From an uncultured delta proteobacterium (GTDB taxonomy: Bacteria; Desulfobacterota; WTBG01; CAIYCZ01): 64,000 bases of DNA. A model generated the notes under the pieces. It saw only the letters and a list, made by a program, of their open reading frames with translations, ran no database searches and was not told the DNA's origin. Shown here piece by piece: positions 1 through 64,000 of the stretch (within the stretch, counting starts at the first letter, position 1; every line of letters begins with the position of its first letter). The position numbers and the translations under genes were made by a program. The stretch is taken from positions 1 to 64,000 of the forward strand of contig CAWDOY010000008.1 in assembly GCA_963803975.1 (NCBI GenBank), written 5' to 3'.

Positions 1-2
1 GC

Positions 3-797
3 GATTTTGGAGATGCAATTATAAATAGGGCTTCTGATATATTTAATTCTTCTGCTGATCAGTATTTCAAAAATCGCGCCAAAGCCTATGTGAAGATTGC
101 TGATTATTATAATGCAGTAAATGATTTTAACAATGCAATTGGATTTGGTTTATTCAATGCATTTACTAAGGGTATGAACATATCTCTCTTCCGGGCAATT
201 TATCCAGAATACAGCAGCGTTTCAAATGACATTTTAATAAAGATGCTTTGTCAGAAATATTATCCTGATCAGGACTGCGAGTATTTTGAGAAAAGAATTT
301 TAAAGGAACATGATCCACAGGAGGAACGCAATGCTTCCTATGAATTACCTGAACTCTATATGGGCCGGGCAGATGCTTATTTGCTGTATGGCGACTTTAA
401 AAAAGCTGCAGTTGATTACAGAAGGGCAATAAATGTTGCTCCTAATAAGGACAGCAATATATATGTATTAGTTAGATTAGACAGATGGCGATTACTATTA
501 GAAAAATCAAATGGAAAAGATATATATATTGATTTAAAATCCATTGATTTTTCACAAAAAAATAATATTAAAATTTGGATAAAAAAAGTTAAGTCCGGGA
601 CCTATTCTTTTTCACGAAAGTGGGATTATTCTATGCAAAACTTTGCCATCAATTGTTCAGCAAAGACAATTCGTTCTATATCACTGGTAAATTATGATTT
701 TGCAGGAATTGCAACAAATGAATCTATCGATCAAGAATGGCGAGAACCTGCGCCTGATAGTTTGGACGAGTTATTAATGTCAGGTTTGTGTAAATAA
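3..797 (+). CDS. TPR-repeat protein with C-terminal adhesin-E-like domain (5' truncated by window)
   Basis: Frame is open from base 3 (DFGDAIINRA...); TPR helices YFKNRAKAYVKIADYYNAVNDFNNAI and LYMGRADAYLLYGDFKKAAVDYRRAI; C-terminal YID..SI...IW...INC.....R...W....PDS pattern. Confidence 0.65.
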   Translation, partial: DFGDAIINRASDIFNSSADQYFKNRAKAYVKIADYYNAVNDFNNAIGFGLFNAFTKGMNISLFRAIYPEYSSVSNDILIKMLCQKYYPDQDCEYFEKRILKEHDPQEERNASYELPELYMGRADAYLLYGDFKKAAVDYRRAINVAPNKDSNIYVLVRLDRWRLLLEKSNGKDIYIDLKSIDFSQKNNIKIWIKKVKSGTYSFSRKWDYSMQNFAINCSAKTIRSISLVNYDFAGIATNESIDQEWREPAPDSLDELLMSGLCK

Positions 798-890
798 ATG
801 TGACTCAAATGATTTTCATAACTTTGATGCTTATTTTTTAATGAGTTACCAGTTAGAGACAGTAAAAAATCTCTCCCCGTCTCACGCCAA

Positions 891-2679
891 TTACTTTTCT
901 TTAACTACCCGAAACCCATATGTGAAGTATCGCTGCTCGCCGTTATCCCAGATCCGATACGCAGAACGCGTAAGATATGGCGGCGTGTTCCAAGACCCTC
1001 CTTTCAGTATGAAAAGTTTTTCTAATCGTTTCTTCCGATCCTCCTGCGATCGCCGCAGCAGCTCATTTTTTTCACTGGTCTGTTTCAGTCTTTCATCGAA
1101 ATTATAGTGCCCGGAGAATGCCCAAGTAGAAGTCGTCCACTCCCAGGCATTGCCGATCATATCGTACAGCCCGAACTGATTCGGCTTGAAACGCCCAACG
1201 GGAGAAGTAAAATAGTACCCGTCGTCACAGGCATGCATCTGGTACCATGCTCTGAGGGGAAGGCGTTTTTTAAATGAACGGTCCGCGACATTTGCGTATC
1301 TGCATGCACAACCTGACTTATCGCCCCAGTACCTTGATGATCGAGTGCCTGCTCGTGCTGCGTACTCCCACTCCTCTTCGGTTGGCAACCGGTATTTCTT
1401 CCCCGTCTTTTTCGATAACCAATCCACATATGCCTGTGCGTCGGGCATATTGATGCAGGTAACCGGGCGATCAAACCATTGTGCATATCCAGGATATTGC
1501 CAGCTGAATCTCATGCTGTTGCCCGCAAAAAAGTCTATGCCTAGATAGTAGTTGTTTGGACGAATCCAGGCGTCGCAATACCCGGCTTGATACCCGGATA
1601 CTAAAGCAAATAGCCCAAATTCTGCCTGGGTGACCTCGTACTTTCCCATGTCAAATGCCTGCGGTATCGTAACAGTTAACTGCGGCGCCTCACGGCGGCC
1701 CCCGGATGAGTCGTAGAACTGACCAGGCTCTGTCTCTGGCGATCCCATCATGAAGCGCCCCGGCGGCACCATCACCATGTCCGGACAACCCTCACAATCC
1801 CTAAAAGATTGGGGGTGTTGCTGGCTTGCGGCAGGGTTCATCTGGTTTGCCCATTCACGGACCTCTTTAGGGATCAATATCTCATTTTCTAACCCTGGTT
1901 TGTGAATCTTACTGTGCCAGGGTTTTTGCTTATTACTGGTCGATTTGCGGACCTGGTCCGTAACCGATTGAATAATTTCCCTTAACGACATATCAGAGGT
2001 TCCCAGTGCCTTGAGGAGTTGTGCCGTAAACGGGCTATTGCGTCTGGTTCCATCTGCGTGGGTTTTTCCCGGCTGTGCGGCAGAAAAGAAAATTGTGTTC
2101 TCTGCCAAATTTTCTTTGTCCATCCCCTGGGTTAAATTTGGATAGCGCTTGGGATGAGGAAGCATGAAGCTGGCATCCGCGATAACAACGTTGAGTCGAT
2201 TAGTCTCGGGTAAAGCCCGGCAGATAAATGGAAGGTCTATATTCAACAAACCATCCCATTGATCTTGTCCCTTTTGATGTGCATACTTTTCGAATGCCGA
2301 ATTAAATTCGGGCCTATCATAGGTGGCGAGGTCCCAGTAACCTGAAAAATAAATCACCCCGATGCTGTTCTGCTCATTGCTCAACTGCCGTAAAAATCGA
2401 GTAATACCAAATTTTATTTGGCTTCTCACCGCCGGGAAAGAGAGTGACCGAGAACCCGGCATTGTGGAGTGCCCAGGCCACATCAGTCGCGTTATTGTAT
2501 GGGGTTATGAGATTGATTTTATCGTCAGTGTAAAACGAACCGCCGCTGCCTATCACAAGCGCATACCGGCCAGGCCCATTAATATGTTTCTTGTTATCCT
2601 GGGGCTCCTCTCCAGAAGCTGCTGTCAGAAACAAAGTCAGGTTAAAAAGAAGAATTGCTGCTGTCAGAAAGCGAATCAT
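891..2679 (-). CDS. secreted caspase-like (peptidase C14 fold) + FGE/SUMF1-like domain protein; one frameshift near 2430
   Basis: ORF 2374-2679 has a signal peptide and RYALVIG...NATDVAWAL...GFSV; ORF 891-2483 continues with the caspase core (IYFSG, NSPFTAQLL) and FGE motifs (FMMGS, YEVTQAEF, RLPTEEEWEYAARAG, NQFGLYDMIGNAWEW, GFRV). Confidence 0.75.
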
Positions 2680-2862
2680 TGTGGTTTTCTCCTGTTTCCA
2701 GGTAAACAGGAAGCGCCTGGTTTAACTTTTATTCAGTCAAGTTGCAGCTAATTAATTACAATCCTGTTGCTGAATCACAAAAGACTGGCGGATGCGGTCA
2801 ATTATTGGAGAAAAAGATTTCCTTTGCTTTTATAAAAAATTATGATGGGGTCTGTAGCATTA

Positions 2863-3953
2863 TTAAAAACAAATACCGCAATGATAAGGTATAAGTAATT
2901 TTCGCAATCTCCTCATTCTAATCTTTGGTAAAGTTATTCTTACATATTCACAAGACAGGCCTCCCCACTTTGAAAATGAAATATATTTAACTAAAATGGA
3001 TTCCCCTGTTCTTTTAACTTCCGGTATATACGATACATGGTTCAGCGTTTTTACAGCTTCTGTGCCAGCACCTCTCAACGTACTTGAAAACCCTGTTGAT
3101 GCTTCATCAAGTATTACTCCATTATCATTGTAATTTGCATGCCAATATAAATAAAATTGGTGCACAACAATTGTAAAAACAGCGAGCTGAAAAAAAGCTT
3201 CGGGGCGATCTTCTATCATTAAATCACCTAAATAAGGATCTTCACGGTATTCATAAGTGGAACAATATTCATCTATGCTTAATTTTTCACCATTTATATC
3301 ACGGGAATATATACATGGTTCTCCGCCGATTCCACCATACGAATAGGCGTAATCAAGGATTTTCCCAGTTTTTAACTTAATCAAATCAAAGACAAGGTTA
3401 AAAACTTGTTTACATCAAACACAATACTTTCAGGATGTATGTTAATATCAGTTTCATTTAAAACGGTTCCATTATTTTCTTCTTCCATAAAATCTTTAGG
3501 TATTGGGCCAATAGTCTTTTTGAGATCATCAACACTTTTTAGAAGATTCACTGCGTACTGATTATCAATTTGCTCGTTCTGCGTATAATCTTCTGATAAA
3601 AAGTCATTTTCAATAAAGTCCACTGCATTGTCACCGTAGAGCAGGTTGAAATCATGAGGGAGATTATTAGCAACCCTTTTTCCTTCATTGTTTAATTCCC
3701 AAAATTCATGTGTGGAGTCTTCTTTTAGCAAATCATCTTTTTCAATGAGCTCTTGTTTCGCCATATTAAGTATATTTATCCATTTAGCTTCTTTGTCATA
3801 ATATGTTATTTCATGCTCAGTAAGAAACCTTTTACCTTCTCCCTCTATAAAAAACCTTTCAAGCTCTTTTTGCAAATTAGATAATGACATTCTTTGTTGA
3901 TTTTCTTCAACTAACTTTACCAGGATATAATTTTTGTATCCATTCGTTTGCAT
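2863..3953 (-). CDS. AT-rich hypothetical protein with N-terminal Mrr_N-like winged helix; probably one gene split by a frameshift at about 3385
   Basis: W.N....AK..L...........W.L..EG pattern at the N-terminus; ORFs 3381-3953 and 2863-3384 overlap by 4 nt and read continuously (FDVNKFLT...IKLKTGKILDYAY). Confidence 0.45.
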
Positions 3954-4161
3954 TATATTACTCCCAAATTGAGGGACATCCCAGATTAAACAACCTCACT
4001 CAACAGTGCCCGTTATTTAATTCTCCTCAACTTCTTTTATAAAATAAAAAGAGCCCCATCAGCGAATACACTGCACGAGGCCCTCTGCAATTTTCTATAT
4101 ACTGTAATGCTCCCCTCTTTTTTATCAGCGTACCGCGTATAAACTCTCCTTCTGTTATATC

Positions 4162-4899
4162 CTAATGCACCTGCTGGGAAATTATCTGGTCAACTTTCTT
4201 CTGGTATGAATCAATTTCTTCAGTGGCGTACGAGCGGGACGTGTTGAGCAGCGGGTCAAGGGTGTTAACGGGTTTGAAGTTCTGCAGCCGCAGCTTTGTC
4301 GCGCCGCTCGAGTTCCTGCGCGACCCGGAAAATATCTTCGGGCCGGTGATACCAGGGAACTACGGTGAAGCGGAACTCATAGGGCACTGCCCCGGAGAGA
4401 AGCAGGCGGGTGCTCTGCTTCACATCATCGACAAAATTTCGCACCCCGGTGACCGAGCAGTAGGCGTCTTCAACAAGCGGGGCCTTAATGTCCATGGCGA
4501 CAAAATCAACCAGATGCTCCTGCATGAGCGAAGACGAGCACCGCGGGCCGGCTGCCGTTGGTGTCAAGCTTGGTGAGCAAACCCGAGCTGCTTGATGGCG
4601 CGCAGCAGGTGCGGCAGAAACGAATGGATGGTCGGCTCGCCGCCTGACACGCACACGCCGTCAACCCAGCCCCGCATGGTCTCCAGGCGGGCGATGACCT
4701 GGTCAAAGGGAATGTCCTGGATCATGTCGGAGCGCAGCACCAGGTCGGAATTATGGCAGTAGGAGCAGCGGAAGTTGCAGTTGGGGAGAAACACGACCGA
4801 GCTGATGTTGCCGGGCCAGTCGACAAAGGAGGTCTCGAGGAACCCCTTGATCAGAAAATCCTTACAGAAACAGCTCTCCTTGTGGTGCAGAGTACACAT
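4162..4899 (-). CDS. nrdG: anaerobic ribonucleotide reductase activating radical SAM enzyme (frameshifted)
   Basis: SFVDWPG, CNFRCSYCHN, SGGEPT, KLDTNGS, AMDIKAP, YEFR; pieces in three frames; final frame ends LQNFKP..LDP...QQVH* at 4162. Confidence 0.88.
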
Positions 4900-4922
4900 A
4901 GCTTGCCACCATCAATACCGGA

Positions 4923-5192
4923 TCAGTTCCGGCACTGCTCCATAAGTTCTTTTAATTTTTGCGCGCTGGGCACCTCGCCCCTGAAATCCGCGATAGGGTT
5001 CTCTTCCTTGTCTTCAAGAATAAAAGTGGGCGTTGCCTGAACACTGTAGAAGGTTGCTTCTGCCAGGCCGTCTGCGGTTTCCAGGTTGAAATGAAGCACC
5101 TGGTAGCCGTCCTTCTGCATGACGCTTCCCACCTCTTTTGCCTGAGGACAGCGCGGACAATTTTCCTTCCAGAATAATTTTATAACCCCCAT
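4923..5192 (-). CDS. thioredoxin/NrdH-like redoxin
   Basis: CPRCP motif and cis-Pro ATPTF; lies between nrdD and nrdG. Confidence 0.85.
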   Translation of the reverse strand: MGVIKLFWKENCPRCPQAKEVGSVMQKDGYQVLHFNLETADGLAEATFYSVQATPTFILEDKEENPIADFRGEVPSAQKLKELMEQCRN

Positions 5193-5411
5193 TGTTTTAT
5201 AACCCCCATTTTCTTTATACCCTTTTATTGAAATAACCAAATAACCACAGAGAAAAGAACAAAAACTTGATTAAGCCACAGAATTTCACAGAACCACACG
5301 GAACTGTTTAAAATTTTTACAGTTTTTTTCAGTGCTTATCTGTGGCCCAATTATATAATTTCCTATACAATAAAATGAAAATTCCTGATTTCCTGAGTTC
5401 CAGATTCTAAA

Positions 5412-7544
5412 TTAGTTTGCCAGGTCCTCAAAGTATCCGTTGTTGCGATAGCGATCGTTCAGCTCGCCGATTTTGCCCTTGTTCCAGCTCGACACCTTGG
5501 TGAAGTATCCGGTGATGCGGGTGATGCCCTCAACATCAGTGGAGCTGCAGTCCTTGTAACCGCAGGTATTAGAGAGCCCCCTGCTGGTTCTGCCGCAGGT
5601 ATTGCAGCTGGTGAACTCAGGAGAAAAGGCAATCTGGTCGTTCAGCGTGCCCTTGAAGACCTTGACCACGAAATTGGCCAGGGACTCTTTTGAGGGCCGT
5701 GACTCGCCAAGCCAGATATGGGTGAGTGAGCCTGCCTCGATAATGGGGTGAAAGAGCCCTTCCATCCGCACCCGGTCAATGGGATTGGTCTTTGACGCGA
5801 CCGCAATATAGGTGGAATTGGTATAGTAGACCTGGCCGGTGGCGATGTTTCCTTTAACCATCCGCAGCGATTCCGGCGAGTGGTATTTCAGATCAAGCTT
5901 GGCAAAGCGGTAGGCCGTGCTCTCTGCCGGGGTCTGCTCCAGCACAAAGCGCATGCCGTGCTGCTGCGCTGAATTTATCAGTTATAAGTTTCATGTGGGC
6001 AATTACCTTCAAACCGAACTTGAGCGACCGCTTGGACTCGTGGAGCTCTTCTCCGGTATGAATCTTGACCAGCTCATTCAGCCCCACCATGCCGATGAGA
6101 TACGTTACCCGCTTCATCCGCAAATACGGGGCGCCGTCCTTATTCATGGTGAGAAGCGCCAGGGGGCCGCTTTCTCCGAGGGCCAGGAGCTGCTCAATAA
6201 AGGCCTTCTTTTCCAGATGGGCTTTTACTGACAGTTCCACCATGGCGCTTAAATTGGCAAACAGGGTGGTGTCATCCTTGTTGCTCTTGTAGCCGAGGCG
6301 CGGCAGGTTGATGGTGACATTCTGCAGCGCGCTGTAGCGCATCTTCCAGGGCTGCTTGGCGTCATCCAGATCGCTCTGCTCGAGCTTGAAGCTCAAGCGG
6401 CAGCACTCGGAAATTTTCGCGGTGTTGCCCCGGTCAAAGACAAAATAGGTATTGCCCTTCTCGCTCGCCACATCGCAGATATGGAGCAGGAACTCCTGGT
6501 GCCCTTCGGTGCGGAAAAATTTCTCCGTGATGTGCACCAGCGGCTTCGGGAAGAAGAACGGCCTGCCCGGTGCCGTCGCCTTCCTTGAAGACATCAAACA
6601 GATACCAGACAAACCGCTGGGCCTCTTTCTCATACTCCGCATAGGTCTTGCCGGTGAACTCCCCGCCCGGGCCCGATGGCAGGCACATCCTCAAAATGCT
6701 TGGGAACCTCCCAGTAAAGATTGATATCAGTAAAAATCGCCTGCCCGCCCCGTGCCACTGCCTGCTGGGAGAACTCAAAGATGAGCATCTGGGCAAGCTG
6801 CTTGACCTCACGGTCGGTTTTACCCACTAAATAGGGCGCAAAGAAGAGATTGATCGCGTCCCAGCCAATGGCGCCGGCAAAATTACTCTGCAGGGCTGCG
6901 GCAAATTTAACCATGTGCGCAAGCAGCACTTCCGGGTGCTTGGCCGGCTTGGCCATGGAAAGGGAATTGGGCAGGTTCAGGCCGAACTTCTTAATATATT
7001 CAAGTGACTGGCCCGAGCAGTAGGGCCGGTCGATGAACCCGAGATCATGCAGGTGAATGTCGCCCCGCATGTGGGCATCGCCCACGTCTTCGGAAAAAAC
7101 CTTGAGCAGGGCGTATTCTTTTTTAATATTTTCCGCGAGCGTCAGGTTGGTTGCCTCAGGGCCGTGCGGCACATTGGCGTTTTCCTTGTTCGGGTGCAGG
7201 ATGAGCTGGTCAACGTCCCAGAGCGGCACGCCAAGACGCGTATGCATCTTGCGGGCTTTCTCCAGCCCCCGCTCTAACAGCTTGGCATCAACCAGCTCCC
7301 TGATGAGCGGAGCCGTCACCCAGGTAATTTTTGACGCAAGGACAAAATCCTGAACTTCCCGGCTGATCTCCTCGGCAGTATCTACATCAATATATGTTTC
7401 GCGAACCAGCGCATCAACAATCTTCTGCCGGTTCCAGTCCGCAATATCATCCCCTGATGTCCTGACAAAAAGCGCCAGGTCAGTAGTTTCATTATTATTG
7501 CTGATTTCTTCCTTCTCCCAACGAGCTTCTACTACGGTCCCCAT
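5412..7544 (-). CDS. nrdD: class III anaerobic ribonucleoside-triphosphate reductase with ATP cone (three ORF pieces)
   Basis: ATP cone (VRTSGDDIADWNRQKI), GDIHLHDL, SECCRL finger loop, EQTPAES, YYTNS, Zn-site cysteines, RITGY glycyl-radical motif; RBS GGAGGGG before ATG at 7544. Confidence 0.92.
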
Positions 7545-7605
7545 GAACCCCCTCCCAATATATTTAATTATCGATCCACATATCATCTTATTTTGTACGC
7601 GATGA

Positions 7606-7634
7606 TAACTACACCACAATATGTAGTGCGTCAA
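7606..7634 (-). promoter_or_regulatory. sigma70 promoter of nrdD with an NrdR box in the spacer
   Basis: Minus strand TTGACG-17 nt-TAGTTA; 7614-7629 CCACAATATGTAGTGC matches the NrdR box consensus acaCwAtATaTwGtg. Confidence 0.75.
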
Positions 7635-7792
7635 GGGAATTATCCTGGAAATAAAAAAATATTTTTTCGCCTTGGTAAACAATAATTTTATCAAGGATAA
7701 ACATGATTTTAGATATATTATGGGGTTTTAAGGGAAAGAGGCATCCAGGGAGAGAATGATGGTTGGCAGAGTGTACTCATGAAAAGGTGTTT

Positions 7793-8287
7793 TTACTGGG
7801 CTTTTCGTGCCCTTAAAATGACAGCCCTTGATTCATATAATATATTGAAAAATCTTCTTAAAAAGCCTCCTTTCCGCGGCCGCTGATTCTTTAAAAAGCT
7901 TTTCAGCTGTGATTTCTTCTCCGCGTCAATATTTAGAAATACAATGCCCACCTGAAACATGAAGTTTTCACTCTCAGGGGCGAGGTCATACCAGCATACC
8001 TCGCCAATAATTTTTAATGTTTTTTCAGTACCATAGAGCTCTACTTCCAAATCAAGCCGGTTCTTTTGCGCGCCCGGGCTCCCGGAAAGCATATGCACGC
8101 CGTCAATTTCAACCTGCCTGGTTTCTATGCATATGCCCTCCTCCGAGATATTTCTGCTTTTGACTATTATTGACGTCTGTCCTCCCGGCACCTTATCTTC
8201 AGTTATTATGGTAACTTTTACCTGAAGCGGTATCTCCAGTCTGAAAAATTTTCTTTTCTGTACGCCGCGGTGTCCTGTTCTTCGCAT
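7793..8287 (-). CDS. PilZ domain protein
   Basis: QKRKFFR (RxxxR), NISEEG (NxSxxG), GEVCW and GIVF strands. Confidence 0.85.
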   Translation of the reverse strand: MRRTGHRGVQKRKFFRLEIPLQVKVTIITEDKVPGGQTSIIVKSRNISEEGICIETRQVEIDGVHMLSGSPGAQKNRLDLEVELYGTEKTLKIIGEVCWYDLAPESENFMFQVGIVFLNIDAEKKSQLKSFLKNQRPRKGGFLRRFFNILYESRAVILRARKAQ

Positions 8288-8291
8288 TGTT

Positions 8292-8780
8292 TTATTTAGC
8301 CGTGGAACTGCTCTTTATTATACGCTGAATAATCGTAGTGGTTGACAAGCCATCGACAAAAGGAAGGGATATCACTTTGCCGCCGGCGCCTTCCACCACA
8401 TCCCTGCCAACGATGGTGTCAACGGTCCAGTCCCCGCCTTTAACCAGCACATCAGGCTTTAGTTCAGTAATCACCCGCAGGGGATCAAGCTCATTAAATA
8501 TAATTACATAATCAACAGACTCAAGGCCTGCCATGACCTCGGCGCGCTCATCCTCCGGGACATACGGCCGCTCCTGCCCTTTCAGTGCCTGGACAGAACT
8601 GTCGCTGTTGATGGCTACCACCAGAACATCCCCCTGTTTTTTAGCTTCCCGGAGCAGCCGCACATGGCCGACATGGATAATATCATAGCAGCCGTTGGTG
8701 AAGACAACCTTTTTATTCGCGCGCTTAAGCTCCGCTCTTACTTCTTTCAGCTCTTCAAGATTTTTTACTTTATCCTGCAA
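8292..8780 (-). CDS. rfaE2: D-glycero-beta-D-manno-heptose 1-phosphate adenylyltransferase
   Basis: VFTNGCYDIIHVGH, NSDSSV..LKG..RP, PDVLVKGGDW, STTTII. Confidence 0.92.
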   Translation of the reverse strand: MQDKVKNLEELKEVRAELKRANKKVVFTNGCYDIIHVGHVRLLREAKKQGDVLVVAINSDSSVQALKGQERPYVPEDERAEVMAGLESVDYVIIFNELDPLRVITELKPDVLVKGGDWTVDTIVGRDVVEGAGGKVISLPFVDGLSTTTIIQRIIKSSSTAK

Positions 8781-8792
8781 CTGCGTTACTCC

Positions 8793-8984
8793 GTGAAACG
8801 TGAAACGTGAAGGTCGAAGAGTTCAGCTCGTACTCGTAGCCACTTCACCGCATGTCACGTCTGCCTCGGTGCCTTCGCACTCGTTACTCCCCATTCCGCA
8901 CTCAGCATTCCGCAATTTCAATTGCCTGTGGCCCCTGATTCCCTCTTGCCTCTTCCTATTCCCTATTGCCTAATTGCCTGACGC
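8793..8984. repeat. intergenic degenerate 7-mer tandem repeat tract
   Basis: (GTGAAAC)2 GTGAAG, CTCGTA, CATTCCG and TTGCCT(A/C) units. Confidence 0.6.
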
Positions 8985-10829
8985 CTAACTCTCTTTCGCC
9001 GTGCAGCGCAGCACTTCGTGATAGGTGGTGGCACCCTTCAAGAGCTTTGCTAGGGCATTTTCCCGCAGCGGCTTCATGCCCCTCTGGCAGGCCTGCTTTT
9101 TTATTGCTTCAGCCGGTATCTTTTCATCAATCATCTTTTTAATCTCATCGTCAACCGGAAGAACCTCAAACACTCCCTGCCGGCCGTAGTACCCGGTCTG
9201 GCGGCAGAACCTGCAGCCTTTGCCGCGCTTCAGTTCGATATCGTGTTTGAAGGACACGTCAATCCCGAGGCTCCACAAATCCGCTCCTGACAGGGAATAG
9301 GTTTCCGCGCAATGCGGGCACACGGTCCGCACCAGCCGCTGGGCAACTACCCCAAGCAGCGTTGAGCTGATGAGAAACGGCTCCACCCCAAGATCAAGAA
9401 GCCGCGTAACAGAGGACGCCGCATCATTGGTGTGCAGGGTGCTCAGCACCAGGTGCCCGGTGAGCGCTGCCTGAATGGCCTGGTGCGCTGTCTCCGCGTC
9501 GCGTATTTCTCCAATCATGATAATGTCCGGGTCCTGCCGCAGAATGTTTCGCAGAATGGAGCTGAAGGTAATATCCACTGTCGGCTGCACTGCTATCTGA
9601 TTGAAATCCTCGCAGACCATTTCAATGGGGTCCTCAACCGTGGTGATATTATTTTCCGGGGTAGAAAGTGAGCGCAGCGCTGAATAGAGGGTGGTGGTTT
9701 TGCCGCTGCCGGTCGGACCGGTCACCAGGATAATGCCGTGCGGCTGCTCGAGGAAATTGCGGAACTGTATGAGATCATGGGAGGAAAACCCGAGCTCTTC
9801 CAGATCCTGAAACAGAATCGAGGAATTGAGAATTCTCAGGACCGCTTTTTCACCAAACGCGACCGGTATGGTGGATACTCTGGTTTCCACGTCCCGCTCC
9901 TCGCCCTGCAGCTTGATGCGGCCGTCCTGGGGTCGCCTTTTTTCCGCGATATTGAGCCGTGAGAGGGCTTTGATCCGGGAAATTACCGCGTTATGCACCA
10001 CCCGGGGCATGGTATAGATATTGTGCAGAATGCCGTCAATCCTCAGGCGCACGATGCCCATGTCCCGTTTCGGCTCAATATGAATGTCGCTGGCCCGCTG
10101 CTCAAGCGCATAGTGGAACAGGTACTCTACGGCGTTTTTTATGTGCTTATCGGTTGACTCGATTTCACTGACAGATTTTAACTTTGAATACTGTTCAAGG
10201 TTGCCGAGATCCACCAGCGGCGAAACCAGCTCCTGCTCCGCGAGCACGATGGAGCGCTTAAACCCGTAAAACTCTCTGATCAGCTTGATGATGTCTGATT
10301 TGGTGCTGACCACCGGAGAAATTTTTAGGCTGCTCACCCGCATGATGTCGCTGATCAGCTCCTCGTTGAGCGGGTCCACCATGGCGATTTTCAGTTCACC
10401 GGAGTCACGGGAGATCGGAACAGCCAGATTTTTTATGGCAAAATTTTTCGGCAGCGTCTTGGTCACCACCTCCAGGTCAAGCTCCAGCGGATCGATTTTC
10501 TTAAACGGGATGCCGAGCCCCGCTGCTACCTCCCTCATGACCTTCTCTTCGGTCAGGGGCGCTTCCATGCCGTCGTGCTGGACGGTGAGATTGAATGCAG
10601 CGACAATATCGGACGGTAAAACGTCGTAGCGGGTTCCGTTGCCGTTGGCGCTTATCTCATTGATTTTTTCGAGCCGTTTTGTCTGCAGCTCCTTCTCGTC
10701 AAGGATGCGCTGGTGCTGCTCACCGGTTATAATATTTCTCTGGAGCAGGATATCGCATACGTGGTTGAGTGTTAATCCCTGTTTCATACTGCACTCTGTT
10801 AATACATTAGATGGTTCACAATAAATCAT
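8985..10829 (-). CDS. GspE/PilB-family secretion or pilus assembly ATPase
   Basis: ASDIHIEP, PQDGR, Walker A GPTGSGKTTT, TVEDPIE, LRQDPD, TGHLVLSTLH, CPHC/CRFC zinc motif. Confidence 0.93.
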   Translation of the reverse strand: MIYCEPSNVLTECSMKQGLTLNHVCDILLQRNIITGEQHQRILDEKELQTKRLEKINEISANGNGTRYDVLPSDIVAAFNLTVQHDGMEAPLTEEKVMREVAAGLGIPFKKIDPLELDLEVVTKTLPKNFAIKNLAVPISRDSGELKIAMVDPLNEELISDIMRVSSLKISPVVSTKSDIIKLIREFYGFKRSIVLAEQELVSPLVDLGNLEQYSKLKSVSEIESTDKHIKNAVEYLFHYALEQRASDIHIEPKRDMGIVRLRIDGILHNIYTMPRVVHNAVISRIKALSRLNIAEKRRPQDGRIKLQGEERDVETRVSTIPVAFGEKAVLRILNSSILFQDLEELGFSSHDLIQFRNFLEQPHGIILVTGPTGSGKTTTLYSALRSLSTPENNITTVEDPIEMVCEDFNQIAVQPTVDITFSSILRNILRQDPDIIMIGEIRDAETAHQAIQAALTGHLVLSTLHTNDAASSVTRLLDLGVEPFLISSTLLGVVAQRLVRTVCPHCAETYSLSGADLWSLGIDVSFKHDIELKRGKGCRFCRQTGYYGRQGVFEVLPVDDEIKKMIDEKIPAEAIKKQACQRGMKPLRENALAKLLKGATTYHEVLRCTAKES

Positions 10830-10917
10830 ACTCTTTCATCGTACCAAACAGCTCTTTTATTTAACGTTAATATAGCATAAGTCCTTCAAGCTCAATAAGT
10901 TTTCAGTAATGAGCAGC

Positions 10918-10947
10918 AAAAAAGGCACGGTTGCAGATAACCGTGCC
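10918..10947 (-). terminator. rho-independent terminator closing the bilin-reductase-like operon
   Basis: GGCACGGTT/AACCGTGCC stem followed by a T-run on the minus strand, 30 nt after the radical SAM stop. Confidence 0.75.
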
Positions 10948-10976
10948 CCTGGCAGTTGTCAGCGTTTCCGAACTAT

Positions 10977-12410
10977 TTAAAAGCCTTCTTCCGCTTCCCC
11001 GCTCATTTTTTTTACATCAGAGGCCATTTCTATGGCCATTTTGATATATTGTTTGGCCATGGCCCGGCGGAAGCGGTTGCCGGAGAACATGAACTGCAGC
11101 TGTTTCAGGAATGCTTTGGGCCGCACATAGGTCTTTACCCAGAAGCCGCTGAAGATCTCCTGCAGCTTTTCCGGCGGGATATGGGTCTTTATGACTGATT
11201 TGCCGAAGCCGTAATCCTTCCAGTTAAAGCTGGTTATCATATCCCTGGCCTTCAAATCCTCATACATGTCCGTGCCCGGGAAAGGCACTGCCAGGGAGCC
11301 GACGATAAACGAGCAGTGGGCTGGATAGAGATATTTCCCGTAGTCAAGGATCGCCTGCAAAGATTCCTCGGTATCCTCAGGCAGCCCGAATAAGAGATAC
11401 ACCGACACCATGATGTCCAGCTCATACTCCAGGGTATCGAGCATTTTCTCAATAGCGCTGGCGTCAAACCCCTCTTTGCCGCATAATTGCCTCATTTTGG
11501 GGTCAGGCGTCTCCAGGCCGATCACAATCTTAATCAGCCCGTTTTTCTTCATCCGCGGCCATAGGTCCTGATAGCTCAAAAAAATATCTTCCCGGGTTTC
11601 ATAATACCAGTAGAGTTTCTCCCCGCATTTTTCAAGCTCATCCAGGAATCCCTCCATCTGGGAGCGCACCAGAAACGAGGCATCATCCTGAAAAAAGAAG
11701 GTGTCGTGATTAAAGTTTTTCTTCACCCACACCATCTCTTCCACGATTTTAGCGGGATTTCTGCGGCGCACGCCTTCATGGACCTTCCAGGTAATGCAGT
11801 AGGGGCATTTATACGGGCAGCCCCGCGAGGAAGAGGTGGCAAGCAGCCGGTTGCCGACCCAGTGGTACTTATCCACCGGAAACAGGTGCCAGGCGGGAAA
11901 CGGCAGGGAATCAATATCAGCGATGGGCGGCCGGTCGGGGTTGCGCACGATGGCTCCATCGCGGTCGCGGAAGGTTATGCCCTGCACCGTGGCAAGAGGC
12001 TCCCCTGCCTCAAGCGCCCTGCACAGATGGCTGATGGTCGCCTCGCCCTCGCCGCGCACCACAATATCGAGTTCCGGGCACTCCTCAAGTGATTCGCGGT
12101 CAGTAAAGCTGAAGTGCGGGCCCCCGGCCAGGGTTATAATATCAGGGCTTATCTCTTTTTTGGCGCGGCGGAAAATGTTGAGGGAGCGCGGCGCCACCGG
12201 CGTCTGGCCGCCGGCGCCGATCATATGCGGGCTGAAGGCGCGGATGCGGGCGATGATATCATCATAGGACAGGTCTTCCGCTGCAGCGTCTATAACCTTC
12301 ACCTCCACCCCGTCCTGCTCAAGCACTGCTGCAATATAGGCAAGCCCCAGGTTGGGTGAAAGCTGAACCTTTTGATGATACATCGGTGGCTGAATTAAAA
12401 GAACCCGCAT
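10977..12410 (-). CDS. cobalamin-dependent (class B) radical SAM enzyme
   Basis: N-terminal B12-binding domain (PNLGLAYIAA, GGPHFS, VVRGEGE), SRGCPYKCPYC, FQDD, GLET, PFPGT; start taken at MRVLLIQPP. Confidence 0.9.
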   Translation of the reverse strand: MRVLLIQPPMYHQKVQLSPNLGLAYIAAVLEQDGVEVKVIDAAAEDLSYDDIIARIRAFSPHMIGAGGQTPVAPRSLNIFRRAKKEISPDIITLAGGPHFSFTDRESLEECPELDIVVRGEGEATISHLCRALEAGEPLATVQGITFRDRDGAIVRNPDRPPIADIDSLPFPAWHLFPVDKYHWVGNRLLATSSSRGCPYKCPYCITWKVHEGVRRRNPAKIVEEMVWVKKNFNHDTFFFQDDASFLVRSQMEGFLDELEKCGEKLYWYYETREDIFLSYQDLWPRMKKNGLIKIVIGLETPDPKMRQLCGKEGFDASAIEKMLDTLEYELDIMVSVYLLFGLPEDTEESLQAILDYGKYLYPAHCSFIVGSLAVPFPGTDMYEDLKARDMITSFNWKDYGFGKSVIKTHIPPEKLQEIFSGFWVKTYVRPKAFLKQLQFMFSGNRFRRAMAKQYIKMAIEMASDVKKMSGEAEEGF

Positions 12411-12599
12411 GAGTGTCTTTCTGCTCTGTTCATAAGTGGTGTGGCTCGTGACCCGTGACCTGTGACTGGTTATCAGTGAAACGTGGAAGGTGAAATTCCG
12501 ACTCGCCGATTCATAGCTCATTCAGCCTTTTTGACCTCTTTGCCGATCTGCATCTCTGCATATTCCGCAATCTGCAATCTCAACTCCCCAACTTCCCTG

Positions 12600-12878
12600 C
12601 TACCGGTGGCGCATCGGCACCTTCGCCTGGTCAGTCGGCTGCTGGCCTTCAAACGGCGGAAACACTTTAATTGCTTCATACCCGCAGTGAAATTCACACA
12701 TATGGCACTTCAGGCAGAAGCTCTGGTCCGGCGCACAGCTCTTTTTCTTTTTGCCCACCACTTTTAATTCAAGCAGATTGACCGGGCACACTGATATGCA
12801 GGTGCCGCAGCCCACACACTTTTCTTCATCAATTCTGATTTCTATCTGAACAATATCCTGTTCGGTTACTTTTGGCAT
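12600..12878 (-). CDS. 2[4Fe-4S] ferredoxin
   Basis: CVGCGTCISVCP and CLKCHMCEFHC; RBS AGGAGG. Confidence 0.9.
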   Translation of the reverse strand: MPKVTEQDIVQIEIRIDEEKCVGCGTCISVCPVNLLELKVVGKKKKSCAPDQSFCLKCHMCEFHCGYEAIKVFPPFEGQQPTDQAKVPMRHR

Positions 12879-12941
12879 GGTATATCCTCCTTAAAATAAA
12901 TCAGCCGTCAGCTGAGCAGCTGATCAGCTATCAGCTTTTAT

Positions 12942-13721
12942 TTATGACAGTCCCTTCATCACCAGAGACCCAAGCTCTTTCCCGTAACAGCGGAGCATTA
13001 CCGATGTCACCGGATCCCGATCAAACAGCCAGTCCTGAAGTATCCGCTTGCGTTTGATGCAGTATTCCCGGTGGGCAGGGTCCTTTATGGGCTGTGCTGC
13101 CTTCACCGTTTCAGCCCACAGCGCAAGGTATCGCAGGGGCAGGTTGAGGATGCGCTCCCGGTATTCCGGCGTTCCTCCTGCCTGGGTCCGGAAAAAGCTG
13201 TAATAGGGGCCGGTAAGGGTCCTGAACCAGACATGCAGCGACGGCGGGCCGATAATGTCATAATATTCCCTGAAGGTATTATCCAGCTTATCCAGATAGT
13301 TCAGCCGGTAGTCTTCATTGAGCACGAGGTCACACAGGGGCATGTGATCAACCATGCCGTGCCCGGGGCCCCGTCCCTCGTCCCAGTCAATGAGCATTAC
13401 CGGGAAATCATAATCATCCCGCGGAAAGCCGATGACCGCCCCTGATATGGACCGCCCGGAAAGCACCTGCCACCAGATGCAGACCTTCTCGATTTTGTCT
13501 GACTGAAATACCCGCACCGCACCCCTGGCCATGGGGGATTCAAGATTTTCCAGCAGAAGGTCCATATTGTATCCCTGATACTGGCCCGTTAACGGCTTTA
13601 AATCAAGGGTGCGCAGTATCTCCCAGCACTTTTCAGGAAACGGCCGGATGTTGGGAACATTTTTAGCCGGCCAGGTATCGCACTTGAACCCCACTTCTTT
13701 TTCCAAATGGTACTCTGTCAT
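12942..13721 (-). CDS. ferredoxin-dependent bilin reductase / red chlorophyll catabolite reductase fold protein (copy 2)
   Basis: FPRDDYDFPVMLID, DHMPLCDLVLNEDY (recalled RCCR motif DLVLNPDY), WFR...GPY, YL.LW...V..AQP, RDP...M.R.YG.E (recalled PebA/B motif KDPARGML.R.YG.EW). Confidence 0.75.
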   Translation of the reverse strand: MTEYHLEKEVGFKCDTWPAKNVPNIRPFPEKCWEILRTLDLKPLTGQYQGYNMDLLLENLESPMARGAVRVFQSDKIEKVCIWWQVLSGRSISGAVIGFPRDDYDFPVMLIDWDEGRGPGHGMVDHMPLCDLVLNEDYRLNYLDKLDNTFREYYDIIGPPSLHVWFRTLTGPYYSFFRTQAGGTPEYRERILNLPLRYLALWAETVKAAQPIKDPAHREYCIKRKRILQDWLFDRDPVTSVMLRCYGKELGSLVMKGLS

Positions 13722-13761
13722 GGCATGCCTCCCTGTTAAAAATTAGTGATTATATTCATGC

Positions 13762-13998
13762 TTAAAAGTTTCTCCCGCCTTCCTGTGGCGGAAGTATGGT
13801 AATTGCCTTTACCGGGCAGTTATTCTGACACCCATGGTCTTTCATGCACAGTTCTATGTCGTTCACGCAGGGGACTTTTTTGCCGTTTTCTTCCACATAC
13901 TCAATGATGTCCGGCGGACAGATGCGGGCACAGATGCCGCCGCATGTATCTGAACCTATGCAGAGCTCTTTATTGACGATAAACTGTATTTCAGCCAT
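13762..13998 (-). CDS. atypical dicluster ferredoxin
   Basis: CIGSDTCGGICARICP and CMKDHGCQNNCP. Confidence 0.85.
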   Translation of the reverse strand: MAEIQFIVNKELCIGSDTCGGICARICPPDIIEYVEENGKKVPCVNDIELCMKDHGCQNNCPVKAITILPPQEGGRNF

Positions 13999-14043
13999 GG
14001 GAGTCCCTTTTCATATTAGCCCTGTTAGAGGTTTGGCAGAACT

Positions 14044-14253
14044 TCATCGATCTGCGGGATACACCCTGATAGCCTTCTCCGGGCACATCTGCTGGCAGCT
14101 GTGGCATTCAATGCAGACATCAAGGTCCACCACTTCCACAATCCCTTTTTCTTCATTGATGCGTATGGCATCGACATTACAGTACTCAACGCATATGCCG
14201 CAGCCGATGCATTTTTCTTCATCAATAACAATGCTGTGCTCATGCTCGCTCAT
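14044..14253 (-). CDS. 2[4Fe-4S] ferredoxin
   Basis: CIGCGICVEYC and CIECHSCQQMCP; RBS GGAGG. Confidence 0.9.
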   Translation of the reverse strand: MSEHEHSIVIDEEKCIGCGICVEYCNVDAIRINEEKGIVEVVDLDVCIECHSCQQMCPEKAIRVYPADR

Positions 14254-14258
14254 TGCTG

Positions 14259-14675
14259 TTACCCTCCGCACTCTTTCTTCCGGGCAATGACCATCTTCTG
14301 GAACGCTTCATGGGAATCATAGTAGTCCTGCATGCCGAAGATATACGGCACCAGGGCAAAAACATGATGGCGGGCAAGCTCCATGTCACCCTTGACCAGC
14401 TCCGTGTAGGTGTACATCATCTTGGCCTCAAGGGAGTTGTCAATGACATCAAGCAGCACCTTTGCTTTCAGCTTCATGCCCACCTGGGAGCCGGGGTGCT
14501 CGCCCTCTTCCACTACTATCACGCCCTTATCCAGGCGGGAGGTAACAGCCGGCTGGTCATCCTCGAACCTCCAGAAGATTATATCCCCGTCCAGCTCAAC
14601 CATCTGGGCCTTGAATTCTTCATCTTTGTTGACCAGCTCAGCACCTTTTTTCATAATTTCCAGCATTGACGCCAT
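14259..14675 (-). CDS. SCP2 sterol/lipid-binding-like protein
   Basis: Pattern F...L.G.I.W.F......G...V.EG......L....L..VI...L......V.GD..LA resembles the SCP2 fold; RBS AGGAGG. Confidence 0.55.
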   Translation of the reverse strand: MASMLEIMKKGAELVNKDEEFKAQMVELDGDIIFWRFEDDQPAVTSRLDKGVIVVEEGEHPGSQVGMKLKAKVLLDVIDNSLEAKMMYTYTELVKGDMELARHHVFALVPYIFGMQDYYDSHEAFQKMVIARKKECGG

Positions 14676-14765
14676 AGCATCCCTCCTTTTATTGTATTTA
14701 ACATAATTGTCTTGAACATTTTCTTTGTGCCTTTGTGCCTGTTGCCTCCCCTGCGGTCTCTGTTT

Positions 14766-15521
14766 TTATGTATATCCCACGACACTCTTTTTCCCCAGCT
14801 CCGGACCAAGGGTGCGCATCAGAACAGAGCCAAGGGGATCCCGCTGCCGCAGCTGGGTCATCATGATTCGTTTCCTTCTGTTTACATACTGCCGGTACTG
14901 TTCATCTTTCATTGGCTCCGCCTTCCGCACCAGCTCAACCCAGTATTTAATATATTCCATCTCACATTTGAGGGCGCGCTCCCGCTTTTCGTTGGGGCTG
15001 TCAAAAATATGATAGGGGCCCTGCATGGCGCGAAACCAGCGGTAGGTTGAATTGACCCCGATTAAATCCTTGTACTCATTATAGACCGGCTCAATCCCAT
15101 CCTGATATTTCTCGCGATACCACTCATATTCAACCACGTCCGCAATGGGCATCACATCAATGATGATATGCAGCCGCTTTTTTGACTCCTCCCAGGCAAT
15201 AATCAACGCCGGAAAGTCATAATCATCATTGGGCCAGCCCACCCAGCTGCCGCCTGCTATACTTTTAGATATAAGCAGCCACATAAGGGCGAGCTTTTCG
15301 ATCTTCTCGGTGTAGAAGTGCCGGAAGGTTCCCTCAGCCATCGGCTGTTTGACCATGCCCTGGATTGGCGTTAAATCTTCCCCTTCAACCTGGGTCAGCT
15401 TTTTCAGGTTTAATTCTTTCAGCAGCGGCCAGGTGCTCTCCGGAAAGGGATTAGGCTCAAAACCCTTTGTCTGCCACAGGCTTTTGGAATCGAATCCAAT
15501 ATCAGTGATTATCTCGCTCAT
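14766..15521 (-). CDS. ferredoxin-dependent bilin reductase / RCC reductase fold protein (copy 1)
   Basis: Paralog of 12942-13721 (shared PFPE..W..L..L.LK.LT, P.A.G..R.F...KIEK, P.DDYDFP, D.MP..D.V, WFR...GPY, RKRI, RDP..SV..R..G.ELG). Confidence 0.75.
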   Translation of the reverse strand: MSEIITDIGFDSKSLWQTKGFEPNPFPESTWPLLKELNLKKLTQVEGEDLTPIQGMVKQPMAEGTFRHFYTEKIEKLALMWLLISKSIAGGSWVGWPNDDYDFPALIIAWEESKKRLHIIIDVMPIADVVEYEWYREKYQDGIEPVYNEYKDLIGVNSTYRWFRAMQGPYHIFDSPNEKRERALKCEMEYIKYWVELVRKAEPMKDEQYRQYVNRRKRIMMTQLRQRDPLGSVLMRTLGPELGKKSVVGYT

Positions 15522-15632
15522 ACGCTGTCCCTCCAGTTGTTAGGTAAAAAATGACCACAGACCACAGAGAAATTTCTCTCTGATCTAGAAGGCTGATAGC
15601 TGTCAGCTGACAGCTTTTTTAGCCTGCACTTG

Positions 15633-16592
15633 TTACAGTGCAAATATCTTTGTCGCAAGCCCCAGAAGCCCGATAATTGCTCCGGCGATTACATCCCCGT
15701 ACTTTTCAAAAAATTCAAGCTTAATCCAGGAAAGGCCCAGGTACCCCAGCCACGTAAACAGCACAATAGTCCCCAGGGTGCCGACGGTAAAGGATATATT
15801 TACCAGGATGACCGCCATGGTGCCGTATTTGACCGCGGCAAAGGTCAGGGGCAGAAGCGCGATGCAGGGCGTTAAGCCAAGAATGGCAACCAGACCCCAG
15901 CCGGCCCGCTTGTCCTTAAGATCAGCCGTGCCCTGCGCATTGTTCTCATCGCCATGGCTGTGGACAAGACCGTCAATACCTTTTACGCGGTGTTTATGCT
16001 TGTGTTCATGCAGCAAATCTTCATGAAAGTGCTTATGCTCATGATCTTTTTCAGTGGTTGCATCAAAGCTGTGCATGTGATCATCATGCGTGACGTACAC
16101 CACGATATCCAGCTTATGGAGGGAAATAATAAGCCTGCTGCCAATACTGAAACTTACATCCTGGTCATGACTGTGCGCTTGTCCCGGCAGATCATACGCA
16201 TGGGCATTAATGCCGAGCCATTTATTGATAATTGGTATGCCGTGGGAGTGGCCCTGGGCTCCCACCTGCTGCTTGTAGAGGGCATAGGCAGCATAGCCAA
16301 ACCCGAAGATTATCAGGAGCCAGGGAGTTGCCTCTTCAAAGAGCAGCGCAATATCTTTTGATGCCCCTTTTTCAGCAAACACGCCGACCAGCCCGATCAC
16401 CACTGAGGTGCCCACATGCCCGATTCCCGCAAGCAGCGCGAGCAACAGCACCCATGAGGTCTTCCATTTGTTGGCCCTGCCAACCATGACAAACGGAAAC
16501 CAGTGATCAGGTGATACCGTGTGGGTTGCAGCCAAAGTAAACGTAGCTACCAGCAGGGTCCAGAGTCCTGCCTGGGTTAAATCAATATCCAC
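15633..16592 (-). CDS. His-rich Ni/Co transporter (NiCoT/RcnA/UreH-like)
   Basis: HTVSPDHW signature, GHVGTS, long central His-rich loop, TPC motif, about 6 TM helices. Confidence 0.75.
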   Translation of the reverse strand: MDIDLTQAGLWTLLVATFTLAATHTVSPDHWFPFVMVGRANKWKTSWVLLLALLAGIGHVGTSVVIGLVGVFAEKGASKDIALLFEEATPWLLIIFGFGYAAYALYKQQVGAQGHSHGIPIINKWLGINAHAYDLPGQAHSHDQDVSFSIGSRLIISLHKLDIVVYVTHDDHMHSFDATTEKDHEHKHFHEDLLHEHKHKHRVKGIDGLVHSHGDENNAQGTADLKDKRAGWGLVAILGLTPCIALLPLTFAAVKYGTMAVILVNISFTVGTLGTIVLFTWLGYLGLSWIKLEFFEKYGDVIAGAIIGLLGLATKIFAL

Positions 16593-16621
16593 GCAACTCC
16601 CTTCTCCATGAACTTCTTACA

Positions 16622-18548
16622 TTACTTTTTAAAGCGATAGCCGATGAGGCGGGAAGAATTACCCACCACAATGATTGAGCCGATGTTATGAATAATAGCC
16701 CCCACTACCGGACCAATGCCCCCGGTTGAGGCAAGGATTAACGCAACGCCGTTTATGGCAATTGAGATAAAGATACTCTGTTTAATAACAGCGACCGTCT
16801 TTCTTGAAAGCGCAATGGCTTCACTCACCTTGCTGAGATCATCGCCGGTCAGGGCAATATCAGCTGCCTCAATCGCCGCATCAGTGCCGATTGCTCCCAT
16901 GGCAATGCCCACATCCGCCTCAACCAGCGCAGGGGCATCATTGATCCCGTCTCCCACCATGGCCACTTTTTCACCCTGGGCCTGCAATTTCTTTATGTAG
17001 GCAAGCTTTTCTTCCGGGAGAAGATCAGCGACTATGTCATTCAACCCCGCTCCTTCAGCGATTGCCCGCGCAACCTGTTGATTGTCTCCGGTCAGCATCA
17101 GGATTTTTTTTATGCCCAGGCTTCGTATATCCTGTATTGACTCGTGAACATCTTCTTTCAGCGTATCAGCTATGCCGATGCCGCCGATCACCTTTCCGGC
17201 AGCAGCAACCAGTATCGGCGTTGAGCCGGAAGCTGTCATGTCACTTAAAAACTGCCGTGCTTCAACGGGCAGGGTAATATTCTTTTCTGTAAATAACCGT
17301 TCATTGCCCACAATGATTTCCTGCCGGTCTTTTGTAGCTATGATACCCCGGCCCACAATAACTTCAGTGTCATCAGGGTCAAACGGCCATATCTCTTCTT
17401 TTCTGCAATACTTCAGAATGGCGTCAGCCAGGGGATGCTCTGAATGACGCTCTGCAGTGCCGGCACTCTGCAGCACCTCCTGCTCCGGCACGCCGGAAAA
17501 ACCGCGCACTGTTTTAACCGTCGGGGTCCCGTAGGTCAGCGTTCCGGTTTTATCAAAGACAAAGGTTGTCAGCTTCCCGATTGCTTCTAAAACCGCTCCT
17601 CCCTTGATAAGAATTCCCCGGCGGGCGGCGTTCCCTATTCCTGCCACCACGGCAGTGGGTGTCGCAATGACCAGCGCACAGGGACATGCCACAACCAGCA
17701 CCGTCACTGCCCGGATAATCTGCCCGGTTAAAAGCCAAACCAGGGCTGCCAGCGCCAGCATGGCCGGCGTAAACCAGACGGCAAAGGTATCGGCAATGCG
17801 CTCAATCGGGGGCTTTTCAGCCTGTGCTTTACGTACCAGCTCAATGATTTTTGCTATTGCTGTTTCCGTGCCGACGCGGGTTACCGCTATTTTGAGCACG
17901 CCGAGCTGATTAAGGGTCCCGCCGAAGACTTCATCTCCCGGTTCCTTTGAAATCAAGGCTGACTCGCCGGTAATGGGCGACTGGTTTATTTCCCCGCGCC
18001 CCTCCTGTATAAGGCCGTCAACAGGAATTTTTTCACCGGGCCGCACTATCACCAGGTCGCCAACGCGCACCTCATCGATGTCAATTATTCTCTCGTGCCC
18101 GTTGCGCAGCACCCGGGCCGTTTCAGACTCAAGCTGCATGAGCGCGCGCACCGCCTCACCGGTCCTGGCGATGGTAATATCCTCCAGCAGCTCGCCGATG
18201 TTCATCATGAGAACAACAATGGCCCCGGCAAGATATTCTCCAACCCAGATAGAGGCAATCAGGGCGCAGGTCACCAGCACTTCGGCATTCAGTTTTTTAT
18301 TGCTTATGGTCGAGACGACGGAATTTCTGACAATGGGATAACCGGAGAGTACGGCAGCGGCAAGGGCGAGGTACATTCCCGGGGGCGTGTTCGCGCCCAG
18401 CAGCCAGGCCCCGGCAATGAGAATAACGCAGGCAATGGGATTAATGAATTCCTGGTAGCGGTCAATAAATGCATCAAAGCCGGGTGTGCCCGCCTGACGC
18501 AGAAACCATCAATTCCTGTTCCGATAAGAGCTTCCCGCGCGACATCAT
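16622..18548 (-). CDS. heavy-metal P1B-type ATPase (N-terminal frameshift near 18485)
   Basis: TGES, CPCAL, DKTGT, SEHPLA, GDGINDAP, HNIGS; reading frame extends upstream of 18376 as GFDAFIDRYQEFINPIACVILIAGAWLLG. Confidence 0.92.
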
Positions 18549-18555
18549 GCATGGG

Positions 18556-19297
18556 CTAATCATTCCTCCACGAAAAATTAAGCCGCAAGAAACTTCCGAT
18601 GAGCAGGAACAGGGCAACCAGGGCCACCGCTGTGAAACGCCCCATGAAAAGCCCGGCAAGCAACACGGCTCCCGCAAGAATATCAGCGTTAACCGTTCTT
18701 TTACCTATGCACTCAAACACAGCATTCTTCATGAGCGGGAAAATACCGATTATCGCCGCGCATACCAGCATGCCGTCTGACAGGTATCCGGGCAGCAGCT
18801 TAAAATACCCCGCGGCAATTAAAACACCCATCAGCCCCGCAGCAAACCAGTCCCGTGCCGGATCTCCAAACACCTTGTGCATGGCAGTCGTATGCTCCGG
18901 ATGGTGGGAGTGAAAATGACCGTGATAAAAATTATGCCCGTGGTCGTGGACATGGGTAAAAGCGCGGTCTTCAGTGCTCTCCGCGATCATGGCTGTGAAC
19001 ATGCAAATCATCCTCATGCTCTTCATATGCAGCATCGTCATGCTCGTGCTGATGCCCATGAGGGGTTTCAAGGTCACGATGATGGTCGGGAGCATGCTGT
19101 TCATGGTCAGTATCATGCTCGTGTTCATGATGCTCATGGTGCTCAGGGGAACCAGAATCATGGGCGCCGTGCCGGTCATGCTCATGGGCGTGTTCATCTC
19201 CTGAGCGCTGTTCTTCATGATCATGCCTTTGGCCGCTGTTTTTTATTTTTTTATTCTTACCCTGATACAGAAGTGAGTCCCGGTGAACATCATGCAT
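18556..19297 (-). CDS. His/acidic-rich membrane protein with P1B-ATPase-like N-terminal TM helices (frameshift near 18975)
   Basis: ORF 18971-19297 is His/Glu/Asp-rich and joins the His-rich plus 4-TM C-terminus of ORF 18556-19224; RBS AGGAGG. Confidence 0.7.
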
Positions 19298-19337
19298 GAG
19301 GCAGACCTCCTGAAAAACTCTAAAAACTAACTCATAG

Positions 19338-19793
19338 TTATATTTTCTTTAGTATCTGATAGGCCCCCTCCAGGTGGTTAAGAAGGGCTTTTTTTTCCGT
19401 CTCATCCAGTTTTGCGAAGAGCGCTTCAAACTCTTTTCTGCGCTTTTGGGTAAATTCCTGGCGGATTTTTTTACCTTTTTCAGTGAGGCGGACCTTTATA
19501 ATCCGCCGGTCTCCGTTGTCTTTGAAGCGTTCAGCAACGCCATCCCGCTCAAGCCGGTCAACCATGTCTGTTATCGTCGAGCTTTTGACCCGGGCATTCC
19601 TGCCCAGTTCTCCGATGGGGTATGCTTTGTTCGCGTCCTGAAAGGCGTACAATGATTTAATGATGGTGGGGGTTAAATCGGACGCCGAACTGCTGCTTCC
19701 TTTCTGGAAGACTGTTTTATTATAAAACTCATCAATAAAGTCCCGCACGATCAGCATCTGGGTATCAAGATTACTCGCTTTTTTCTTTTCCAT
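19338..19793 (-). CDS. MarR-family transcriptional regulator
   Basis: STITDMVDRLERDG, DRR....LT.KG winged helix; start MEKKK after GAGGG. Confidence 0.9.
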   Translation of the reverse strand: MEKKKASNLDTQMLIVRDFIDEFYNKTVFQKGSSSSASDLTPTIIKSLYAFQDANKAYPIGELGRNARVKSSTITDMVDRLERDGVAERFKDNGDRRIIKVRLTEKGKKIRQEFTQKRRKEFEALFAKLDETEKKALLNHLEGAYQILKKI

Positions 19794-19835
19794 ATCCCTC
19801 ACTTCTTTGCCGCGCGTTTTTTCTGTGTGCCTTTT

Positions 19836-19892
19836 TCCGTTTCCGGATATTCCGTATTCCGGAATATTAAAGCAGGAACATTTTCCTGTCAA
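19836..19892 (-). promoter_or_regulatory. sigma70 promoter and probable MarR operator
   Basis: TTGACA-17 nt-TAATAT on minus; perfect palindrome TATTCCGGAATA (19855-19866) overlapping the -10, with further TTCCG repeats. Confidence 0.7.
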
Positions 19893-20026
19893 GGAGTTTT
19901 TTAAAAAGCGGTGAATCGTTGCTGACGGGACCACGACCGTGCTGAAACAGCACGCAGGGTGAGAAAAAGGATGGAAGTTACCGGAATGCGGGAGCAGTGC
20001 TGAAAAACGCGGGACGATGGGGCCGG

Positions 20027-21061
20027 TTACGGCTCATCATCGGAGCGCTCTGCGCGGGGAGCGGCAGGGGGTTTTGTGACCGGGGACGCTGCAAACAGCG
20101 CGGCCCCTTCGGCGACGGTCACGGTCTTTACCCCCTTCTTGTTGAGCCAGGCGGAAAATTCCTCAAGCTTCTCGACAGACCACGGCTCCCATCCGGTGTT
20201 ATCGCCGATGCCATGGAAGCAGAAAACCACCCAGCCGTCATTTTCAATGGCATAGCGCTTGACCAGCTTTTTCAGCGAGCTGACGGTGTCATCGCTGCGC
20301 ACCACGAATCGTCCGATGGAGTGCGGATCAAAACCTTCCCTCCAGTTGGCGTGATTGCCGCCGCTGGCTATCACGGCATAGTGCGGCTCGCTCAAGTCCC
20401 TGAGCCCTGCCGGCCAGCTGTTGTAGGGGGTGATGTAGGTGGTTATTTTACACCCCATCTTTTCAAGCTCTTTTTTTGAAAATTCAATTTCCCGCTCGCA
20501 GGAAACCGAACGGATAGCAAGCTTGCCGGTTCGCACTGAGCCGACCGGCCGCACGTACAGCTGACCGCGCTGGCTGTCAAAGTAGTAGCTTCCGGGGGAT
20601 TGACGCAAAGCGTCCATGGAAGCGGCTGCGTTCATGATACTGCTGCCATCAAGGAGCCCGGCAATATTCTCATAGGCATACGGCGCCCGGTAAATATTCA
20701 GTTTTTTATCCTCTTTTTCCCAGCCGGTTATCTTTTCCTGGCTGTATACTGTTGGAATTTTTTTGGGATTGCTGTGCGTCAGGCCGTGTGATGCCACTTC
20801 CCATCCCTGCCCTTGCAGATCGAGAATCTGCTTGATGGTCATGAACTCTTTGCCGCCGTACACGCAGTAGGCATAGGTGATGCCGATGGTCGCCACCTGG
20901 CGGTTGCGCTTCAGCACCGGCAGCGCATGGCTGTAAACACTGGCAAGCCCGTCATCAAACGTGAAGCTCACCATCCCTGCCTGACAGCGCGTACCGGCCA
21001 TAGGCAGCATAATCGCCGACAGCATGATCAGGATGCCAAACACTGTTTTTTTCTTCGTCAT
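20027..21061 (-). CDS. secreted polysaccharide deacetylase (CE4/NodB-like) with an inserted domain
   Basis: Signal peptide, FTFDDG, EVASHGLTH, PY, FCFH. Confidence 0.8.
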   Translation of the reverse strand: MTKKKTVFGILIMLSAIMLPMAGTRCQAGMVSFTFDDGLASVYSHALPVLKRNRQVATIGITYAYCVYGGKEFMTIKQILDLQGQGWEVASHGLTHSNPKKIPTVYSQEKITGWEKEDKKLNIYRAPYAYENIAGLLDGSSIMNAAASMDALRQSPGSYYFDSQRGQLYVRPVGSVRTGKLAIRSVSCEREIEFSKKELEKMGCKITTYITPYNSWPAGLRDLSEPHYAVIASGGNHANWREGFDPHSIGRFVVRSDDTVSSLKKLVKRYAIENDGWVVFCFHGIGDNTGWEPWSVEKLEEFSAWLNKKGVKTVTVAEGAALFAASPVTKPPAAPRAERSDDEP

Positions 21062-21365
21062 ATACACGTCGACTCCCGGATTGCAGGAAACTGTTTCAGG
21101 GGACGGGGTTATCATAAGGGCACGCGTGTTTCCTTCCACGTACCGCCATTGTTCAACAGCCAGCTATTTTATTACTATATATGGCGAAGCAGTGCAAAAG
21201 ATTTTCAGGCAGAAGACGGACGGGTCAAGAAAAAAGCGGCAGCAAAATGCTGAAATTATCCTTATCTCAATTAATCGCTTGGGAATATTAAAAATTATAG
21301 TGACACACACAGGTTAACTTGGTATATTGATAAAGAAATTCGGAACAAAAAGGAGGTGGATACCG

Positions 21366-21503
21366 GTGGCGTCAAATACCATAAAAACGAAGGCTATTCG
21401 CAGGCGGAAAGCGCGGCCCAACAGGGCAAACCTGAAGGCGGATCAGAAACGCCTGAAGAATAATTTAGTTACCCTTGCAAAATGTGCTGCAGAAGATAAG
21501 TAA
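21366..21503 (+). CDS. small basic protein (45 aa), not in the ORF track
   Basis: AGGAGG RBS then GTG; MASNTIKTKAIRRRKARPNRANLKADQKRLKNNLVTLAKCAAEDK*. Confidence 0.65.
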   Translation: MASNTIKTKAIRRRKARPNRANLKADQKRLKNNLVTLAKCAAEDK

Positions 21504-21606
21504 TGAATCTCCCGACGCCAACCATCGGTTTACGGGAATGAGCACGAAAGCCAGCCAACGCAAGGTGTCATTGTTTACTCGAACATCCCTCATAAACCCC
21601 GGTCAT

Positions 21607-21639
21607 AAAAAAACCCTGGAAGACGTGCCTTGCCAGGGG
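21607..21639 (-). terminator. rho-independent terminator on minus strand without an adjacent minus-strand CDS
   Basis: CCCTGG/CCAGGG stem followed by T7 on minus. Confidence 0.55.
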
Positions 21640-21760
21640 TGAAGGTTATTAATGGCGTTCGCCGCTTGTATATATACGGATGGCGCCGTAAAAGGTTAAG
21701 ATTATTTTCATTGCACATATGCATGCACAGTGAAACACGCTGTTTCAACCGAGGAATACC

Positions 21761-22132
21761 ATGGTAGCAGTGCAAACCGCAGAAGAGCTCATTAAAGCCA
21801 TTCAAAAAAATGAGCAGGAAATATTAATTGATGATGAAGAACTCGCGCGCAGAATCCTTAGTTACCGGCGCATAAAAACCTTCACCCGGCGGCTGCTGGC
21901 CGGCGTCGCTATTGTGGCGATCGCGGGCATACTCCTCTCATTTTTTTTCGGCGAGGTCCCGGCACTGATGGCAGCGGCCCTCACCTCGCTTGGCGTTGCC
22001 GCGCTTCTTATTGAGATATTCCTGGGGATGCGGATTATCGGCATCGCGTGCCTGTACACACTGGATAAAAATTACAGTATTGACCTGGTAGGCTGTTCAA
22101 CACTCAAGATACGCGTTAACAGGATACGATAG
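21761..22132 (+). CDS. hypothetical membrane protein
   Basis: RBS GAGG, two hydrophobic helices. Confidence 0.65.
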   Translation: MVAVQTAEELIKAIQKNEQEILIDDEELARRILSYRRIKTFTRRLLAGVAIVAIAGILLSFFFGEVPALMAAALTSLGVAALLIEIFLGMRIIGIACLYTLDKNYSIDLVGCSTLKIRVNRIR

Positions 22133-22196
22133 CAGTTCCCCTGCAAGTCCGCCCCTCTCGCGCCGCAACCCGCCGCGCCCTTCAGCCTGAGCCAGC

Positions 22197-23594
22197 TTAT
22201 TTAAAATCTTCCGCTTTCAAGCCGTATTTTTTCATCAGCCGGTAGAAGTCTCCCCGATAGCGCTGTGCCAGCTTTGCAGCCTGCACCACATTCCCCTTTG
22301 CCTGTGACAACAGCTGTATCAGGTACCCCTTCTCAAAATTTTCCTTTGCCATTTTATACGCCGGATTGCTGCTGCCGGCGGAGGAAATCTGCCCATCGCC
22401 GGCGCGCGTCATATGCATGAGATCCTGTTCATCAATGAGGTTGTGCGTGGTGAGTATTACTGCCCGCTCGATGACGTTTTTCAATTCCCGGACATTGCCC
22501 GGCCAGTGATACAGCATCATCTTCTGCATGGCAGCCGGTGTCACCCCGGTGACATCTTTCCCCATCTCGGTGCGGTATTGGTGCACAAACAAATCCACCA
22601 GCAGCGGTATGTCTTCCCTGCGCTCCCGCAGCGGCGGCAGATATATGGGCACCACATGAATGCGGTAAAAAAGGTCTTCGCGAAACGCTCCCCGCTCCAC
22701 GGCCTGCCGCAGGTCCTTATTCGAGGCAACAATTACCCGCACATCCACCTTGATGGCGCGCTCTCCGCCCAGGGGCCTGAGCTCCCGTTCCTGCAAGACC
22801 CGCAACAGCTTGACCTGCAGGGCCGGGCTGGTGTCGCCGATTTCATCCAGAAATATGGTGCCCCGGTCTGCCTGGGCAAAAAGTCCCATCCGGGTTTCCC
22901 GCGCATCAGTGTAAGCTCCCTTCGTATGGCCGAACAGCTCATTTTCAAGCAGTCCCTCCGGCAGCGCCCCGCAGTTCAGGGCAACAAAGGAGCCTTTGGC
23001 GCGGCGGCTCTGGAGATGGATAATCTGGGCAATCAGCTCTTTGCCGGTGCCGCTTTCACCGTAAATGGCAATCGTTGCATCAGTCTGCGCCGCCCGCTCT
23101 ACCTGGCCCAATACTTCTTTCATGCGCGGGCTCTGGGCCGCCATGTTTTTTGCCTGGAACCGCTCCTGGAGCATGGTTTCCAGGCTGGCAACCCGTTGCG
23201 ACAGGCGCTGTTTTTCCAGGGCATTTTTTATGTGCACGGTCAGCTCTTCCGGCTTGTACGGCTTGGTGAGATAGCTGTATGCGCCTTTTTGTACCGCCTC
23301 TACCGCATTCTCGATGCTGCCGTGCGCGGTCAGTATAATGACCGGGAGCCGGGGGTTAATAAGGAACAGCTGCTCCATCACCTTCAGGCCGTCTTCTTCC
23401 GGCCCCAGTTTCAGGTCGACAATGGCCAGGTCAAGAACTGCCCTCCTGGCCTCGCTCAGCGCCTCTGCACTATTTGTTGCCGCGATGACCTCATAGCCCA
23501 GAGAGGTGAGCCGCATCCGTATCAGCTCGCGGATGTTCGGCTCATCATCAACGACCAGAATTTTTGCATTGTCTGTTTCACGGCTTTCCGGCAT
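22197..23594 (-). CDS. sigma-54-dependent response regulator (GlrR/NtrC-like)
   Basis: REC domain (VVDDE, LTAHG, KP), Walker A GESGTGKE, GAYTDA loop, FLDEIG, FREDLFYR, WPGNVREL, Fis-type HTH. Confidence 0.92.
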   Translation of the reverse strand: MPESRETDNAKILVVDDEPNIRELIRMRLTSLGYEVIAATNSAEALSEARRAVLDLAIVDLKLGPEEDGLKVMEQLFLINPRLPVIILTAHGSIENAVEAVQKGAYSYLTKPYKPEELTVHIKNALEKQRLSQRVASLETMLQERFQAKNMAAQSPRMKEVLGQVERAAQTDATIAIYGESGTGKELIAQIIHLQSRRAKGSFVALNCGALPEGLLENELFGHTKGAYTDARETRMGLFAQADRGTIFLDEIGDTSPALQVKLLRVLQERELRPLGGERAIKVDVRVIVASNKDLRQAVERGAFREDLFYRIHVVPIYLPPLRERREDIPLLVDLFVHQYRTEMGKDVTGVTPAAMQKMMLYHWPGNVRELKNVIERAVILTTHNLIDEQDLMHMTRAGDGQISSAGSSNPAYKMAKENFEKGYLIQLLSQAKGNVVQAAKLAQRYRGDFYRLMKKYGLKAEDFK

Positions 23595-24157
23595 TGTGCA
23601 TATCCTTCTTCTGCTGCTGGAACTGGAGGTCCACCTTTTTAAAAAGCTCCAGCTTTTTTTTAAGCCGCTCGTTTTCAGCCGCAAGCCTGGCTATCCGGCG
23701 GTCTTTTTCATCGCTATGCGCTGCGGCACTGTGAAATCCGTGCCTGTCTCGTCCTGCAGCTCTTTTTGCGCCTGAGCGACTGCGGGAAAGGATGTTCACC
23801 CATGCCGTGCTTTCATGCCTGAGAGCGCTTTGCGGGCACTCTTGTATAAGCTTCCGGAAATACTGAAGTGCCCGGGAATAATTTTCCGCGGCAGGGCCCA
23901 ATTGCACCAGGCTGAGCCCTGCATAAAAAAGCGCCCGGTCATAAAAAGCGCCTCCGGGGTGCTGCGCAATGAGCGCCGCACACTGGTCCAGGGAGCGCTG
24001 GTACTGACCCAATTGGTAGCTGCGCTCGATCTGTTCAAAGGTTTCGCTATCGCTGCCGCGGTAGGTGCTGGTAATCAGGCTGCAGCCGGCACACAGCGCC
24101 ATCAGGAGACACGCGGAAATAAAAGCCCTGATGGTCTTTTCTGAGAAAGTTCTGCAT
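23578..24157 (-). CDS. lipoprotein with TPR and coiled coil (QseG/YfhG-like position)
   Basis: Lipobox LCAGC; signal MQNFLRKTIRAFISACLL restored by removing one A from a homopolymer; lies between kinase and regulator. Confidence 0.65.
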
Positions 24158-24208
24158 CGTAAAATCCCACTCAGTCCCTGCCTCTGCCGTTAATAGCATA
24201 GGCATGTG

Positions 24209-25743
24209 TCAGATACCTGCCGGCGCGGCTGCCTGCGCAAGCGGAAGCAGGATATGGAAGGTGCTTCCTCCTGCAGGTGCGCTCTCAGCCCGGATGACGC
24301 CGCCATGGTCCTCTATGATATGCTTGACAATGGCCAGGCCCAGGCCTGACCCTCGGTTCTGAACCCCTGCCCGGCCCTGATAGAATTTATCAAAAATCCG
24401 CGGCAGGTCTTCCGGGGGAATTCCCACGCCGGTGTCTGCGACAGAGATTTCGAGAAACATTTTATGCGCCGTCAGTGCATAGCCGCTTGCAGCACGGTTT
24501 GTGCTGTTCACTGCAAACTGTTCACTATCCACGGTCCGAGCGCTTACGCGCACGCTGCCGCCACCGGGAGTGAACTTTATAGCATTGCCCAGGAGGTTAA
24601 TCAAGCACTGTGCCATCTTGGCCCGGTCGATCATGGCCCGGGGAAGACCCGCGTCAGGGGTAAACGCGATGCGTAATCTTTTTACTTTCCGCAAGCAGCC
24701 GCACGGAATCAACAGCTTCGGTGATTACCTCTGCGATATCAGATGGCATAAATTGATAGTGGAGAAGCCCTGACTCCATTTTGGAAAGATCGATAATGCT
24801 CTCAATCAGCCGCAGCAGGCGCGCTGCATCTTCCCTGATGATAGCGAGCAGGTGCTTCTGTTCCGGTGATATGGTCCCGCCGATTCCTTCAAGCAGGAGG
24901 TTATTGGCCTCGGTAATTGATGCCAGCGGAGTTTTTAAATCGTGCGTGATGTTTGAAATAAAATCCGCCTTCAGCTGGTCAAGTTCCCGCAGGCGATCAC
25001 ACATCTGGTTGAATGACGCGGAAACCTCGCCGATTTCATCGGCGCTGCTAATCTCTATTTTCTTTAAAAAGTCGCCCTGCGCTATATCCCGGGTGCCCTG
25101 TTTCAGCCGCTGCAGGGGGATATAAAAAGCCCTGGTGATGATAAAGCCGAAGGCAACCCCGCACAGTATGGCAAAGAAGGTGATAAACAGCGCGATCCTC
25201 GTCCCCCGCCTGCTTATCTTCTGAGATGACAGCATCTTGTTATCAAGAGTGCGCCGGGCTGCTTCGTTTAAAGACCTGATGCGCGCGCTGAGTATCATCG
25301 AGAAGCTGCTGCCGGCCGCCATCACCCTTCTCAGCGCTGCTCGCCGAACCCATGAATCCCCTGTTGACCAGGTCCACGTAGCGCTGGTAAGAAATCCGGA
25401 TAGCGCTGACCATGTCTCTGGTCTCTGTATGGTCACTGAGCGCGGCCAGGGCATCAAGCCGGGCAAAGCATTCCCGGGCATTGTCGGTAAACAGCTTCCT
25501 GAAGGCAGCATCTCTGGTTATGATGAATTTTTTTTCATTGCTTGCCTGCACCAGCAGTGAATTCAAAAGAGACTCAGAGCCTTTCAGAATTTCAGAATCA
25601 ACGGCAAGGGCAGTGTTGATGTGCCGGTCGAGGCGGTTAAGCTGGATAATGGCATAGAGGCTTATTATCAATACCGATAAAAACATCAAGGCAAAGCCGC
25701 TGGCAAGTTTTTGTCTGATGGTGAACTGTGCTGGTCTCTTCAT
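24209..25743 (-). CDS. membrane sensor histidine kinase (GlrK-like), three ORF pieces
   Basis: TM-periplasmic-TM, HAMP, H-box THDLKTPL, N-box NLLGNAIKF, DTGVG, GSGLGL. Confidence 0.88.
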
Positions 25744-25915
25744 CCCGGCTGATCCCCGCGTTGCTGCAGGAAGATAATAACACCATGCACTGAAATAATC
25801 AAAACATCTTCAATCCCGGTCTTAAAAATGCCCTTACATTTCAATGTATTATGGGATATATACATACTGTTTTATCTGCAATCTCACATCGATAGCGAAG
25901 GAAGGAGTTAATGTA

Positions 25916-26549
25916 ATGTTAGTGCTTGGATTTTTAGGAAGCCCGAGGGTCAACGGTCACTGCTCAAAGCTGCTCAAAAAAGCGCTCGAGGGCGCAGAGA
26001 GCAGGGGTGCTGTCACCAAACGCTATGACCTGATAAAGCTCAATATCAAATACTGCATGGGCTGCAACACCTGCTTCGCAATAATCCCGATTTGCTCGAT
26101 TGGCAAGTGCCCCCTCAAGGATGATATGGCGGCCATACTGGAAGAGTATGTGAAGGCGGACGGCTATATCTTTGCCTCACCGGTCTATGATGCCAATGTG
26201 ACCGCCCTGATGAAAACATTTCTTGAGCGAAAAATCATGCTCTCCTACAAGGCGCCGGATGCCTTCGGAAAGCTTCCCGAGTCACGCTGCCCGGCAAATT
26301 TTAAACGAAAGCTGCCTTTATTGTTACCGGAAGCTGCCGCGGATGAATTCAAGGAGGTCATGGCTGACCCCTGCTTTGAGGCCATCGAATCGCACCTGAT
26401 GCTGGAGCAGGTTGATACCGCCCATGAGATGTACGTGGGCGGTCTTGAAAATATAACCGAGGAGCGGTTTCGCGGAGCGGCTCGATGAGGCATACCGGCT
26501 CGGGGCACACCTGGTCGATGAAATTGAGAAGGAACTCAAGGCAGGCTGA
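25916..26549 (+). CDS. iron-sulfur flavoprotein (multimeric flavodoxin family)
   Basis: GSPRVNG, CMGCNTC...C, KDDM, ASPVY, MKTFLER; local frameshifts. Confidence 0.82.
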
Positions 26550-26574
26550 GCCGCTGCCGGCGCTGTAAACGCTT

Positions 26575-27223
26575 CTATTCGAAAACCTTCTTTATGGTCC
26601 TGAACACTTCCTTCTGCGGATCGGGCTGCAGCGCCAGGCGGTCGCGCAGGAACTTCTCTATGTCGCGCGCCATTTTCTGGGGCGGCAGCTTCCGCGCACA
26701 GAGATAGGAAATATTTTCAACCAGCTCATCTTTAAGCCGCCGGTCAACCCGGGCGCCGGGGGAGATAGCCCCGTGCGCCTGAAGAGCTTTTATAATTTTT
26801 TCTGCCTGCTCTGCTTTGGAAGGCGCTTTCTGCCGCGGCGGAATAACGGTTCTTTTTCGTAACAAAATCAATAAAGGAAGCACTGTCCTGCCGGTCGCAG
26901 CCCTGGACCTGAACTTCCCGGTCTGATGAAACAATGCGCGCGGGGATATGCAGTGCCACGGCGTCTTCGCCGCATTCGCGGATCACCTCATCTGCCGAAC
27001 GCGGCGCGGAGTACCGCACAACCAGGCTTCCCCCGCCCATTGATTCTACAGCAGCAGCACCGTCCCCATCAAAGACCAGGATCCATTCCTCCCCGTTCCT
27101 GAGAACTCCTCTGCACAAATCGATGAGCCAGTCCCGGGCTTTTTGATTTCCGTGCACCTCCTCAATGCCTTTGCTCTCCGGATTTGTTCTGATTATATTA
27201 TAGGCGTCAATGATAATGCGCAT
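26575..27223 (-). CDS. NYN/YacP-like PIN-fold protein (frameshifted)
   Basis: IIDAYNI, LVFDG, SADEVI, VSSDRE; C-terminus in ORF 26575-26934. Confidence 0.75.
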
Positions 27224-27631
27224 ACCATCCTCTCCATAAAAACATGCTGCTCTGTTCAATCCAAAAATATCATCATGAAAATATAATTAGCACATGCTAT
27301 CATAGAACTACAGAAAATTACCGGATGCAGAAAAACAGAATAATTCATGGGCAGCAGTAATAATAGTGCTTGCTTTTCATATATAGCCATGATAATTATT
27401 TTTTTCAGTACACCGTTGTTGAGTTTTTTTAGATCTCAAGCAGAACATGTTTGTTTTAGTAAAGCTGGAGCATAGAACCTGTAGCAGAAGAATATAATCG
27501 CACCTATGGTGTTTCGCTCGAACCGTGGCTGCGATTTTTTTATTGCGGAAGAACTCACGTTGGCTGTACTTATTCTGTTCCGCCTCAGTGCGGATTTGTA
27601 ACAACATTTAAGATTAAGAAAGGATTTTTAC

Positions 27632-27832
27632 ATGGAAAACGGAACAGTAAAATGGTTTAATGGGAAAAAAGGCTTTGGGTTCATTGAACGGCAGGGCGGT
27701 GATGATGTATTTGTTCACTACTCAGCTATAGCCGGCACCGGGTTCAAAAACCTGAACGAGGGTGACCAGGTTACCTTTGAAGTCGAAAACGGCCCGAAGG
27801 GTCCCCAGGCAGTTAACGTTAGCAAAGTCTAA
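27632..27832 (+). CDS. cspA: cold-shock protein
   Basis: [30 protein letters not shown]. Confidence 0.95.
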
Positions 27833-27849
27833 CTATCATACCTGAACAG

Positions 27850-27890
27850 AAATCCCAACCTAACGAGCGATAGGTTGGGATTTTTTATTT
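27850..27890 (+). terminator. rho-independent terminator
   Basis: AAATCCCAACCTA/TAGGTTGGGATTT stem plus T-run after csp. Confidence 0.85.
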
Positions 27891-28116
27891 CCGGAACAGA
27901 ACCTGTGCTATACTGCCACGCATGCTGAGCTTTTCGAAGGGCTGCGGGAGCATTATCAAGCATCTTCGTTGTATCGCATAGGTCAGCGTATTTGCGAATC
28001 GAAGCACTAAGCGAGATAAATTTTTTTCAAGAATTGCCGGATAGCATTGATTATCTGTAAAGAGACGGTATAATTCAAATAAGCGGCTGCGTTATTACAA
28101 CATCTATCATCATACC

Positions 28117-28830
28117 ATGTCAGAGCATTATTATCTAACGATAGCACTAATTCTGCTGATCATGTCAACAGCACTCTTCCTGCTGTTTCGCAGGGAACGG
28201 GCGAAGGTGAAAAAGTTTGAGCTGGAAATGACGAACCTGTCCGGCGTGCCGTTTGAAAAAGTGCCGGAACCAACGCTCCAGGATGAGGGTGCGTATCGTA
28301 TTGTCGAGGCTGAGCGCAGCAGGGTCTGGAAAAATTTTTCCTCAGAAACGGTGCTGACTGCTGACTATGTTCTGGCCCTTAACCGGGAGCTCGTGGCAAA
28401 AATTGCGGCGGTCTATTACCCGGACACCGAAGAGCCGCTGTATCAGGTGTCCGTGCTGGGGCTGCTGCATCTTTTCAAGCGGGTTGCTGAGCGCCTTGAA
28501 GGCTATCTCAACAAGTTTCCGCTCACCGTCCTGCGGGACAGAACCATCGCGGAGATGATGTTCCTGCATAGCGGGTATGTAAAGGTTAAGGAAAACCCGG
28601 TGGTAAAATTTCTGGGAAATAAATTTGTAAATACCGCACGAAAACTTGTCTGGGGGGCCTATAATGTATCAAATCCCTGGTTCTACGGCAGGCAGATTGT
28701 GTGGTCAGTGGGTAAGGAACTGGGGATGCGCTACCTGCTGACACTCATCTTTACTATTGTCGGCGAGGAAGCGGTGCTGTTATACCGCAGCAAAAAAACA
28801 GCCATCAATCCCGAACGCGTTCGGGATTGA
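28117..28830 (+). CDS. hypothetical membrane-anchored protein
   Basis: 237-aa ORF with an N-terminal TM helix. Confidence 0.7.
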   Translation: MSEHYYLTIALILLIMSTALFLLFRRERAKVKKFELEMTNLSGVPFEKVPEPTLQDEGAYRIVEAERSRVWKNFSSETVLTADYVLALNRELVAKIAAVYYPDTEEPLYQVSVLGLLHLFKRVAERLEGYLNKFPLTVLRDRTIAEMMFLHSGYVKVKENPVVKFLGNKFVNTARKLVWGAYNVSNPWFYGRQIVWSVGKELGMRYLLTLIFTIVGEEAVLLYRSKKTAINPERVRD

Positions 28831-28837
28831 TGGCGTG

Positions 28838-29978
28838 TTACCGCTCATTGTCCTCAAGCTCTATCTTCAGCGACAGGAACTGCAGCAGGTCTTTCAAGGT
28901 CACCATCCCGAGCAAACGGTCGCCGCTCACCACCATGAGGCGCGACACTCCGCGCTGACTCATCCGGGCAAGCGCTTTTGTGGCATCAGCTTCCTGCTGT
29001 ATGCAGTTCTCAGCTGAGCACTGCTCCATGACCGCGCTGACGGGGGTGCTTTCCCATGCCTCACGCGGCAGCTCTTTTACCTGCCGGGTGCTGATGCAGC
29101 CGGCAAGCCGTTCGCCTTCCACTACCGGAAACATTTTATAGTGATAGCGGTATACGTAGTCTTCTATCAGTTCCCGGATGGTGATATGGGGCGGCACGGT
29201 CACCGGGTTTAAGCGCATGAACCTCCCTACCGGCTCACCCTGTAAAGCCCGCGTCATAATGCACCTGCTGGTAGGACATGTCAGCAGCGCGCTTAATGAA
29301 CATGCCAATTATTATAAACCAGAATCCCCCGATGAAATTTCCCCACATCACAATCAGGGCTCCCGTAATAATCAGCAGCATGCTGAATACTGAACCGGCA
29401 CGGGCTGCTATTCTGGTTGCCCAGCGAAGATTATCCTTCCAGCCCCAGAGAGCTGCCCGCAGGATGCGGCCGCCATCCATGGGAAAAGCCGGTATGAGAT
29501 TAAATACAGCAAGCACTATATTGATCGAGGCAAGATAATCTATGACCGCTGTTATCAGCTCTGGCCACTGATGGTACTTCCCGAAAAAGGCAACTCCATA
29601 AAACACCAGGCCAAGCAGCACGCTGGAAGCAGGCCCTGCTGCAGCCATCAGCAACTCTGTTTTGGCATTCTCAGGCTGATCCTCCATCTCTGCAACGCCC
29701 CCGAAAATAAAGAGCGTGATGCCGCTGATGGGCAGCCCGTACTGTTTTGCAACCAGCGAATGGGAAAGCTCGTGAAAGATGATTGAAGCAAACAGGCCGA
29801 TGGCTCCCGCTGCTCCCATCAGCCAGTAGTAGCTCTGCGGATATGTTTCATTCAGGGTAGACGGGAACCGCCCCTTGGCGAGCGACCAGGTGACAAGAAC
29901 TGCAAGCACCACCCAGCTCATGTCAACCCGCACGGCAAAACCAAACAGCTTAAAAAGGGTTATCCGGTTGCCAAACAT
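28838..29978 (-). CDS. site-2 (M50) zinc metalloprotease with CBS pair (frameshift near 29240)
   Basis: HELSH, AAAGP, NLIPAFPMDGG; CBS domains in ORF 28838-29308. Confidence 0.9.
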
Positions 29979-30106
29979 ACGAGCACTCTGGCTGTCAGCG
30001 TTCAGTTGTCAGAGTATCACTTGACTCGTGATCCGTGAAACGTGAAAAGGGGAAGGTGAAAATAAAATTCCGACTCACCCATTCACCGATTCACCTTTGT
30101 GCCTCC

Positions 30107-32143
30107 CTACGCCTTCCTTACCCGGCACAGCGATGACTTTAATCCCGGGAACCCTGAAATGGGATCGCGCTGCGCATGGTCGGTGAGCAGATTACAGTCT
30201 GCATGACGCCAGCCATGAGGCAAATGCACGACTTCGGGGAGGATGCCCTCTGTCACCCGGGCCTTCATGGAAATGCTTCCCCGCGGTGATTCCACGATCG
30301 CCGTATCACCGTCATGAATCCCGCATTCACGGGCTGTTTGCGGGTTGATTTCAAGCCAGGGTGCGGGGAGCAGCTTGTTCAGGCTTGGGATGTTGCGGTG
30401 CTGGGAATGCAAATACATGGGCTGCCGCGCGCCCGTGGTCATGGTGAGCGGATACTCCCGGGCAACCCCCGGAGTGCTCACGATGCTTTCCATGGGCTCA
30501 CGATACACCGGCAGCGGGTCATAGCCGTTTGACGCCAGCGATTGAGAATAGAGTTCTATTTTGCCGGAGAAGGTATAGAAACCATTTTCAAGAAATTTAC
30601 CCGGAACAGCTGCCTCCATAATCCCTTCAGGATGTTTTTTGAGCTCTTCATAGCTGTAGCCGGCTGACTGCAGCAGCAGGTCTGCCGCCTCGGCAAATCC
30701 GCTCCAGGGAAAATGTTTTTCATACCCCATGCGCTTTCCCAATTCCCACCAGATTTTCCAGTCAGGCCAGCACTGGCCGCCATCCACTGCCCGGTTCTGC
30801 AGGTTGAGCGGCATGGTTGCGATTTCGTCGCGCTCCAGGAAAAAGGCCGCCGGCAGCACCACATCGGCATACTCTGCGGTTTCCGTCAAAAACTGATCAA
30901 TCACGGCCATAAACTCAAGCTTCTGAAACGCCTCTTTCACCCTGCCGGTATTGGCAAGCTCCGGTATCGGCGCGCCGCCGGCAACGAGCATCGCCTTTAT
31001 GGGGCTCTCATCTGTTGCAAGCATTTTTTCAATGACCACCAAAGCCTGCGCCTGGTTGATCATGCTCACAAACATCGGATGCTCATCCATGCCGATGGGG
31101 CTTCCGGCAGGGGCAGGAATGTCTTCAGCATCCTCCATGGAGAGAAAAACTGGAGATAGAAATGTATTGCCGCCCGGCACATCGATGTTTCCGGTGATAG
31201 ACAGCAGTATTGAAAGCGCCCTGAGGGTCTGTACCGTGTTGGTGTGATGCTCAAGACCGTTACCGTTCATGATGCTTGCCGGTTTAGCCGCTGCAAACAG
31301 GCGTGCGGCCTGTTCAATCGCGCTCCGGGGAACCCTGGTGATCTTCTCTATTTTCTCCAGGTCATAGTCCGCAAGCATTTCCTTGAGCCGGTCAAAGCCG
31401 GCGGTGTGTTTTTCAACATAGTCCCGGTCATAGAGGTTTTCATCAACAAGGACCCGCATCATGCCCAGCGCCAGTGCTCCATCAGTGCCCGGCCGGGGCT
31501 GGAGGTGTATATCGGCAAGCTGAGCAACATCCGGGGTGCGGGGGTCAATAACAATGAAGCGGGCGCCTTTTTCTTTCAGCTCATTTAAAATCCGCATGCT
31601 GCGCGTATTGCACCCCTCAAGGCTGCCGCTGGCAAAAGGGTTGGCGCCCCAGATGATAACGCATCTGCTGTGTTTAACATCCGCCATGGGCAGACTGCCG
31701 AAGGTGGTAATACCGCACAGGAGCTGGGGGATAAAGCATTCGCTGGCAGCAGAGCAGAGGTTTGCCGTTCCGTACCGGGAGAGAAAGCGCTTCATGGAAA
31801 ACATGGCAACGCAGTTTTTAAGGTAGGTCTGACCGTGATAGACCGCGAGGCTGTTGGCACCGTATTGTGATTTTACTTCTTCAAGCTTTTGGGAAATTAT
31901 ACCCAGTGCTTCATCCCAGCTTATTGCGATCCACTTTCCGTCAACCTTTTTCAGGGGAGTTTTCAGCCGGTCAGGAGCATACAGAATATCCTTTGCTGCC
32001 CTGCCCTTCACGCACAAATCGCCGCGGCTGCGCAGGTGTTCTTTCAAACCTTCTACTTTCTGCACCACGTTGTCTTTGACGGTGACCTGCATGCCGCAGG
32101 TCTTTTCACAGATGCCGCAATAGGTTGTAACTACCTGTTCCAT
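30107..32143 (-). CDS. molybdopterin (bis-MGD) oxidoreductase catalytic subunit, cytoplasmic
   Basis: CGICEKTC...LCVKG 4Fe-4S motif, WGANP, IDPR, PGTDGALA, ETAEYADVVLP, C-terminal molydop-binding domain; no Tat signal. Confidence 0.9.
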   Translation of the reverse strand: MEQVVTTYCGICEKTCGMQVTVKDNVVQKVEGLKEHLRSRGDLCVKGRAAKDILYAPDRLKTPLKKVDGKWIAISWDEALGIISQKLEEVKSQYGANSLAVYHGQTYLKNCVAMFSMKRFLSRYGTANLCSAASECFIPQLLCGITTFGSLPMADVKHSRCVIIWGANPFASGSLEGCNTRSMRILNELKEKGARFIVIDPRTPDVAQLADIHLQPRPGTDGALALGMMRVLVDENLYDRDYVEKHTAGFDRLKEMLADYDLEKIEKITRVPRSAIEQAARLFAAAKPASIMNGNGLEHHTNTVQTLRALSILLSITGNIDVPGGNTFLSPVFLSMEDAEDIPAPAGSPIGMDEHPMFVSMINQAQALVVIEKMLATDESPIKAMLVAGGAPIPELANTGRVKEAFQKLEFMAVIDQFLTETAEYADVVLPAAFFLERDEIATMPLNLQNRAVDGGQCWPDWKIWWELGKRMGYEKHFPWSGFAEAADLLLQSAGYSYEELKKHPEGIMEAAVPGKFLENGFYTFSGKIELYSQSLASNGYDPLPVYREPMESIVSTPGVAREYPLTMTTGARQPMYLHSQHRNIPSLNKLLPAPWLEINPQTARECGIHDGDTAIVESPRGSISMKARVTEGILPEVVHLPHGWRHADCNLLTDHAQRDPISGFPGLKSSLCRVRKA

Positions 32144-32202
32144 CGACCCCTTTCGTCATAGATTACAAGTATCTCTGCGCTACTCTTACTGTCTGCGGTT
32201 AA

Positions 32203-32691
32203 TTATTTTTTACTCTCTGCCGCTTTCTTGTTTTTTTCTGCAAGCCGGATTTCCCTGCGCGCCGCTGCCTGGCGGTTGCGCCGCTGCTCTTCTTCCGTTT
32301 CAAGGATGAGCGGCGGCACCTGGGTAGGGCCGGCCGTTGCGGTCCAGGGCAACAAAGGTGAGATAGGCAGAGGCCGTGTGCCGCTTCTCTCCGGTGAACA
32401 GGTTTTCTGTTTCAACCCGCACCCCGATCTCCATGGATGAGCGTGCCACCATGTTCAGGCTGGCCTTAAGCGTGACCAGGTCCCCCATAAACACCGGGTA
32501 GTGAAATATCAGGCTGTCGATTGAGGCGGTGACCACGTTGCTGCGGGAGTGCCTCATGGCCACAACGCCGCCGGTCATGTCAATGTGCTTCATGATGACA
32601 CCGCCGTGCACATTTCCCGCAGGATTTGCATCCTCCGGCAGCATCACGTAGGAAATGGTGACGCAGCTGTCCTTGATAGTTTTCCTTCCAT
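32203..32691 (-). CDS. acyl-CoA thioesterase (hotdog fold, YciA-like), frameshifted
   Basis: PEDANPAGNVHGG, VVTASID, SSMEIGV, AYLTFVALD; RBS GGAGG before ATG at 32691. Confidence 0.85.
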
Positions 32692-33060
32692 AGAGCCTCC
32701 CCCGAATAAGCTGTTCGCTGACATCTTTCAGCTATCAGCCTTGTCAGTATTTGTATGTAGCATTAATATTTTTCTCGCTGTCAAAGATTAATTAAGAGGT
32801 AAAAGATACTGAGGCCGCAGGGTCTGTGTTTAAAAAAGCCGCCCTGAAAAGCGCAATTGAAGACAACGTCACTTTTTTTTATTTGACACCTGCGGCTCTT
32901 CACCCTATACTCAGCCAATCTTCAAACCAATTGACACTGCAGAAACAAGTTAAAGAGTTACGAGTGAAGAGTCATGGAGTGGTTGACTCTTAAACTCCTC
33001 AACTCCCCCACTCATTAACCCCTACTCTCCGGGGTTAATTTTGCATTAAAAGGAGCAGCA

Positions 33061-33417
33061 ATGGGATCAAATGAAAAACAGATACGGCAGGCGCAACAGC
33101 AGCGGTTTGTGCGCAAACTCGCTGAGCGAAAAGCAGCACTGATTGAACAGGGCGTGGCCCAGGAGAAGATACGAAAAGACCGGGTAATAAAACGCCTGCT
33201 GTCTGACATCAAGAGAAGCTCCCAGGCAATAGTCTCAATAGAGGCACGGGCCAAGACCATCGAACAGGCCAAACTGCAGAGGCAGGAACGGGCTGCACAG
33301 GCAGCAGCAGCCCCCAAGGGTAAAAAGGGGAAAGCCGAAGCCCCGCCGGTGAAAGAAGGCAAAAAAGAAAAGAAGGAAAAGAAAGAGAAAAAAGAGAAGA
33401 AGGAAGCTGAAGCATAA
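33061..33417 (+). CDS. basic Lys-rich hypothetical protein
   Basis: RBS AGGAG; helical, C-terminal (EKK)n tail; followed by a terminator. Confidence 0.7.
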   Translation: MGSNEKQIRQAQQQRFVRKLAERKAALIEQGVAQEKIRKDRVIKRLLSDIKRSSQAIVSIEARAKTIEQAKLQRQERAAQAAAAPKGKKGKAEAPPVKEGKKEKKEKKEKKEKKEAEA

Positions 33418-33446
33418 CCATTCTCTGCTTGCCTGCATACGAACAG

Positions 33447-33480
33447 AAAGGATTTGCGCTGCGGCGCAAATCCTTTTTTT
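33447..33480 (+). terminator. rho-independent terminator
   Basis: AAAGGATTTGCGC/GCGCAAATCCTTT stem plus T-run. Confidence 0.85.
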
Positions 33481-33738
33481 GTGCCCGCATAGTTCAATTT
33501 ATAACTTTCCAGAAAAAAACATTTAATAATAAAATTAATTTGCTGGATATTTAATTGTCATTCAGGTAAAATTTCCCCGCAAAAAGGTTATTGGTCAGCG
33601 GCTCAAGAGTCCCTCATAAAAAAAATATCTGACAGATGAGGGTTCACAGCCTTGATTATATGCACCCGAAAGGGGGTTAAAAATCCGCAACAACCGTCTT
33701 TTAAATGTTAAACCATTTTAAACAAAGGAGGAGTTGCA

Positions 33739-34797
33739 ATGGAGGATAATAAGATCCAAAGAAGATCGTTTCTGAAAATGACCGGAGCTGCCCTGGCAGG
33801 CATGGCGCTCCCCTTCAAATCCAGCCAGGCCGGTGCCGCCGTCGGCACGAACACCGTAAGCGGGGGCAAGTTCTGGGTGAATCCCGGAACCGGGCAGGAA
33901 TATTTCCGGCAAAAGGTCGTCAATACCAAGTTTGTGCAGTCTGATAATACGATCTGGGCCAAGGTGGACGGCTGGTGGCAGAAATATGAGCTTGCTGAAT
34001 ATGACGACGATTTTTTTAACTGGTTTGTTGAAGATACGTTTAAATGGTATGATATTATTTTTACCAGGGTATATCACCGCCAAACGGCGGGCACCACACG
34101 CCCGGGATTTCAACCTATGGCAACAGAAAGTGGCCGCGGTGACAGCAGGTTTCATCTGAACAGCGCGTTCAAGAGCGTCACCATTGCCCCCAAAGCAGAA
34201 AATCTTGATTATTATCTTGGCGTATACGAGCAGGCCATTGCATTTAATGCCGGAAAAGCATCAAGCATCGGCGAATATTCACTTGACTGGAAAAAGAATC
34301 TGCTCAGAACCCCTGAATTCTGGGATCGACGGCGGCTTATCACGACCGACCTCTATTCCAATCAGAATGCCAAGACGGTTGACCTGAGCAAGCGGGAGAC
34401 TGATGTCGAGCAGACTTTTGGCTTCAAGGAAAGCCACTATCTGCTGAACACCATGGTGAACCCGGTGGCAAACTTCCTGTATCTGGACAGCTTCACCAGC
34501 AACGCGGCTCCCACCTGGGAATTGCGCGGCATCGTGGCCAATACCCACTGGAACAATCCTGATCAGGATGAAGCAACGCTGCTCAATCAGAAATACCGGA
34601 AGGCGGTCATGTATCCGCACATGCTGCAGCACGGCCGCACGGAGAATCACATCGGCGTGGTCCTGCATATCGTGGAGCAATTTGACAACAAGGACAGCGA
34701 AACCCCTCCGGGCAGGGGCCTCAGGGTGGTGCCTCCCGGATTCAAATACCTGTCTCATGCTGAGTATAATCTGAAACGGATGGCAGGGAAAGTCTGA
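33739..34797 (+). CDS. Tat-exported protein, possibly FMN-binding split barrel
   Basis: QRRSFLK twin-arginine signal with A-x-A cleavage site; RBS AGGAGG. Confidence 0.7.
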   Translation: MEDNKIQRRSFLKMTGAALAGMALPFKSSQAGAAVGTNTVSGGKFWVNPGTGQEYFRQKVVNTKFVQSDNTIWAKVDGWWQKYELAEYDDDFFNWFVEDTFKWYDIIFTRVYHRQTAGTTRPGFQPMATESGRGDSRFHLNSAFKSVTIAPKAENLDYYLGVYEQAIAFNAGKASSIGEYSLDWKKNLLRTPEFWDRRRLITTDLYSNQNAKTVDLSKRETDVEQTFGFKESHYLLNTMVNPVANFLYLDSFTSNAAPTWELRGIVANTHWNNPDQDEATLLNQKYRKAVMYPHMLQHGRTENHIGVVLHIVEQFDNKDSETPPGRGLRVVPPGFKYLSHAEYNLKRMAGKV

Positions 34798-34844
34798 GCT
34801 GAGCGGAAAGTTTAGAATACCTTTGCAGTGAATAAATCTACGGG

Positions 34845-34885
34845 AAATGCCAGTCCTGCTGCACCAGCGGGACTGGCATTTTTTA
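34845..34885 (+). terminator. rho-independent terminator
   Basis: AAATGCCAGTCC/GGACTGGCATTT stem plus T-run. Confidence 0.85.
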
Positions 34886-35033
34886 TGGGCTGCTGCAACG
34901 GCCTTTATTTATTAACAAAAATAAACTCTTTTTGTTTTTGACGAACGGCCGGATATTTTATAGAGTTGCTAAACAGGAGGGAATGCAACAGAAGTTTTCT
35001 AAAGATAACCAAATACTATTCAGGTGAGGAACT

Positions 35034-35785
35034 ATGAGCTGGTTTGGGAAAATAATGGGTGGAACGCTGGGGCTGCTTTTCGGCGGTCCGCTGGGCGCTG
35101 TTGCCGGTGCGACATTGGGGCATTTTGCATTCGATAAAACAACCGAAGCTCCGGAATATGGGCAAAAAAGGCTCAACCGGACGGAACAGATTCAGGCCGC
35201 CTATTTCATAAGCCTGTTCTCGGTGCTGGGGAAATTTGCGAAGATTGACGGGGTCGTCACCCGGGACGAAATTGCGGTCATTGACCGGTTCCTCCAGCAG
35301 ATGGGGATAACCGGCACGGAACGGGATTTCGCCATCGGCATTTTTAATGATGCGAAAGACTCCCCATACACTATACAGGATTTTGCCGGCCAGTTTTACG
35401 AAGTAAGCAGGCATCAGCAGGCGCTGCTCTATTCTTTCATAGACCTATTGTTCCAGCTGGCTCTTGCCGACGGCAGGGTGCATCCTGCCGAGGAACAGTG
35501 CCATTGATGATATGCGGCGCATCTTCTGGCATCAGCGACACTGAATTTGCCGGCATACAAGGCAGGTATGTTGACGACGCGGAGAAATACTATACGGTTC
35601 TGAACTGTACCGCAGCCTGCACGGATGAGGAAATCAAAAAGCAGTATAAAAAGCTGGCAAAAGATTTTCATCCCGATACGATTATAGCCAAAGGGCTTCC
35701 TGAGGAATTTGTAGCGTTTGCCACGAAACGGTTTCAGGACATTCAAGGTGCCTATGAGAAGATAAAGAAGAAAAGGGGAATTTAA
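35034..35785 (+). CDS. djlA: DjlA-like co-chaperone (TerB + DnaJ domain), frameshifted near 35500
   Basis: GKIMGG.LG...GGPLGA..GA.LGH.FD, AKIDG.V, ALADG; J-domain with HPD motif. Confidence 0.85.
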
Positions 35786-35980
35786 TTTTCCACAGCTTGT
35801 GTGGAAAACTTGTTATTAACCGCAGTTCAAAACAACGCAGAACTGCACAGCGAAAAGAGATTCAAGCAGATTGCTCAGTTTTTGAGCAGCGCATGATAAC
35901 CAGGCGCTCCATATTTATTTACTCCGGACACTGTTTCCGCGCAATTGCAGGAAGCGGCAAAATGTTATACTTACTATCTT

Positions 35981-36478
35981 ATGAAGACTTCTAAACTGCT
36001 ATTCGTTTGCATCGTCAGCATGCTTCTGGGCTGCTCCCCCAAGACGGCAATACGAGTGGACCTGGACACCTACATGCAGCATACCGGCCAGTATAGCGGA
36101 AAAACTATTATCATTACCGCCTCAATCGAAGACCTGCTAAAACGATACGAACTCTATAAAAATAAGGAAGTGGAAGTAGCCGGAACTGTCTCATATTACG
36201 GCAGCAAGAGTTTCTGGACCTGGTACATCCTGCTTGAGAAAGCTGGAAAAACCGTGCGCTGCTATGCCCATCAATACAAAGTTGAACCGGGCCGCGATGC
36301 CCTGCACATGGTGCGGTGGGCGCAAAGCGAGAAGGGTGAAATAGCCGTGCAGGGCAAAGTCAGAAATGACGGCCTTGAGATTGTATACATGAAGTATAAG
36401 GGAGATACCGTCACGCCATACTATAAACCACCGGACAATTATAATCCGCTTCTTAACAATTTTCCGTTAATCAGATAG
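35981..36478 (+). CDS. lipoprotein, OB-fold-like
   Basis: MKTSK...LLGC lipobox; beta-rich. Confidence 0.65.
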   Translation: MKTSKLLFVCIVSMLLGCSPKTAIRVDLDTYMQHTGQYSGKTIIITASIEDLLKRYELYKNKEVEVAGTVSYYGSKSFWTWYILLEKAGKTVRCYAHQYKVEPGRDALHMVRWAQSEKGEIAVQGKVRNDGLEIVYMKYKGDTVTPYYKPPDNYNPLLNNFPLIR

Positions 36479-36552
36479 CTGCAGAGGAACTACCGGGAAG
36501 TGCCATTGTACAACGAGCCGGTAAACTATTATTAAATTCAGGGGAGATCATT

Positions 36553-36810
36553 ATGAACAATAAAAAGGTAATGCTGCTATTCTGTTTTTTGTTCGTGTTA
36601 GGGTGTTCGGTAGAAACAAAGAAAGAGCTGTATCCCAGCGGCAAGGTAAAAGCAGAGAAGCGTTATAAAAAGGGCAAGCTGGAAGGCATCGCCAAGGAAT
36701 TTTATGAGAGCGGCAAATTAAAGGCAAAAATATATTACAAAGATGATAAGCCGATGACCTCAACATGCTATGATGAACAGGAAAATATCATTCCCTGTCC
36801 ACAGCAGTAG
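36553..36810 (+). CDS. MORN-variant repeat lipoprotein
   Basis: VLGC lipobox; YPSGKVK.E..YK.GK.EG..K.FYESGKLK repeats. Confidence 0.8.
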   Translation: MNNKKVMLLFCFLFVLGCSVETKKELYPSGKVKAEKRYKKGKLEGIAKEFYESGKLKAKIYYKDDKPMTSTCYDEQENIIPCPQQ

Positions 36811-36836
36811 CTCCTTATTGGGACTGGATGAAACTT

Positions 36837-36920
36837 GACTTCGGCTGAGCTCGTTTAGTCTGAGCCCATAGGCCTTGAGCTCGTGGCCGAAAGGCTCAAC
36901 GTCGGAGACAGTCGAGGCCT
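36837..36920. repeat. nested REP-like palindromic element
   Basis: GACTTCGGCTGAGCTC...AGTCGAGGC outer arms with inner TGAGCC/GGCTCA and TGAGCTC.TGGCCGAA units. Confidence 0.45.
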
Positions 36921-36953
36921 TACCGCTAAGCCATCGCTCATGCCGGGCGGACT

Positions 36954-36992
36954 AAAAAAACGGCAGAAGTCACTGGGTAGCTTCTGCCGTTT
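36954..36992 (-). terminator. rho-independent terminator
   Basis: AAACGGCAGAAG/CTTCTGCCGTTT stem, T-run on minus. Confidence 0.8.
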
Positions 36993-37017
36993 ACCATGCA
37001 CGTTGTTTTTTCCTTAT

Positions 37018-38040
37018 TTACTTAATGCCATAGATGAATAGTGGTGTCGCGCTAACCGGGCCATGAGAAGTTGCAGCGCCATTAACGTCTGTGTCTTCAA
37101 GCTTATAGAAGTAGGTCCTGCGATTCACTACATCCCTGTCTGCATATGTATACGTGGCCCCGCTGGTTGCTGTGCCCTGTGCAGGAATAAGCGATTCGCT
37201 TAACCGTACATAGGTACCATCTTCTGTTTCTGCACGGTAGATATTAAAGCCAGCATTTTCGATTTCGCTCTCTGTGACCCACACCAGCATCACTTCCCTG
37301 TTGCCGGGAATGCCAATAAATGAAGCCAGCGTAATAACCGTAGGCGGCTCTTGGGTGGTGCTCGTTGTTGTTGGAATAGTCGTCGTGGTTACCGGTATTG
37401 TGGTTGTTGTCGCTTGTATGGTCGTGGTTACCGGTATTGTAGTTGTTGTAGCTTGTATGGTCGTGGTTGCCGGTGTTGTAGTTGTTGTTGCTTGCATGGT
37501 CGTGGTTACCGGTATTGTAGTTGTTGTAGCTTGCATGGTCGTGGTTGCCGGTATTGTGGTTGTTGTCGCTTGCATGGTCGTGGTTACCGGTATTGTAGTT
37601 GTTGAGCTATCTATAATATCTCCAAAAAATATTACCTGGCGTGTGTTAAACTGGCCTAAATAAAATACCACCTTATTAGGAGTTGTGCTGGTACTGCCTG
37701 GAGGGTCAGACTCTTCTATCTGGTAAATACCTGCTTTATTAACAGAAAACAAATACTTACCTTCAGCGTCTGTTTCAATAGATGCTACATCCTTAAAAGA
37801 AAATCCAAAAAAAGAAAATCGTCTTAAGGTAACAGTTACCCCTGGTATTCCCTGTTCTCCCTGGTTAATCTTTCCATCTTGATTCACATCATTAAAACAA
37901 GTGCCGTTAATGGAGCCTTTCAAAACATTGACTCCTATTTCTGTAACAGTTTCAGCCGTGTTGCCAATACTTATACCCAGCAACAAGCAGCACACGATTA
38001 AAACGATAGGTACTATTAATTTTTTTCTTATCATATACAA
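37018..38040 (-). CDS. secreted SdrD-B-like domain protein with Thr-rich linker and C-terminal beta-sandwich
   Basis: Signal peptide; G.CFNDVNQDG....GEQGIPGVTVTL, TDAEGKY.F; C-terminal LASF...W.TESE..NAGFNIYR...YKLED. Confidence 0.8.
   Translation of the reverse strand: MYMIRKKLIVPIVLIVCCLLLGISIGNTAETVTEIGVNVLKGSINGTCFNDVNQDGKINQGEQGIPGVTVTLRRFSFFGFSFKDVASIETDAEGKYLFSVNKAGIYQIEESDPPGSTSTTPNKVVFYLGQFNTRQVIFFGDIIDSSTTTIPVTTTMQATTTTIPATTTMQATTTTIPVTTTMQATTTTTPATTTIQATTTTIPVTTTIQATTTTIPVTTTTIPTTTSTTQEPPTVITLASFIGIPGNREVMLVWVTESEIENAGFNIYRAETEDGTYVRLSESLIPAQGTATSGATYTYADRDVVNRRTYFYKLEDTDVNGAATSHGPVSATPLFIYGIK
37379..37603 (-). repeat. coding tandem repeat, 39-bp unit, about 5.5 copies
   Basis: Encodes TTTTIP(V/A)TTT(M/I)QA repeats. 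Confidence 0.9.
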
Positions 38041-38096
38041 TCCCTCTCCTTTACAATTTTACCTGAAAAACCTCTGCCATATGCTTTTGTTCTTTT

Positions 38097-38438
38097 TTAA
38101 TTTGATCTAGTCCAAGCCCTTAGTTCTGAAATGTTATCATTCAGTTCTTTAATTCCGTCCTTGGTATCTTCAAGCGTTTTGATTGTGCTGACGTAAATGT
38201 GATTTTGAGAAATAAATTGTTCTTTAAATGATTCAAGGTAACTGCGAGCTTGCTGATGCTTGGCTACCTCTTCTTCCAGGCTTTTAATGCTATTTGTTAA
38301 AAACCATATGTACTCAATAACGCCCTGTGAATCACTGCACCCTTGATTCTTACTAAATTCGTTTAATTTCTTGTAAACAATTTCATCCCTTTTCTTTTCC
38401 AAGTTAAAATTAATTGTGGTTTTCTTCTTGAGCGCCAT
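38097..38438 (-). CDS. AT-rich hypothetical coiled-coil protein
   Basis: RBS AGGGGG; 113 aa; short N-terminal strand-helix-helix then coiled coil. Confidence 0.55.
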   Translation of the reverse strand: MALKKKTTINFNLEKKRDEIVYKKLNEFSKNQGCSDSQGVIEYIWFLTNSIKSLEEEVAKHQQARSYLESFKEQFISQNHIYVSTIKTLEDTKDGIKELNDNISELRAWTRSN

Positions 38439-39369
38439 TATTAGCCCCCTTTCTTGCTAATTATTAATTTTTAATTAAATAAAATTTGTTGATTTTTTGC
38501 CATAATTACCCCTTTCTTTGTTTTATTTAGGCAAATATTTGCAAATAATACCTTACTTTTAACCTTATTTTAGATTAATTGTTCTTAACTTTTGCCCTAT
38601 TTATGACTTATAATATATTAAAAAATTATCATCTGTCAAGTAAATCTTACTTAAATTTTTAAATAGACATTCATCCCCGTCCACAGGACGGGGTATTATG
38701 GTTTATTTTCATAAAAAAGGAGACCTTTTTGGTCTCCTTTTAATGTATAATCTGCGATCATTTATTCTGGTGCCGAACACTTTCGATTTGTAATAACAAT
38801 AAAGACTTCGTTATTTATATTTCTTCCATATCCTTTACTATATCTTCAAGCACCAGGCAGAGGCACCGCTCTTTTGTCGTGATGCAGGTCTCCTTATCTC
38901 AGCCATAGAAAGCGTAATAGTCGTCAAGCACGGTATCAAGCATTTTGCGCAAAACCACCGTGAGTTTTGCAGAACGTGAATATTTAGGCGGTCTTCTTCC
39001 GGATTTTACAAAGAGTGCCCGTTCTCTATAGATGGGTATAAACTACTATCTGGTATTTACAATTCCATCGTATGTGTGTTAAGTTTTTTCATCATAGGTT
39101 TTGCTGCCTCGCTCGCGGGGCTTTTCTATGTGGAAAAGTCTGCTTTATCTTTACGCTTCCCCAAGCTTTCCAAGGGTCACACCGCAGAGACCGCGGGTTG
39201 AGCTAACACTGAAATGAGCGATTTTTCACGCCCAAGACAGCGGAAAACAGAACAGTTTAAAATAACAAGTCATTACCGCACAGGGGTAAAGTTATCTGGA
39301 TAACCATGTTTTTATTATCCGGTATGAACGCTATACAATGCATATGCACCAGCATGCTATGAGGTTCGT

Positions 39370-40143
39370 ATGCCCTATGTAATGGTTAATAATTACAGCT
39401 GTTACTATGCCATCTCCAAGCGTGCTCCGGAACACGGTCCAGCGGCAGTTTGCCTGCACGGCTCGGGCGCGGACGGTATTGTCTGGTCGTATCAGCTCAG
39501 CAGGCTGAGCAGTAAGTACCGGGTGATTGTGCCCGACCTGCCGGGACATGGCAGGTCCGGGGGGCAACCGCTTGACTCGGCTTTCGCATATGCCGCATGG
39601 CTTGAAGACTTCTGCCGTGCGCTAAACCTCGCCTCTTTTTTTCTCCTGGGGCATTCCTTTGGCGGTGCGGTCGTCCAGGAGTATGCCCGCTGCCATCCGC
39701 ACAAGATAAAAGGTGTGGTACTGGCAGCTACGGGGACGCAGTTTATGCTGTCGCGCACCTATCGGGACCTCTGTGAGCGCGGTGTGTCACCCGCTGCAGA
39801 TGTTCATGCCGTATCTGGAATGCTGCCTGAGCCATTAAAGAAGGGATATGAACTGCTGCTGAGTCAAAGCAACGGGTCGTTGCATGCAGACCTGTTCGCA
39901 GCAGCGCAATTTGACAGCTCGGCCTGGGTTGGCTCGCTCAAAATACCGGCCCTGGTCATCTGGGGCAGCAGGGATGAGATAACTCCGCGGGAGCTCCCCG
40001 AAGAACTGGCCGGGAAACTTCCTGAGGGCCGGCTGCATATCATTAACGGGGCCGGGCATGTTGTCATGATTGATGCGCGGGATGCATTTAACAGAGCAGT
40101 TGCCGATTTCATCGAGCAGCACAGCGCGGCGGTGGATAGATGA
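39370..40143 (+). CDS. alpha/beta hydrolase
   Basis: LHGSG, DLPGHGRS, GHSFGG nucleophile, GSRD, AGH. Confidence 0.9.
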   Translation: MPYVMVNNYSCYYAISKRAPEHGPAAVCLHGSGADGIVWSYQLSRLSSKYRVIVPDLPGHGRSGGQPLDSAFAYAAWLEDFCRALNLASFFLLGHSFGGAVVQEYARCHPHKIKGVVLAATGTQFMLSRTYRDLCERGVSPAADVHAVSGMLPEPLKKGYELLLSQSNGSLHADLFAAAQFDSSAWVGSLKIPALVIWGSRDEITPRELPEELAGKLPEGRLHIINGAGHVVMIDARDAFNRAVADFIEQHSAAVDR

Positions 40144-40815
40144 CCTCACCGGCACTTGTGCAGCTGTCTATTCAGGGCCTGTTTCCCGGCTGCGTTGCCA
40201 CCGCGTGCTGCAGGATTGCTGACGCGGACGCCAAACTGGACCCGGAAGAGCACGCCGGCATTAAACACGCGGTTGCCAAGCGGCAGCAGGAGTTTATTGC
40301 GGGCCGGATATGCGCCCGGCAGGCTCTTGACCGCCTGGGTATCACCGCCGGCCCCCTGCGCAAACTGCCCGATGGCTCAATCGCGTGGCCTGACAGCATT
40401 ATGGGAACCGTATCCCACAGCGAAATATGGTGTGGCGCAGCCGTTGCCCGGCGTTGCGATGTCGCCGGCATCGGGCTTGACATTGAAACCGTCACGCGCG
40501 TGGGAGAAAATCTCTGGCGCCAGATACTGACTGAAGAAGAGCGCGCCTGGCTCGACAGGCAGCCTGTTGCAGAGGCTCAGCAATTGGTGGCCCTCATCTT
40601 CAGCGCCAAGGAGGCTCTCTACAAGTGCATTGCTGCGCTGCTTGAGAAACGAATTGGGTTTATGGATGCCGTCATTGTCCCCGATATGCAGCGGAGACTC
40701 TTTTGTTGTGAACCTGAATGAGCTGGTCGCTGCACAACTTCCCCGGGGCCTGCGCCTGCAGGGGCGTTCCTTCTTTTTTTCCGGGGCGGTCTTTACCGGC
40801 CTCGTGCTTGCCTGA
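40140..40815 (+). CDS. 4'-phosphopantetheinyl transferase (EntD/Sfp-like), frameshift near 40700
   Basis: KRQQEFIAGR.CAR.AL, WP...GTVSH, GLDIE, FSAKEALYK. Confidence 0.88.
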
Positions 40816-40922
40816 GGCGTGACGGAGAGCTTTTCAGTTGACAATTTATGGGCGGTATTTTAGATTAGCAGCTTATTAATATATTGGTAATTTTTGGCTA
40901 ATTTTAATGGGAGGTAGATGCG

Positions 40923-41855
40923 ATGGCAAAATGGGCTTTTCTTTTTCCCGGACAGGGTTCTCAGTATGTGGGCATGGGCAAGGATCTCAAGCAAAATTTC
41001 AAAGTAGCCGCTGATGTTTTTGCAGAGGCTGATGAAGCCCTGCACGAGGATCTGTCAAAACTCTGCTTTGAAGGTCCTGAAGATGACCTGAAGCTGACAC
41101 GCAACACGCAACCGGCAATCCTTACCGTCAGCATTGCCGCGCTGCGCGTTTTACAGCAGGAGACCGGCCTGGTCCCCGCAATGACAGCCGGACACAGCCT
41201 GGGTGAGTACAGCGCCCTGGTGGCCTCAGGCGCATTACAGTTTACCGATGCGGTGGCCATTGTGCGCAAGCGGGGAACTTTCATGCAGGAGGCGGTCCCG
41301 GTCGGCGTGGGCGGCATGGCAGCGGTACTGGGCATGGAGACCGAAGTGCTTGAGCAGATCTGCAGGGAAAGCGCTGAGGGCCAGGCCGTGTCACCGGCCA
41401 ATTACAACTGCCCCGGCCAGATCGTGATTTCCGGGCACATGGAGGCAGTCAAGCGGGCGGCTGCCAGGGCTGAAGCTGCGGGTGCCAAGAAGGTGGTAAT
41501 GCTGCCGGTCAGCGCTCCGTTCCATAGCGCTTTGATGAAGCCGGCAGCCGAGAAACTGGCCAGGGCACTGGAACCTGTCACCGTACAGGATCTTAAAATA
41601 CCGGTGCTGTCAAATGTTGAAGCCGACTTTTATCCCTCAAAAAATGATGTTAAGCGACTCCTCACAGAGCAGGTTGATCATCCCGTGCGCTGGATTGAGG
41701 AGATGGAAAAAATGGTCAGGGAGGGTGTGGACAAATGCGTTGAAATCGGGCCCGGAAAGGTGCTGAACGGCCTGGTGCGCAAAATCAGCCGCGAGACCGC
41801 CATGCAGAGCATTGAGAATCCTGACAGCATTAAGGATTTTGTGGCCAGCTTGTAA
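40923..41855 (+). CDS. fabD: malonyl-CoA:ACP transacylase
   Basis: FPGQGSQ, TQPA, GHSLGEY, VSAPFHS, EIGPG. Confidence 0.95.
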   Translation: MAKWAFLFPGQGSQYVGMGKDLKQNFKVAADVFAEADEALHEDLSKLCFEGPEDDLKLTRNTQPAILTVSIAALRVLQQETGLVPAMTAGHSLGEYSALVASGALQFTDAVAIVRKRGTFMQEAVPVGVGGMAAVLGMETEVLEQICRESAEGQAVSPANYNCPGQIVISGHMEAVKRAAARAEAAGAKKVVMLPVSAPFHSALMKPAAEKLARALEPVTVQDLKIPVLSNVEADFYPSKNDVKRLLTEQVDHPVRWIEEMEKMVREGVDKCVEIGPGKVLNGLVRKISRETAMQSIENPDSIKDFVASL

Positions 41856-41933
41856 TAGAATGCCTAAGGAGATGAAACAAAATCTAAACTGAGCATTTTT
41901 CACATCCACGCCGGTTCAAGGCAGCTCAGCTTT

Positions 41934-41973
41934 AATAACAAAACCGACCCTTGACAGGGTCGGTTTTGTTATT
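41934..41973. terminator. bidirectional terminator
   Basis: AATAACAAAACCGACCCT/AGGGTCGGTTTTGTTATT perfect inverted repeat between convergent genes. Confidence 0.85.
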
Positions 41974-41995
41974 TGTGTCGTATACTATTTAATAG

Positions 41996-42241
41996 CTACT
42001 TTTCGGAGAGCATCTTCATGACCAGATCGACAGCCTGATTGAAGGTTTCGACCTTGTCCTGCTCATCCCCATCAAAAAACAGGGCCCATTCGTCTTCGCA
42101 CATGGTAAAGAATTCAAGCCTGCCGGAGGAGCTTAAGCCCTGATCGCGCATCGGGACATCCGGCTTGATCTCTGCAGCCTTGTTGGCCAAGGCCCTTCTG
42201 ATGAACACTATCATTTTATCAGCTAATTCCTGTCGTTCCAT
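41996..42241 (-). CDS. acyl carrier protein-like
   Basis: 81 aa; I.PD....D.GLSS....E.....EDEW.....D.....V.T....VD pattern; RBS AGGAG. Confidence 0.7.
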   Translation of the reverse strand: MERQELADKMIVFIRRALANKAAEIKPDVPMRDQGLSSSGRLEFFTMCEDEWALFFDGDEQDKVETFNQAVDLVMKMLSEK

Positions 42242-42289
42242 TTCTGTCTCCTTGTTTGTGTGTAATTACCCAAGAACCGTCAGGCTGTC

Positions 42290-43675
42290 TTACTTCCCAA
42301 ATTTATCCCAGTGGGATTTAAAGATATTGTTCTCATCAGGCTTATTTTCCGGAATCGGTGAGGAAACCCAGGTGTAGTTGACCATATGCTTCCACGTGAT
42401 GTTCTCATTGGAAATGTTGTTGCCCCAGGTGCCACAGCTCAGGGACATGGTAAAGGGCATGCCGTTGGTGAACGCGCCGCTGTTGGCAAGGCACTGCGGC
42501 TGCCGGACCATCATCCGGCTGACATGGGCCATTTCGGCGAGCTCTTTGATCCGCTCCTCGTTCACGCTGTGGATGCTGCAGCAGTGGCCTTCGCCGCGAA
42601 CCGCCAGTATCTGCTTGAGGTAGTCCAGCGCCTCGCTGAAGGCGGAGAATTTCCAGAGCGTCATGGTCGGCGACAGCTTTTCGTCAGCAAACTTTTCCGT
42701 GCTGACCGGGGCTTCCCCCAGCACCATGAGAAAAGTGGTATTCTCCGGGACCGTGATGCCGGCAATTTCAGCGATTACTTTAGCTGACCGGGCAACGACC
42801 TTCTGGTTGATGTGTTCGCCGTCAGGCCAGAGGGCCTCTTTCAGTTTTACTTTCTCCTCAGGTGAACACAGATAGCCGCCCCGGGCCTTAAATCCAGCCA
42901 GCATGCCGTCCCATTTTGAGGCATGGATAACAGCCGAGTTTTCAGCGGAACAGGAGGTGGCATTGTCAAAGGTCTTGCTCAGGAATATCTTTTCAGCGGC
43001 ATCTTCCACATCAGCGGTCTCATCAACAATGCTGACTGAGTTGCCGGCCCCGACGCCATAGGCAGGCTTGCCGCTTGAATAGGCGGCCTTTACCGACTGG
43101 GTTCCGCCGGTTGAGATTACCAGGTCAGCGGCAGCCATCAGGGCCTGAATGTCCTCAATGTAGGGCCGTTCCATGCACTGCAGCAGATCGGCCGGTGCGC
43201 CTACCTTTTCCAGGCCGGCGCGCATGAAATCAACGGCCAGCGTGCTGCACCGCCGTGCGATCATGTGGGGTGCAAAGATAATTGCGTTGCGTGTCTTCAG
43301 GGCATAGATTCCCTTGACCACCGGCGTGGCGGTGGGGTTGGTGCAGGGGGTTGGCGCGAAGATGACGCCGACGGGCTTGATGACCTTGAAAATGCCCCTG
43401 GCCTTGTCCTCGTCAACAATGCCGGTGGTCTTGACGCCGACCATGTCCCGCAGCGCGCCCAGGGCTTTGTTGCGGTGCTTGGCCAGCTTATTTTCATAGA
43501 CCCCCATCTTGGTTTCCTTGACCGCCATATCTGCGCATTTGGCGGCATGTTCGGGCTTGATGGCCTCCCAGGCAGCGGCCAAAACCATTTCATCAACTTT
43601 TTCCTGAGACCAGTGTTCCACGACAGCCTGCGCCTTGCGCGCCTTGTCAAGCAGTTGTTGCAGTTCTTCCTTCAT
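42290..43675 (-). CDS. CoA-acylating aldehyde dehydrogenase (AdhE N-domain/SauS-like)
   Basis: PVGVI...P.TNP, TGG, GVGAGN, SKTFDNATSCSAEN catalytic Cys, EKLSP, LSCGTWG. Confidence 0.9.
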   Translation of the reverse strand: MKEELQQLLDKARKAQAVVEHWSQEKVDEMVLAAAWEAIKPEHAAKCADMAVKETKMGVYENKLAKHRNKALGALRDMVGVKTTGIVDEDKARGIFKVIKPVGVIFAPTPCTNPTATPVVKGIYALKTRNAIIFAPHMIARRCSTLAVDFMRAGLEKVGAPADLLQCMERPYIEDIQALMAAADLVISTGGTQSVKAAYSSGKPAYGVGAGNSVSIVDETADVEDAAEKIFLSKTFDNATSCSAENSAVIHASKWDGMLAGFKARGGYLCSPEEKVKLKEALWPDGEHINQKVVARSAKVIAEIAGITVPENTTFLMVLGEAPVSTEKFADEKLSPTMTLWKFSAFSEALDYLKQILAVRGEGHCCSIHSVNEERIKELAEMAHVSRMMVRQPQCLANSGAFTNGMPFTMSLSCGTWGNNISNENITWKHMVNYTWVSSPIPENKPDENNIFKSHWDKFGK

Positions 43676-44053
43676 GATGCCTCCATACGTGTTAGAATGT
43701 TACTCGTAAAGCAGCACGCGGATGCGTCTTGCAGCGGAAGGTGCCTTGCACCATCCGCTGCACTGCTCTTTCCCCGTTGGTCAGGGATTATCGTTCACTG
43801 AGATATTTTTCAAGACATCGAAAACCTGCGGGGGATGTCCTGTTCGCTACTCGTACTGCGTCGAACCGGTGTTTGTGAAGGAGGGTAAAAGCACGTGTTT
43901 TTTGGTCTTAAAGATGAGATATGTATGGAAGATGGCGCACTGCAGTGGTACCGCCCTTGTCCATCAGCTGCGTATGCAGTATATGCTTTTTACTTCTCCC
44001 GGCGCAGTAAGCAAGACGTTACATAATCCTGTAAATTATGAGTTTACTTTGTT

Positions 44054-44149
44054 TTTATATACGCTGGGAAGCGATATGTCAAGAATTAAAAGGATCTTCC
44101 GCAAGCGGCATATTTAACTCTTGACCGTATATGTTAAACTATTTATATG
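44054..44149. promoter_or_regulatory. divergent sigma70 promoters for the ALDH-ACP operon and nfnAB
   Basis: Minus TTGACA-17 nt-TATAAA (44082-44054); plus TTGACC-17 nt-TATATG (44121-44149). Confidence 0.6.
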
Positions 44150-44218
44150 AGTATATTTTGAGCAGTATGCAGAAGATACCTGCAACGCTCTGCTGCAGAA
44201 ACATGAAAGGAGCAAAAC

Positions 44219-45070
44219 GTGTTCAGAATTTTAGAAACAAGGGAGATGGCGCAGGGTACCGTATTTCAGTTCTTGGTGGCTGCCCCGCTCATTGCCCGGA
44301 AAACCCTGCCGGGCCAGTTTGTGCTGCTGCGGGTGAATGAAACCGGAGAGCGCATGCCATTAACCATTGCGGACCGTGACCCGGCTGCCGGTACCATTAC
44401 CCTGATATTTCAGGTGGTGGGAAAAACCACGGCTTTGATGAGCACCCTGAAAGCAGGAGATTGTCTGACAGATGTCGTCGGACCGCTGGGAAAGCCCACG
44501 CACATTGAACGTCTGGGAACCGTCGTATGCGTCGGCGGCGGAACCGGGATTGCAGTGCTCTACCCGATAACCAGGGCGTTTAAGGAGAGCGGCAACCATG
44601 TCATTTCAATACTGGGTGCGCGCAGCAAAGGGCTTTTGATCCTGGAGAAAGAGATGCGCGCGGTCAGCGATGAGCTCCTGATCACTACCGATGACGGCAC
44701 CTGCGGCGAGCACGGGTTTGTGACTGATGTGCTGCGCAGGCTGCTCACTGACCGCAGCGATATAAAGCTTATCACTGCAACCGGGCCGGTGTTGATGATG
44801 AAATTTGTTTCCCTGCTGGCCCGGGAATTCGGGGTGCCGTCCATGGCCAGCCTGAACTCAATCATGGTCGACGGCACCGGCATGTGCGGAGCGTGCCGCG
44901 TTACCGTGGGCGGAAAGACCAAATTTGCCTGTGTGGACGGGCCGGAGTTTGACGGCGCGCACATTGACTATGATGAACTGATAAAGCGTCAGCGCGCCTA
45001 CCTGAATGAAGAGCGGGTTTCCCTCGACAGCTTTACCCTGAAGGCAAAGAAAGGTGCAGGACATGACTGA
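44219..45070 (+). CDS. nfnA: electron-bifurcating transhydrogenase small subunit
   Basis: PGQFV, GER.PLTIAD, GPLG, GGGTG, MVDGTGMCGACRV...CVDGPEFD. Confidence 0.9.
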   Translation: MFRILETREMAQGTVFQFLVAAPLIARKTLPGQFVLLRVNETGERMPLTIADRDPAAGTITLIFQVVGKTTALMSTLKAGDCLTDVVGPLGKPTHIERLGTVVCVGGGTGIAVLYPITRAFKESGNHVISILGARSKGLLILEKEMRAVSDELLITTDDGTCGEHGFVTDVLRRLLTDRSDIKLITATGPVLMMKFVSLLAREFGVPSMASLNSIMVDGTGMCGACRVTVGGKTKFACVDGPEFDGAHIDYDELIKRQRAYLNEERVSLDSFTLKAKKGAGHD

Positions 45071-46466
45071 GCAGAAGAAAAAAGAAAAAATTCCCCGGCA
45101 GAAAATGCCGGAACAGGACCCCGCGGTGCGGGCGCGTAATTTTGCAGAGGTTCCCTGCGGGTATACACCGGAGCTTGCGCAGCTGGAGGCGCGCCGCTGC
45201 CTGCAGTGCAAAAAACCAAAGTGCCGCGACGGGTGCCCGGTTGAAATTGAAATCCCCAACTTCATCGCGCTGATTGCCGAGGGTGATTTTGCCGGAGCAG
45301 CACGCAAGCTGAAAGAGCGCAACAGCCTGCCTGCCGTGTGCGGAAGAGTCTGCCCCCAGGAAGACCAGTGTGAAAAACTCTGTATTGTGGGGAAGAAGGA
45401 CGAGCCGGTTGCCATCGGCAGACTGGAGCGCTTTGCCGCTGATTGGGAGCGGGAGCGCGGCAAACTTTTCATTCCTCCCAAAGCACCTCCCACGGGCAAA
45501 AAGGTTGCGGTAGTGGGGGCCGGCCCCGCCGGGTTGACGGTAGCGGGTGACCTCATTCTGCAGGGCCATGACGTGACTATTTTTGAAGCGCTGCACCAGG
45601 CTGGCGGGGTGCTTGTGTATGGTATCCCTGAATTTCGTCTGCCGAAAAAAATTGTTCAATATGAGATTGACTACCTGCAGAAGCTTGGCGTTGACCTCAA
45701 ACTCAATCATGTAATCGGGAAAATAATCACTGCAGACGAACTGCTCCGGGAATTTGATGCTGTCTTCCTCGGCCTTGGAGCGGGCCTGCCGCAATTTATG
45801 AACATTCCGGGCGAAAACCTGTGCAACATTTATTCTGCCAACGAGTACTTGACCCGGTCTAACCTGATGAAGGCCTACCTGTTCCCGGAATACGACACAC
45901 CGGTTGCCCGCGGCAGACAGGTTGCGGTTATCGGCGCAGGAAACGTTGCCATGGACTCGGCCCGCACCGCGCTGCGCCTTGGTGCTGAACAGGTGCGGAT
46001 TGTGTACCGCCGCTCACGGGCTGAAATGCCGGCACGACTCGAGGAGATTCATCACGCAGAAGAAGAAGGTCTCCAGTTTCATTTTCTCACGGCGCCCATA
46101 AAATGTATCGGCAATGAGGATGGCTGGGTAACCGGCATGGAGTGCATCCGTATGGAACTGGGCGAACCGGATGCTTCGGGCAGGCGCAGGCCAATACCGC
46201 TGCAGGGTTCTGAATTCATTATGGCGTGTGATCTGCTGGTGATAGCTATCGGAGCAGGCGCCAACCCTCTGCTCGCCAATGCCACACCGGGGCTTGAGTT
46301 GAATAAGTGGGGCTATATTGTTGCCCGTGATGAAAACGGCGCAACCAGTAAACCGGCGGTCTGGGCGGGTGGTGATATTGTTACCGGTTCGGCAACGGTG
46401 ATCCTTGCCATGGGTGCCGGCAGGAAAGCTGCCAATGCAATACACCAGTATTTGACGAACAGATAA
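45063..46466 (+). CDS. nfnB: electron-bifurcating transhydrogenase large subunit (GltD-like)
   Basis: RCLQCKKP.C..GCPV, CGRVCPQE.QCE, GAGPAG, GAGNVAMD, GGDIVTGSATV; overlaps nfnA. Confidence 0.9.
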   Translation: MTEQKKKEKIPRQKMPEQDPAVRARNFAEVPCGYTPELAQLEARRCLQCKKPKCRDGCPVEIEIPNFIALIAEGDFAGAARKLKERNSLPAVCGRVCPQEDQCEKLCIVGKKDEPVAIGRLERFAADWERERGKLFIPPKAPPTGKKVAVVGAGPAGLTVAGDLILQGHDVTIFEALHQAGGVLVYGIPEFRLPKKIVQYEIDYLQKLGVDLKLNHVIGKIITADELLREFDAVFLGLGAGLPQFMNIPGENLCNIYSANEYLTRSNLMKAYLFPEYDTPVARGRQVAVIGAGNVAMDSARTALRLGAEQVRIVYRRSRAEMPARLEEIHHAEEEGLQFHFLTAPIKCIGNEDGWVTGMECIRMELGEPDASGRRRPIPLQGSEFIMACDLLVIAIGAGANPLLANATPGLELNKWGYIVARDENGATSKPAVWAGGDIVTGSATVILAMGAGRKAANAIHQYLTNR

Positions 46467-46486
46467 CAGGTTTTAGAGTAACCACG

Positions 46487-46524
46487 AAAAAAGGGAAGGC
46501 GAAAAATAAGCACCTTCCCTTTTT
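46487..46524. terminator. bidirectional terminator
   Basis: AAAAAGGGAAGG/CCTTCCCTTTTT between convergent genes. Confidence 0.75.
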
Positions 46525-46544
46525 CTATTATATATACCAGTACA

Positions 46545-47000
46545 TTACTCTACAATAATTTGCCCCTTTGATACTCTGGGCGCTGCAGTGGGGTTTTGCG
46601 CCGGTGTTTCCTGGGTAACGGTATAATCAAACGTGCCCTTTTCAACAAAGCACAGGCTCGCTACAGCTCCCGGTGGAATTTCATTGGAGGTAAAAGAACC
46701 GGCTTCATCAACAAGAAAGTGCACCGGGCTTTTGCAGGCCAGGGTGACCTGTTTGCCGGTGAATTTAATTTTAGCTATGCTCCGGCCGGAATTCATCCAG
46801 ATAACCGTGGTGCCCTTTTGAACTGTTACCGTCGCCGGGTCAACCCCAAAAGTGTAATTGAGGCGAATAACCTGATGCCCTGTTCCCTTCATTTCCGGCA
46901 CAATTTTCTCATTCTGGGCTTGGACACTGGTAAAGGAAGATAGCATCGCAAAGCATGCTACCATAGCCAACAATAAACAAAAAAATCTAATCGCTTTCAT
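46545..47000 (-). CDS. secreted cupredoxin-fold protein without a type-1 Cu motif (copy 2)
   Basis: Signal peptide; P.TVTVQKGTTVIW.N, S..IPPG, F..KGTFDY, KG.IIVE. Confidence 0.75.
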   Translation of the reverse strand: MKAIRFFCLLLAMVACFAMLSSFTSVQAQNEKIVPEMKGTGHQVIRLNYTFGVDPATVTVQKGTTVIWMNSGRSIAKIKFTGKQVTLACKSPVHFLVDEAGSFTSNEIPPGAVASLCFVEKGTFDYTVTQETPAQNPTAAPRVSKGQIIVE

Positions 47001-47028
47001 AATAGTAGTTTCCCTTCCTATATCAAAA

Positions 47029-47499
47029 TTACTCCACAATAACCTTCCCCTTGAACTCCTTGGGCGTTGCCTTATAGGATTGGCTGGGTTTGAGTGCCCT
47101 TCTCACGGCATAGTTAAAGTTCCCCTTCTCAATAAAACAGAGACTTGCCACTGCTCCCATGGGAATATTGTTGGAGATGAAAGATCCCTTATCATCAACG
47201 ACAAAATGGACAGGGTTCTGGCAGGCCATGGTAATCTGTTTTCCCTCAAACTGAATTTCCACCGGACTGTCAGCCTGATTAACCCAGATAACTGTGGTTC
47301 CTGGTTTGACGGTAGCCATTGACGGATTTAATTGCCCCTGGGCACCCATGTAAATAATCTGCGCCCCTTCAATTTTCTTCTCAGGCTGTATTTTGTCGCT
47401 CTTTTCTGCCTGACTAAATGCACTATCAACCGATGCTACTAAACCAAAACACAGACATATTACGATCGCTAACCAGATTTTGCTCATTGCTTTCATCAT
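47029..47499 (-). CDS. secreted cupredoxin-fold protein without a type-1 Cu motif (copy 1)
   Basis: Tandem paralog: TVKPGTTVIWVN, ACQNPVHF, GAVASLCF.EKG.F.Y, KGKVIVE. Confidence 0.75.
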   Translation of the reverse strand: MMKAMSKIWLAIVICLCFGLVASVDSAFSQAEKSDKIQPEKKIEGAQIIYMGAQGQLNPSMATVKPGTTVIWVNQADSPVEIQFEGKQITMACQNPVHFVVDDKGSFISNNIPMGAVASLCFIEKGNFNYAVRRALKPSQSYKATPKEFKGKVIVE

Positions 47500-47817
47500 C
47501 AATTCCCTCCTTCTAGTGTTTTACAAAATTAACCCAGACAATCTTGACCCTATAAAAATTTTCTTAAACACTGTATCTTATATTCTACTCTATCAGAATC
47601 AGGACAATTTTTCAATAATGCGGTTTTTTCAACCAGGCTATTTACCGTGTAACATAGCAAATTAAAATAGTTAGTCAACTTTAAAATATATAAAAATTAT
47701 TATGCCATAGGATTTTCTGGCAATCATAATAATATAGCAGGTAAATTAATGAGTTAAACACGTTGGAAAGCACCTGAAAATTTATCTGGACGGGTCACGA
47801 TAAGAGAGGGATGAAAT

Positions 47818-47867
47818 CAAAAAAAGGTAAAAGGCAGGAGCCATTACAACCTCTGCCTTTTACCTTC
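47818..47867 (-). terminator. rho-independent terminator
   Basis: AAGGTAAAAGGCAG/CTGCCTTTTACCTT stem, T-run on minus. Confidence 0.75.
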
Positions 47868-47897
47868 ACGCATGAGTTCTTAAAAAAGCGATGTACC

Positions 47898-48356
47898 CTA
47901 CGGGTGCTGTTTGGCTGGGGGATTTACGCTTTGCAAATCGCCACAGCTGCGGTCCGCGGGGTAGGTGCAGACTTTTAAAATCCGGAGGCTAACATCCGGG
48001 TCACTGAGTGCGGCCAGTCTTTTATTGAGCTTCCCGGCTACTGACGCTGCCCCCTCTTGATCGGTGTCCGGCAGTAGCACGCTAATGCAGTTATTATCGA
48101 GGATGCCAATGCGATCTATCATCCGCAGCGATTGAGAGAGCTGTCTGGCTGCTGACAGCTCTAATTGTTCCGTGTGCCCGTTGCCCCCGATTACCGCGAC
48201 ATGCAGCAGGGAGAAGGGAGCGCCGCCCCGGTCTGAGCGCTCCCGCTCATAACGCACCAATTGCGCAAAGGTGGTGTGGTCAAGGACATTGTGCGCAGCT
48301 GCTTTGGCGTTTTTAGCACCGCCGTTTAGAGCTTTTAAATTTAGCCGTGCGTTCAT
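47898..48356 (-). CDS. degenerate GGDEF-like domain protein
   Basis: F...V.YE.ERSDR...PFSLL, LR..D.IG, VLLPDT..EGA..VA.KL; GGDEF replaced by LDNNC. Confidence 0.65.
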   Translation of the reverse strand: MNARLNLKALNGGAKNAKAAAHNVLDHTTFAQLVRYERERSDRGGAPFSLLHVAVIGGNGHTEQLELSAARQLSQSLRMIDRIGILDNNCISVLLPDTDQEGAASVAGKLNKRLAALSDPDVSLRILKVCTYPADRSCGDLQSVNPPAKQHP

Positions 48357-48650
48357 AAAGGCTTTAATAAATTACCGATTTGTGCTTCTTTGGTATTGTC
48401 TGCTGACTGCCTGAAGTTAATAAGCAGGCAATCAGCAGGGGTTGATTATTTTTTTATCTCCTGCTAAATTAATTATCGGCAATTTATACAATTTATAAAG
48501 TATAAAAAATCAGGGGTAACACTGTCGATGGATGGTACGCGAGATTACCCTTGAGAAAATCGAGGGGAAATCGAGGGACATCCCACAATACGTGATATTA
48601 AAACTACCAACGGAGATTATTGTTAGTGGCCGTCCCTGATAAACCGGAGT

Positions 48651-50332
48651 TCAATTACCGCCGGTGGTGAAGTTCCACTGCGGCCCCGGGGTTTCATAGC
48701 CGCCGGCGTCCCGGGCGACTATTTTCCAGAAGTAGGTGGTGCGGGGAGACAGGCCGGATACTGTGCAGGCCGTTTCCGCCTGATTGCACGACACAATGTG
48801 AAACTCGATATGATGCAGCGTCATCACGCCTGTGTAAACATCATAGGTTACCCCGTCTCCCGCGTCCGGGTCGCCGCCTTCCCAGCGCAGGGTGACAGGC
48901 ACCGGATTGTCCCTGCTGCCGTTCCCGGGAGTTGGTGACGCGGGAACAAGCGGCGCGCAGTTGCCGCCGCCGGTTAAACTGATATCAACATGCACTGCCG
49001 CGCCGGGCTGTACGGCTATATCGAGCATCCAGGCAGGCGCAAAGCAGTTTTTCCGGGCATGGATCATGTACCTGCCCTGCGGTACGCACAGCTCAAAGGT
49101 GCCGTCGCTGTCCGTTTTTGCCAGGTACGACGCGGCTGTGACAAGGACTCCGGCCAGCGGTGCGGCATTGGCCGCGCTTACTATCCGGCCCGAAATACTG
49201 CCGGAGTGTTTCACACGTGTAAGAACGTAAATTTCGTTGTCCACATCGGACACACCCTCGACAATGCCCGTGCCATAGTAAACAATAGTGGAGCCGTTTC
49301 CCGAGATAAAGGGCCGGAACCCGGACGTCACTCCGCGAGTAAGATTCACCGGTGTCTGCCAGGTTCCCTGCACATAGTCAGCTGCATAAATATGTTCACC
49401 AACCCCGGGGACTGCTTCGGCATAGGTGATGCGCCTGCCTGTCGCGTCAATCGTCGGGTCGAATTCATAGTAGGGCCCCGTGGCAATGGGGAGCGGCGGC
49501 TGCCAGACGCCGTCTTTATTCTCAAGCAGGAATACGTCCGCCAGTGCGCCCGGCAGCACATGGGGCAGGAAAACTTTGCCGGTTGAGTAGTAAACGATCT
49601 TTGTGCCGTCGGCATTTATCGACGGCTGGCAATTCTGCGCCTGGCTAGCGGTGAGGTTGAACGGTCCCTGCCACGCGCCGGCCTGTAAGCTTAGGCTGTA
49701 CATGTCCCGAAAGCCGTCTTTGTTGACCGCGTAATAGGCGATGGTTGTGCCGTTGGCGCTGATCACCGGAAACATGTTGTTGTCGGTTTCCGCCGGCATC
49801 ATGAGGGGTTCCTGCCATGCACCCGCTTTTCGCTCCATAAACCAGATGTAGCGCTTTTCTGTCGGGTCTTTCGCCTGAAAGGTGATTCTGGTGCCGTTGG
49901 CGTTCAGGGAAGGGAAATAGTGGTCGTCGGGGCCGAATGTCAGCTGTATCGGCTGCTGCCAGCTGCCGAACGCATGCTCCATGAAAAAGATTTTCCGGTC
50001 ATCAACAGTCCCCCCGATATATGCTATGGCACTGCCGTCAGCGCTGATCGCCGGCATGGTGTCAGGCGTATCATTGTCAGTGAGCCGGCGCGGCTCCTGC
50101 CATGCGCCGCCGGCAAATTCCAGGAGAACTATCTCATAATCTCCGCCCTCATCGCTTGCATACACGATTGTTCTGCCGTCGCTGCTTATCGCGGCGGTCT
50201 CGTCAGAATAGATATTGTCGGTAGCTTCACCGGGGACAGCCAGCGGCTGTCATCAGCGCACCCGGCAAGAAGGGTAAGAATAAAGAAGACAGCGGCATTC
50301 GCCGCCATCCGGCTCGTGAGGGCAGCTTTCAT
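48651..50332 (-). CDS. lipoprotein with TolB/PD40-like beta-propeller, carboxypeptidase-regulatory-like and FN3-like domains (frameshift near 50220)
   Basis: MKAALT...LLAGC lipobox; repeated W..P..LT......P.IS.DG..I.Y blades; G.ISG.I...PLAG; L.W...DPD..D.VTYDVY...YFWKIVARD. Confidence 0.78.
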
Positions 50333-50447
50333 AAAAATGCCTCGCGGGGTTATTGGGGAATGGTTGTTTCTATTTTATCAGAACCGTACTGATGTACTGA
50401 AAATCATTTAAGTATCGTTGTTATTCCATTTTTCTATTATACAGGAA

Positions 50448-50777
50448 TTATGGTGCAAACATTTCAGCAAGGACGGACAGCACTTCATCCTGCGTCTGCT
50501 TATCAATCCTGCCAAGTTTCTTAACAAGCCGCACCTTGTCTATCGTTCTGATCTGGTCGAGTACCACCTGACCATGCTTGCCCTTAAAAGCACAAGCTAC
50601 CCGTGTCGGATAATCACGGCCCTTTGTTGTCATAGGCGCAACAATAACCGTTGCAATAAAGCGGTTCATTTCATCCGGCGATATGACGAGACATGGCCGG
50701 GCCTTGCGAATTTCGCTGCCGATGGTCGGGTCCAGATTCACCAGGAAAACATCAAAACGTGCAGCTACCATTCCCAT
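50448..50777 (-). CDS. mazF: PemK/MazF toxin
   Basis: RFDVFLVNLDPTIGSEI.K.RPCLVISP, DQIRTIDK.RL. Confidence 0.93.
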   Translation of the reverse strand: MGMVAARFDVFLVNLDPTIGSEIRKARPCLVISPDEMNRFIATVIVAPMTTKGRDYPTRVACAFKGKHGQVVLDQIRTIDKVRLVKKLGRIDKQTQDEVLSVLAEMFAP

Positions 50778-51019
50778 TCTTCCTTTTCCCACCGGGTCTG
50801 AACATGGGTTGCGCTGTCAACCGGCTTATCATCTTTGTGCTGAGCCATGAGTTTGAACTTGTCTCCCCACCCATGTCGGGGGTGCCAAGCAGAGCGAATA
50901 ATGATTTGCTTATCTGACACTTCCAGCTCTACATCCTTTTCAAGACGACTTTGTTCGAGCAAAACTTTCGGGATGCGTATCCCTTGAGAGTTGCCTATTC
51001 TGATAATACTGGTCTTCAT
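50765..51019 (-). CDS. mazE: AbrB/MazE antitoxin
   Basis: IIRIGNSQGIRIPK, PR.GW, W..EEWEW; overlaps the toxin start. Confidence 0.92.
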   Translation of the reverse strand: MKTSIIRIGNSQGIRIPKVLLEQSRLEKDVELEVSDKQIIIRSAWHPRHGWGDKFKLMAQHKDDKPVDSATHVQTRWEKEEWEW

Positions 51020-51050
51020 GTTTAGTGTCCTCTGCAAAATTGCATGGATG

Positions 51051-51084
51051 ATTACATTGTAATTACATTAGTAATGTTCGTCAA
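51051..51084 (-). promoter_or_regulatory. mazEF promoter with overlapping operator palindromes
   Basis: TTGACG on minus; ATTACATTGTAAT and ATTACATTAGTAAT palindromes. Confidence 0.65.
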
Positions 51085-51330
51085 GCAGTTTTATGCTCTT
51101 AAGAATGGCTGCTGATGGAGGGTAATAAATAAAGGATCTTTCAACAGCGAGCGCTGTTGTTCACTTTGTTTTAATATGGGATGAAAGGCTTGATATAAAA
51201 AGCTGCCAATGGATTTTTATATAGTGGCCTTGTCCCCGCCCCCTTTCAGAATCTGTGTCCTGCATTACGAAATGTAAATATAATATTTGAGAGTTGAGAC
51301 CAACGCCTAAAAGAATCGTGGTAATTTTAC

Positions 51331-51384
51331 TTGACGGTCTTTGAATCTATGGGTATATATTCATATAGCTATTTAGCTATATGA
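51331..51384 (+). promoter_or_regulatory. ars promoter and ArsR/SmtB operator
   Basis: TTGACG-17 nt-TATATA followed by the perfect 11-2-11 inverted repeat TCATATAGCTA-TT-TAGCTATATGA. Confidence 0.8.
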
Positions 51385-51642
51385 TAGCAATTAATTTAAA
51401 ACAAACCACTGAGGACATTAAACGGTGCTCGCGACTCGGGGTTCGGGATTAGGGACTTGGGAAGTCGGGGACATACTTATTTCAGATTTTAAACACAGCA
51501 GTTTTTCTCTTTGTGCTATTGCCTGATGCCTGTTTCCTCTACTCATTACTCAGCACTCGACACTGCTTATAACGCTGTCAGCTAACAGCTTTTTTTTATT
51601 ATTTCTCCGTGCCCTCTGTGGTTCACCTTTTAGGAGTTTATT

Positions 51643-51990
51643 ATGAAAGAGATGGTCAAAGTATTCAAGGCAGTCGCGGACCCGAACCGCATCAGGATTT
51701 TGAAAATGCTGCAGCAGAAAAAAATGTGCGTGTGCGAGCTTTCCGCGGTGCTGGGGATAACCCAGCCGAGCGTCTCACGCCACCTGAGCATGCTGCGGGA
51801 TGCGGGTCTGGTGCGGGATGAGCGGGACGCCAGTGGATAAACTATGAGCTCTGCGAAGAGAAAAGTAAATCAGTATGCCCCGGTCATCATGGGCCATATC
51901 CGCAAATGGATAAACGAAGACCCGCGGATCAGCAGGGATGCTGGTATGTTAAAAACCCTTAACCGGGAAAAGCTCTGCAAAAAAATATAA
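51643..51990 (+). CDS. arsR: ArsR/SmtB repressor (frameshifted)
   Basis: FKAVADPNR.RIL, MCVCEL, QPSVSRHL..LR.AGLV; C-terminus ...NREKLCKKI* in another frame. Confidence 0.9.
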
Positions 51991-52220
51991 TTTCAAATTG
52001 AATCTGGAAATCAGGAACTCCAAAGACAAACAAAATTTCCTGATTTCACGAGTTACAGATTTCTATCTTTTCATCCCGGATAAGCTGGACACAAACCTGA
52101 CCGCAAAAAAATAATAAGACTCAAAGACGAATGAATCCAAAAGCCAGTAACTCATAAATGGCAAACCAAATATTTTCCTGATTTCTTGAGTTCCAGATAA
52201 TATCACAGGAGGGACTTATT

Positions 52221-53309
52221 ATGACTGCATCAGTTGCAAAAAGGCTATCGTTTCTGGACCGGTTTTTAACCCTGTGGATTTTTCTTGCCATGTTCATCGG
52301 CGTTGGCTGGGGCTACCTGTTTCCAGGGGTTGTCAATTTCTGGAATCAGTTTCAGGTTGGCACAACCAACATCCCGATCGCCATCGGCCTTATCCTCATG
52401 ATGTACCCGCCCCTTGCAAAAGTAAAATATGAGGAGCTTGGAGAAGTGTTCAGAAATTACAGGGTGCTGGGGCTTTCTCTCGTTCAGAACTGGGTCATCG
52501 GCCCGATATTAATGTTCATTCTGGCAATACTTTTTCTCAGCGGTTATCCCGCCTACATGCAGGGCTTAATTATGATCGGCCTTGCCCGCTGTATTGCCAT
52601 GGTCATTGTCTGGAATGACCTTGCCAAAGGCGACACCGAATACTGCGCTGGACTGGTTGCTTTCAACTCCATCTTCCAGGTTCTTTTCTTTTCTGTGTAT
52701 GCATATATCTTTATCACAGTGCTCCCTCCCCTGCTTGGGCTTAAAGGAACTGAAGTCAATATCACCATCGGCCAGATTGCTGAAAGCGTTTTCATTTATC
52801 TGGGCATACCATTTATTGCCGGAGTAATTACCCGCTTCGTGCTTATCAATGTAAAGGACAAGAAATGGTATCATGAAAAGTTTATCCCGAAAATCAGTCC
52901 CATTACCCTTATTGCCCTGCTGTTCACCATACTGGTCATGTTCTCTCTCAAGGGCGAATACATTGTAAAGATTCCCTTTGATGTTGTCCGCATTGCCATA
53001 CCGCTGCTTATTTATTTTGTCATCATGTTCCTGGTGTCCTTCTATATGAGCAAAAAGGTTGGTGCCACCTATGCCCAGAGCGCGACCCTTTCCTTTACCG
53101 CTGCCAGCAACAATTTTGAGCTGGCCATTGCCGTGGCAGTTGCCGTGTTCGGCATCAACTCAGGCCAGGCATTTGCCGCAGTCATCGGTCCTCTGGTAGA
53201 AGTGCCGGTGCTCATAGGCCTGGTAAATGTGGCTCTCAGGTTTAAAGCAAAATATTTCCCATTGGCAGCAGAAACACCCGCTGGGGTCTGTCAAATTGAC
53301 TGTAAATAG
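52221..53309 (+). CDS. acr3: Acr3 arsenite efflux transporter
   Basis: [43 protein letters not shown]. Confidence 0.95.
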
Positions 53310-53459
53310 CTTTTAATGAGCCGGCGCTTTCTTGTGCAAAGGCAATTCTAACATGAAAGCGACTTCAGAGGCTGTTATTTCAAGGAAAACTGATCACGAC
53401 AAAAGAAGACTACTACTCAAAAAGAATTGGAGGCAGACAATGCATAGGAAGCATAGCCA

Positions 53460-54227
53460 GTGGAAGTTAATGTGTCGCGAAGGAAATGTCTTGGTGCCGG
53501 TCTGGCCATTGTAACTGCGGCAGCAGGAGCGGTCGGATGCAGCATGCTGCAGAAGTCTAAACCATCCGCTTCAGCCGCTGCAATTCCGTGGCCCTATGCG
53601 GAGTTTGATGTCGAGGCTGTGCGCAGGCGCGGATATGAGTACAAATATGAAAAGGCCTGTATGTACGGCGTAGCAAAAGCAATTGCAGTTACCGCAGCAG
53701 AACAGAACCCGTATCCGTGGAGCACCTTACCGCTTGATGCCTTTTCCTATGGCCGGGGCGGAGCTTACTCATGGGGCACTTTATGTGGTGCGCTTAACGG
53801 CGGTCTGCTGGTGCTGACACTGGCCCTCGGAGACTGTCCCCAGGCTGCAGATGACCTGATGACATGGTATATGAAGACGCCGCTTCCCTCTCTGAAGCAC
53901 GAGCAATACTGCCGATTCCGCAGTCAGCCGCTGGTAGTTCCGGGATCGCCGCTGTGTCATCAGTCTGTTGGCGCGTGGATAAAAACATCGGGAAAAGGCG
54001 TACATACTCCTGAACGTATCGAGCGTTGCGCAAAACTGTCGGGCGATACGGCGGCGTATGTGGCGGAAATCCTTAACCGTGCCCGTCGTGGGGGATATAA
54101 GCCGGCAGCGCTTCCCCCTGACCCTGTAAACGACTGTCTGGGATGTCATTTCGGCCCCAAGACAGACAGGGATGATACCATCTCCAAAATGCAGTGCCTC
54201 GATTGCCATGAGGATCATCGGACGTAA
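53460..54227 (+). CDS. split-Soret cytochrome c-like (C-GCAxxG-C-C family) exported diheme protein
   Basis: SRRK Tat-like signal, ACMYG, WGTLCGALNG, LCHQS, ERCAKL, C-terminal CLGCH and CLDCH. Confidence 0.8.
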   Translation: MEVNVSRRKCLGAGLAIVTAAAGAVGCSMLQKSKPSASAAAIPWPYAEFDVEAVRRRGYEYKYEKACMYGVAKAIAVTAAEQNPYPWSTLPLDAFSYGRGGAYSWGTLCGALNGGLLVLTLALGDCPQAADDLMTWYMKTPLPSLKHEQYCRFRSQPLVVPGSPLCHQSVGAWIKTSGKGVHTPERIERCAKLSGDTAAYVAEILNRARRGGYKPAALPPDPVNDCLGCHFGPKTDRDDTISKMQCLDCHEDHRT

Positions 54228-54300
54228 ACGTTTTTCATATGTCTGTCTAAACAGTTGCTCGTTTTCAACTTTTAAAACACTCTTTTAAAGGAAAATACCA

Positions 54301-55119
54301 ATGGACAGCAAAGACAAAATCAAAGACATCGTTAAAGAAAAATACGCTGAGATTGCGAAGAAATCTGACGCGGGTTCTTCATGCCCCTGCTGCTGCTCGG
54401 GCGGCCCGGCAGAAGATATCTACACAACGTTCAGCCCGGACTACTCAAAGAAAGACGGCTACGTTAAGGATGCCGACCTGGGGCTGGGCTGCGGGATACC
54501 GACAGACACCGTACATATAAAGCCGGGAGAAACGGTTATCGACCTTGGATCGGGCGCAGGAAATGATGTCTTTATCGCGCAAAGACTTGTCGGCAAAACC
54601 GGCAAAGTCATTGGCATTGATATGACGGAAGCCATGATTGAGAAAGCACAACAGAATGCTGACAAGCTTGGCTATGAAAACGTTGAGTTCAGGCTTGGCG
54701 ATATAGAACAACTGCCGGTTGATGATAATACCGCAGATGTCGTTGTCAGCAACTGTGTCATAAACCTGGTGCCTGATAAACTCAAAGCATTTCAGGAAAT
54801 TAATCGCGTGTTGAAACCTGGCGGGCGATTCGGTATTTCAGATATCGTAATCAACGGAAAGCTGCCTGCAAAAATACAATCTGCAGCAGAGATGTATGCG
54901 GGCTGTGTGGCCGGGGCGCTCAACAAAGACGCGTACATGCGCATTGTTGCCGAAGCAGGATTTGTGAGCGTTTCCATAACAAAAGAAAAAGTGTATGCCA
55001 TGCCGGATGCTATTTTATTAAAGTATCTCTCGCAGGATGAATTAAACGACTATAAGCAATCAGGAGTGCAGGTTTTATCCATCACCGTGTACGGTGAAAA
55101 ACCGTGCTCAGATGCATAG
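54301..55119 (+). CDS. arsM: arsenite S-adenosylmethionine methyltransferase
   Basis: V.EKY..IA, CPCCC, GLGCG.P, DLGSGAG.D, SNCVINL.PDK, YAGCVAGA. Confidence 0.93.
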   Translation: MDSKDKIKDIVKEKYAEIAKKSDAGSSCPCCCSGGPAEDIYTTFSPDYSKKDGYVKDADLGLGCGIPTDTVHIKPGETVIDLGSGAGNDVFIAQRLVGKTGKVIGIDMTEAMIEKAQQNADKLGYENVEFRLGDIEQLPVDDNTADVVVSNCVINLVPDKLKAFQEINRVLKPGGRFGISDIVINGKLPAKIQSAAEMYAGCVAGALNKDAYMRIVAEAGFVSVSITKEKVYAMPDAILLKYLSQDELNDYKQSGVQVLSITVYGEKPCSDA

Positions 55120-55186
55120 TGTAATGAATAGCATCCTGGATACAGAGTCGTCACAACACCGATACAGAACATTCTGAAGAGGCGCT

Positions 55187-55625
55187 ATGAAGAAAAAAAT
55201 TCTCTTTCTCTGCACCGGAAACTCTGCCCGCAGCCAGATGGCGGAAGGGCTGATGCGCCATTTTCGCGGAGATGAATTTGATGTCTTCTCCGCCGGGGTG
55301 GAGCCTAAAGGGGTCCATCCACAAGCCATCGAGGCCATGCGGGAAATCGGCAGTGGATATCTCCCGGCAGCAATCAAAGCACGTGGATGACTTGCCAATA
55401 AAAGAATTTGATTACATTATAACGCTCTGTGACCACGCGGCGCAGAACTGCCCGGTGTTTTTGGGTAAAGGCGTGCGGCTTCATCACGGCTTTTCTGATC
55501 CGGCAGCAGTGCAGGGCAAAGAGCAGAACGTGTTGGAAGCATTCAGAAAAGTCCGCGATGAACTGAAACAGTTTATCCTCGCAGGTTTGATACTGACTGA
55601 ACAGTATGGAATACGCACAGGATAA
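55187..55625 (+). CDS. arsC: thioredoxin-type arsenate reductase (LMW-PTP fold), frameshifted
   Basis: [39 protein letters not shown]. Confidence 0.9.
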
Positions 55626-56643
55626 GTTCGAGAAATTGTGGCTGCCCATAGGGATTTTGACCCTGGCGCTGTGGCTGACGGTTTATCTGAACCTGCAGCG
55701 CTTTGCAGAGTGGTTTGCCTACCAGTGTTTGCCGTTTGACCCGCAGTCCCGATCTGGGATCAGCAGTTGGATTTTTTATTTATGAAGCTCCCAAAGTATT
55801 GATGCTCCTCTTGCTGGTGGTGTTTGGCGTCGGCATTGTCCGCTCGTTTTTCACGCCGGAGAAAACCCGGGCACTGCTTGCGGGCCGCCGGGAATCGGCC
55901 GGCTCTGTTCTGGCAGCTTTGCTCGGGGTGGTCACGCCGTTCTGCTCGTGCTCGGCAGTGCCGCTCTTCATCGGTTTTGTGACCTCAGGGGTACCGCTCG
56001 GAGTGACCTTCTCTTTTCTGGTGTCGGCACCCATGGTCAATGAAATTGCCCTCGTGCTGCTTTTTGGCCTGTTCGGGTGGAAGATCGCACTGCTGTACAT
56101 GGTCACCGGACTTGCCATTGCCATGGTATCAGGGCTGGTATCGGCAAGCTTGGAATGGAAAAATACATAGAGGACTGGGTGAATGCAGCCCGACCGGTTC
56201 AGTCCGCATGCGTGTCAGAGTCGTACAGCCTGCAGGAGCGGATCAGCTTCGGGCTTGATGCGGTGCGCGACATTGTGGGCAAGGTCTGGCCCTATGTGCT
56301 TGCGGGCATTGCCGTGGGTGCGGGAATTCACGGCTATGTGCCGGAAAATTTCATGGCATCCATTATGGGCAAAAGTGCCTGGTGGAGTGTGCCCGTGGCA
56401 GTGCTGATCGGCATCCCCATGTACTCAAACGCTGCGGGAATTATCCCGGTGGTGCAGGCACTGCTGGAAAAAGGGGCGGCCCTGGGAACCGTGCTCGCGT
56501 TTATGATGGCGGTCATTGGCCTGTCTTTGCCTGAAACAATCATACTGCGAAAGGTGCTTAAGATACCGCTCATCATAACCTTCATCAGCGTTGTGGGCTG
56601 CGGCATTCTTATCGTGGGGTACTTGTTTAATATAATTTTTTAA
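55606..56643 (+). CDS. arsP: ArsP/DUF318 permease (three pieces)
   Basis: TPFCSCSAVP, SAPMVNE, HGYVP, GIPMYSNAAG, LSLPE. Confidence 0.88.
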
Positions 56644-56644
56644 G

Positions 56645-56824
56645 ATGCGGCTTAATGTTCAGTGCGAATCATGCCACGGCCCCGGCAGCAACCACAAAGA
56701 AAAAGGCACTATATTGCGCACTGTCGGACCGGAAGTGTGTGTAAGTTGTCATGCTGAACAACACAGCCCCCGGTTTGATTATAAGGAATATGTTCCTTTA
56801 ATAACCTGTCCATCAGGCCATTGA
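56645..56824 (+). pseudogene. C-terminal fragment of a cytochrome c554-like multiheme protein (59 aa), not in the ORF track
   Basis: NVQCESCHGPGSNH...VCVSCHAEQHSPRFDY; no signal peptide or clear RBS. Confidence 0.7.
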
Positions 56825-56842
56825 TGAAGAAAGGGAGATGCT

Positions 56843-57142
56843 ATGAAAACAATCGAAATTTATGAGCCGCCGCTCTGCTGTCCAACTGGCGTCTGCGGAC
56901 CAGCGCCCGACCCTGCGCTTGTTGCGCTGCAGGACACAATCCTGAAACTGAAAAAGGACGGATGCGTCGTGGAACGGATCGCCATAAACCAGCAGCCCGT
57001 GAGATTTATGGACAACCAGCTGGTAAAAGACATCATCACTGCGGAGGGGAAGGAGTCTTTGCCCATTACCTTGGTTGACGGCAAGCCGATGATGAAAGGG
57101 CGCTATCCAACCTATGAAGAATTGGTCAAGGAGGTGATGTAA
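56843..57142 (+). CDS. arsD: arsenite metallochaperone
   Basis: IEIYEPPLCCPTGVCGP..DP.L, LPITLVDG, GRYPT. Confidence 0.92.
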   Translation: MKTIEIYEPPLCCPTGVCGPAPDPALVALQDTILKLKKDGCVVERIAINQQPVRFMDNQLVKDIITAEGKESLPITLVDGKPMMKGRYPTYEELVKEVM

Positions 57143-57355
57143 ATGCCAACCTATGAATATACCTGTCAGCAGTGTAATACGGTTTTTGAGAAAAAGATGA
57201 CCGTGAAGGAGAAAAGCAACGCGACGATAACATGCCCTGCGTGCAACGCTGAAGATGTGCGCCAGATATTTTTTGGTGTGGGCCTCACCGGCAAAAAAAC
57301 CGGCGGCGAGGATGTCTCGGAGGGTTGCTGCGGGGGCAGGCAATCATGCTGCTAA
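57143..57355 (+). CDS. FmdB-family zinc ribbon protein
   Basis: MPTYEYTCQQC, CPAC, C-terminal CC..CC. Confidence 0.85.
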   Translation: MPTYEYTCQQCNTVFEKKMTVKEKSNATITCPACNAEDVRQIFFGVGLTGKKTGGEDVSEGCCGGRQSCC

Positions 57356-57377
57356 CTAATCCGCATGTTTCATATGC

Positions 57378-57635
57378 ATGCGTGACACGAGGAGCTATAC
57401 AGCAGTGCCGCTTGACGAGAAAACACGAGAACTGATAGCAGTCGGCGCCGCCATAGCGGGGAACTGTCTGCCGTGTCTTACCTATCATTTTAAGAAATGC
57501 AGAGAGCTTGGAATTTCTGTTGATGACATAGACGAAGCGATAGAAACGGCAAAAACAGTAAAAGAAGTGCCGATTAAAAAAATATACGAACTGGCGTGTA
57601 CATTACTGGAAAAGGAACAAAGAAGCGATGAGTAG
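57378..57635 (+). CDS. carboxymuconolactone decarboxylase/AhpD-like protein
   Basis: LDEKTRELIAVGAAIAGNCLPCL.YH. Confidence 0.82.
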   Translation: MRDTRSYTAVPLDEKTRELIAVGAAIAGNCLPCLTYHFKKCRELGISVDDIDEAIETAKTVKEVPIKKIYELACTLLEKEQRSDE

Positions 57636-59013
57636 TTATATATTTTTCACCGGGAGGGCGGCGCAACCTGGGGGATTTTGAAAAACAAATAACGCCCGAT
57701 CTTTTCGATGCATCGCGGCCATGCGGGACAGCTCCAGGACCGAATTTTATCTTGTTTTGAAGCCGGAAAAGACTTCATTGGCTGAGACGCTGCGCGCCCG
57801 AGACGAATTAAGCGGACTGGGTATCGGAAATTTTCGCATTACAGTAAATGGACTATTCCGGGAAGACGAAATCACGCGCAGCCGATACACCAACCTTGCC
57901 AAGCTGCAGGCGCGGTATCTTGCGTCGATTGAAGAATCCCTGCCGTATCCGACGAATAAAGTGTATCTCCAGAGCGGTGAAATCAGGGGGCTTCAAACCA
58001 TTAAGGATTTTTCTAAGATTGTGTTTGAGGGGAATGGGAAAGCTATCGCCGCACATGCATACGGTTCGGCAACCTATGATAATTTTTCAGACGGCGACAG
58101 CCTGGCAAATATTATCAGCAAAAAACGAGACACCAGAATAGTAATAATAGCCGGTAAAGGCGGGGTAGGAAAAACCGTCACTGCCTGCGCATTTGCTGCG
58201 TACTTTGCCGGCAACCGCCAGAAAACACTTCTCGTCACAACCGACCCGGCAGCTCACATCGGACATGTGCTTGATGAGCCGATTGCGGATACGATTGCGC
58301 CGACAAAGTCACTGCCCACACTCTGGGCTGTGCGCATCGATCAGAAGAAATCGGTTGAAACCTATAAGCAGAAGATCATTGGTGATGCAATGCAAAACGG
58401 CTACTCCGATGACATGCTCCTTGCGCTGAAGGAGGAGCTGGAGTCACCCTGCACAGAGGAAATGGCTGTTTTTGAGGAATTTTCCCGTCTTGTTAACACA
58501 AACGATTTCGACTATATCGTTTTTGACACAGCGCCGACCGGACATACCCTGCGGCTTCTTGAGCTGCCCTATGATTACGCCCGCCAGGTGGAAATGATGG
58601 TATCCATAAAAAAAGACGGGTCTTTTGCGGATGAAGCAAAAAAGAAGCTTAAAAAACTTGTCAATACGTTGAAGGATACTGATTACTGCACGTTCATGCT
58701 GGTAGTCTATCCCGAGTATACACCAATTCATGAGGCAAAGCGTATGCTGGATGATTTGCATAGTGCGGGCATCACTGTTCAGGCGGTTATTGCCAATACC
58801 GTACTCGATGGCGGTGGCGCCTCCTCGGACTTTTTCCGCAGGAGATACGGCATGCAGCAGCATTATCTCGGAATCGCGGACAAGCTGTTTAACCTTCCCC
58901 TTTTTAAAATCACTATGTTCGATGGTGAAATCATCGGCCTTCCCATGCTGAAACAGGTTGCCGAGAGCTTATTCCAAAAGGAATGCTGCCCTTTGGGACT
59001 GGCGGCAAACTAA
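57628..59013 (+). pseudogene. arsA: arsenical pump-driving ATPase with most of the first NBD missing
   Basis: Begins MSSYIFFTG at 57628 then breaks; ORF 57721-59013 has the end of A1 and a full A2 domain (GKGGVGKT, TTDPAAH, SPCTEE, DTAPTGHT). Confidence 0.8.
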
Positions 59014-59125
59014 ACCCTGCGTCATTATATCCTTGATGCAGTCATTATAACGGTGAAAGCTTTGACCGGCGAAACGGTTTCATCGGTCAAACAAAAAACA
59101 ACTCAACTAACGATGGAGGTGCAAT

Positions 59126-59919
59126 GTGAAAAAGTTTTTATTCTACGCAGTTCTTGGGACGCTCATGTTTTTTAACTGCCGCTATGCTCTGGCTTCGGTG
59201 CAAACCGATATCGAACAGGCAAATAAAACCGGTAAAGCAGTCTTTCTGGTTGTGACTGAACCGGGAGTAAAGGAGACCGGGCAGGCTCTGGACATTGCCA
59301 AAGAAGCCCAAAAATTGGCTCCCGCAATCAACCGTGCTTGAGATGAACCGGGCTGATACGGCTAACAGCCAGTTTGTTGCAAAGTATGGACTGGCAGGGG
59401 CTCCGGTGCCGTTGATTCTTTTGATAGCCTCTAATGGTGTGGTTGCCGGAGGAATGCCGGCCGAAAAGGCACAGCCCTGATATGCTGGTTAAAATGATTC
59501 CATCTCCCGGCAAGGCAGAAATTGTCAAGGCCCTGTCTGAAGGCAAAGCTGTTTTTGTTATTGCAAGCCGCAACTCCATGGGAGATCGTTTTAAAGTTTT
59601 GGAAACCTGCAAAAACGCTTCCAAAGAGCTGAAGGATAAGGCGGTTTCTGTAACACTTGATATGGACGACAAAAAGGAAAGCTCCTTTCTGCAACAATTA
59701 CGGGTTAACATGGATTCCACGGAGCCCGCAACCCTGGTTGTTAATTCTCAGGGGCAGGTTACGGGAAATTTTACCGGTCCGGTCGAGGTGGCAAAACTGA
59801 CGAAGGCTGCTACCACCGTAGCACGTAGGCGGCTGCGGCCCGGCGCGGTGGCTGCGGCCCCAGCAACAAAGGCTGCGCTGTTCCCCCTGCTCGCTAAAGG
59901 AGAAAATGAATATGAATAA
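59126..59919 (+). CDS. secreted hypothetical protein with two thioredoxin-like repeats (three pieces)
   Basis: Signal peptide, two GKAVF-initiated repeats, Gly/Cys-rich tail in a shifted frame; RBS GGAGG. Confidence 0.6.
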
Positions 59920-61134
59920 ATACAGCCTGGTGTGGCAGGAACTGCTGCACCGGAAATCACAGTTGGTGTCAGGGCTTTTGGCCATTACTCTCGGCATTGC
60001 GGTTATTGTGGGTATCCGTTCCGTGGCGGTGTTTTCTGAAAAGGCCGTAGCGATCAAGCTTGATAATCTCGGTGCCAATATTCTGGTGCTGCCCCAGGGC
60101 GCCGGGGTGGATGACTACTACAGCGCTGACATAGACGCTCCCACCTTCCCTGAAAATTATGTGGAGCGGATTACCGCATCAACGCTTCCGGGGGTTGATA
60201 ACCTGTCGCCAAAGCTGACGCGGCGCGTGAAGATCGGCAAGCATGCAATCGTGCTGACCGGCATTCTGCCCGCAGGCGAGATAGCCTCAAAACCGATTTG
60301 GCAGACAGCCGGTCTGGTAGGCGCAGACGTGCAGGCCAGCTGCGCTCCAACAAATCCCGGTCAACCAGTCGCAGGGGTTAAAGGATGATCGGCTCCAGCG
60401 AAAAGCTATTGATGCTTTGGGCCAGAATGACTGCTTTGTTGGTAATGCAGCAGCTCAGCGCTTAGGGCTTGCAGAGGGCGGCACGGTGACTATTGAAAAA
60501 AAGGAGTTCCGTGTTGCCCGGGTGCTTCCCGAAACCGGCACTGTTGATGACGACCGTATTTTTGCGCACCTGCATACCGTTCAGACCCTTTTGGGGACGG
60601 GCAGTCAAATAAGCGCTATCGAGATAATGGGGTGCTGCAACGCGATTTCTGACGGGTTGCTGGGCAAGCTGCGCAATGTTCTTCCCGATACCCGCATTAC
60701 CACCATCGGGCAGATTGTTTCCACGCAGATTGAGACCAATCGCTTAATGAACAAGATATCGTTTATTTTTCTCATTATCATTCTTGTTGTCGGCGGCATT
60801 TCAATCGGCAACTTTATGTGGGCCAATGTCAATGAACGGCGCAGGGAGCTGGGATTCTGCTGATGATCGGCGCTTCCAAAAGAAGCATTTATACCATGCT
60901 TCTTTTAAAAGCCACTGTTCTGGGATTGTTCGGCGGTGTGCTTGGGATATGTGATTGGCACCGTAAGCGGAATGATACTGGGTCCGCAGCTGGCGGGAAT
61001 TGTGGTGCAGCCGGTTCCGGTTCTTAATTATCTGGTCAATTGTCTTGTCTGTTATCATTGCTGTTGCGGGTTCGTTTATCCCTGCATACATGGCGGCAAA
61101 GCTTGATCCATTCACCATAATGCAGGAGTTATAA
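59906..61134 (+). CDS. MacB/FtsX-family ABC permease (several frameshifts)
   Basis: AITLGIA, LGANILV.P, NVNERRRELG, ...PAYMAAKLDP. Confidence 0.8.
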
Positions 61135-61135
61135 T

Positions 61136-61838
61136 ATGCTGTTGCGGGTTGAAAATCTTTCAAAGCAATATAACCACCACACCGACGGGCTGGTTGATGC
61201 TCTCAAGGATGTTACTTTCACCATAGAAAAGGGCATGTTTGTTACCATAACCGGGCCTTCGGGTGCGGGGAAATCAACATTGCTGCTCATGCTGGGAGGA
61301 CTTGTTCACCCGTCTGCAGGGCAGGTTGTTTTTAACGACCAGCCATTATATTCCTTAACCCATGATGGTTTGGCCGGGTTTCGCCGCACACACGTCGGTT
61401 TTGTAATGCAGAATTTCGGACTCATCCCCTACCTCTCGGCGCTGCGAAATGTCATGACCCCCCTGTCCCTCCAAAACATGGATGCGGATGCTCAAAAGAC
61501 AGCGCGCAAGTGACCTTTTGGAAAGCGTGGGGCTTAAAGATCGCACAAATCATTTTCCGCGGGAATTATCAGCCGGTCAACAGCAGCGGGTGGCAATTGC
61601 CAGGGCGATGGCAAACAACCCCTCAATGATACTTGCTGATGAACCCACGGGAAACCTTGACCCCGCACTTGCGCATGAAATCCTTGATCTGCTCAAGACC
61701 CTCAATACTGAGAAGGGAATTACGGTCATTATGGTCACCCATAGCCCTCAGGCAGCAGATTACGGAACATTGAGAATACACCTGAAGGAAGGGAAGCTTG
61801 TTCCAGGTAATAATATCTCGGAGTCATATCATGCTTGA
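61136..61838 (+). CDS. LolD/MacB-type ABC ATPase (frameshift near 61495)
   Basis: GPSGAGKST, LSAGQQQRVAIARA, ADEPTGNLD, VTHS. Confidence 0.9.
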
Positions 61839-62052
61839 AATTACAAAAAAGACATTATCCCTTGAACCCCAGGAAGTTATGGAACTCGAACGGATTATTA
61901 TTGATGATGACCGCGAAGGCGCTTTTCAATTTTTAAAAAAGAATATTTACCAGAGATTTATTGCTTCGCAGCAAGATCATCTTAAATCACATCTGGACGG
62001 GTGCAGCGATCCTGCTGGTTCATTTTCCCAGGGACAGGCAACAAAAAAATAA
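61831..62052 (+). CDS. small hypothetical protein
   Basis: RBS GGAG; MLEITKK...ELERIIIDDD.E.A..FL. Confidence 0.6.
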   Translation: MLEITKKTLSLEPQEVMELERIIIDDDREGAFQFLKKNIYQRFIASQQDHLKSHLDGCSDPAGSFSQGQATKK

Positions 62053-62233
62053 TCTACTGTAAAAGCCTAACACATTTTCAGTGGTTATATGCTTTTTGAT
62101 TTCAATCATATGAAATATCTAAAGAAGTTTTTCTTGAAGCTGAATGATTTTATGAACCACTATTTTCCCTGTACATGCCGCGGGAAAATCAGGAGTAGAA
62201 GTCTTTTATATTTAAATAAAAAGGACAAGCGTT

Positions 62234-62674
62234 ATGGAAAATATTACAACAAATAAAGCAAGCAACATGAACATTACAATTATTGGCGTTGTTCCTCCCT
62301 GTCCACGGTGCCAGCGGATTTATGATTTAACTGTTGAAGCAGTTAGCGAATTGGGCGCGAAAGCAGAGATAAAGAAAATAGCGTATGATTCTGATGAGGC
62401 AAAAAAGTACGGCAGAGTCGGCACTGCCCATGACATTGCCATATGGGCGCAGATGAAAATTGAGTGGAGTAAAATCTGGGACATTGCTGCTGAAGGATGG
62501 TCACCGGAGCTCGATAATCTGATGATGCCGTGTAAAGAACGCGCAGGTGTTGAGGGCTGGCTTATGACTCCGGTGCTGTTGCTTGACGATAAAGTTATTG
62601 TTATGGGCTATGTTCCGGATAAGGAATATATTAAGACAGCTATTAAGCAGTATTTACAGAGAGGAGAGGATTGA
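62234..62674 (+). CDS. thioredoxin-like protein with an insertion
   Basis: PPCPRC, MTP.L..D.KV...G.VP. Confidence 0.75.
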   Translation: MENITTNKASNMNITIIGVVPPCPRCQRIYDLTVEAVSELGAKAEIKKIAYDSDEAKKYGRVGTAHDIAIWAQMKIEWSKIWDIAAEGWSPELDNLMMPCKERAGVEGWLMTPVLLLDDKVIVMGYVPDKEYIKTAIKQYLQRGED

Positions 62675-62676
62675 AA

Positions 62677-62907
62677 ATGAAGATCGAAATTCTGGGAACC
62701 GGCTGCCCGAAGTGCAAAAAGCTTTTTGAGAATGCACAGGAGGCGGTAAAAAATCTTGGAACCAGCGCTGACGTTGTAAAAGTCGAAGATATCCAGCAGA
62801 TCATGAATGCCGGAGTGATGTTCACCCCGGCACTGGCAGTTGACGGAGAAGTGAAATCTGCGGGAAAAGTTTTGAGCGTCGATGAAATAAAGAAAATTAT
62901 CAGCTAA
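62677..62907 (+). CDS. MTH895/ArsE-family redox disulfide protein
   Basis: IEILGTGCPKC, VM.TPAL.VDG. Confidence 0.88.
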   Translation: MKIEILGTGCPKCKKLFENAQEAVKNLGTSADVVKVEDIQQIMNAGVMFTPALAVDGEVKSAGKVLSVDEIKKIIS

Positions 62908-62928
62908 AATAAAAGAAGGAGATTACTC

Positions 62929-63324
62929 ATGGCAGAAGAATGCTGTTCACCATCAGAAATTTTAATTTTTACCTGCTCCGGTTCTTCAAACGTCGGCCAG
63001 GTCGCGAACCAGGCTGCTGTTGACCTGCAGCAGGAAGGGGTCGGCAAAATGCTCTGCCTTGCGGGCATCGGCGGTCACGTATCAGGCATGATTGCATCAG
63101 CGCAGGCTGGCAAGCGGCTGATAGGTATTGATGGATGCTCTGTAGCCTGCACGAAAAAGACTATGGAGCATGCAGGGCTTAATCTTACTGATTATGTCAT
63201 GATTACAGCTCTGGGTTATGAAAAGGGACCTTATTCAGGGACTATGGACAAAAAAGCAGTGGATAAGATCAAAGACGAAGTAAAACAGCAAATCGTAAAA
63301 CCGGTAAGGATAGAGGTGAAGTGA
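62929..63324 (+). CDS. DGC-domain putative zinc-binding protein
   Basis: CSGSSNVGQ, MLCLAG, IDGC..AC. Confidence 0.85.
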   Translation: MAEECCSPSEILIFTCSGSSNVGQVANQAAVDLQQEGVGKMLCLAGIGGHVSGMIASAQAGKRLIGIDGCSVACTKKTMEHAGLNLTDYVMITALGYEKGPYSGTMDKKAVDKIKDEVKQQIVKPVRIEVK

Positions 63325-63777
63325 TGAGAAGATTAAAACTGACGCGTATTGTTCTGGCAATTTCCTTGCTCTGCTTCCTGCACAGCGCTGATCCTTCGGC
63401 AGCCAAAGCGGCGCCTGCGGATTCACAGAAAAAAGACGGCAGCACCGTGATTGCCTACTACTTCCACGGCGACTATCGCTGCTACAACTGCATGACCATC
63501 GAGCAGTATTCAAAAGAAGCCATTGAAAAGTATTTTCCCGAACAGCTTAAATCAGGAAAGCTTACGTTCAACGTCCTTAACATCGACCTTCCTGAAAACG
63601 CGCACTTCGTTAAAGACTATCAGCTCTACACCCGGACGCTGATTATCGCGGAGTTTAAAAACGGCAAACAGGTCCGGTGGACCAGCCTCACCAAAGTCTG
63701 GGATTATATTAAGGACCGGGATGCCTTTCATAAGTATGTCAAAACGGAAATAGCATACCTATTTAAAGAGCATGTGA
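63324..63777 (+). CDS. ArsF-family exported thioredoxin-fold protein (not in the ORF track; stop apparently lost by a frameshift)
   Basis: Signal peptide, YYFHGDYRCYNCMTIE, N.HF..DYQL, W..L..VW. Confidence 0.75.
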
Positions 63778-64000
63778 TGGATACTACCTCAATTCCGATT
63801 GCTGTCCGCATTGTGGCTGGGCATCCTCACCTCGGTGAACCCCTGCCCGCTTGCGTCAAATATCGCCGCTGTCTCCTTCATCATGAAGAAGATAGACCGG
63901 ACCGGCGCTGTTTTTGCCTCGGGAATTCTCTATACCCTGGGCAGAGTCGCGGGATACGCGGTGCTGGGAATGCTTATCACCTCATCGCTTCTCTCCATAC
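63777..64000 (+). CDS. ArsG/CcdA-like membrane protein (3' truncated by window)
   Basis: SALWLGILTSVNPCPLASNIAAVSFI...YTLGR. Confidence 0.75.
   Translation, partial: MDTTSIPIAVRIVAGHPHLGEPLPACVKYRRCLLHHEEDRPDRRCFCLGNSLYPGQSRGIRGAGNAYHLIASLH

Follow-up and report, generated by a model that had tools for sequence, protein, structure and literature searches.

A seven-gene operon in the 64,000-nucleotide stretch of DNA analyzed here (the window) combines two paralogous proteins of the bilin-reductase (FDBR) fold with a small SCP2-fold protein, three ferredoxins and a class B radical SAM enzyme. The host is an uncultured anaerobic sediment bacterium of the Thermodesulfobacteriota, its genome 98% complete. 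We put at roughly 45%, a little short of even, the chance that the operon processes a lipophilic tetrapyrrole-type pigment without oxygen, by means of a carrier, a radical SAM modification and two ferredoxin-driven reductions. In this reading the SCP2 carrier would take up a haem- or chlorophyll-type pigment for modification, predicted to be oxygen-independent, by the radical SAM enzyme. Saturation by the two reductases would follow in two proton-coupled steps, each driven by ferredoxin; we infer both the substrate class and this order of steps. A lipophilic tetrapyrrole is our best guess, from what other members of the fold act on; the main rival is a non-tetrapyrrole lipid. An earlier note on this DNA knew of no account of the combination of FDBR, SCP2, ferredoxin and B12 radical SAM genes, and we likewise found none in the literature.

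Operon layout

The operon itself is as the earlier note reported: the open reading frames and their order were confirmed for seven co-oriented minus-strand genes at 15521–10977. The features are as follows.

14766..15521, minus strand: FDBR-like 1 (251 aa), cofactor-free FDBR-fold protein (Pfam, AlphaFold, Foldseek)
14259..14675, minus strand: SCP2-fold protein (138 aa), predicted hydrophobic-ligand carrier (Pfam below cut-off, AlphaFold, Foldseek)
14044..14271, minus strand: Fd1 (75 aa), two CxxCxxCxxxC motifs (Fer4 54.7 bits, Fer4_7 43.3 bits)
13762..13998, minus strand: Fd2 (78 aa), 8 Cys in unusual spacing (Fer4 22.0 bits, cut-off 21.1)
12942..13721, minus strand: FDBR-like 2 (259 aa), 38% identical to FDBR-like 1 (PF05996, PDB profile, tree)
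12600..12878, minus strand: Fd3 (92 aa), 2x[4Fe-4S] type (Fer4 49.2 bits)
10977..12521, minus strand: class B (cobalamin-binding) radical SAM enzyme (514 aa), BchE/HpnJ-like, CxxxCxxC motif
10918..10949, minus strand: intrinsic terminator, hairpin and T run, closing the operon (sequence and fold)

From 5' to 3' the spacers are 90, −13 (an overlap), 45, 40, 63 and 78 nt. The radical SAM frame has an alternative start at 12410 (477 aa), with which the last spacer, between Fd3 and the radical SAM gene, would be 189 nt. The single terminator claimed at the operon end was borne out: a 12-bp stem at 10949–10924 on the minus strand is followed by six T down to 10918, and folding of the 87-nt stretch gave −26.1 kcal/mol (z −2.9 relative to shuffled sequences). 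This hairpin, for which the consensus terminator scan had no entry, is evident in the sequence itself. Between Fd3 and the radical SAM gene no terminator-like hairpin was found. In one study, three metatranscriptome libraries from sediment yielded contigs that cover all seven genes and bridge the Fd3–FDBR-like 2 and Fd1–SCP2 junctions, a weak sign of expression; DNA carry-over may also account for contigs from RNA libraries.

Fold and active site of the two paralogs

Placement of both paralogs in the FDBR superfamily, proposed earlier from motifs, is upheld by Pfam and PDB profiles and, for FDBR-like 1, by AlphaFold and Foldseek. FDBR-like 1 scored 34.7 bits against PF05996 (Fe_bilin_red; cut-off 31) and FDBR-like 2 scored 29.5, slightly below. 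The AlphaFold model of FDBR-like 1 (pLDDT 93.1, pTM 0.91) shows the FDBR fold, with PebB 6qx6 as its top Foldseek match (E 1e-12, TM 0.77) and HY2, PcyA and RCCR next. All 42 matches at E<=0.001 were FDBRs, RCCR or the FDBR-fold PcyA subunits of a chloroplast motor complex, and the characterized enzymes among them have tetrapyrrole substrates in every case; O2-dependent coproporphyrinogen oxidase followed (E 1.4e-3 to 3.7e-3). In profile searches against the PDB, FDBR-like 1 matched HY2 (1e-7), and FDBR-like 2 matched PebB (2.7e-17), HY2 (3e-14), PebA (4.7e-9), PcyA (2.5e-6) and RCCR (2.6e-4). Neither paralog exceeded 22 bits against the curated FDBR equivalog models (cut-offs 263–327). In the tree they are sisters (support 100/96) within an uncharacterized FDBR clade. 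The motifs listed in the earlier note for both proteins were only partly shared: YDFP and RDP occur in both, but DLVLNEDY is in FDBR-like 2 alone, and AEP is in FDBR-like 1, where FDBR-like 2 reads AQP.

Active-site residues were mapped using PDB profile alignments and Table 2 of PMC13446030. The position of PcyA Asp105 (central) is Ala in FDBR-like 1 and D112 in FDBR-like 2. The distal Asp of the RDP motif, D228 and D236 respectively, is invariant among the aligned orthologs of each, and the canonical His is missing in both. FDBR-like 2 retains the two acidic residues that four-electron or two-site FDBRs use, whereas FDBR-like 1 has the distal Asp alone, like A-ring reductases of the HY2 type; the two probably do different jobs. 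Single active-site substitutions in a pre-PcyA gave binding of heme and protoporphyrin, according to PMC13446030.

These residues bear on the main rival, that the substrate is some other lipophilic conjugated compound (polyprenyl quinone, carotenoid or other polyene, or another isoprenoid lipid), which we consider somewhat unlikely. The SCP2-fold protein would then present the substrate as UbiJ/UbiT do ubiquinone intermediates, the part of the radical SAM enzyme would be methylation or rearrangement, by analogy with HpnR/HpnJ and hopanoids, and the FDBRs would have been recruited as cofactor-free reductases. Loss of the canonical His, and of the central Asp in FDBR-like 1, fits such a change of substrate. 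Yet the aligned orthologs of both paralogs retain without exception the distal Asp that protonates bilins, and the characterized enzymes matched by fold all bind tetrapyrroles.

Conservation of gene order

The gene set is conserved elsewhere, in 12 genome-contig and 30 metagenome loci. As far as their contigs reach, the order FDBR1-SCP2-Fd1-Fd2-FDBR2-Fd3 had no exception in these 42 loci. Such recurrence puts the gene set far beyond chance. The full-set loci all belong to one order, and common descent may account for part of this shared arrangement.

The radical SAM gene is less constant. It lies directly downstream of the six-gene core in eight genome loci, and downstream of Fd3 in 15 of 23 informative metagenome loci but not in the other 8. 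In one variant lineage, a copy 59–62% identical lies divergently upstream of the core. Of 21 genomes at the level of the order, 8 have the FDBR pair; these 8 and one more have the radical SAM ortholog. That additional relative (G006, 100% complete) has no FDBR pair, and its 71% identical ortholog lies among glycosyltransferase, ArsR and SBF genes. Copies 52–59% identical were also found away from FDBR genes in three relatives. This suggests either that the radical SAM gene belongs to the pathway, as in our preferred reading, or that the six-gene core is the functional unit and the radical SAM gene a frequent neighbor with a separate role. Besides the loci lacking the gene after Fd3 and the stand-alone copies, the second option can call on the spacer 5' of the radical SAM gene, which is longer and varies more than any other in the operon. 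We nonetheless judge it unlikely: the same subfamily adjoins the core in two different arrangements, presence across the order agrees in 20 of 21 genomes, Fd3 immediately precedes the gene, and the only terminator-like hairpin comes after it. G006 and the 8 metagenome loci count against the earlier interpretation of the enzyme, and G006 also against our preferred reading.

Ferredoxins and SCP2-fold protein

The three ferredoxin genes are interleaved with the reductase genes. Fd2 is conserved at 61–99% identity across related loci. A ferredoxin gene lies beside an FDBR-like gene in 12 of 16 distant loci, and genes for Fd3-type ferredoxins (39–48% identical) adjoin FDBR-like genes in distant loci. 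We also found natural Fer4+PF05996 fusion proteins (P0043 and P0055), both grouping with the FDBR clade of the operon. The fusions, the 12 neighboring genes and the interleaving favor the earlier proposal that 4Fe-4S ferredoxins are the likely electron donors; particular ferredoxins may serve particular enzymes.

The SCP2-fold protein scored 15.6 bits against the SCP2 Pfam model, below the 21.3 cut-off, yet the identity first assigned to it stands on its predicted structure. The AlphaFold model (pLDDT 88.5) had SCP2 proteins at Foldseek ranks 1 to 9 and 12 to 14 (TM 0.5–0.56), including TT1886 1wfr, 2cx7, UbiJ-SCP2 6h6o and AF1534. In a phylum-wide sample of 301 genomes the protein was found in 6, each of them from the host's order. 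Elsewhere in the host genome, at G000:C25, another FDBR pair is followed by an SCP2-like paralog (26% identical). SCP2 carriers are best known for quinone and sterol lipids, which counts against a tetrapyrrole; UbiJ-SCP2 is among the best fold matches, a point for the non-tetrapyrrole lipid. The carrier role would apply with either substrate.

Radical SAM enzyme

The radical SAM enzyme has B12-binding (86.7 bits) and Radical_SAM (57.5 bits) domains. Its best NCBIfam model is BchE (TIGR02026), a tetrapyrrole enzyme, which aligned over nearly the full length with 207 bits against a cut-off of 481. This favors a tetrapyrrole over a non-tetrapyrrole lipid, but the next best models are those of the hopanoid enzymes HpnJ (159 bits) and HpnR (132 bits), together with a lipid B12 radical SAM model. 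Among solved structures, two methylases (CysS and TokK) and one dehydratase (AprD4) come nearest (E 3e-11 to 2e-9).

In the earlier note this enzyme was offered as opening or methylating a tetrapyrrole. In the specific version weighed here it would open a heme or chlorin macrocycle like ChuW, and the FDBRs would reduce the product sequentially like PebA and PebB. Heme oxygenase and ChuW/HutW are both absent from a genome with about 19 FDBR-family genes, most loci show a radical SAM gene linked to the pair, and the closest solved relatives of the reductases, PebB and HY2, use linear tetrapyrroles, all of which would suit ring opening. We find it decidedly improbable, however. ChuW is a class C enzyme, and the class B enzyme of the operon reached 15.5 bits with the ChuW/HutW model, for which 400 are required. 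We know of no class B radical SAM enzyme that opens a macrocycle. The ortholog in G006 is present without the reductases. Of 22 radical SAM relatives detected by phmmer in the host genome, the operon's own is the only one within 6 kb of an FDBR gene, so ring opening could not be supplied in this way to the other 17 or so FDBR-family genes. With these scores and the 207 of 481 bits for BchE, macrocycle opening is unsupported, and the earlier interpretation as a whole is partly supported.

Host genome and FDBR radiation

The window encodes a class III ribonucleotide reductase, consistent with an anaerobic lifestyle. Heme oxygenase (PF01126) had no match in the whole 98%-complete genome, whereas control genomes were positive. 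This absence had been claimed before and now extends to ChuW/HutW, with no genome match above cut-off, and to the phytochrome PHY domain, with none in the genome. RCC_reductase (PF06405) also had no genome match, but neither did its control. Several tetrapyrrole-enzyme-like families did match in the genome (ferrochelatase-like 5, nitrogenase-like 8, FrhB/BciB-type 7), which speaks against the non-tetrapyrrole lipid.

The host genome has 22 Pfam matches to the PF05996 family, representing about 19 distinct genes, a radiation missed in the earlier note. Among the 301 genomes, 9 had FDBR-family matches, all within the host's order, and the clade of the paralogs is part of this lineage-restricted radiation. 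The question accordingly no longer concerns a single pathway but an entire family of enzymes whose substrates are unassigned. Neighbors of paralogs and of distant relatives include thiolase, SDR, UbiD, AFOR, MFS/TRAP transporters, corrinoid methyltransferases and geranylgeranyl-reductase-like flavoenzymes. Non-tetrapyrrole substrates would fit such generic catabolic neighbors too, and the recurrence of the geranylgeranyl-reductase-like FAD enzymes, DUF1329/BNR uptake genes and TetR regulators is in their favor.

It is very improbable that the operon supplies sensors of the cell itself with a bilin-type chromophore or cofactor, the role proposed for pre-PcyA clusters. Pre-PcyA enzymes of heterotrophic bacteria are described as active bilin reductases (PMC10151467, PMC13446030), but the host genome has neither heme oxygenase nor a PHY domain, the surroundings of the cluster showed neither a globin (BBAG) nor a V4R gene, and a radiation of about 19 genes is hard to square with a single chromophore.

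Comparison with known systems

PebB and HY2 (GtPEBB 6qwq/6qx6, tomato HY2 6kmd) share with the paralogs the alpha/beta/alpha fold (TM 0.75–0.78) and a conserved distal Asp in the (K/R)DP motif, and are the best sequence-profile matches of both. Identity is only 14–20%, however; the paralogs form a separate uncharacterized clade far below equivalog cut-offs, and the host has no heme oxygenase to supply biliverdin. FDBRs of the PebB/HY2 type normally use plant-type 2Fe-2S ferredoxin, whereas the neighboring donors in the operon are 2x[4Fe-4S] ferredoxins. RCCR has the same fold (Foldseek E about 1e-9 for FDBR-like 1, profile E 2.6e-4 for FDBR-like 2), is ferredoxin-dependent and uses a chlorophyll breakdown product, but that substrate comes from an oxygenase, and PF06405 was unmatched in both genome and control.

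ChuW/HutW with ChuY follows the same oxygen-free logic, in which a tetrapyrrole is processed by a reductase and a radical SAM enzyme. The operon enzyme is distant (15.5 of 400 bits) from ChuW, a radical SAM methyltransferase of class C, and ChuY is not known to be an FDBR. UbiJ/UbiT are likewise small SCP2-fold proteins encoded with soluble enzymes, serving ubiquinone biosynthesis with its very hydrophobic substrate. The operon protein matches the UbiJ-SCP2 fold, but at 15–19% identity, in one bacterial order, and with FDBR-fold reductases as partners instead of hydroxylases. BchE, the anaerobic Mg-protoporphyrin monomethyl ester cyclase, has B12-binding and radical SAM domains in common with the operon enzyme, which reaches 207 of its 481 bits, while the closest structures (CysS, TokK, AprD4) give no chemistry assignment.

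BilR of gut anaerobes is an Old Yellow Enzyme flavoprotein. BilR and BilV reduce linear tetrapyrroles anaerobically, vinyl groups included, and BilV is described as an Old Yellow Enzyme flavoprotein (PMC13252198). Such flavoproteins are unrelated to the FDBR fold. Pre-PcyA genes also occur in bacteria that are not photosynthetic; their conserved clusters encode an Fe-S protein among others, and pre-2 adjoins a B12-binding protein (Rockwell 2023, PMC10151467; Frascogna 2026, PMC13446030). The clusters described there include heme oxygenase alongside BBAG globins and V4R proteins, and their enzymes reduce biliverdin; the operon is without these partners, its hosts are strict-anaerobe types, and its family has multiplied to 6–22 Pfam matches per genome. 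Two co-encoded FDBR paralogs with different catalytic residues, as in PebA and PebB of the phycoerythrobilin route, suggest two successive two-electron reductions. Unlike PebA and PebB, the operon pair are mutual sisters outside both lineages, and share their operon with a predicted carrier, a radical SAM enzyme and three ferredoxins.

Operon layout and surroundings

In the window translation, a head-to-tail series of seven minus-strand ORFs occupies 15521-10977. The two reductase-like genes, FDBR1 and FDBR2, are paralogs placed here in the family of bilin reductases that depend on ferredoxin (FDBRs); Fd1 to Fd3 are ferredoxins.

The operon and its flanks (window coordinates or gene order; strand; feature)
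First gene; minus; FDBR1 (FDBR-like 1), 251 aa
Second gene; minus; SCP2-like protein, 138 aa
Third gene; minus; Fd1, 75 aa, with a 13-nt overlap with the SCP2-like gene
Fourth gene, 13762-13998; minus; Fd2, 78 aa
Fifth gene; minus; FDBR2 (FDBR-like 2), 259 aa
Sixth gene; minus; Fd3, 92 aa
Seventh gene; minus; B12-binding radical SAM enzyme, 514 aa if translated from the first ATG and 477 aa if from the one at 12410
10949-10918; minus; terminator, a strong hairpin plus T run (fold -26.1 kcal/mol, z -2.9), closing the operon
15633-19934; minus; His-rich membrane protein, P-type ATPase, His/Met-rich membrane fragment and MarR, directly upstream and co-oriented with the operon

Intergenic spacers are 40-90 nt, with 78 or 189 nt before the radical SAM gene depending on the start chosen. 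The FDBR1 gene has a good ribosome-binding site, and a PilB-type ATPase gene lies downstream of the operon. The earlier note's description of seven co-oriented genes and a terminator was correct in every particular that was testable. The stretch from Fd3 to the conserved radical SAM start (window 12410-12600) contains short GTCAC-type repeats and possibly encodes an N-terminal extension of 37 aa and low complexity. It is also where the contigs of related strains part from one another, their loose ends falling at 12425-12513.

The upstream His-rich membrane protein has an HxxxxDH motif; in the Atlas clusters nearest to it, a minority of members have NicO/UreH or DsbD_2. The P-type ATPase has a CPC motif. 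One or both of these genes occupy the same position in most related loci, and CDF and DUF4198 metal-transport genes recur next to distant FDBR-like genes. These metal genes may reflect metal handling for a metallated substrate, or mere inherited synteny. Elsewhere in the window, 52221-59013 holds an SBF/Acr3-type permease, a C_GCAxxG_C_C redox protein, a SAM methyltransferase, an ArsP-type permease and an ArsA ATPase, likely an arsenic-resistance cluster.

Two paralogs of the FDBR fold

FDBR1 matches PF05996 (Fe_bilin_red) at 34.7 bits, above the gathering cut-off of 31, and FDBR2, 38% identical to it, falls just under at 29.5 bits. Of the two paralogs, FDBR1 was modelled (AlphaFold, 61-row alignment; pLDDT 93.1, pTM 0.91). 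Its best Foldseek match in the PDB was PebB (6qx6; E 1e-12, TM 0.77), and the top matches were all of the FDBR fold: PebB, then tomato HY2 (6kmd), PcyA and RCCR, the latter three at probability 1.00. Oxygen-dependent coproporphyrinogen oxidase appeared lower in the list. The FDBR1 model thus predicts the alpha/beta/alpha sandwich of the FDBR superfamily. Profiles built from orthologs led to the same PDB families, HY2 (1e-7) and PebB (1.4e-4) for FDBR1, and PebB (2.7e-17), HY2 (3e-14), PebA (4.7e-9), PcyA (2.5e-6) and RCCR (2.6e-4) for FDBR2. Family membership, first proposed from motifs, is borne out by both the model and the profiles. The likeness to RCCR is seen at the fold level by Foldseek and at the profile level for FDBR2; the RCC_reductase family PF06405 was not matched in the genome, though its controls were likewise silent.

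Neither paralog scores as a characterised enzyme type. Against the curated NCBIfam equivalogs the best scores were 22.2 bits for PebA (cut-off 263) and 21.9 bits for PebB (cut-off 327), and none of the 64 full-length related representatives scanned reached a curated FDBR cut-off. No more than 97 clusters came up at E<=0.001 when 1.84 billion representatives were searched with a profile. A 52-row maximum-likelihood tree, rooted at the midpoint and built with no named reference sequences, makes FDBR1 and FDBR2 sisters (support 100/96) inside a clade of 36 uncharacterised sequences (95/98), apart from the rows that score best against the PebA, PebB or PcyA models.

Residues were mapped by anchoring on Nostoc PcyA in the FDBR2 profile alignment and on Table 2 of PMC13446030, which includes Nostoc PcyA Glu73, His85, Asp102 and Asp217. 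At the central Asp position (PcyA Asp105, PebS Asp105) FDBR1 has Ala109, invariant among orthologs, and FDBR2 has Asp112; at the His position (PcyA His88) the residues are Ser92 and Ala95. The distal Asp (AtHY2 Asp256, PcyA Asp220, PebS Asp206) is present in both, as D228 in FDBR1 and D236 in FDBR2, each invariant among orthologs and aligned with Nostoc PcyA Asp217. Judged by these positions, both paralogs look catalytically competent with different residue sets, as expected for enzymes of different steps.

A lineage-restricted radiation

The window's own genome (G000; 4.25 Mb, 98% complete) has 22 PF05996 matches. Iterated searching raised this to 30 FDBR-family ORFs, which form 19 groups at 90% identity after near-duplicate contigs and split genes are merged. 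PF05996 matches occur in 30 of 40 relatives (31 of 41 in the family-level count), 6-18 per genome, in the families labelled f1, f2, f4 and f5; none of the eight relatives in family f3 has one. Among 301 genomes sampled evenly across the phylum, only nine had matches, all nine in the window's order. The FDBR family here is a lineage-restricted radiation (genome-wide in G000; L009-L027).

Genes split between two adjacent frames include NrdD (class III ribonucleotide reductase, window 5893-7694), ALAD and a thiolase (sites include G000:C1 209626-210568), and three contig pairs of G000 are near-duplicates (C4/C31, C24/C36, C39/C40). Frameshift errors and strain variants in the assembly, not biology, are the indicated cause.

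Neighbors of the paralogs and their distant relatives are varied. They include redox flavoproteins (FMN reductase-like, PNPOx-like and geranylgeranyl-reductase-like), TetR and MarR regulators, DUF1329/BNR uptake genes, MFS and TRAP transporters, CDF and DUF4198 metal-transport genes, and a catabolic group comprising UbiD, AFOR, thiolase/SDR, a corrinoid methyltransferase set and, once, a HemF-like gene. One metagenome contig (L088, 3365-4261 and 7480-8702) has a MarR and FDBR-like pair and, at a distance of ~3.7 kb, a gene for another member of the fold, coproporphyrinogen-oxidase-like (PF01218, 50 bits).

Dedicated ferredoxins and a predicted SCP2-fold carrier

All three ferredoxins exceed the Fer4 (PF00037) cut-off of 21.1 bits, Fd1 at 54.7, Fd3 at 49.2 and Fd2 barely, at 22.0. 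By the criterion of two CxxCxxCxxxC(P)-type Cys clusters in about 55-100 aa, Fd1 and Fd3 are ordinary 2x[4Fe-4S] proteins with both CxxCxxCxxxC motifs. Fd2 also has eight Cys; their spacing is Cx5Cx3Cx3CP and Cx6Cx5Cx3CP where CxxCxxCxxxCP is usual, and the Fd2 gene is kept in all related loci. Three metagenome proteins (P0043, P0055 and P0087) are natural fusions of an N-terminal 2x[4Fe-4S] Fer4 domain to a C-terminal PF05996/FDBR-family domain; in the 52-row tree P0043 and P0055 group with a G000 paralog, P0043 being sister to G000:C4 8217-8942. Of 16 distant metagenome loci (30-40% identity), 12 have a ferredoxin gene no more than about 120 nt away from the FDBR-like gene. The fusions and these neighboring genes together tie 4Fe-4S ferredoxins to the FDBR clade.

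The SCP2-like protein scored 15.6 bits (E 0.021) against PF02036, below the gathering cut-off of 21.3, and a profile of 18 homologs found no SCP2 chain among PDB chains by sequence. Its structure model (pLDDT 88.5) gave 18 Foldseek matches at E<=0.001, with SCP2 proteins at ranks 1 to 9 and 12 to 14, the UbiJ SCP2 domain among the top ones, and a best TM of 0.5-0.56; three alkylsulfatase chains were also among the 18. The model thus has the predicted SCP2 alpha/beta fold. The protein is very conserved, at 75-99% identity over at least 120 clusters among the matches listed, and was present in 6 of the 301 genomes sampled across the phylum, all from the window's own order. A complex prediction for FDBR1 with the SCP2-like protein reached a best score of 0.28 against a mark of 0.32, which counts neither for nor against binding.

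A 26%-identical SCP2-like paralog (E 3e-10) directly follows a second FDBR-family pair (G000:C25 52662-54602), so the FDBR and SCP2 pairing has been kept twice. This second cluster (L013, G000:C25 46500-60500; genes at 6163-8103 and 8776-11517 of the locus) holds the two FDBR-family genes and then the SCP2-like paralog. It is adjoined by a corrinoid protein, a URO-D/MtaA-like methyltransferase and an MtrH-like fragment, and a geranylgeranyl-reductase-like flavoprotein is divergently upstream.

The radical SAM enzyme

The seventh gene product combines a B12-binding domain (PF02310, 86.7 bits, cut-off 32.1) with a radical SAM core (PF04055, 57.5 bits, cut-off 29.5), and a CxxxCxxC motif is present in its translation; by domain content it is a class B, cobalamin-binding radical SAM enzyme. 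Its best model was BchE (TIGR02026) at 207.2 bits, well under the equivalog cut-off of 481, followed by HpnJ, and its closest solved structures are CysS, AprD4 and TokK. The earlier note had raised the idea that this enzyme opens a tetrapyrrole ring. Against the ChuW/HutW model (TIGR04107) it scored 15.5 bits, where the cut-off is 400. Ring opening by this enzyme has no support of its own and seems to us quite improbable. Of 22 radical SAM relatives detected by phmmer in the genome, only the operon's own is within 6 kb of an FDBR gene.

Conservation of gene order

Relatives of the operon come from MAGs labelled Thermodesulfobacteriota, delta proteobacterium or Proteobacteria. The synteny check suggested in the earlier note bore out a conserved gene set: within contig reach, the order FDBR1-SCP2-Fd1-Fd2-FDBR2-Fd3 (the six-gene core) is without exception in 12 genome-contig loci and 30 close metagenome loci, all from one order, so that these kin are not independent observations.

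The radical SAM gene is less constant. Eight of the 12 genome loci have it after Fd3; of the other four, three lie on contigs that stop too soon and one is the variant. In 15 of the 30 metagenome loci it comes directly after Fd3, and seven are uninformative; the remaining eight run at least 0.9 kb past Fd3 with no radical SAM gene, and all eight belong to one variant lineage. Where the upstream side of this lineage is visible, a 59-62% identical radical SAM copy lies divergently upstream with MarR.

Divergent radical SAM region in the variant lineage (locus coordinates)
L038 1235-6028; divergent; radical SAM copy with MarR, SAM synthetase and SAH hydrolase genes
L072 1245-5894; divergent; radical SAM copy with MarR, SAM synthetase and SAH hydrolase genes

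These two metagenome loci count as one observation, because they are 95-100% identical to each other. The nearby MetK and AhcY genes were considered as a hint of methyltransferase activity; this was dropped, being one observation, and the genes are unlinked in the window's genome. Order-wide, the FDBR pair occurs in 8 of 21 genomes and the radical SAM ortholog in the same eight plus G006, a relative in the same order (100% complete), where an ortholog of 71% identity has glycosyltransferase, ArsR and SBF genes for neighbors. Overall, the link between the radical SAM gene and the core is strong but, in view of the variant loci and of G006, not obligatory.

Tetrapyrrole-related genes and possible expression

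That the operon has no accompanying heme oxygenase now holds genome-wide: the 98%-complete genome has no PF01126 match, with positive controls in three genomes. Neither was there a phytochrome PHY domain in the genome, nor a ChuW/HutW match above cut-off, the best being a HemN-like gene elsewhere at 212 bits. Staygreen (PF12638) had no genome match, but control genomes were silent. At the level of family matches, the genome also has five ferrochelatase-like, eight nitrogenase-like and seven FrhB/BciB-type matches. ALAD is encoded, split into two frames, and its presence led us to reject salvage of tetrapyrroles by an auxotroph.

In three sediment metatranscriptome libraries from one study, assembled contigs match all seven genes at 90-100% identity and cover 21, 28 and 22 of 30 bins. 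Fd3 and FDBR2 are joined by one contig, Fd1 and the SCP2-like gene by another. Such contigs give no level, strand or transcript ends, uncovered stretches are not evidence, and the libraries may contain DNA; use of the operon in situ is therefore weakly indicated at most.

Proposed substrate and pathway

We thus have a conserved operon in an anaerobe-type genome without any known biliverdin-making route. FDBRs work through substrate radicals, with electrons fed one at a time. We infer that the substrate is an extended conjugated pigment, since the reductases are cofactor-free, the distal proton-donating Asp is conserved, and every characterised enzyme of this fold acts on tetrapyrroles. The SCP2-fold protein, a predicted carrier, suggests a lipophilic pigment. 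Our best single guess, at slightly less than even odds, is a tetrapyrrole derived from chlorophyll or heme. It is helped by the BchE-like character of the radical SAM enzyme and by pre-PcyA substitutions: PMC13446030 reports that single ones make a pre-PcyA bind cyclic tetrapyrroles. The main rival, which we consider rather unlikely, is a lipid that is not a tetrapyrrole, such as a quinone, polyene or hopanoid.

In a bolder reading, to which we give a probability of roughly 25%, the operon would be a module of an undescribed, O2-free chlorophyll- or heme-type pigment metabolism in anoxic sediments, run by a radiation, particular to this lineage, of FDBR-fold reductases that need no cofactor and receive electrons from 4Fe-4S ferredoxins. 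The SCP2 protein would hold a chlorin or porphyrin made lipophilic by a phytyl group or in some other way. The BchE-like B12 radical SAM enzyme would perform C-C or C-H chemistry that is done by oxygenases in aerobes, and the two reductases would saturate vinyl, methine or ring double bonds. If true, this pigment module would supply missing enzymology of early anaerobic chlorin alteration toward sedimentary porphyrins.

Comparison with known systems

Full-text literature searches found work on pre-PcyA and nothing on the FDBR1/FDBR2 clade or the seven-gene combination; nor did they find an enzyme of anaerobic chlorophyll breakdown. Frascogna et al. 2026 (PMC13446030) mention two unplaced, uncharacterised FDBR clades, either of which may be the one described here; its supplements, in the text available, have no Desulfobacter-, Thermodesulfobacteriota-, Deltaproteobacteria- or Syntroph- terms.

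Should the substrates be tetrapyrroles, the operon represents a new anaerobic branch of pigment turnover, relevant to what becomes of chlorophyll and heme in sediments and to the origin of the FDBR fold before oxygen. Should they be something else, an unrecognised second world of substrates exists for the fold. In both cases the question is directly testable with the operon's seven proteins, which form a compact, conserved and expressible set.

In textbooks, FDBRs belong to oxygenic phototrophs and act on substrates that come from oxygen-dependent ring opening. Here members of the family occur in a whole class of sediment bacteria of strictly anaerobic type: each genome carries 6-22 Pfam matches, that of the window lacks heme oxygenase, and the dedicated 4Fe-4S donors are in some cases fused to the reductase. 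We rate the fold and the electron-transfer logic as known, and the partners, the type of donor and the ecological setting as new.
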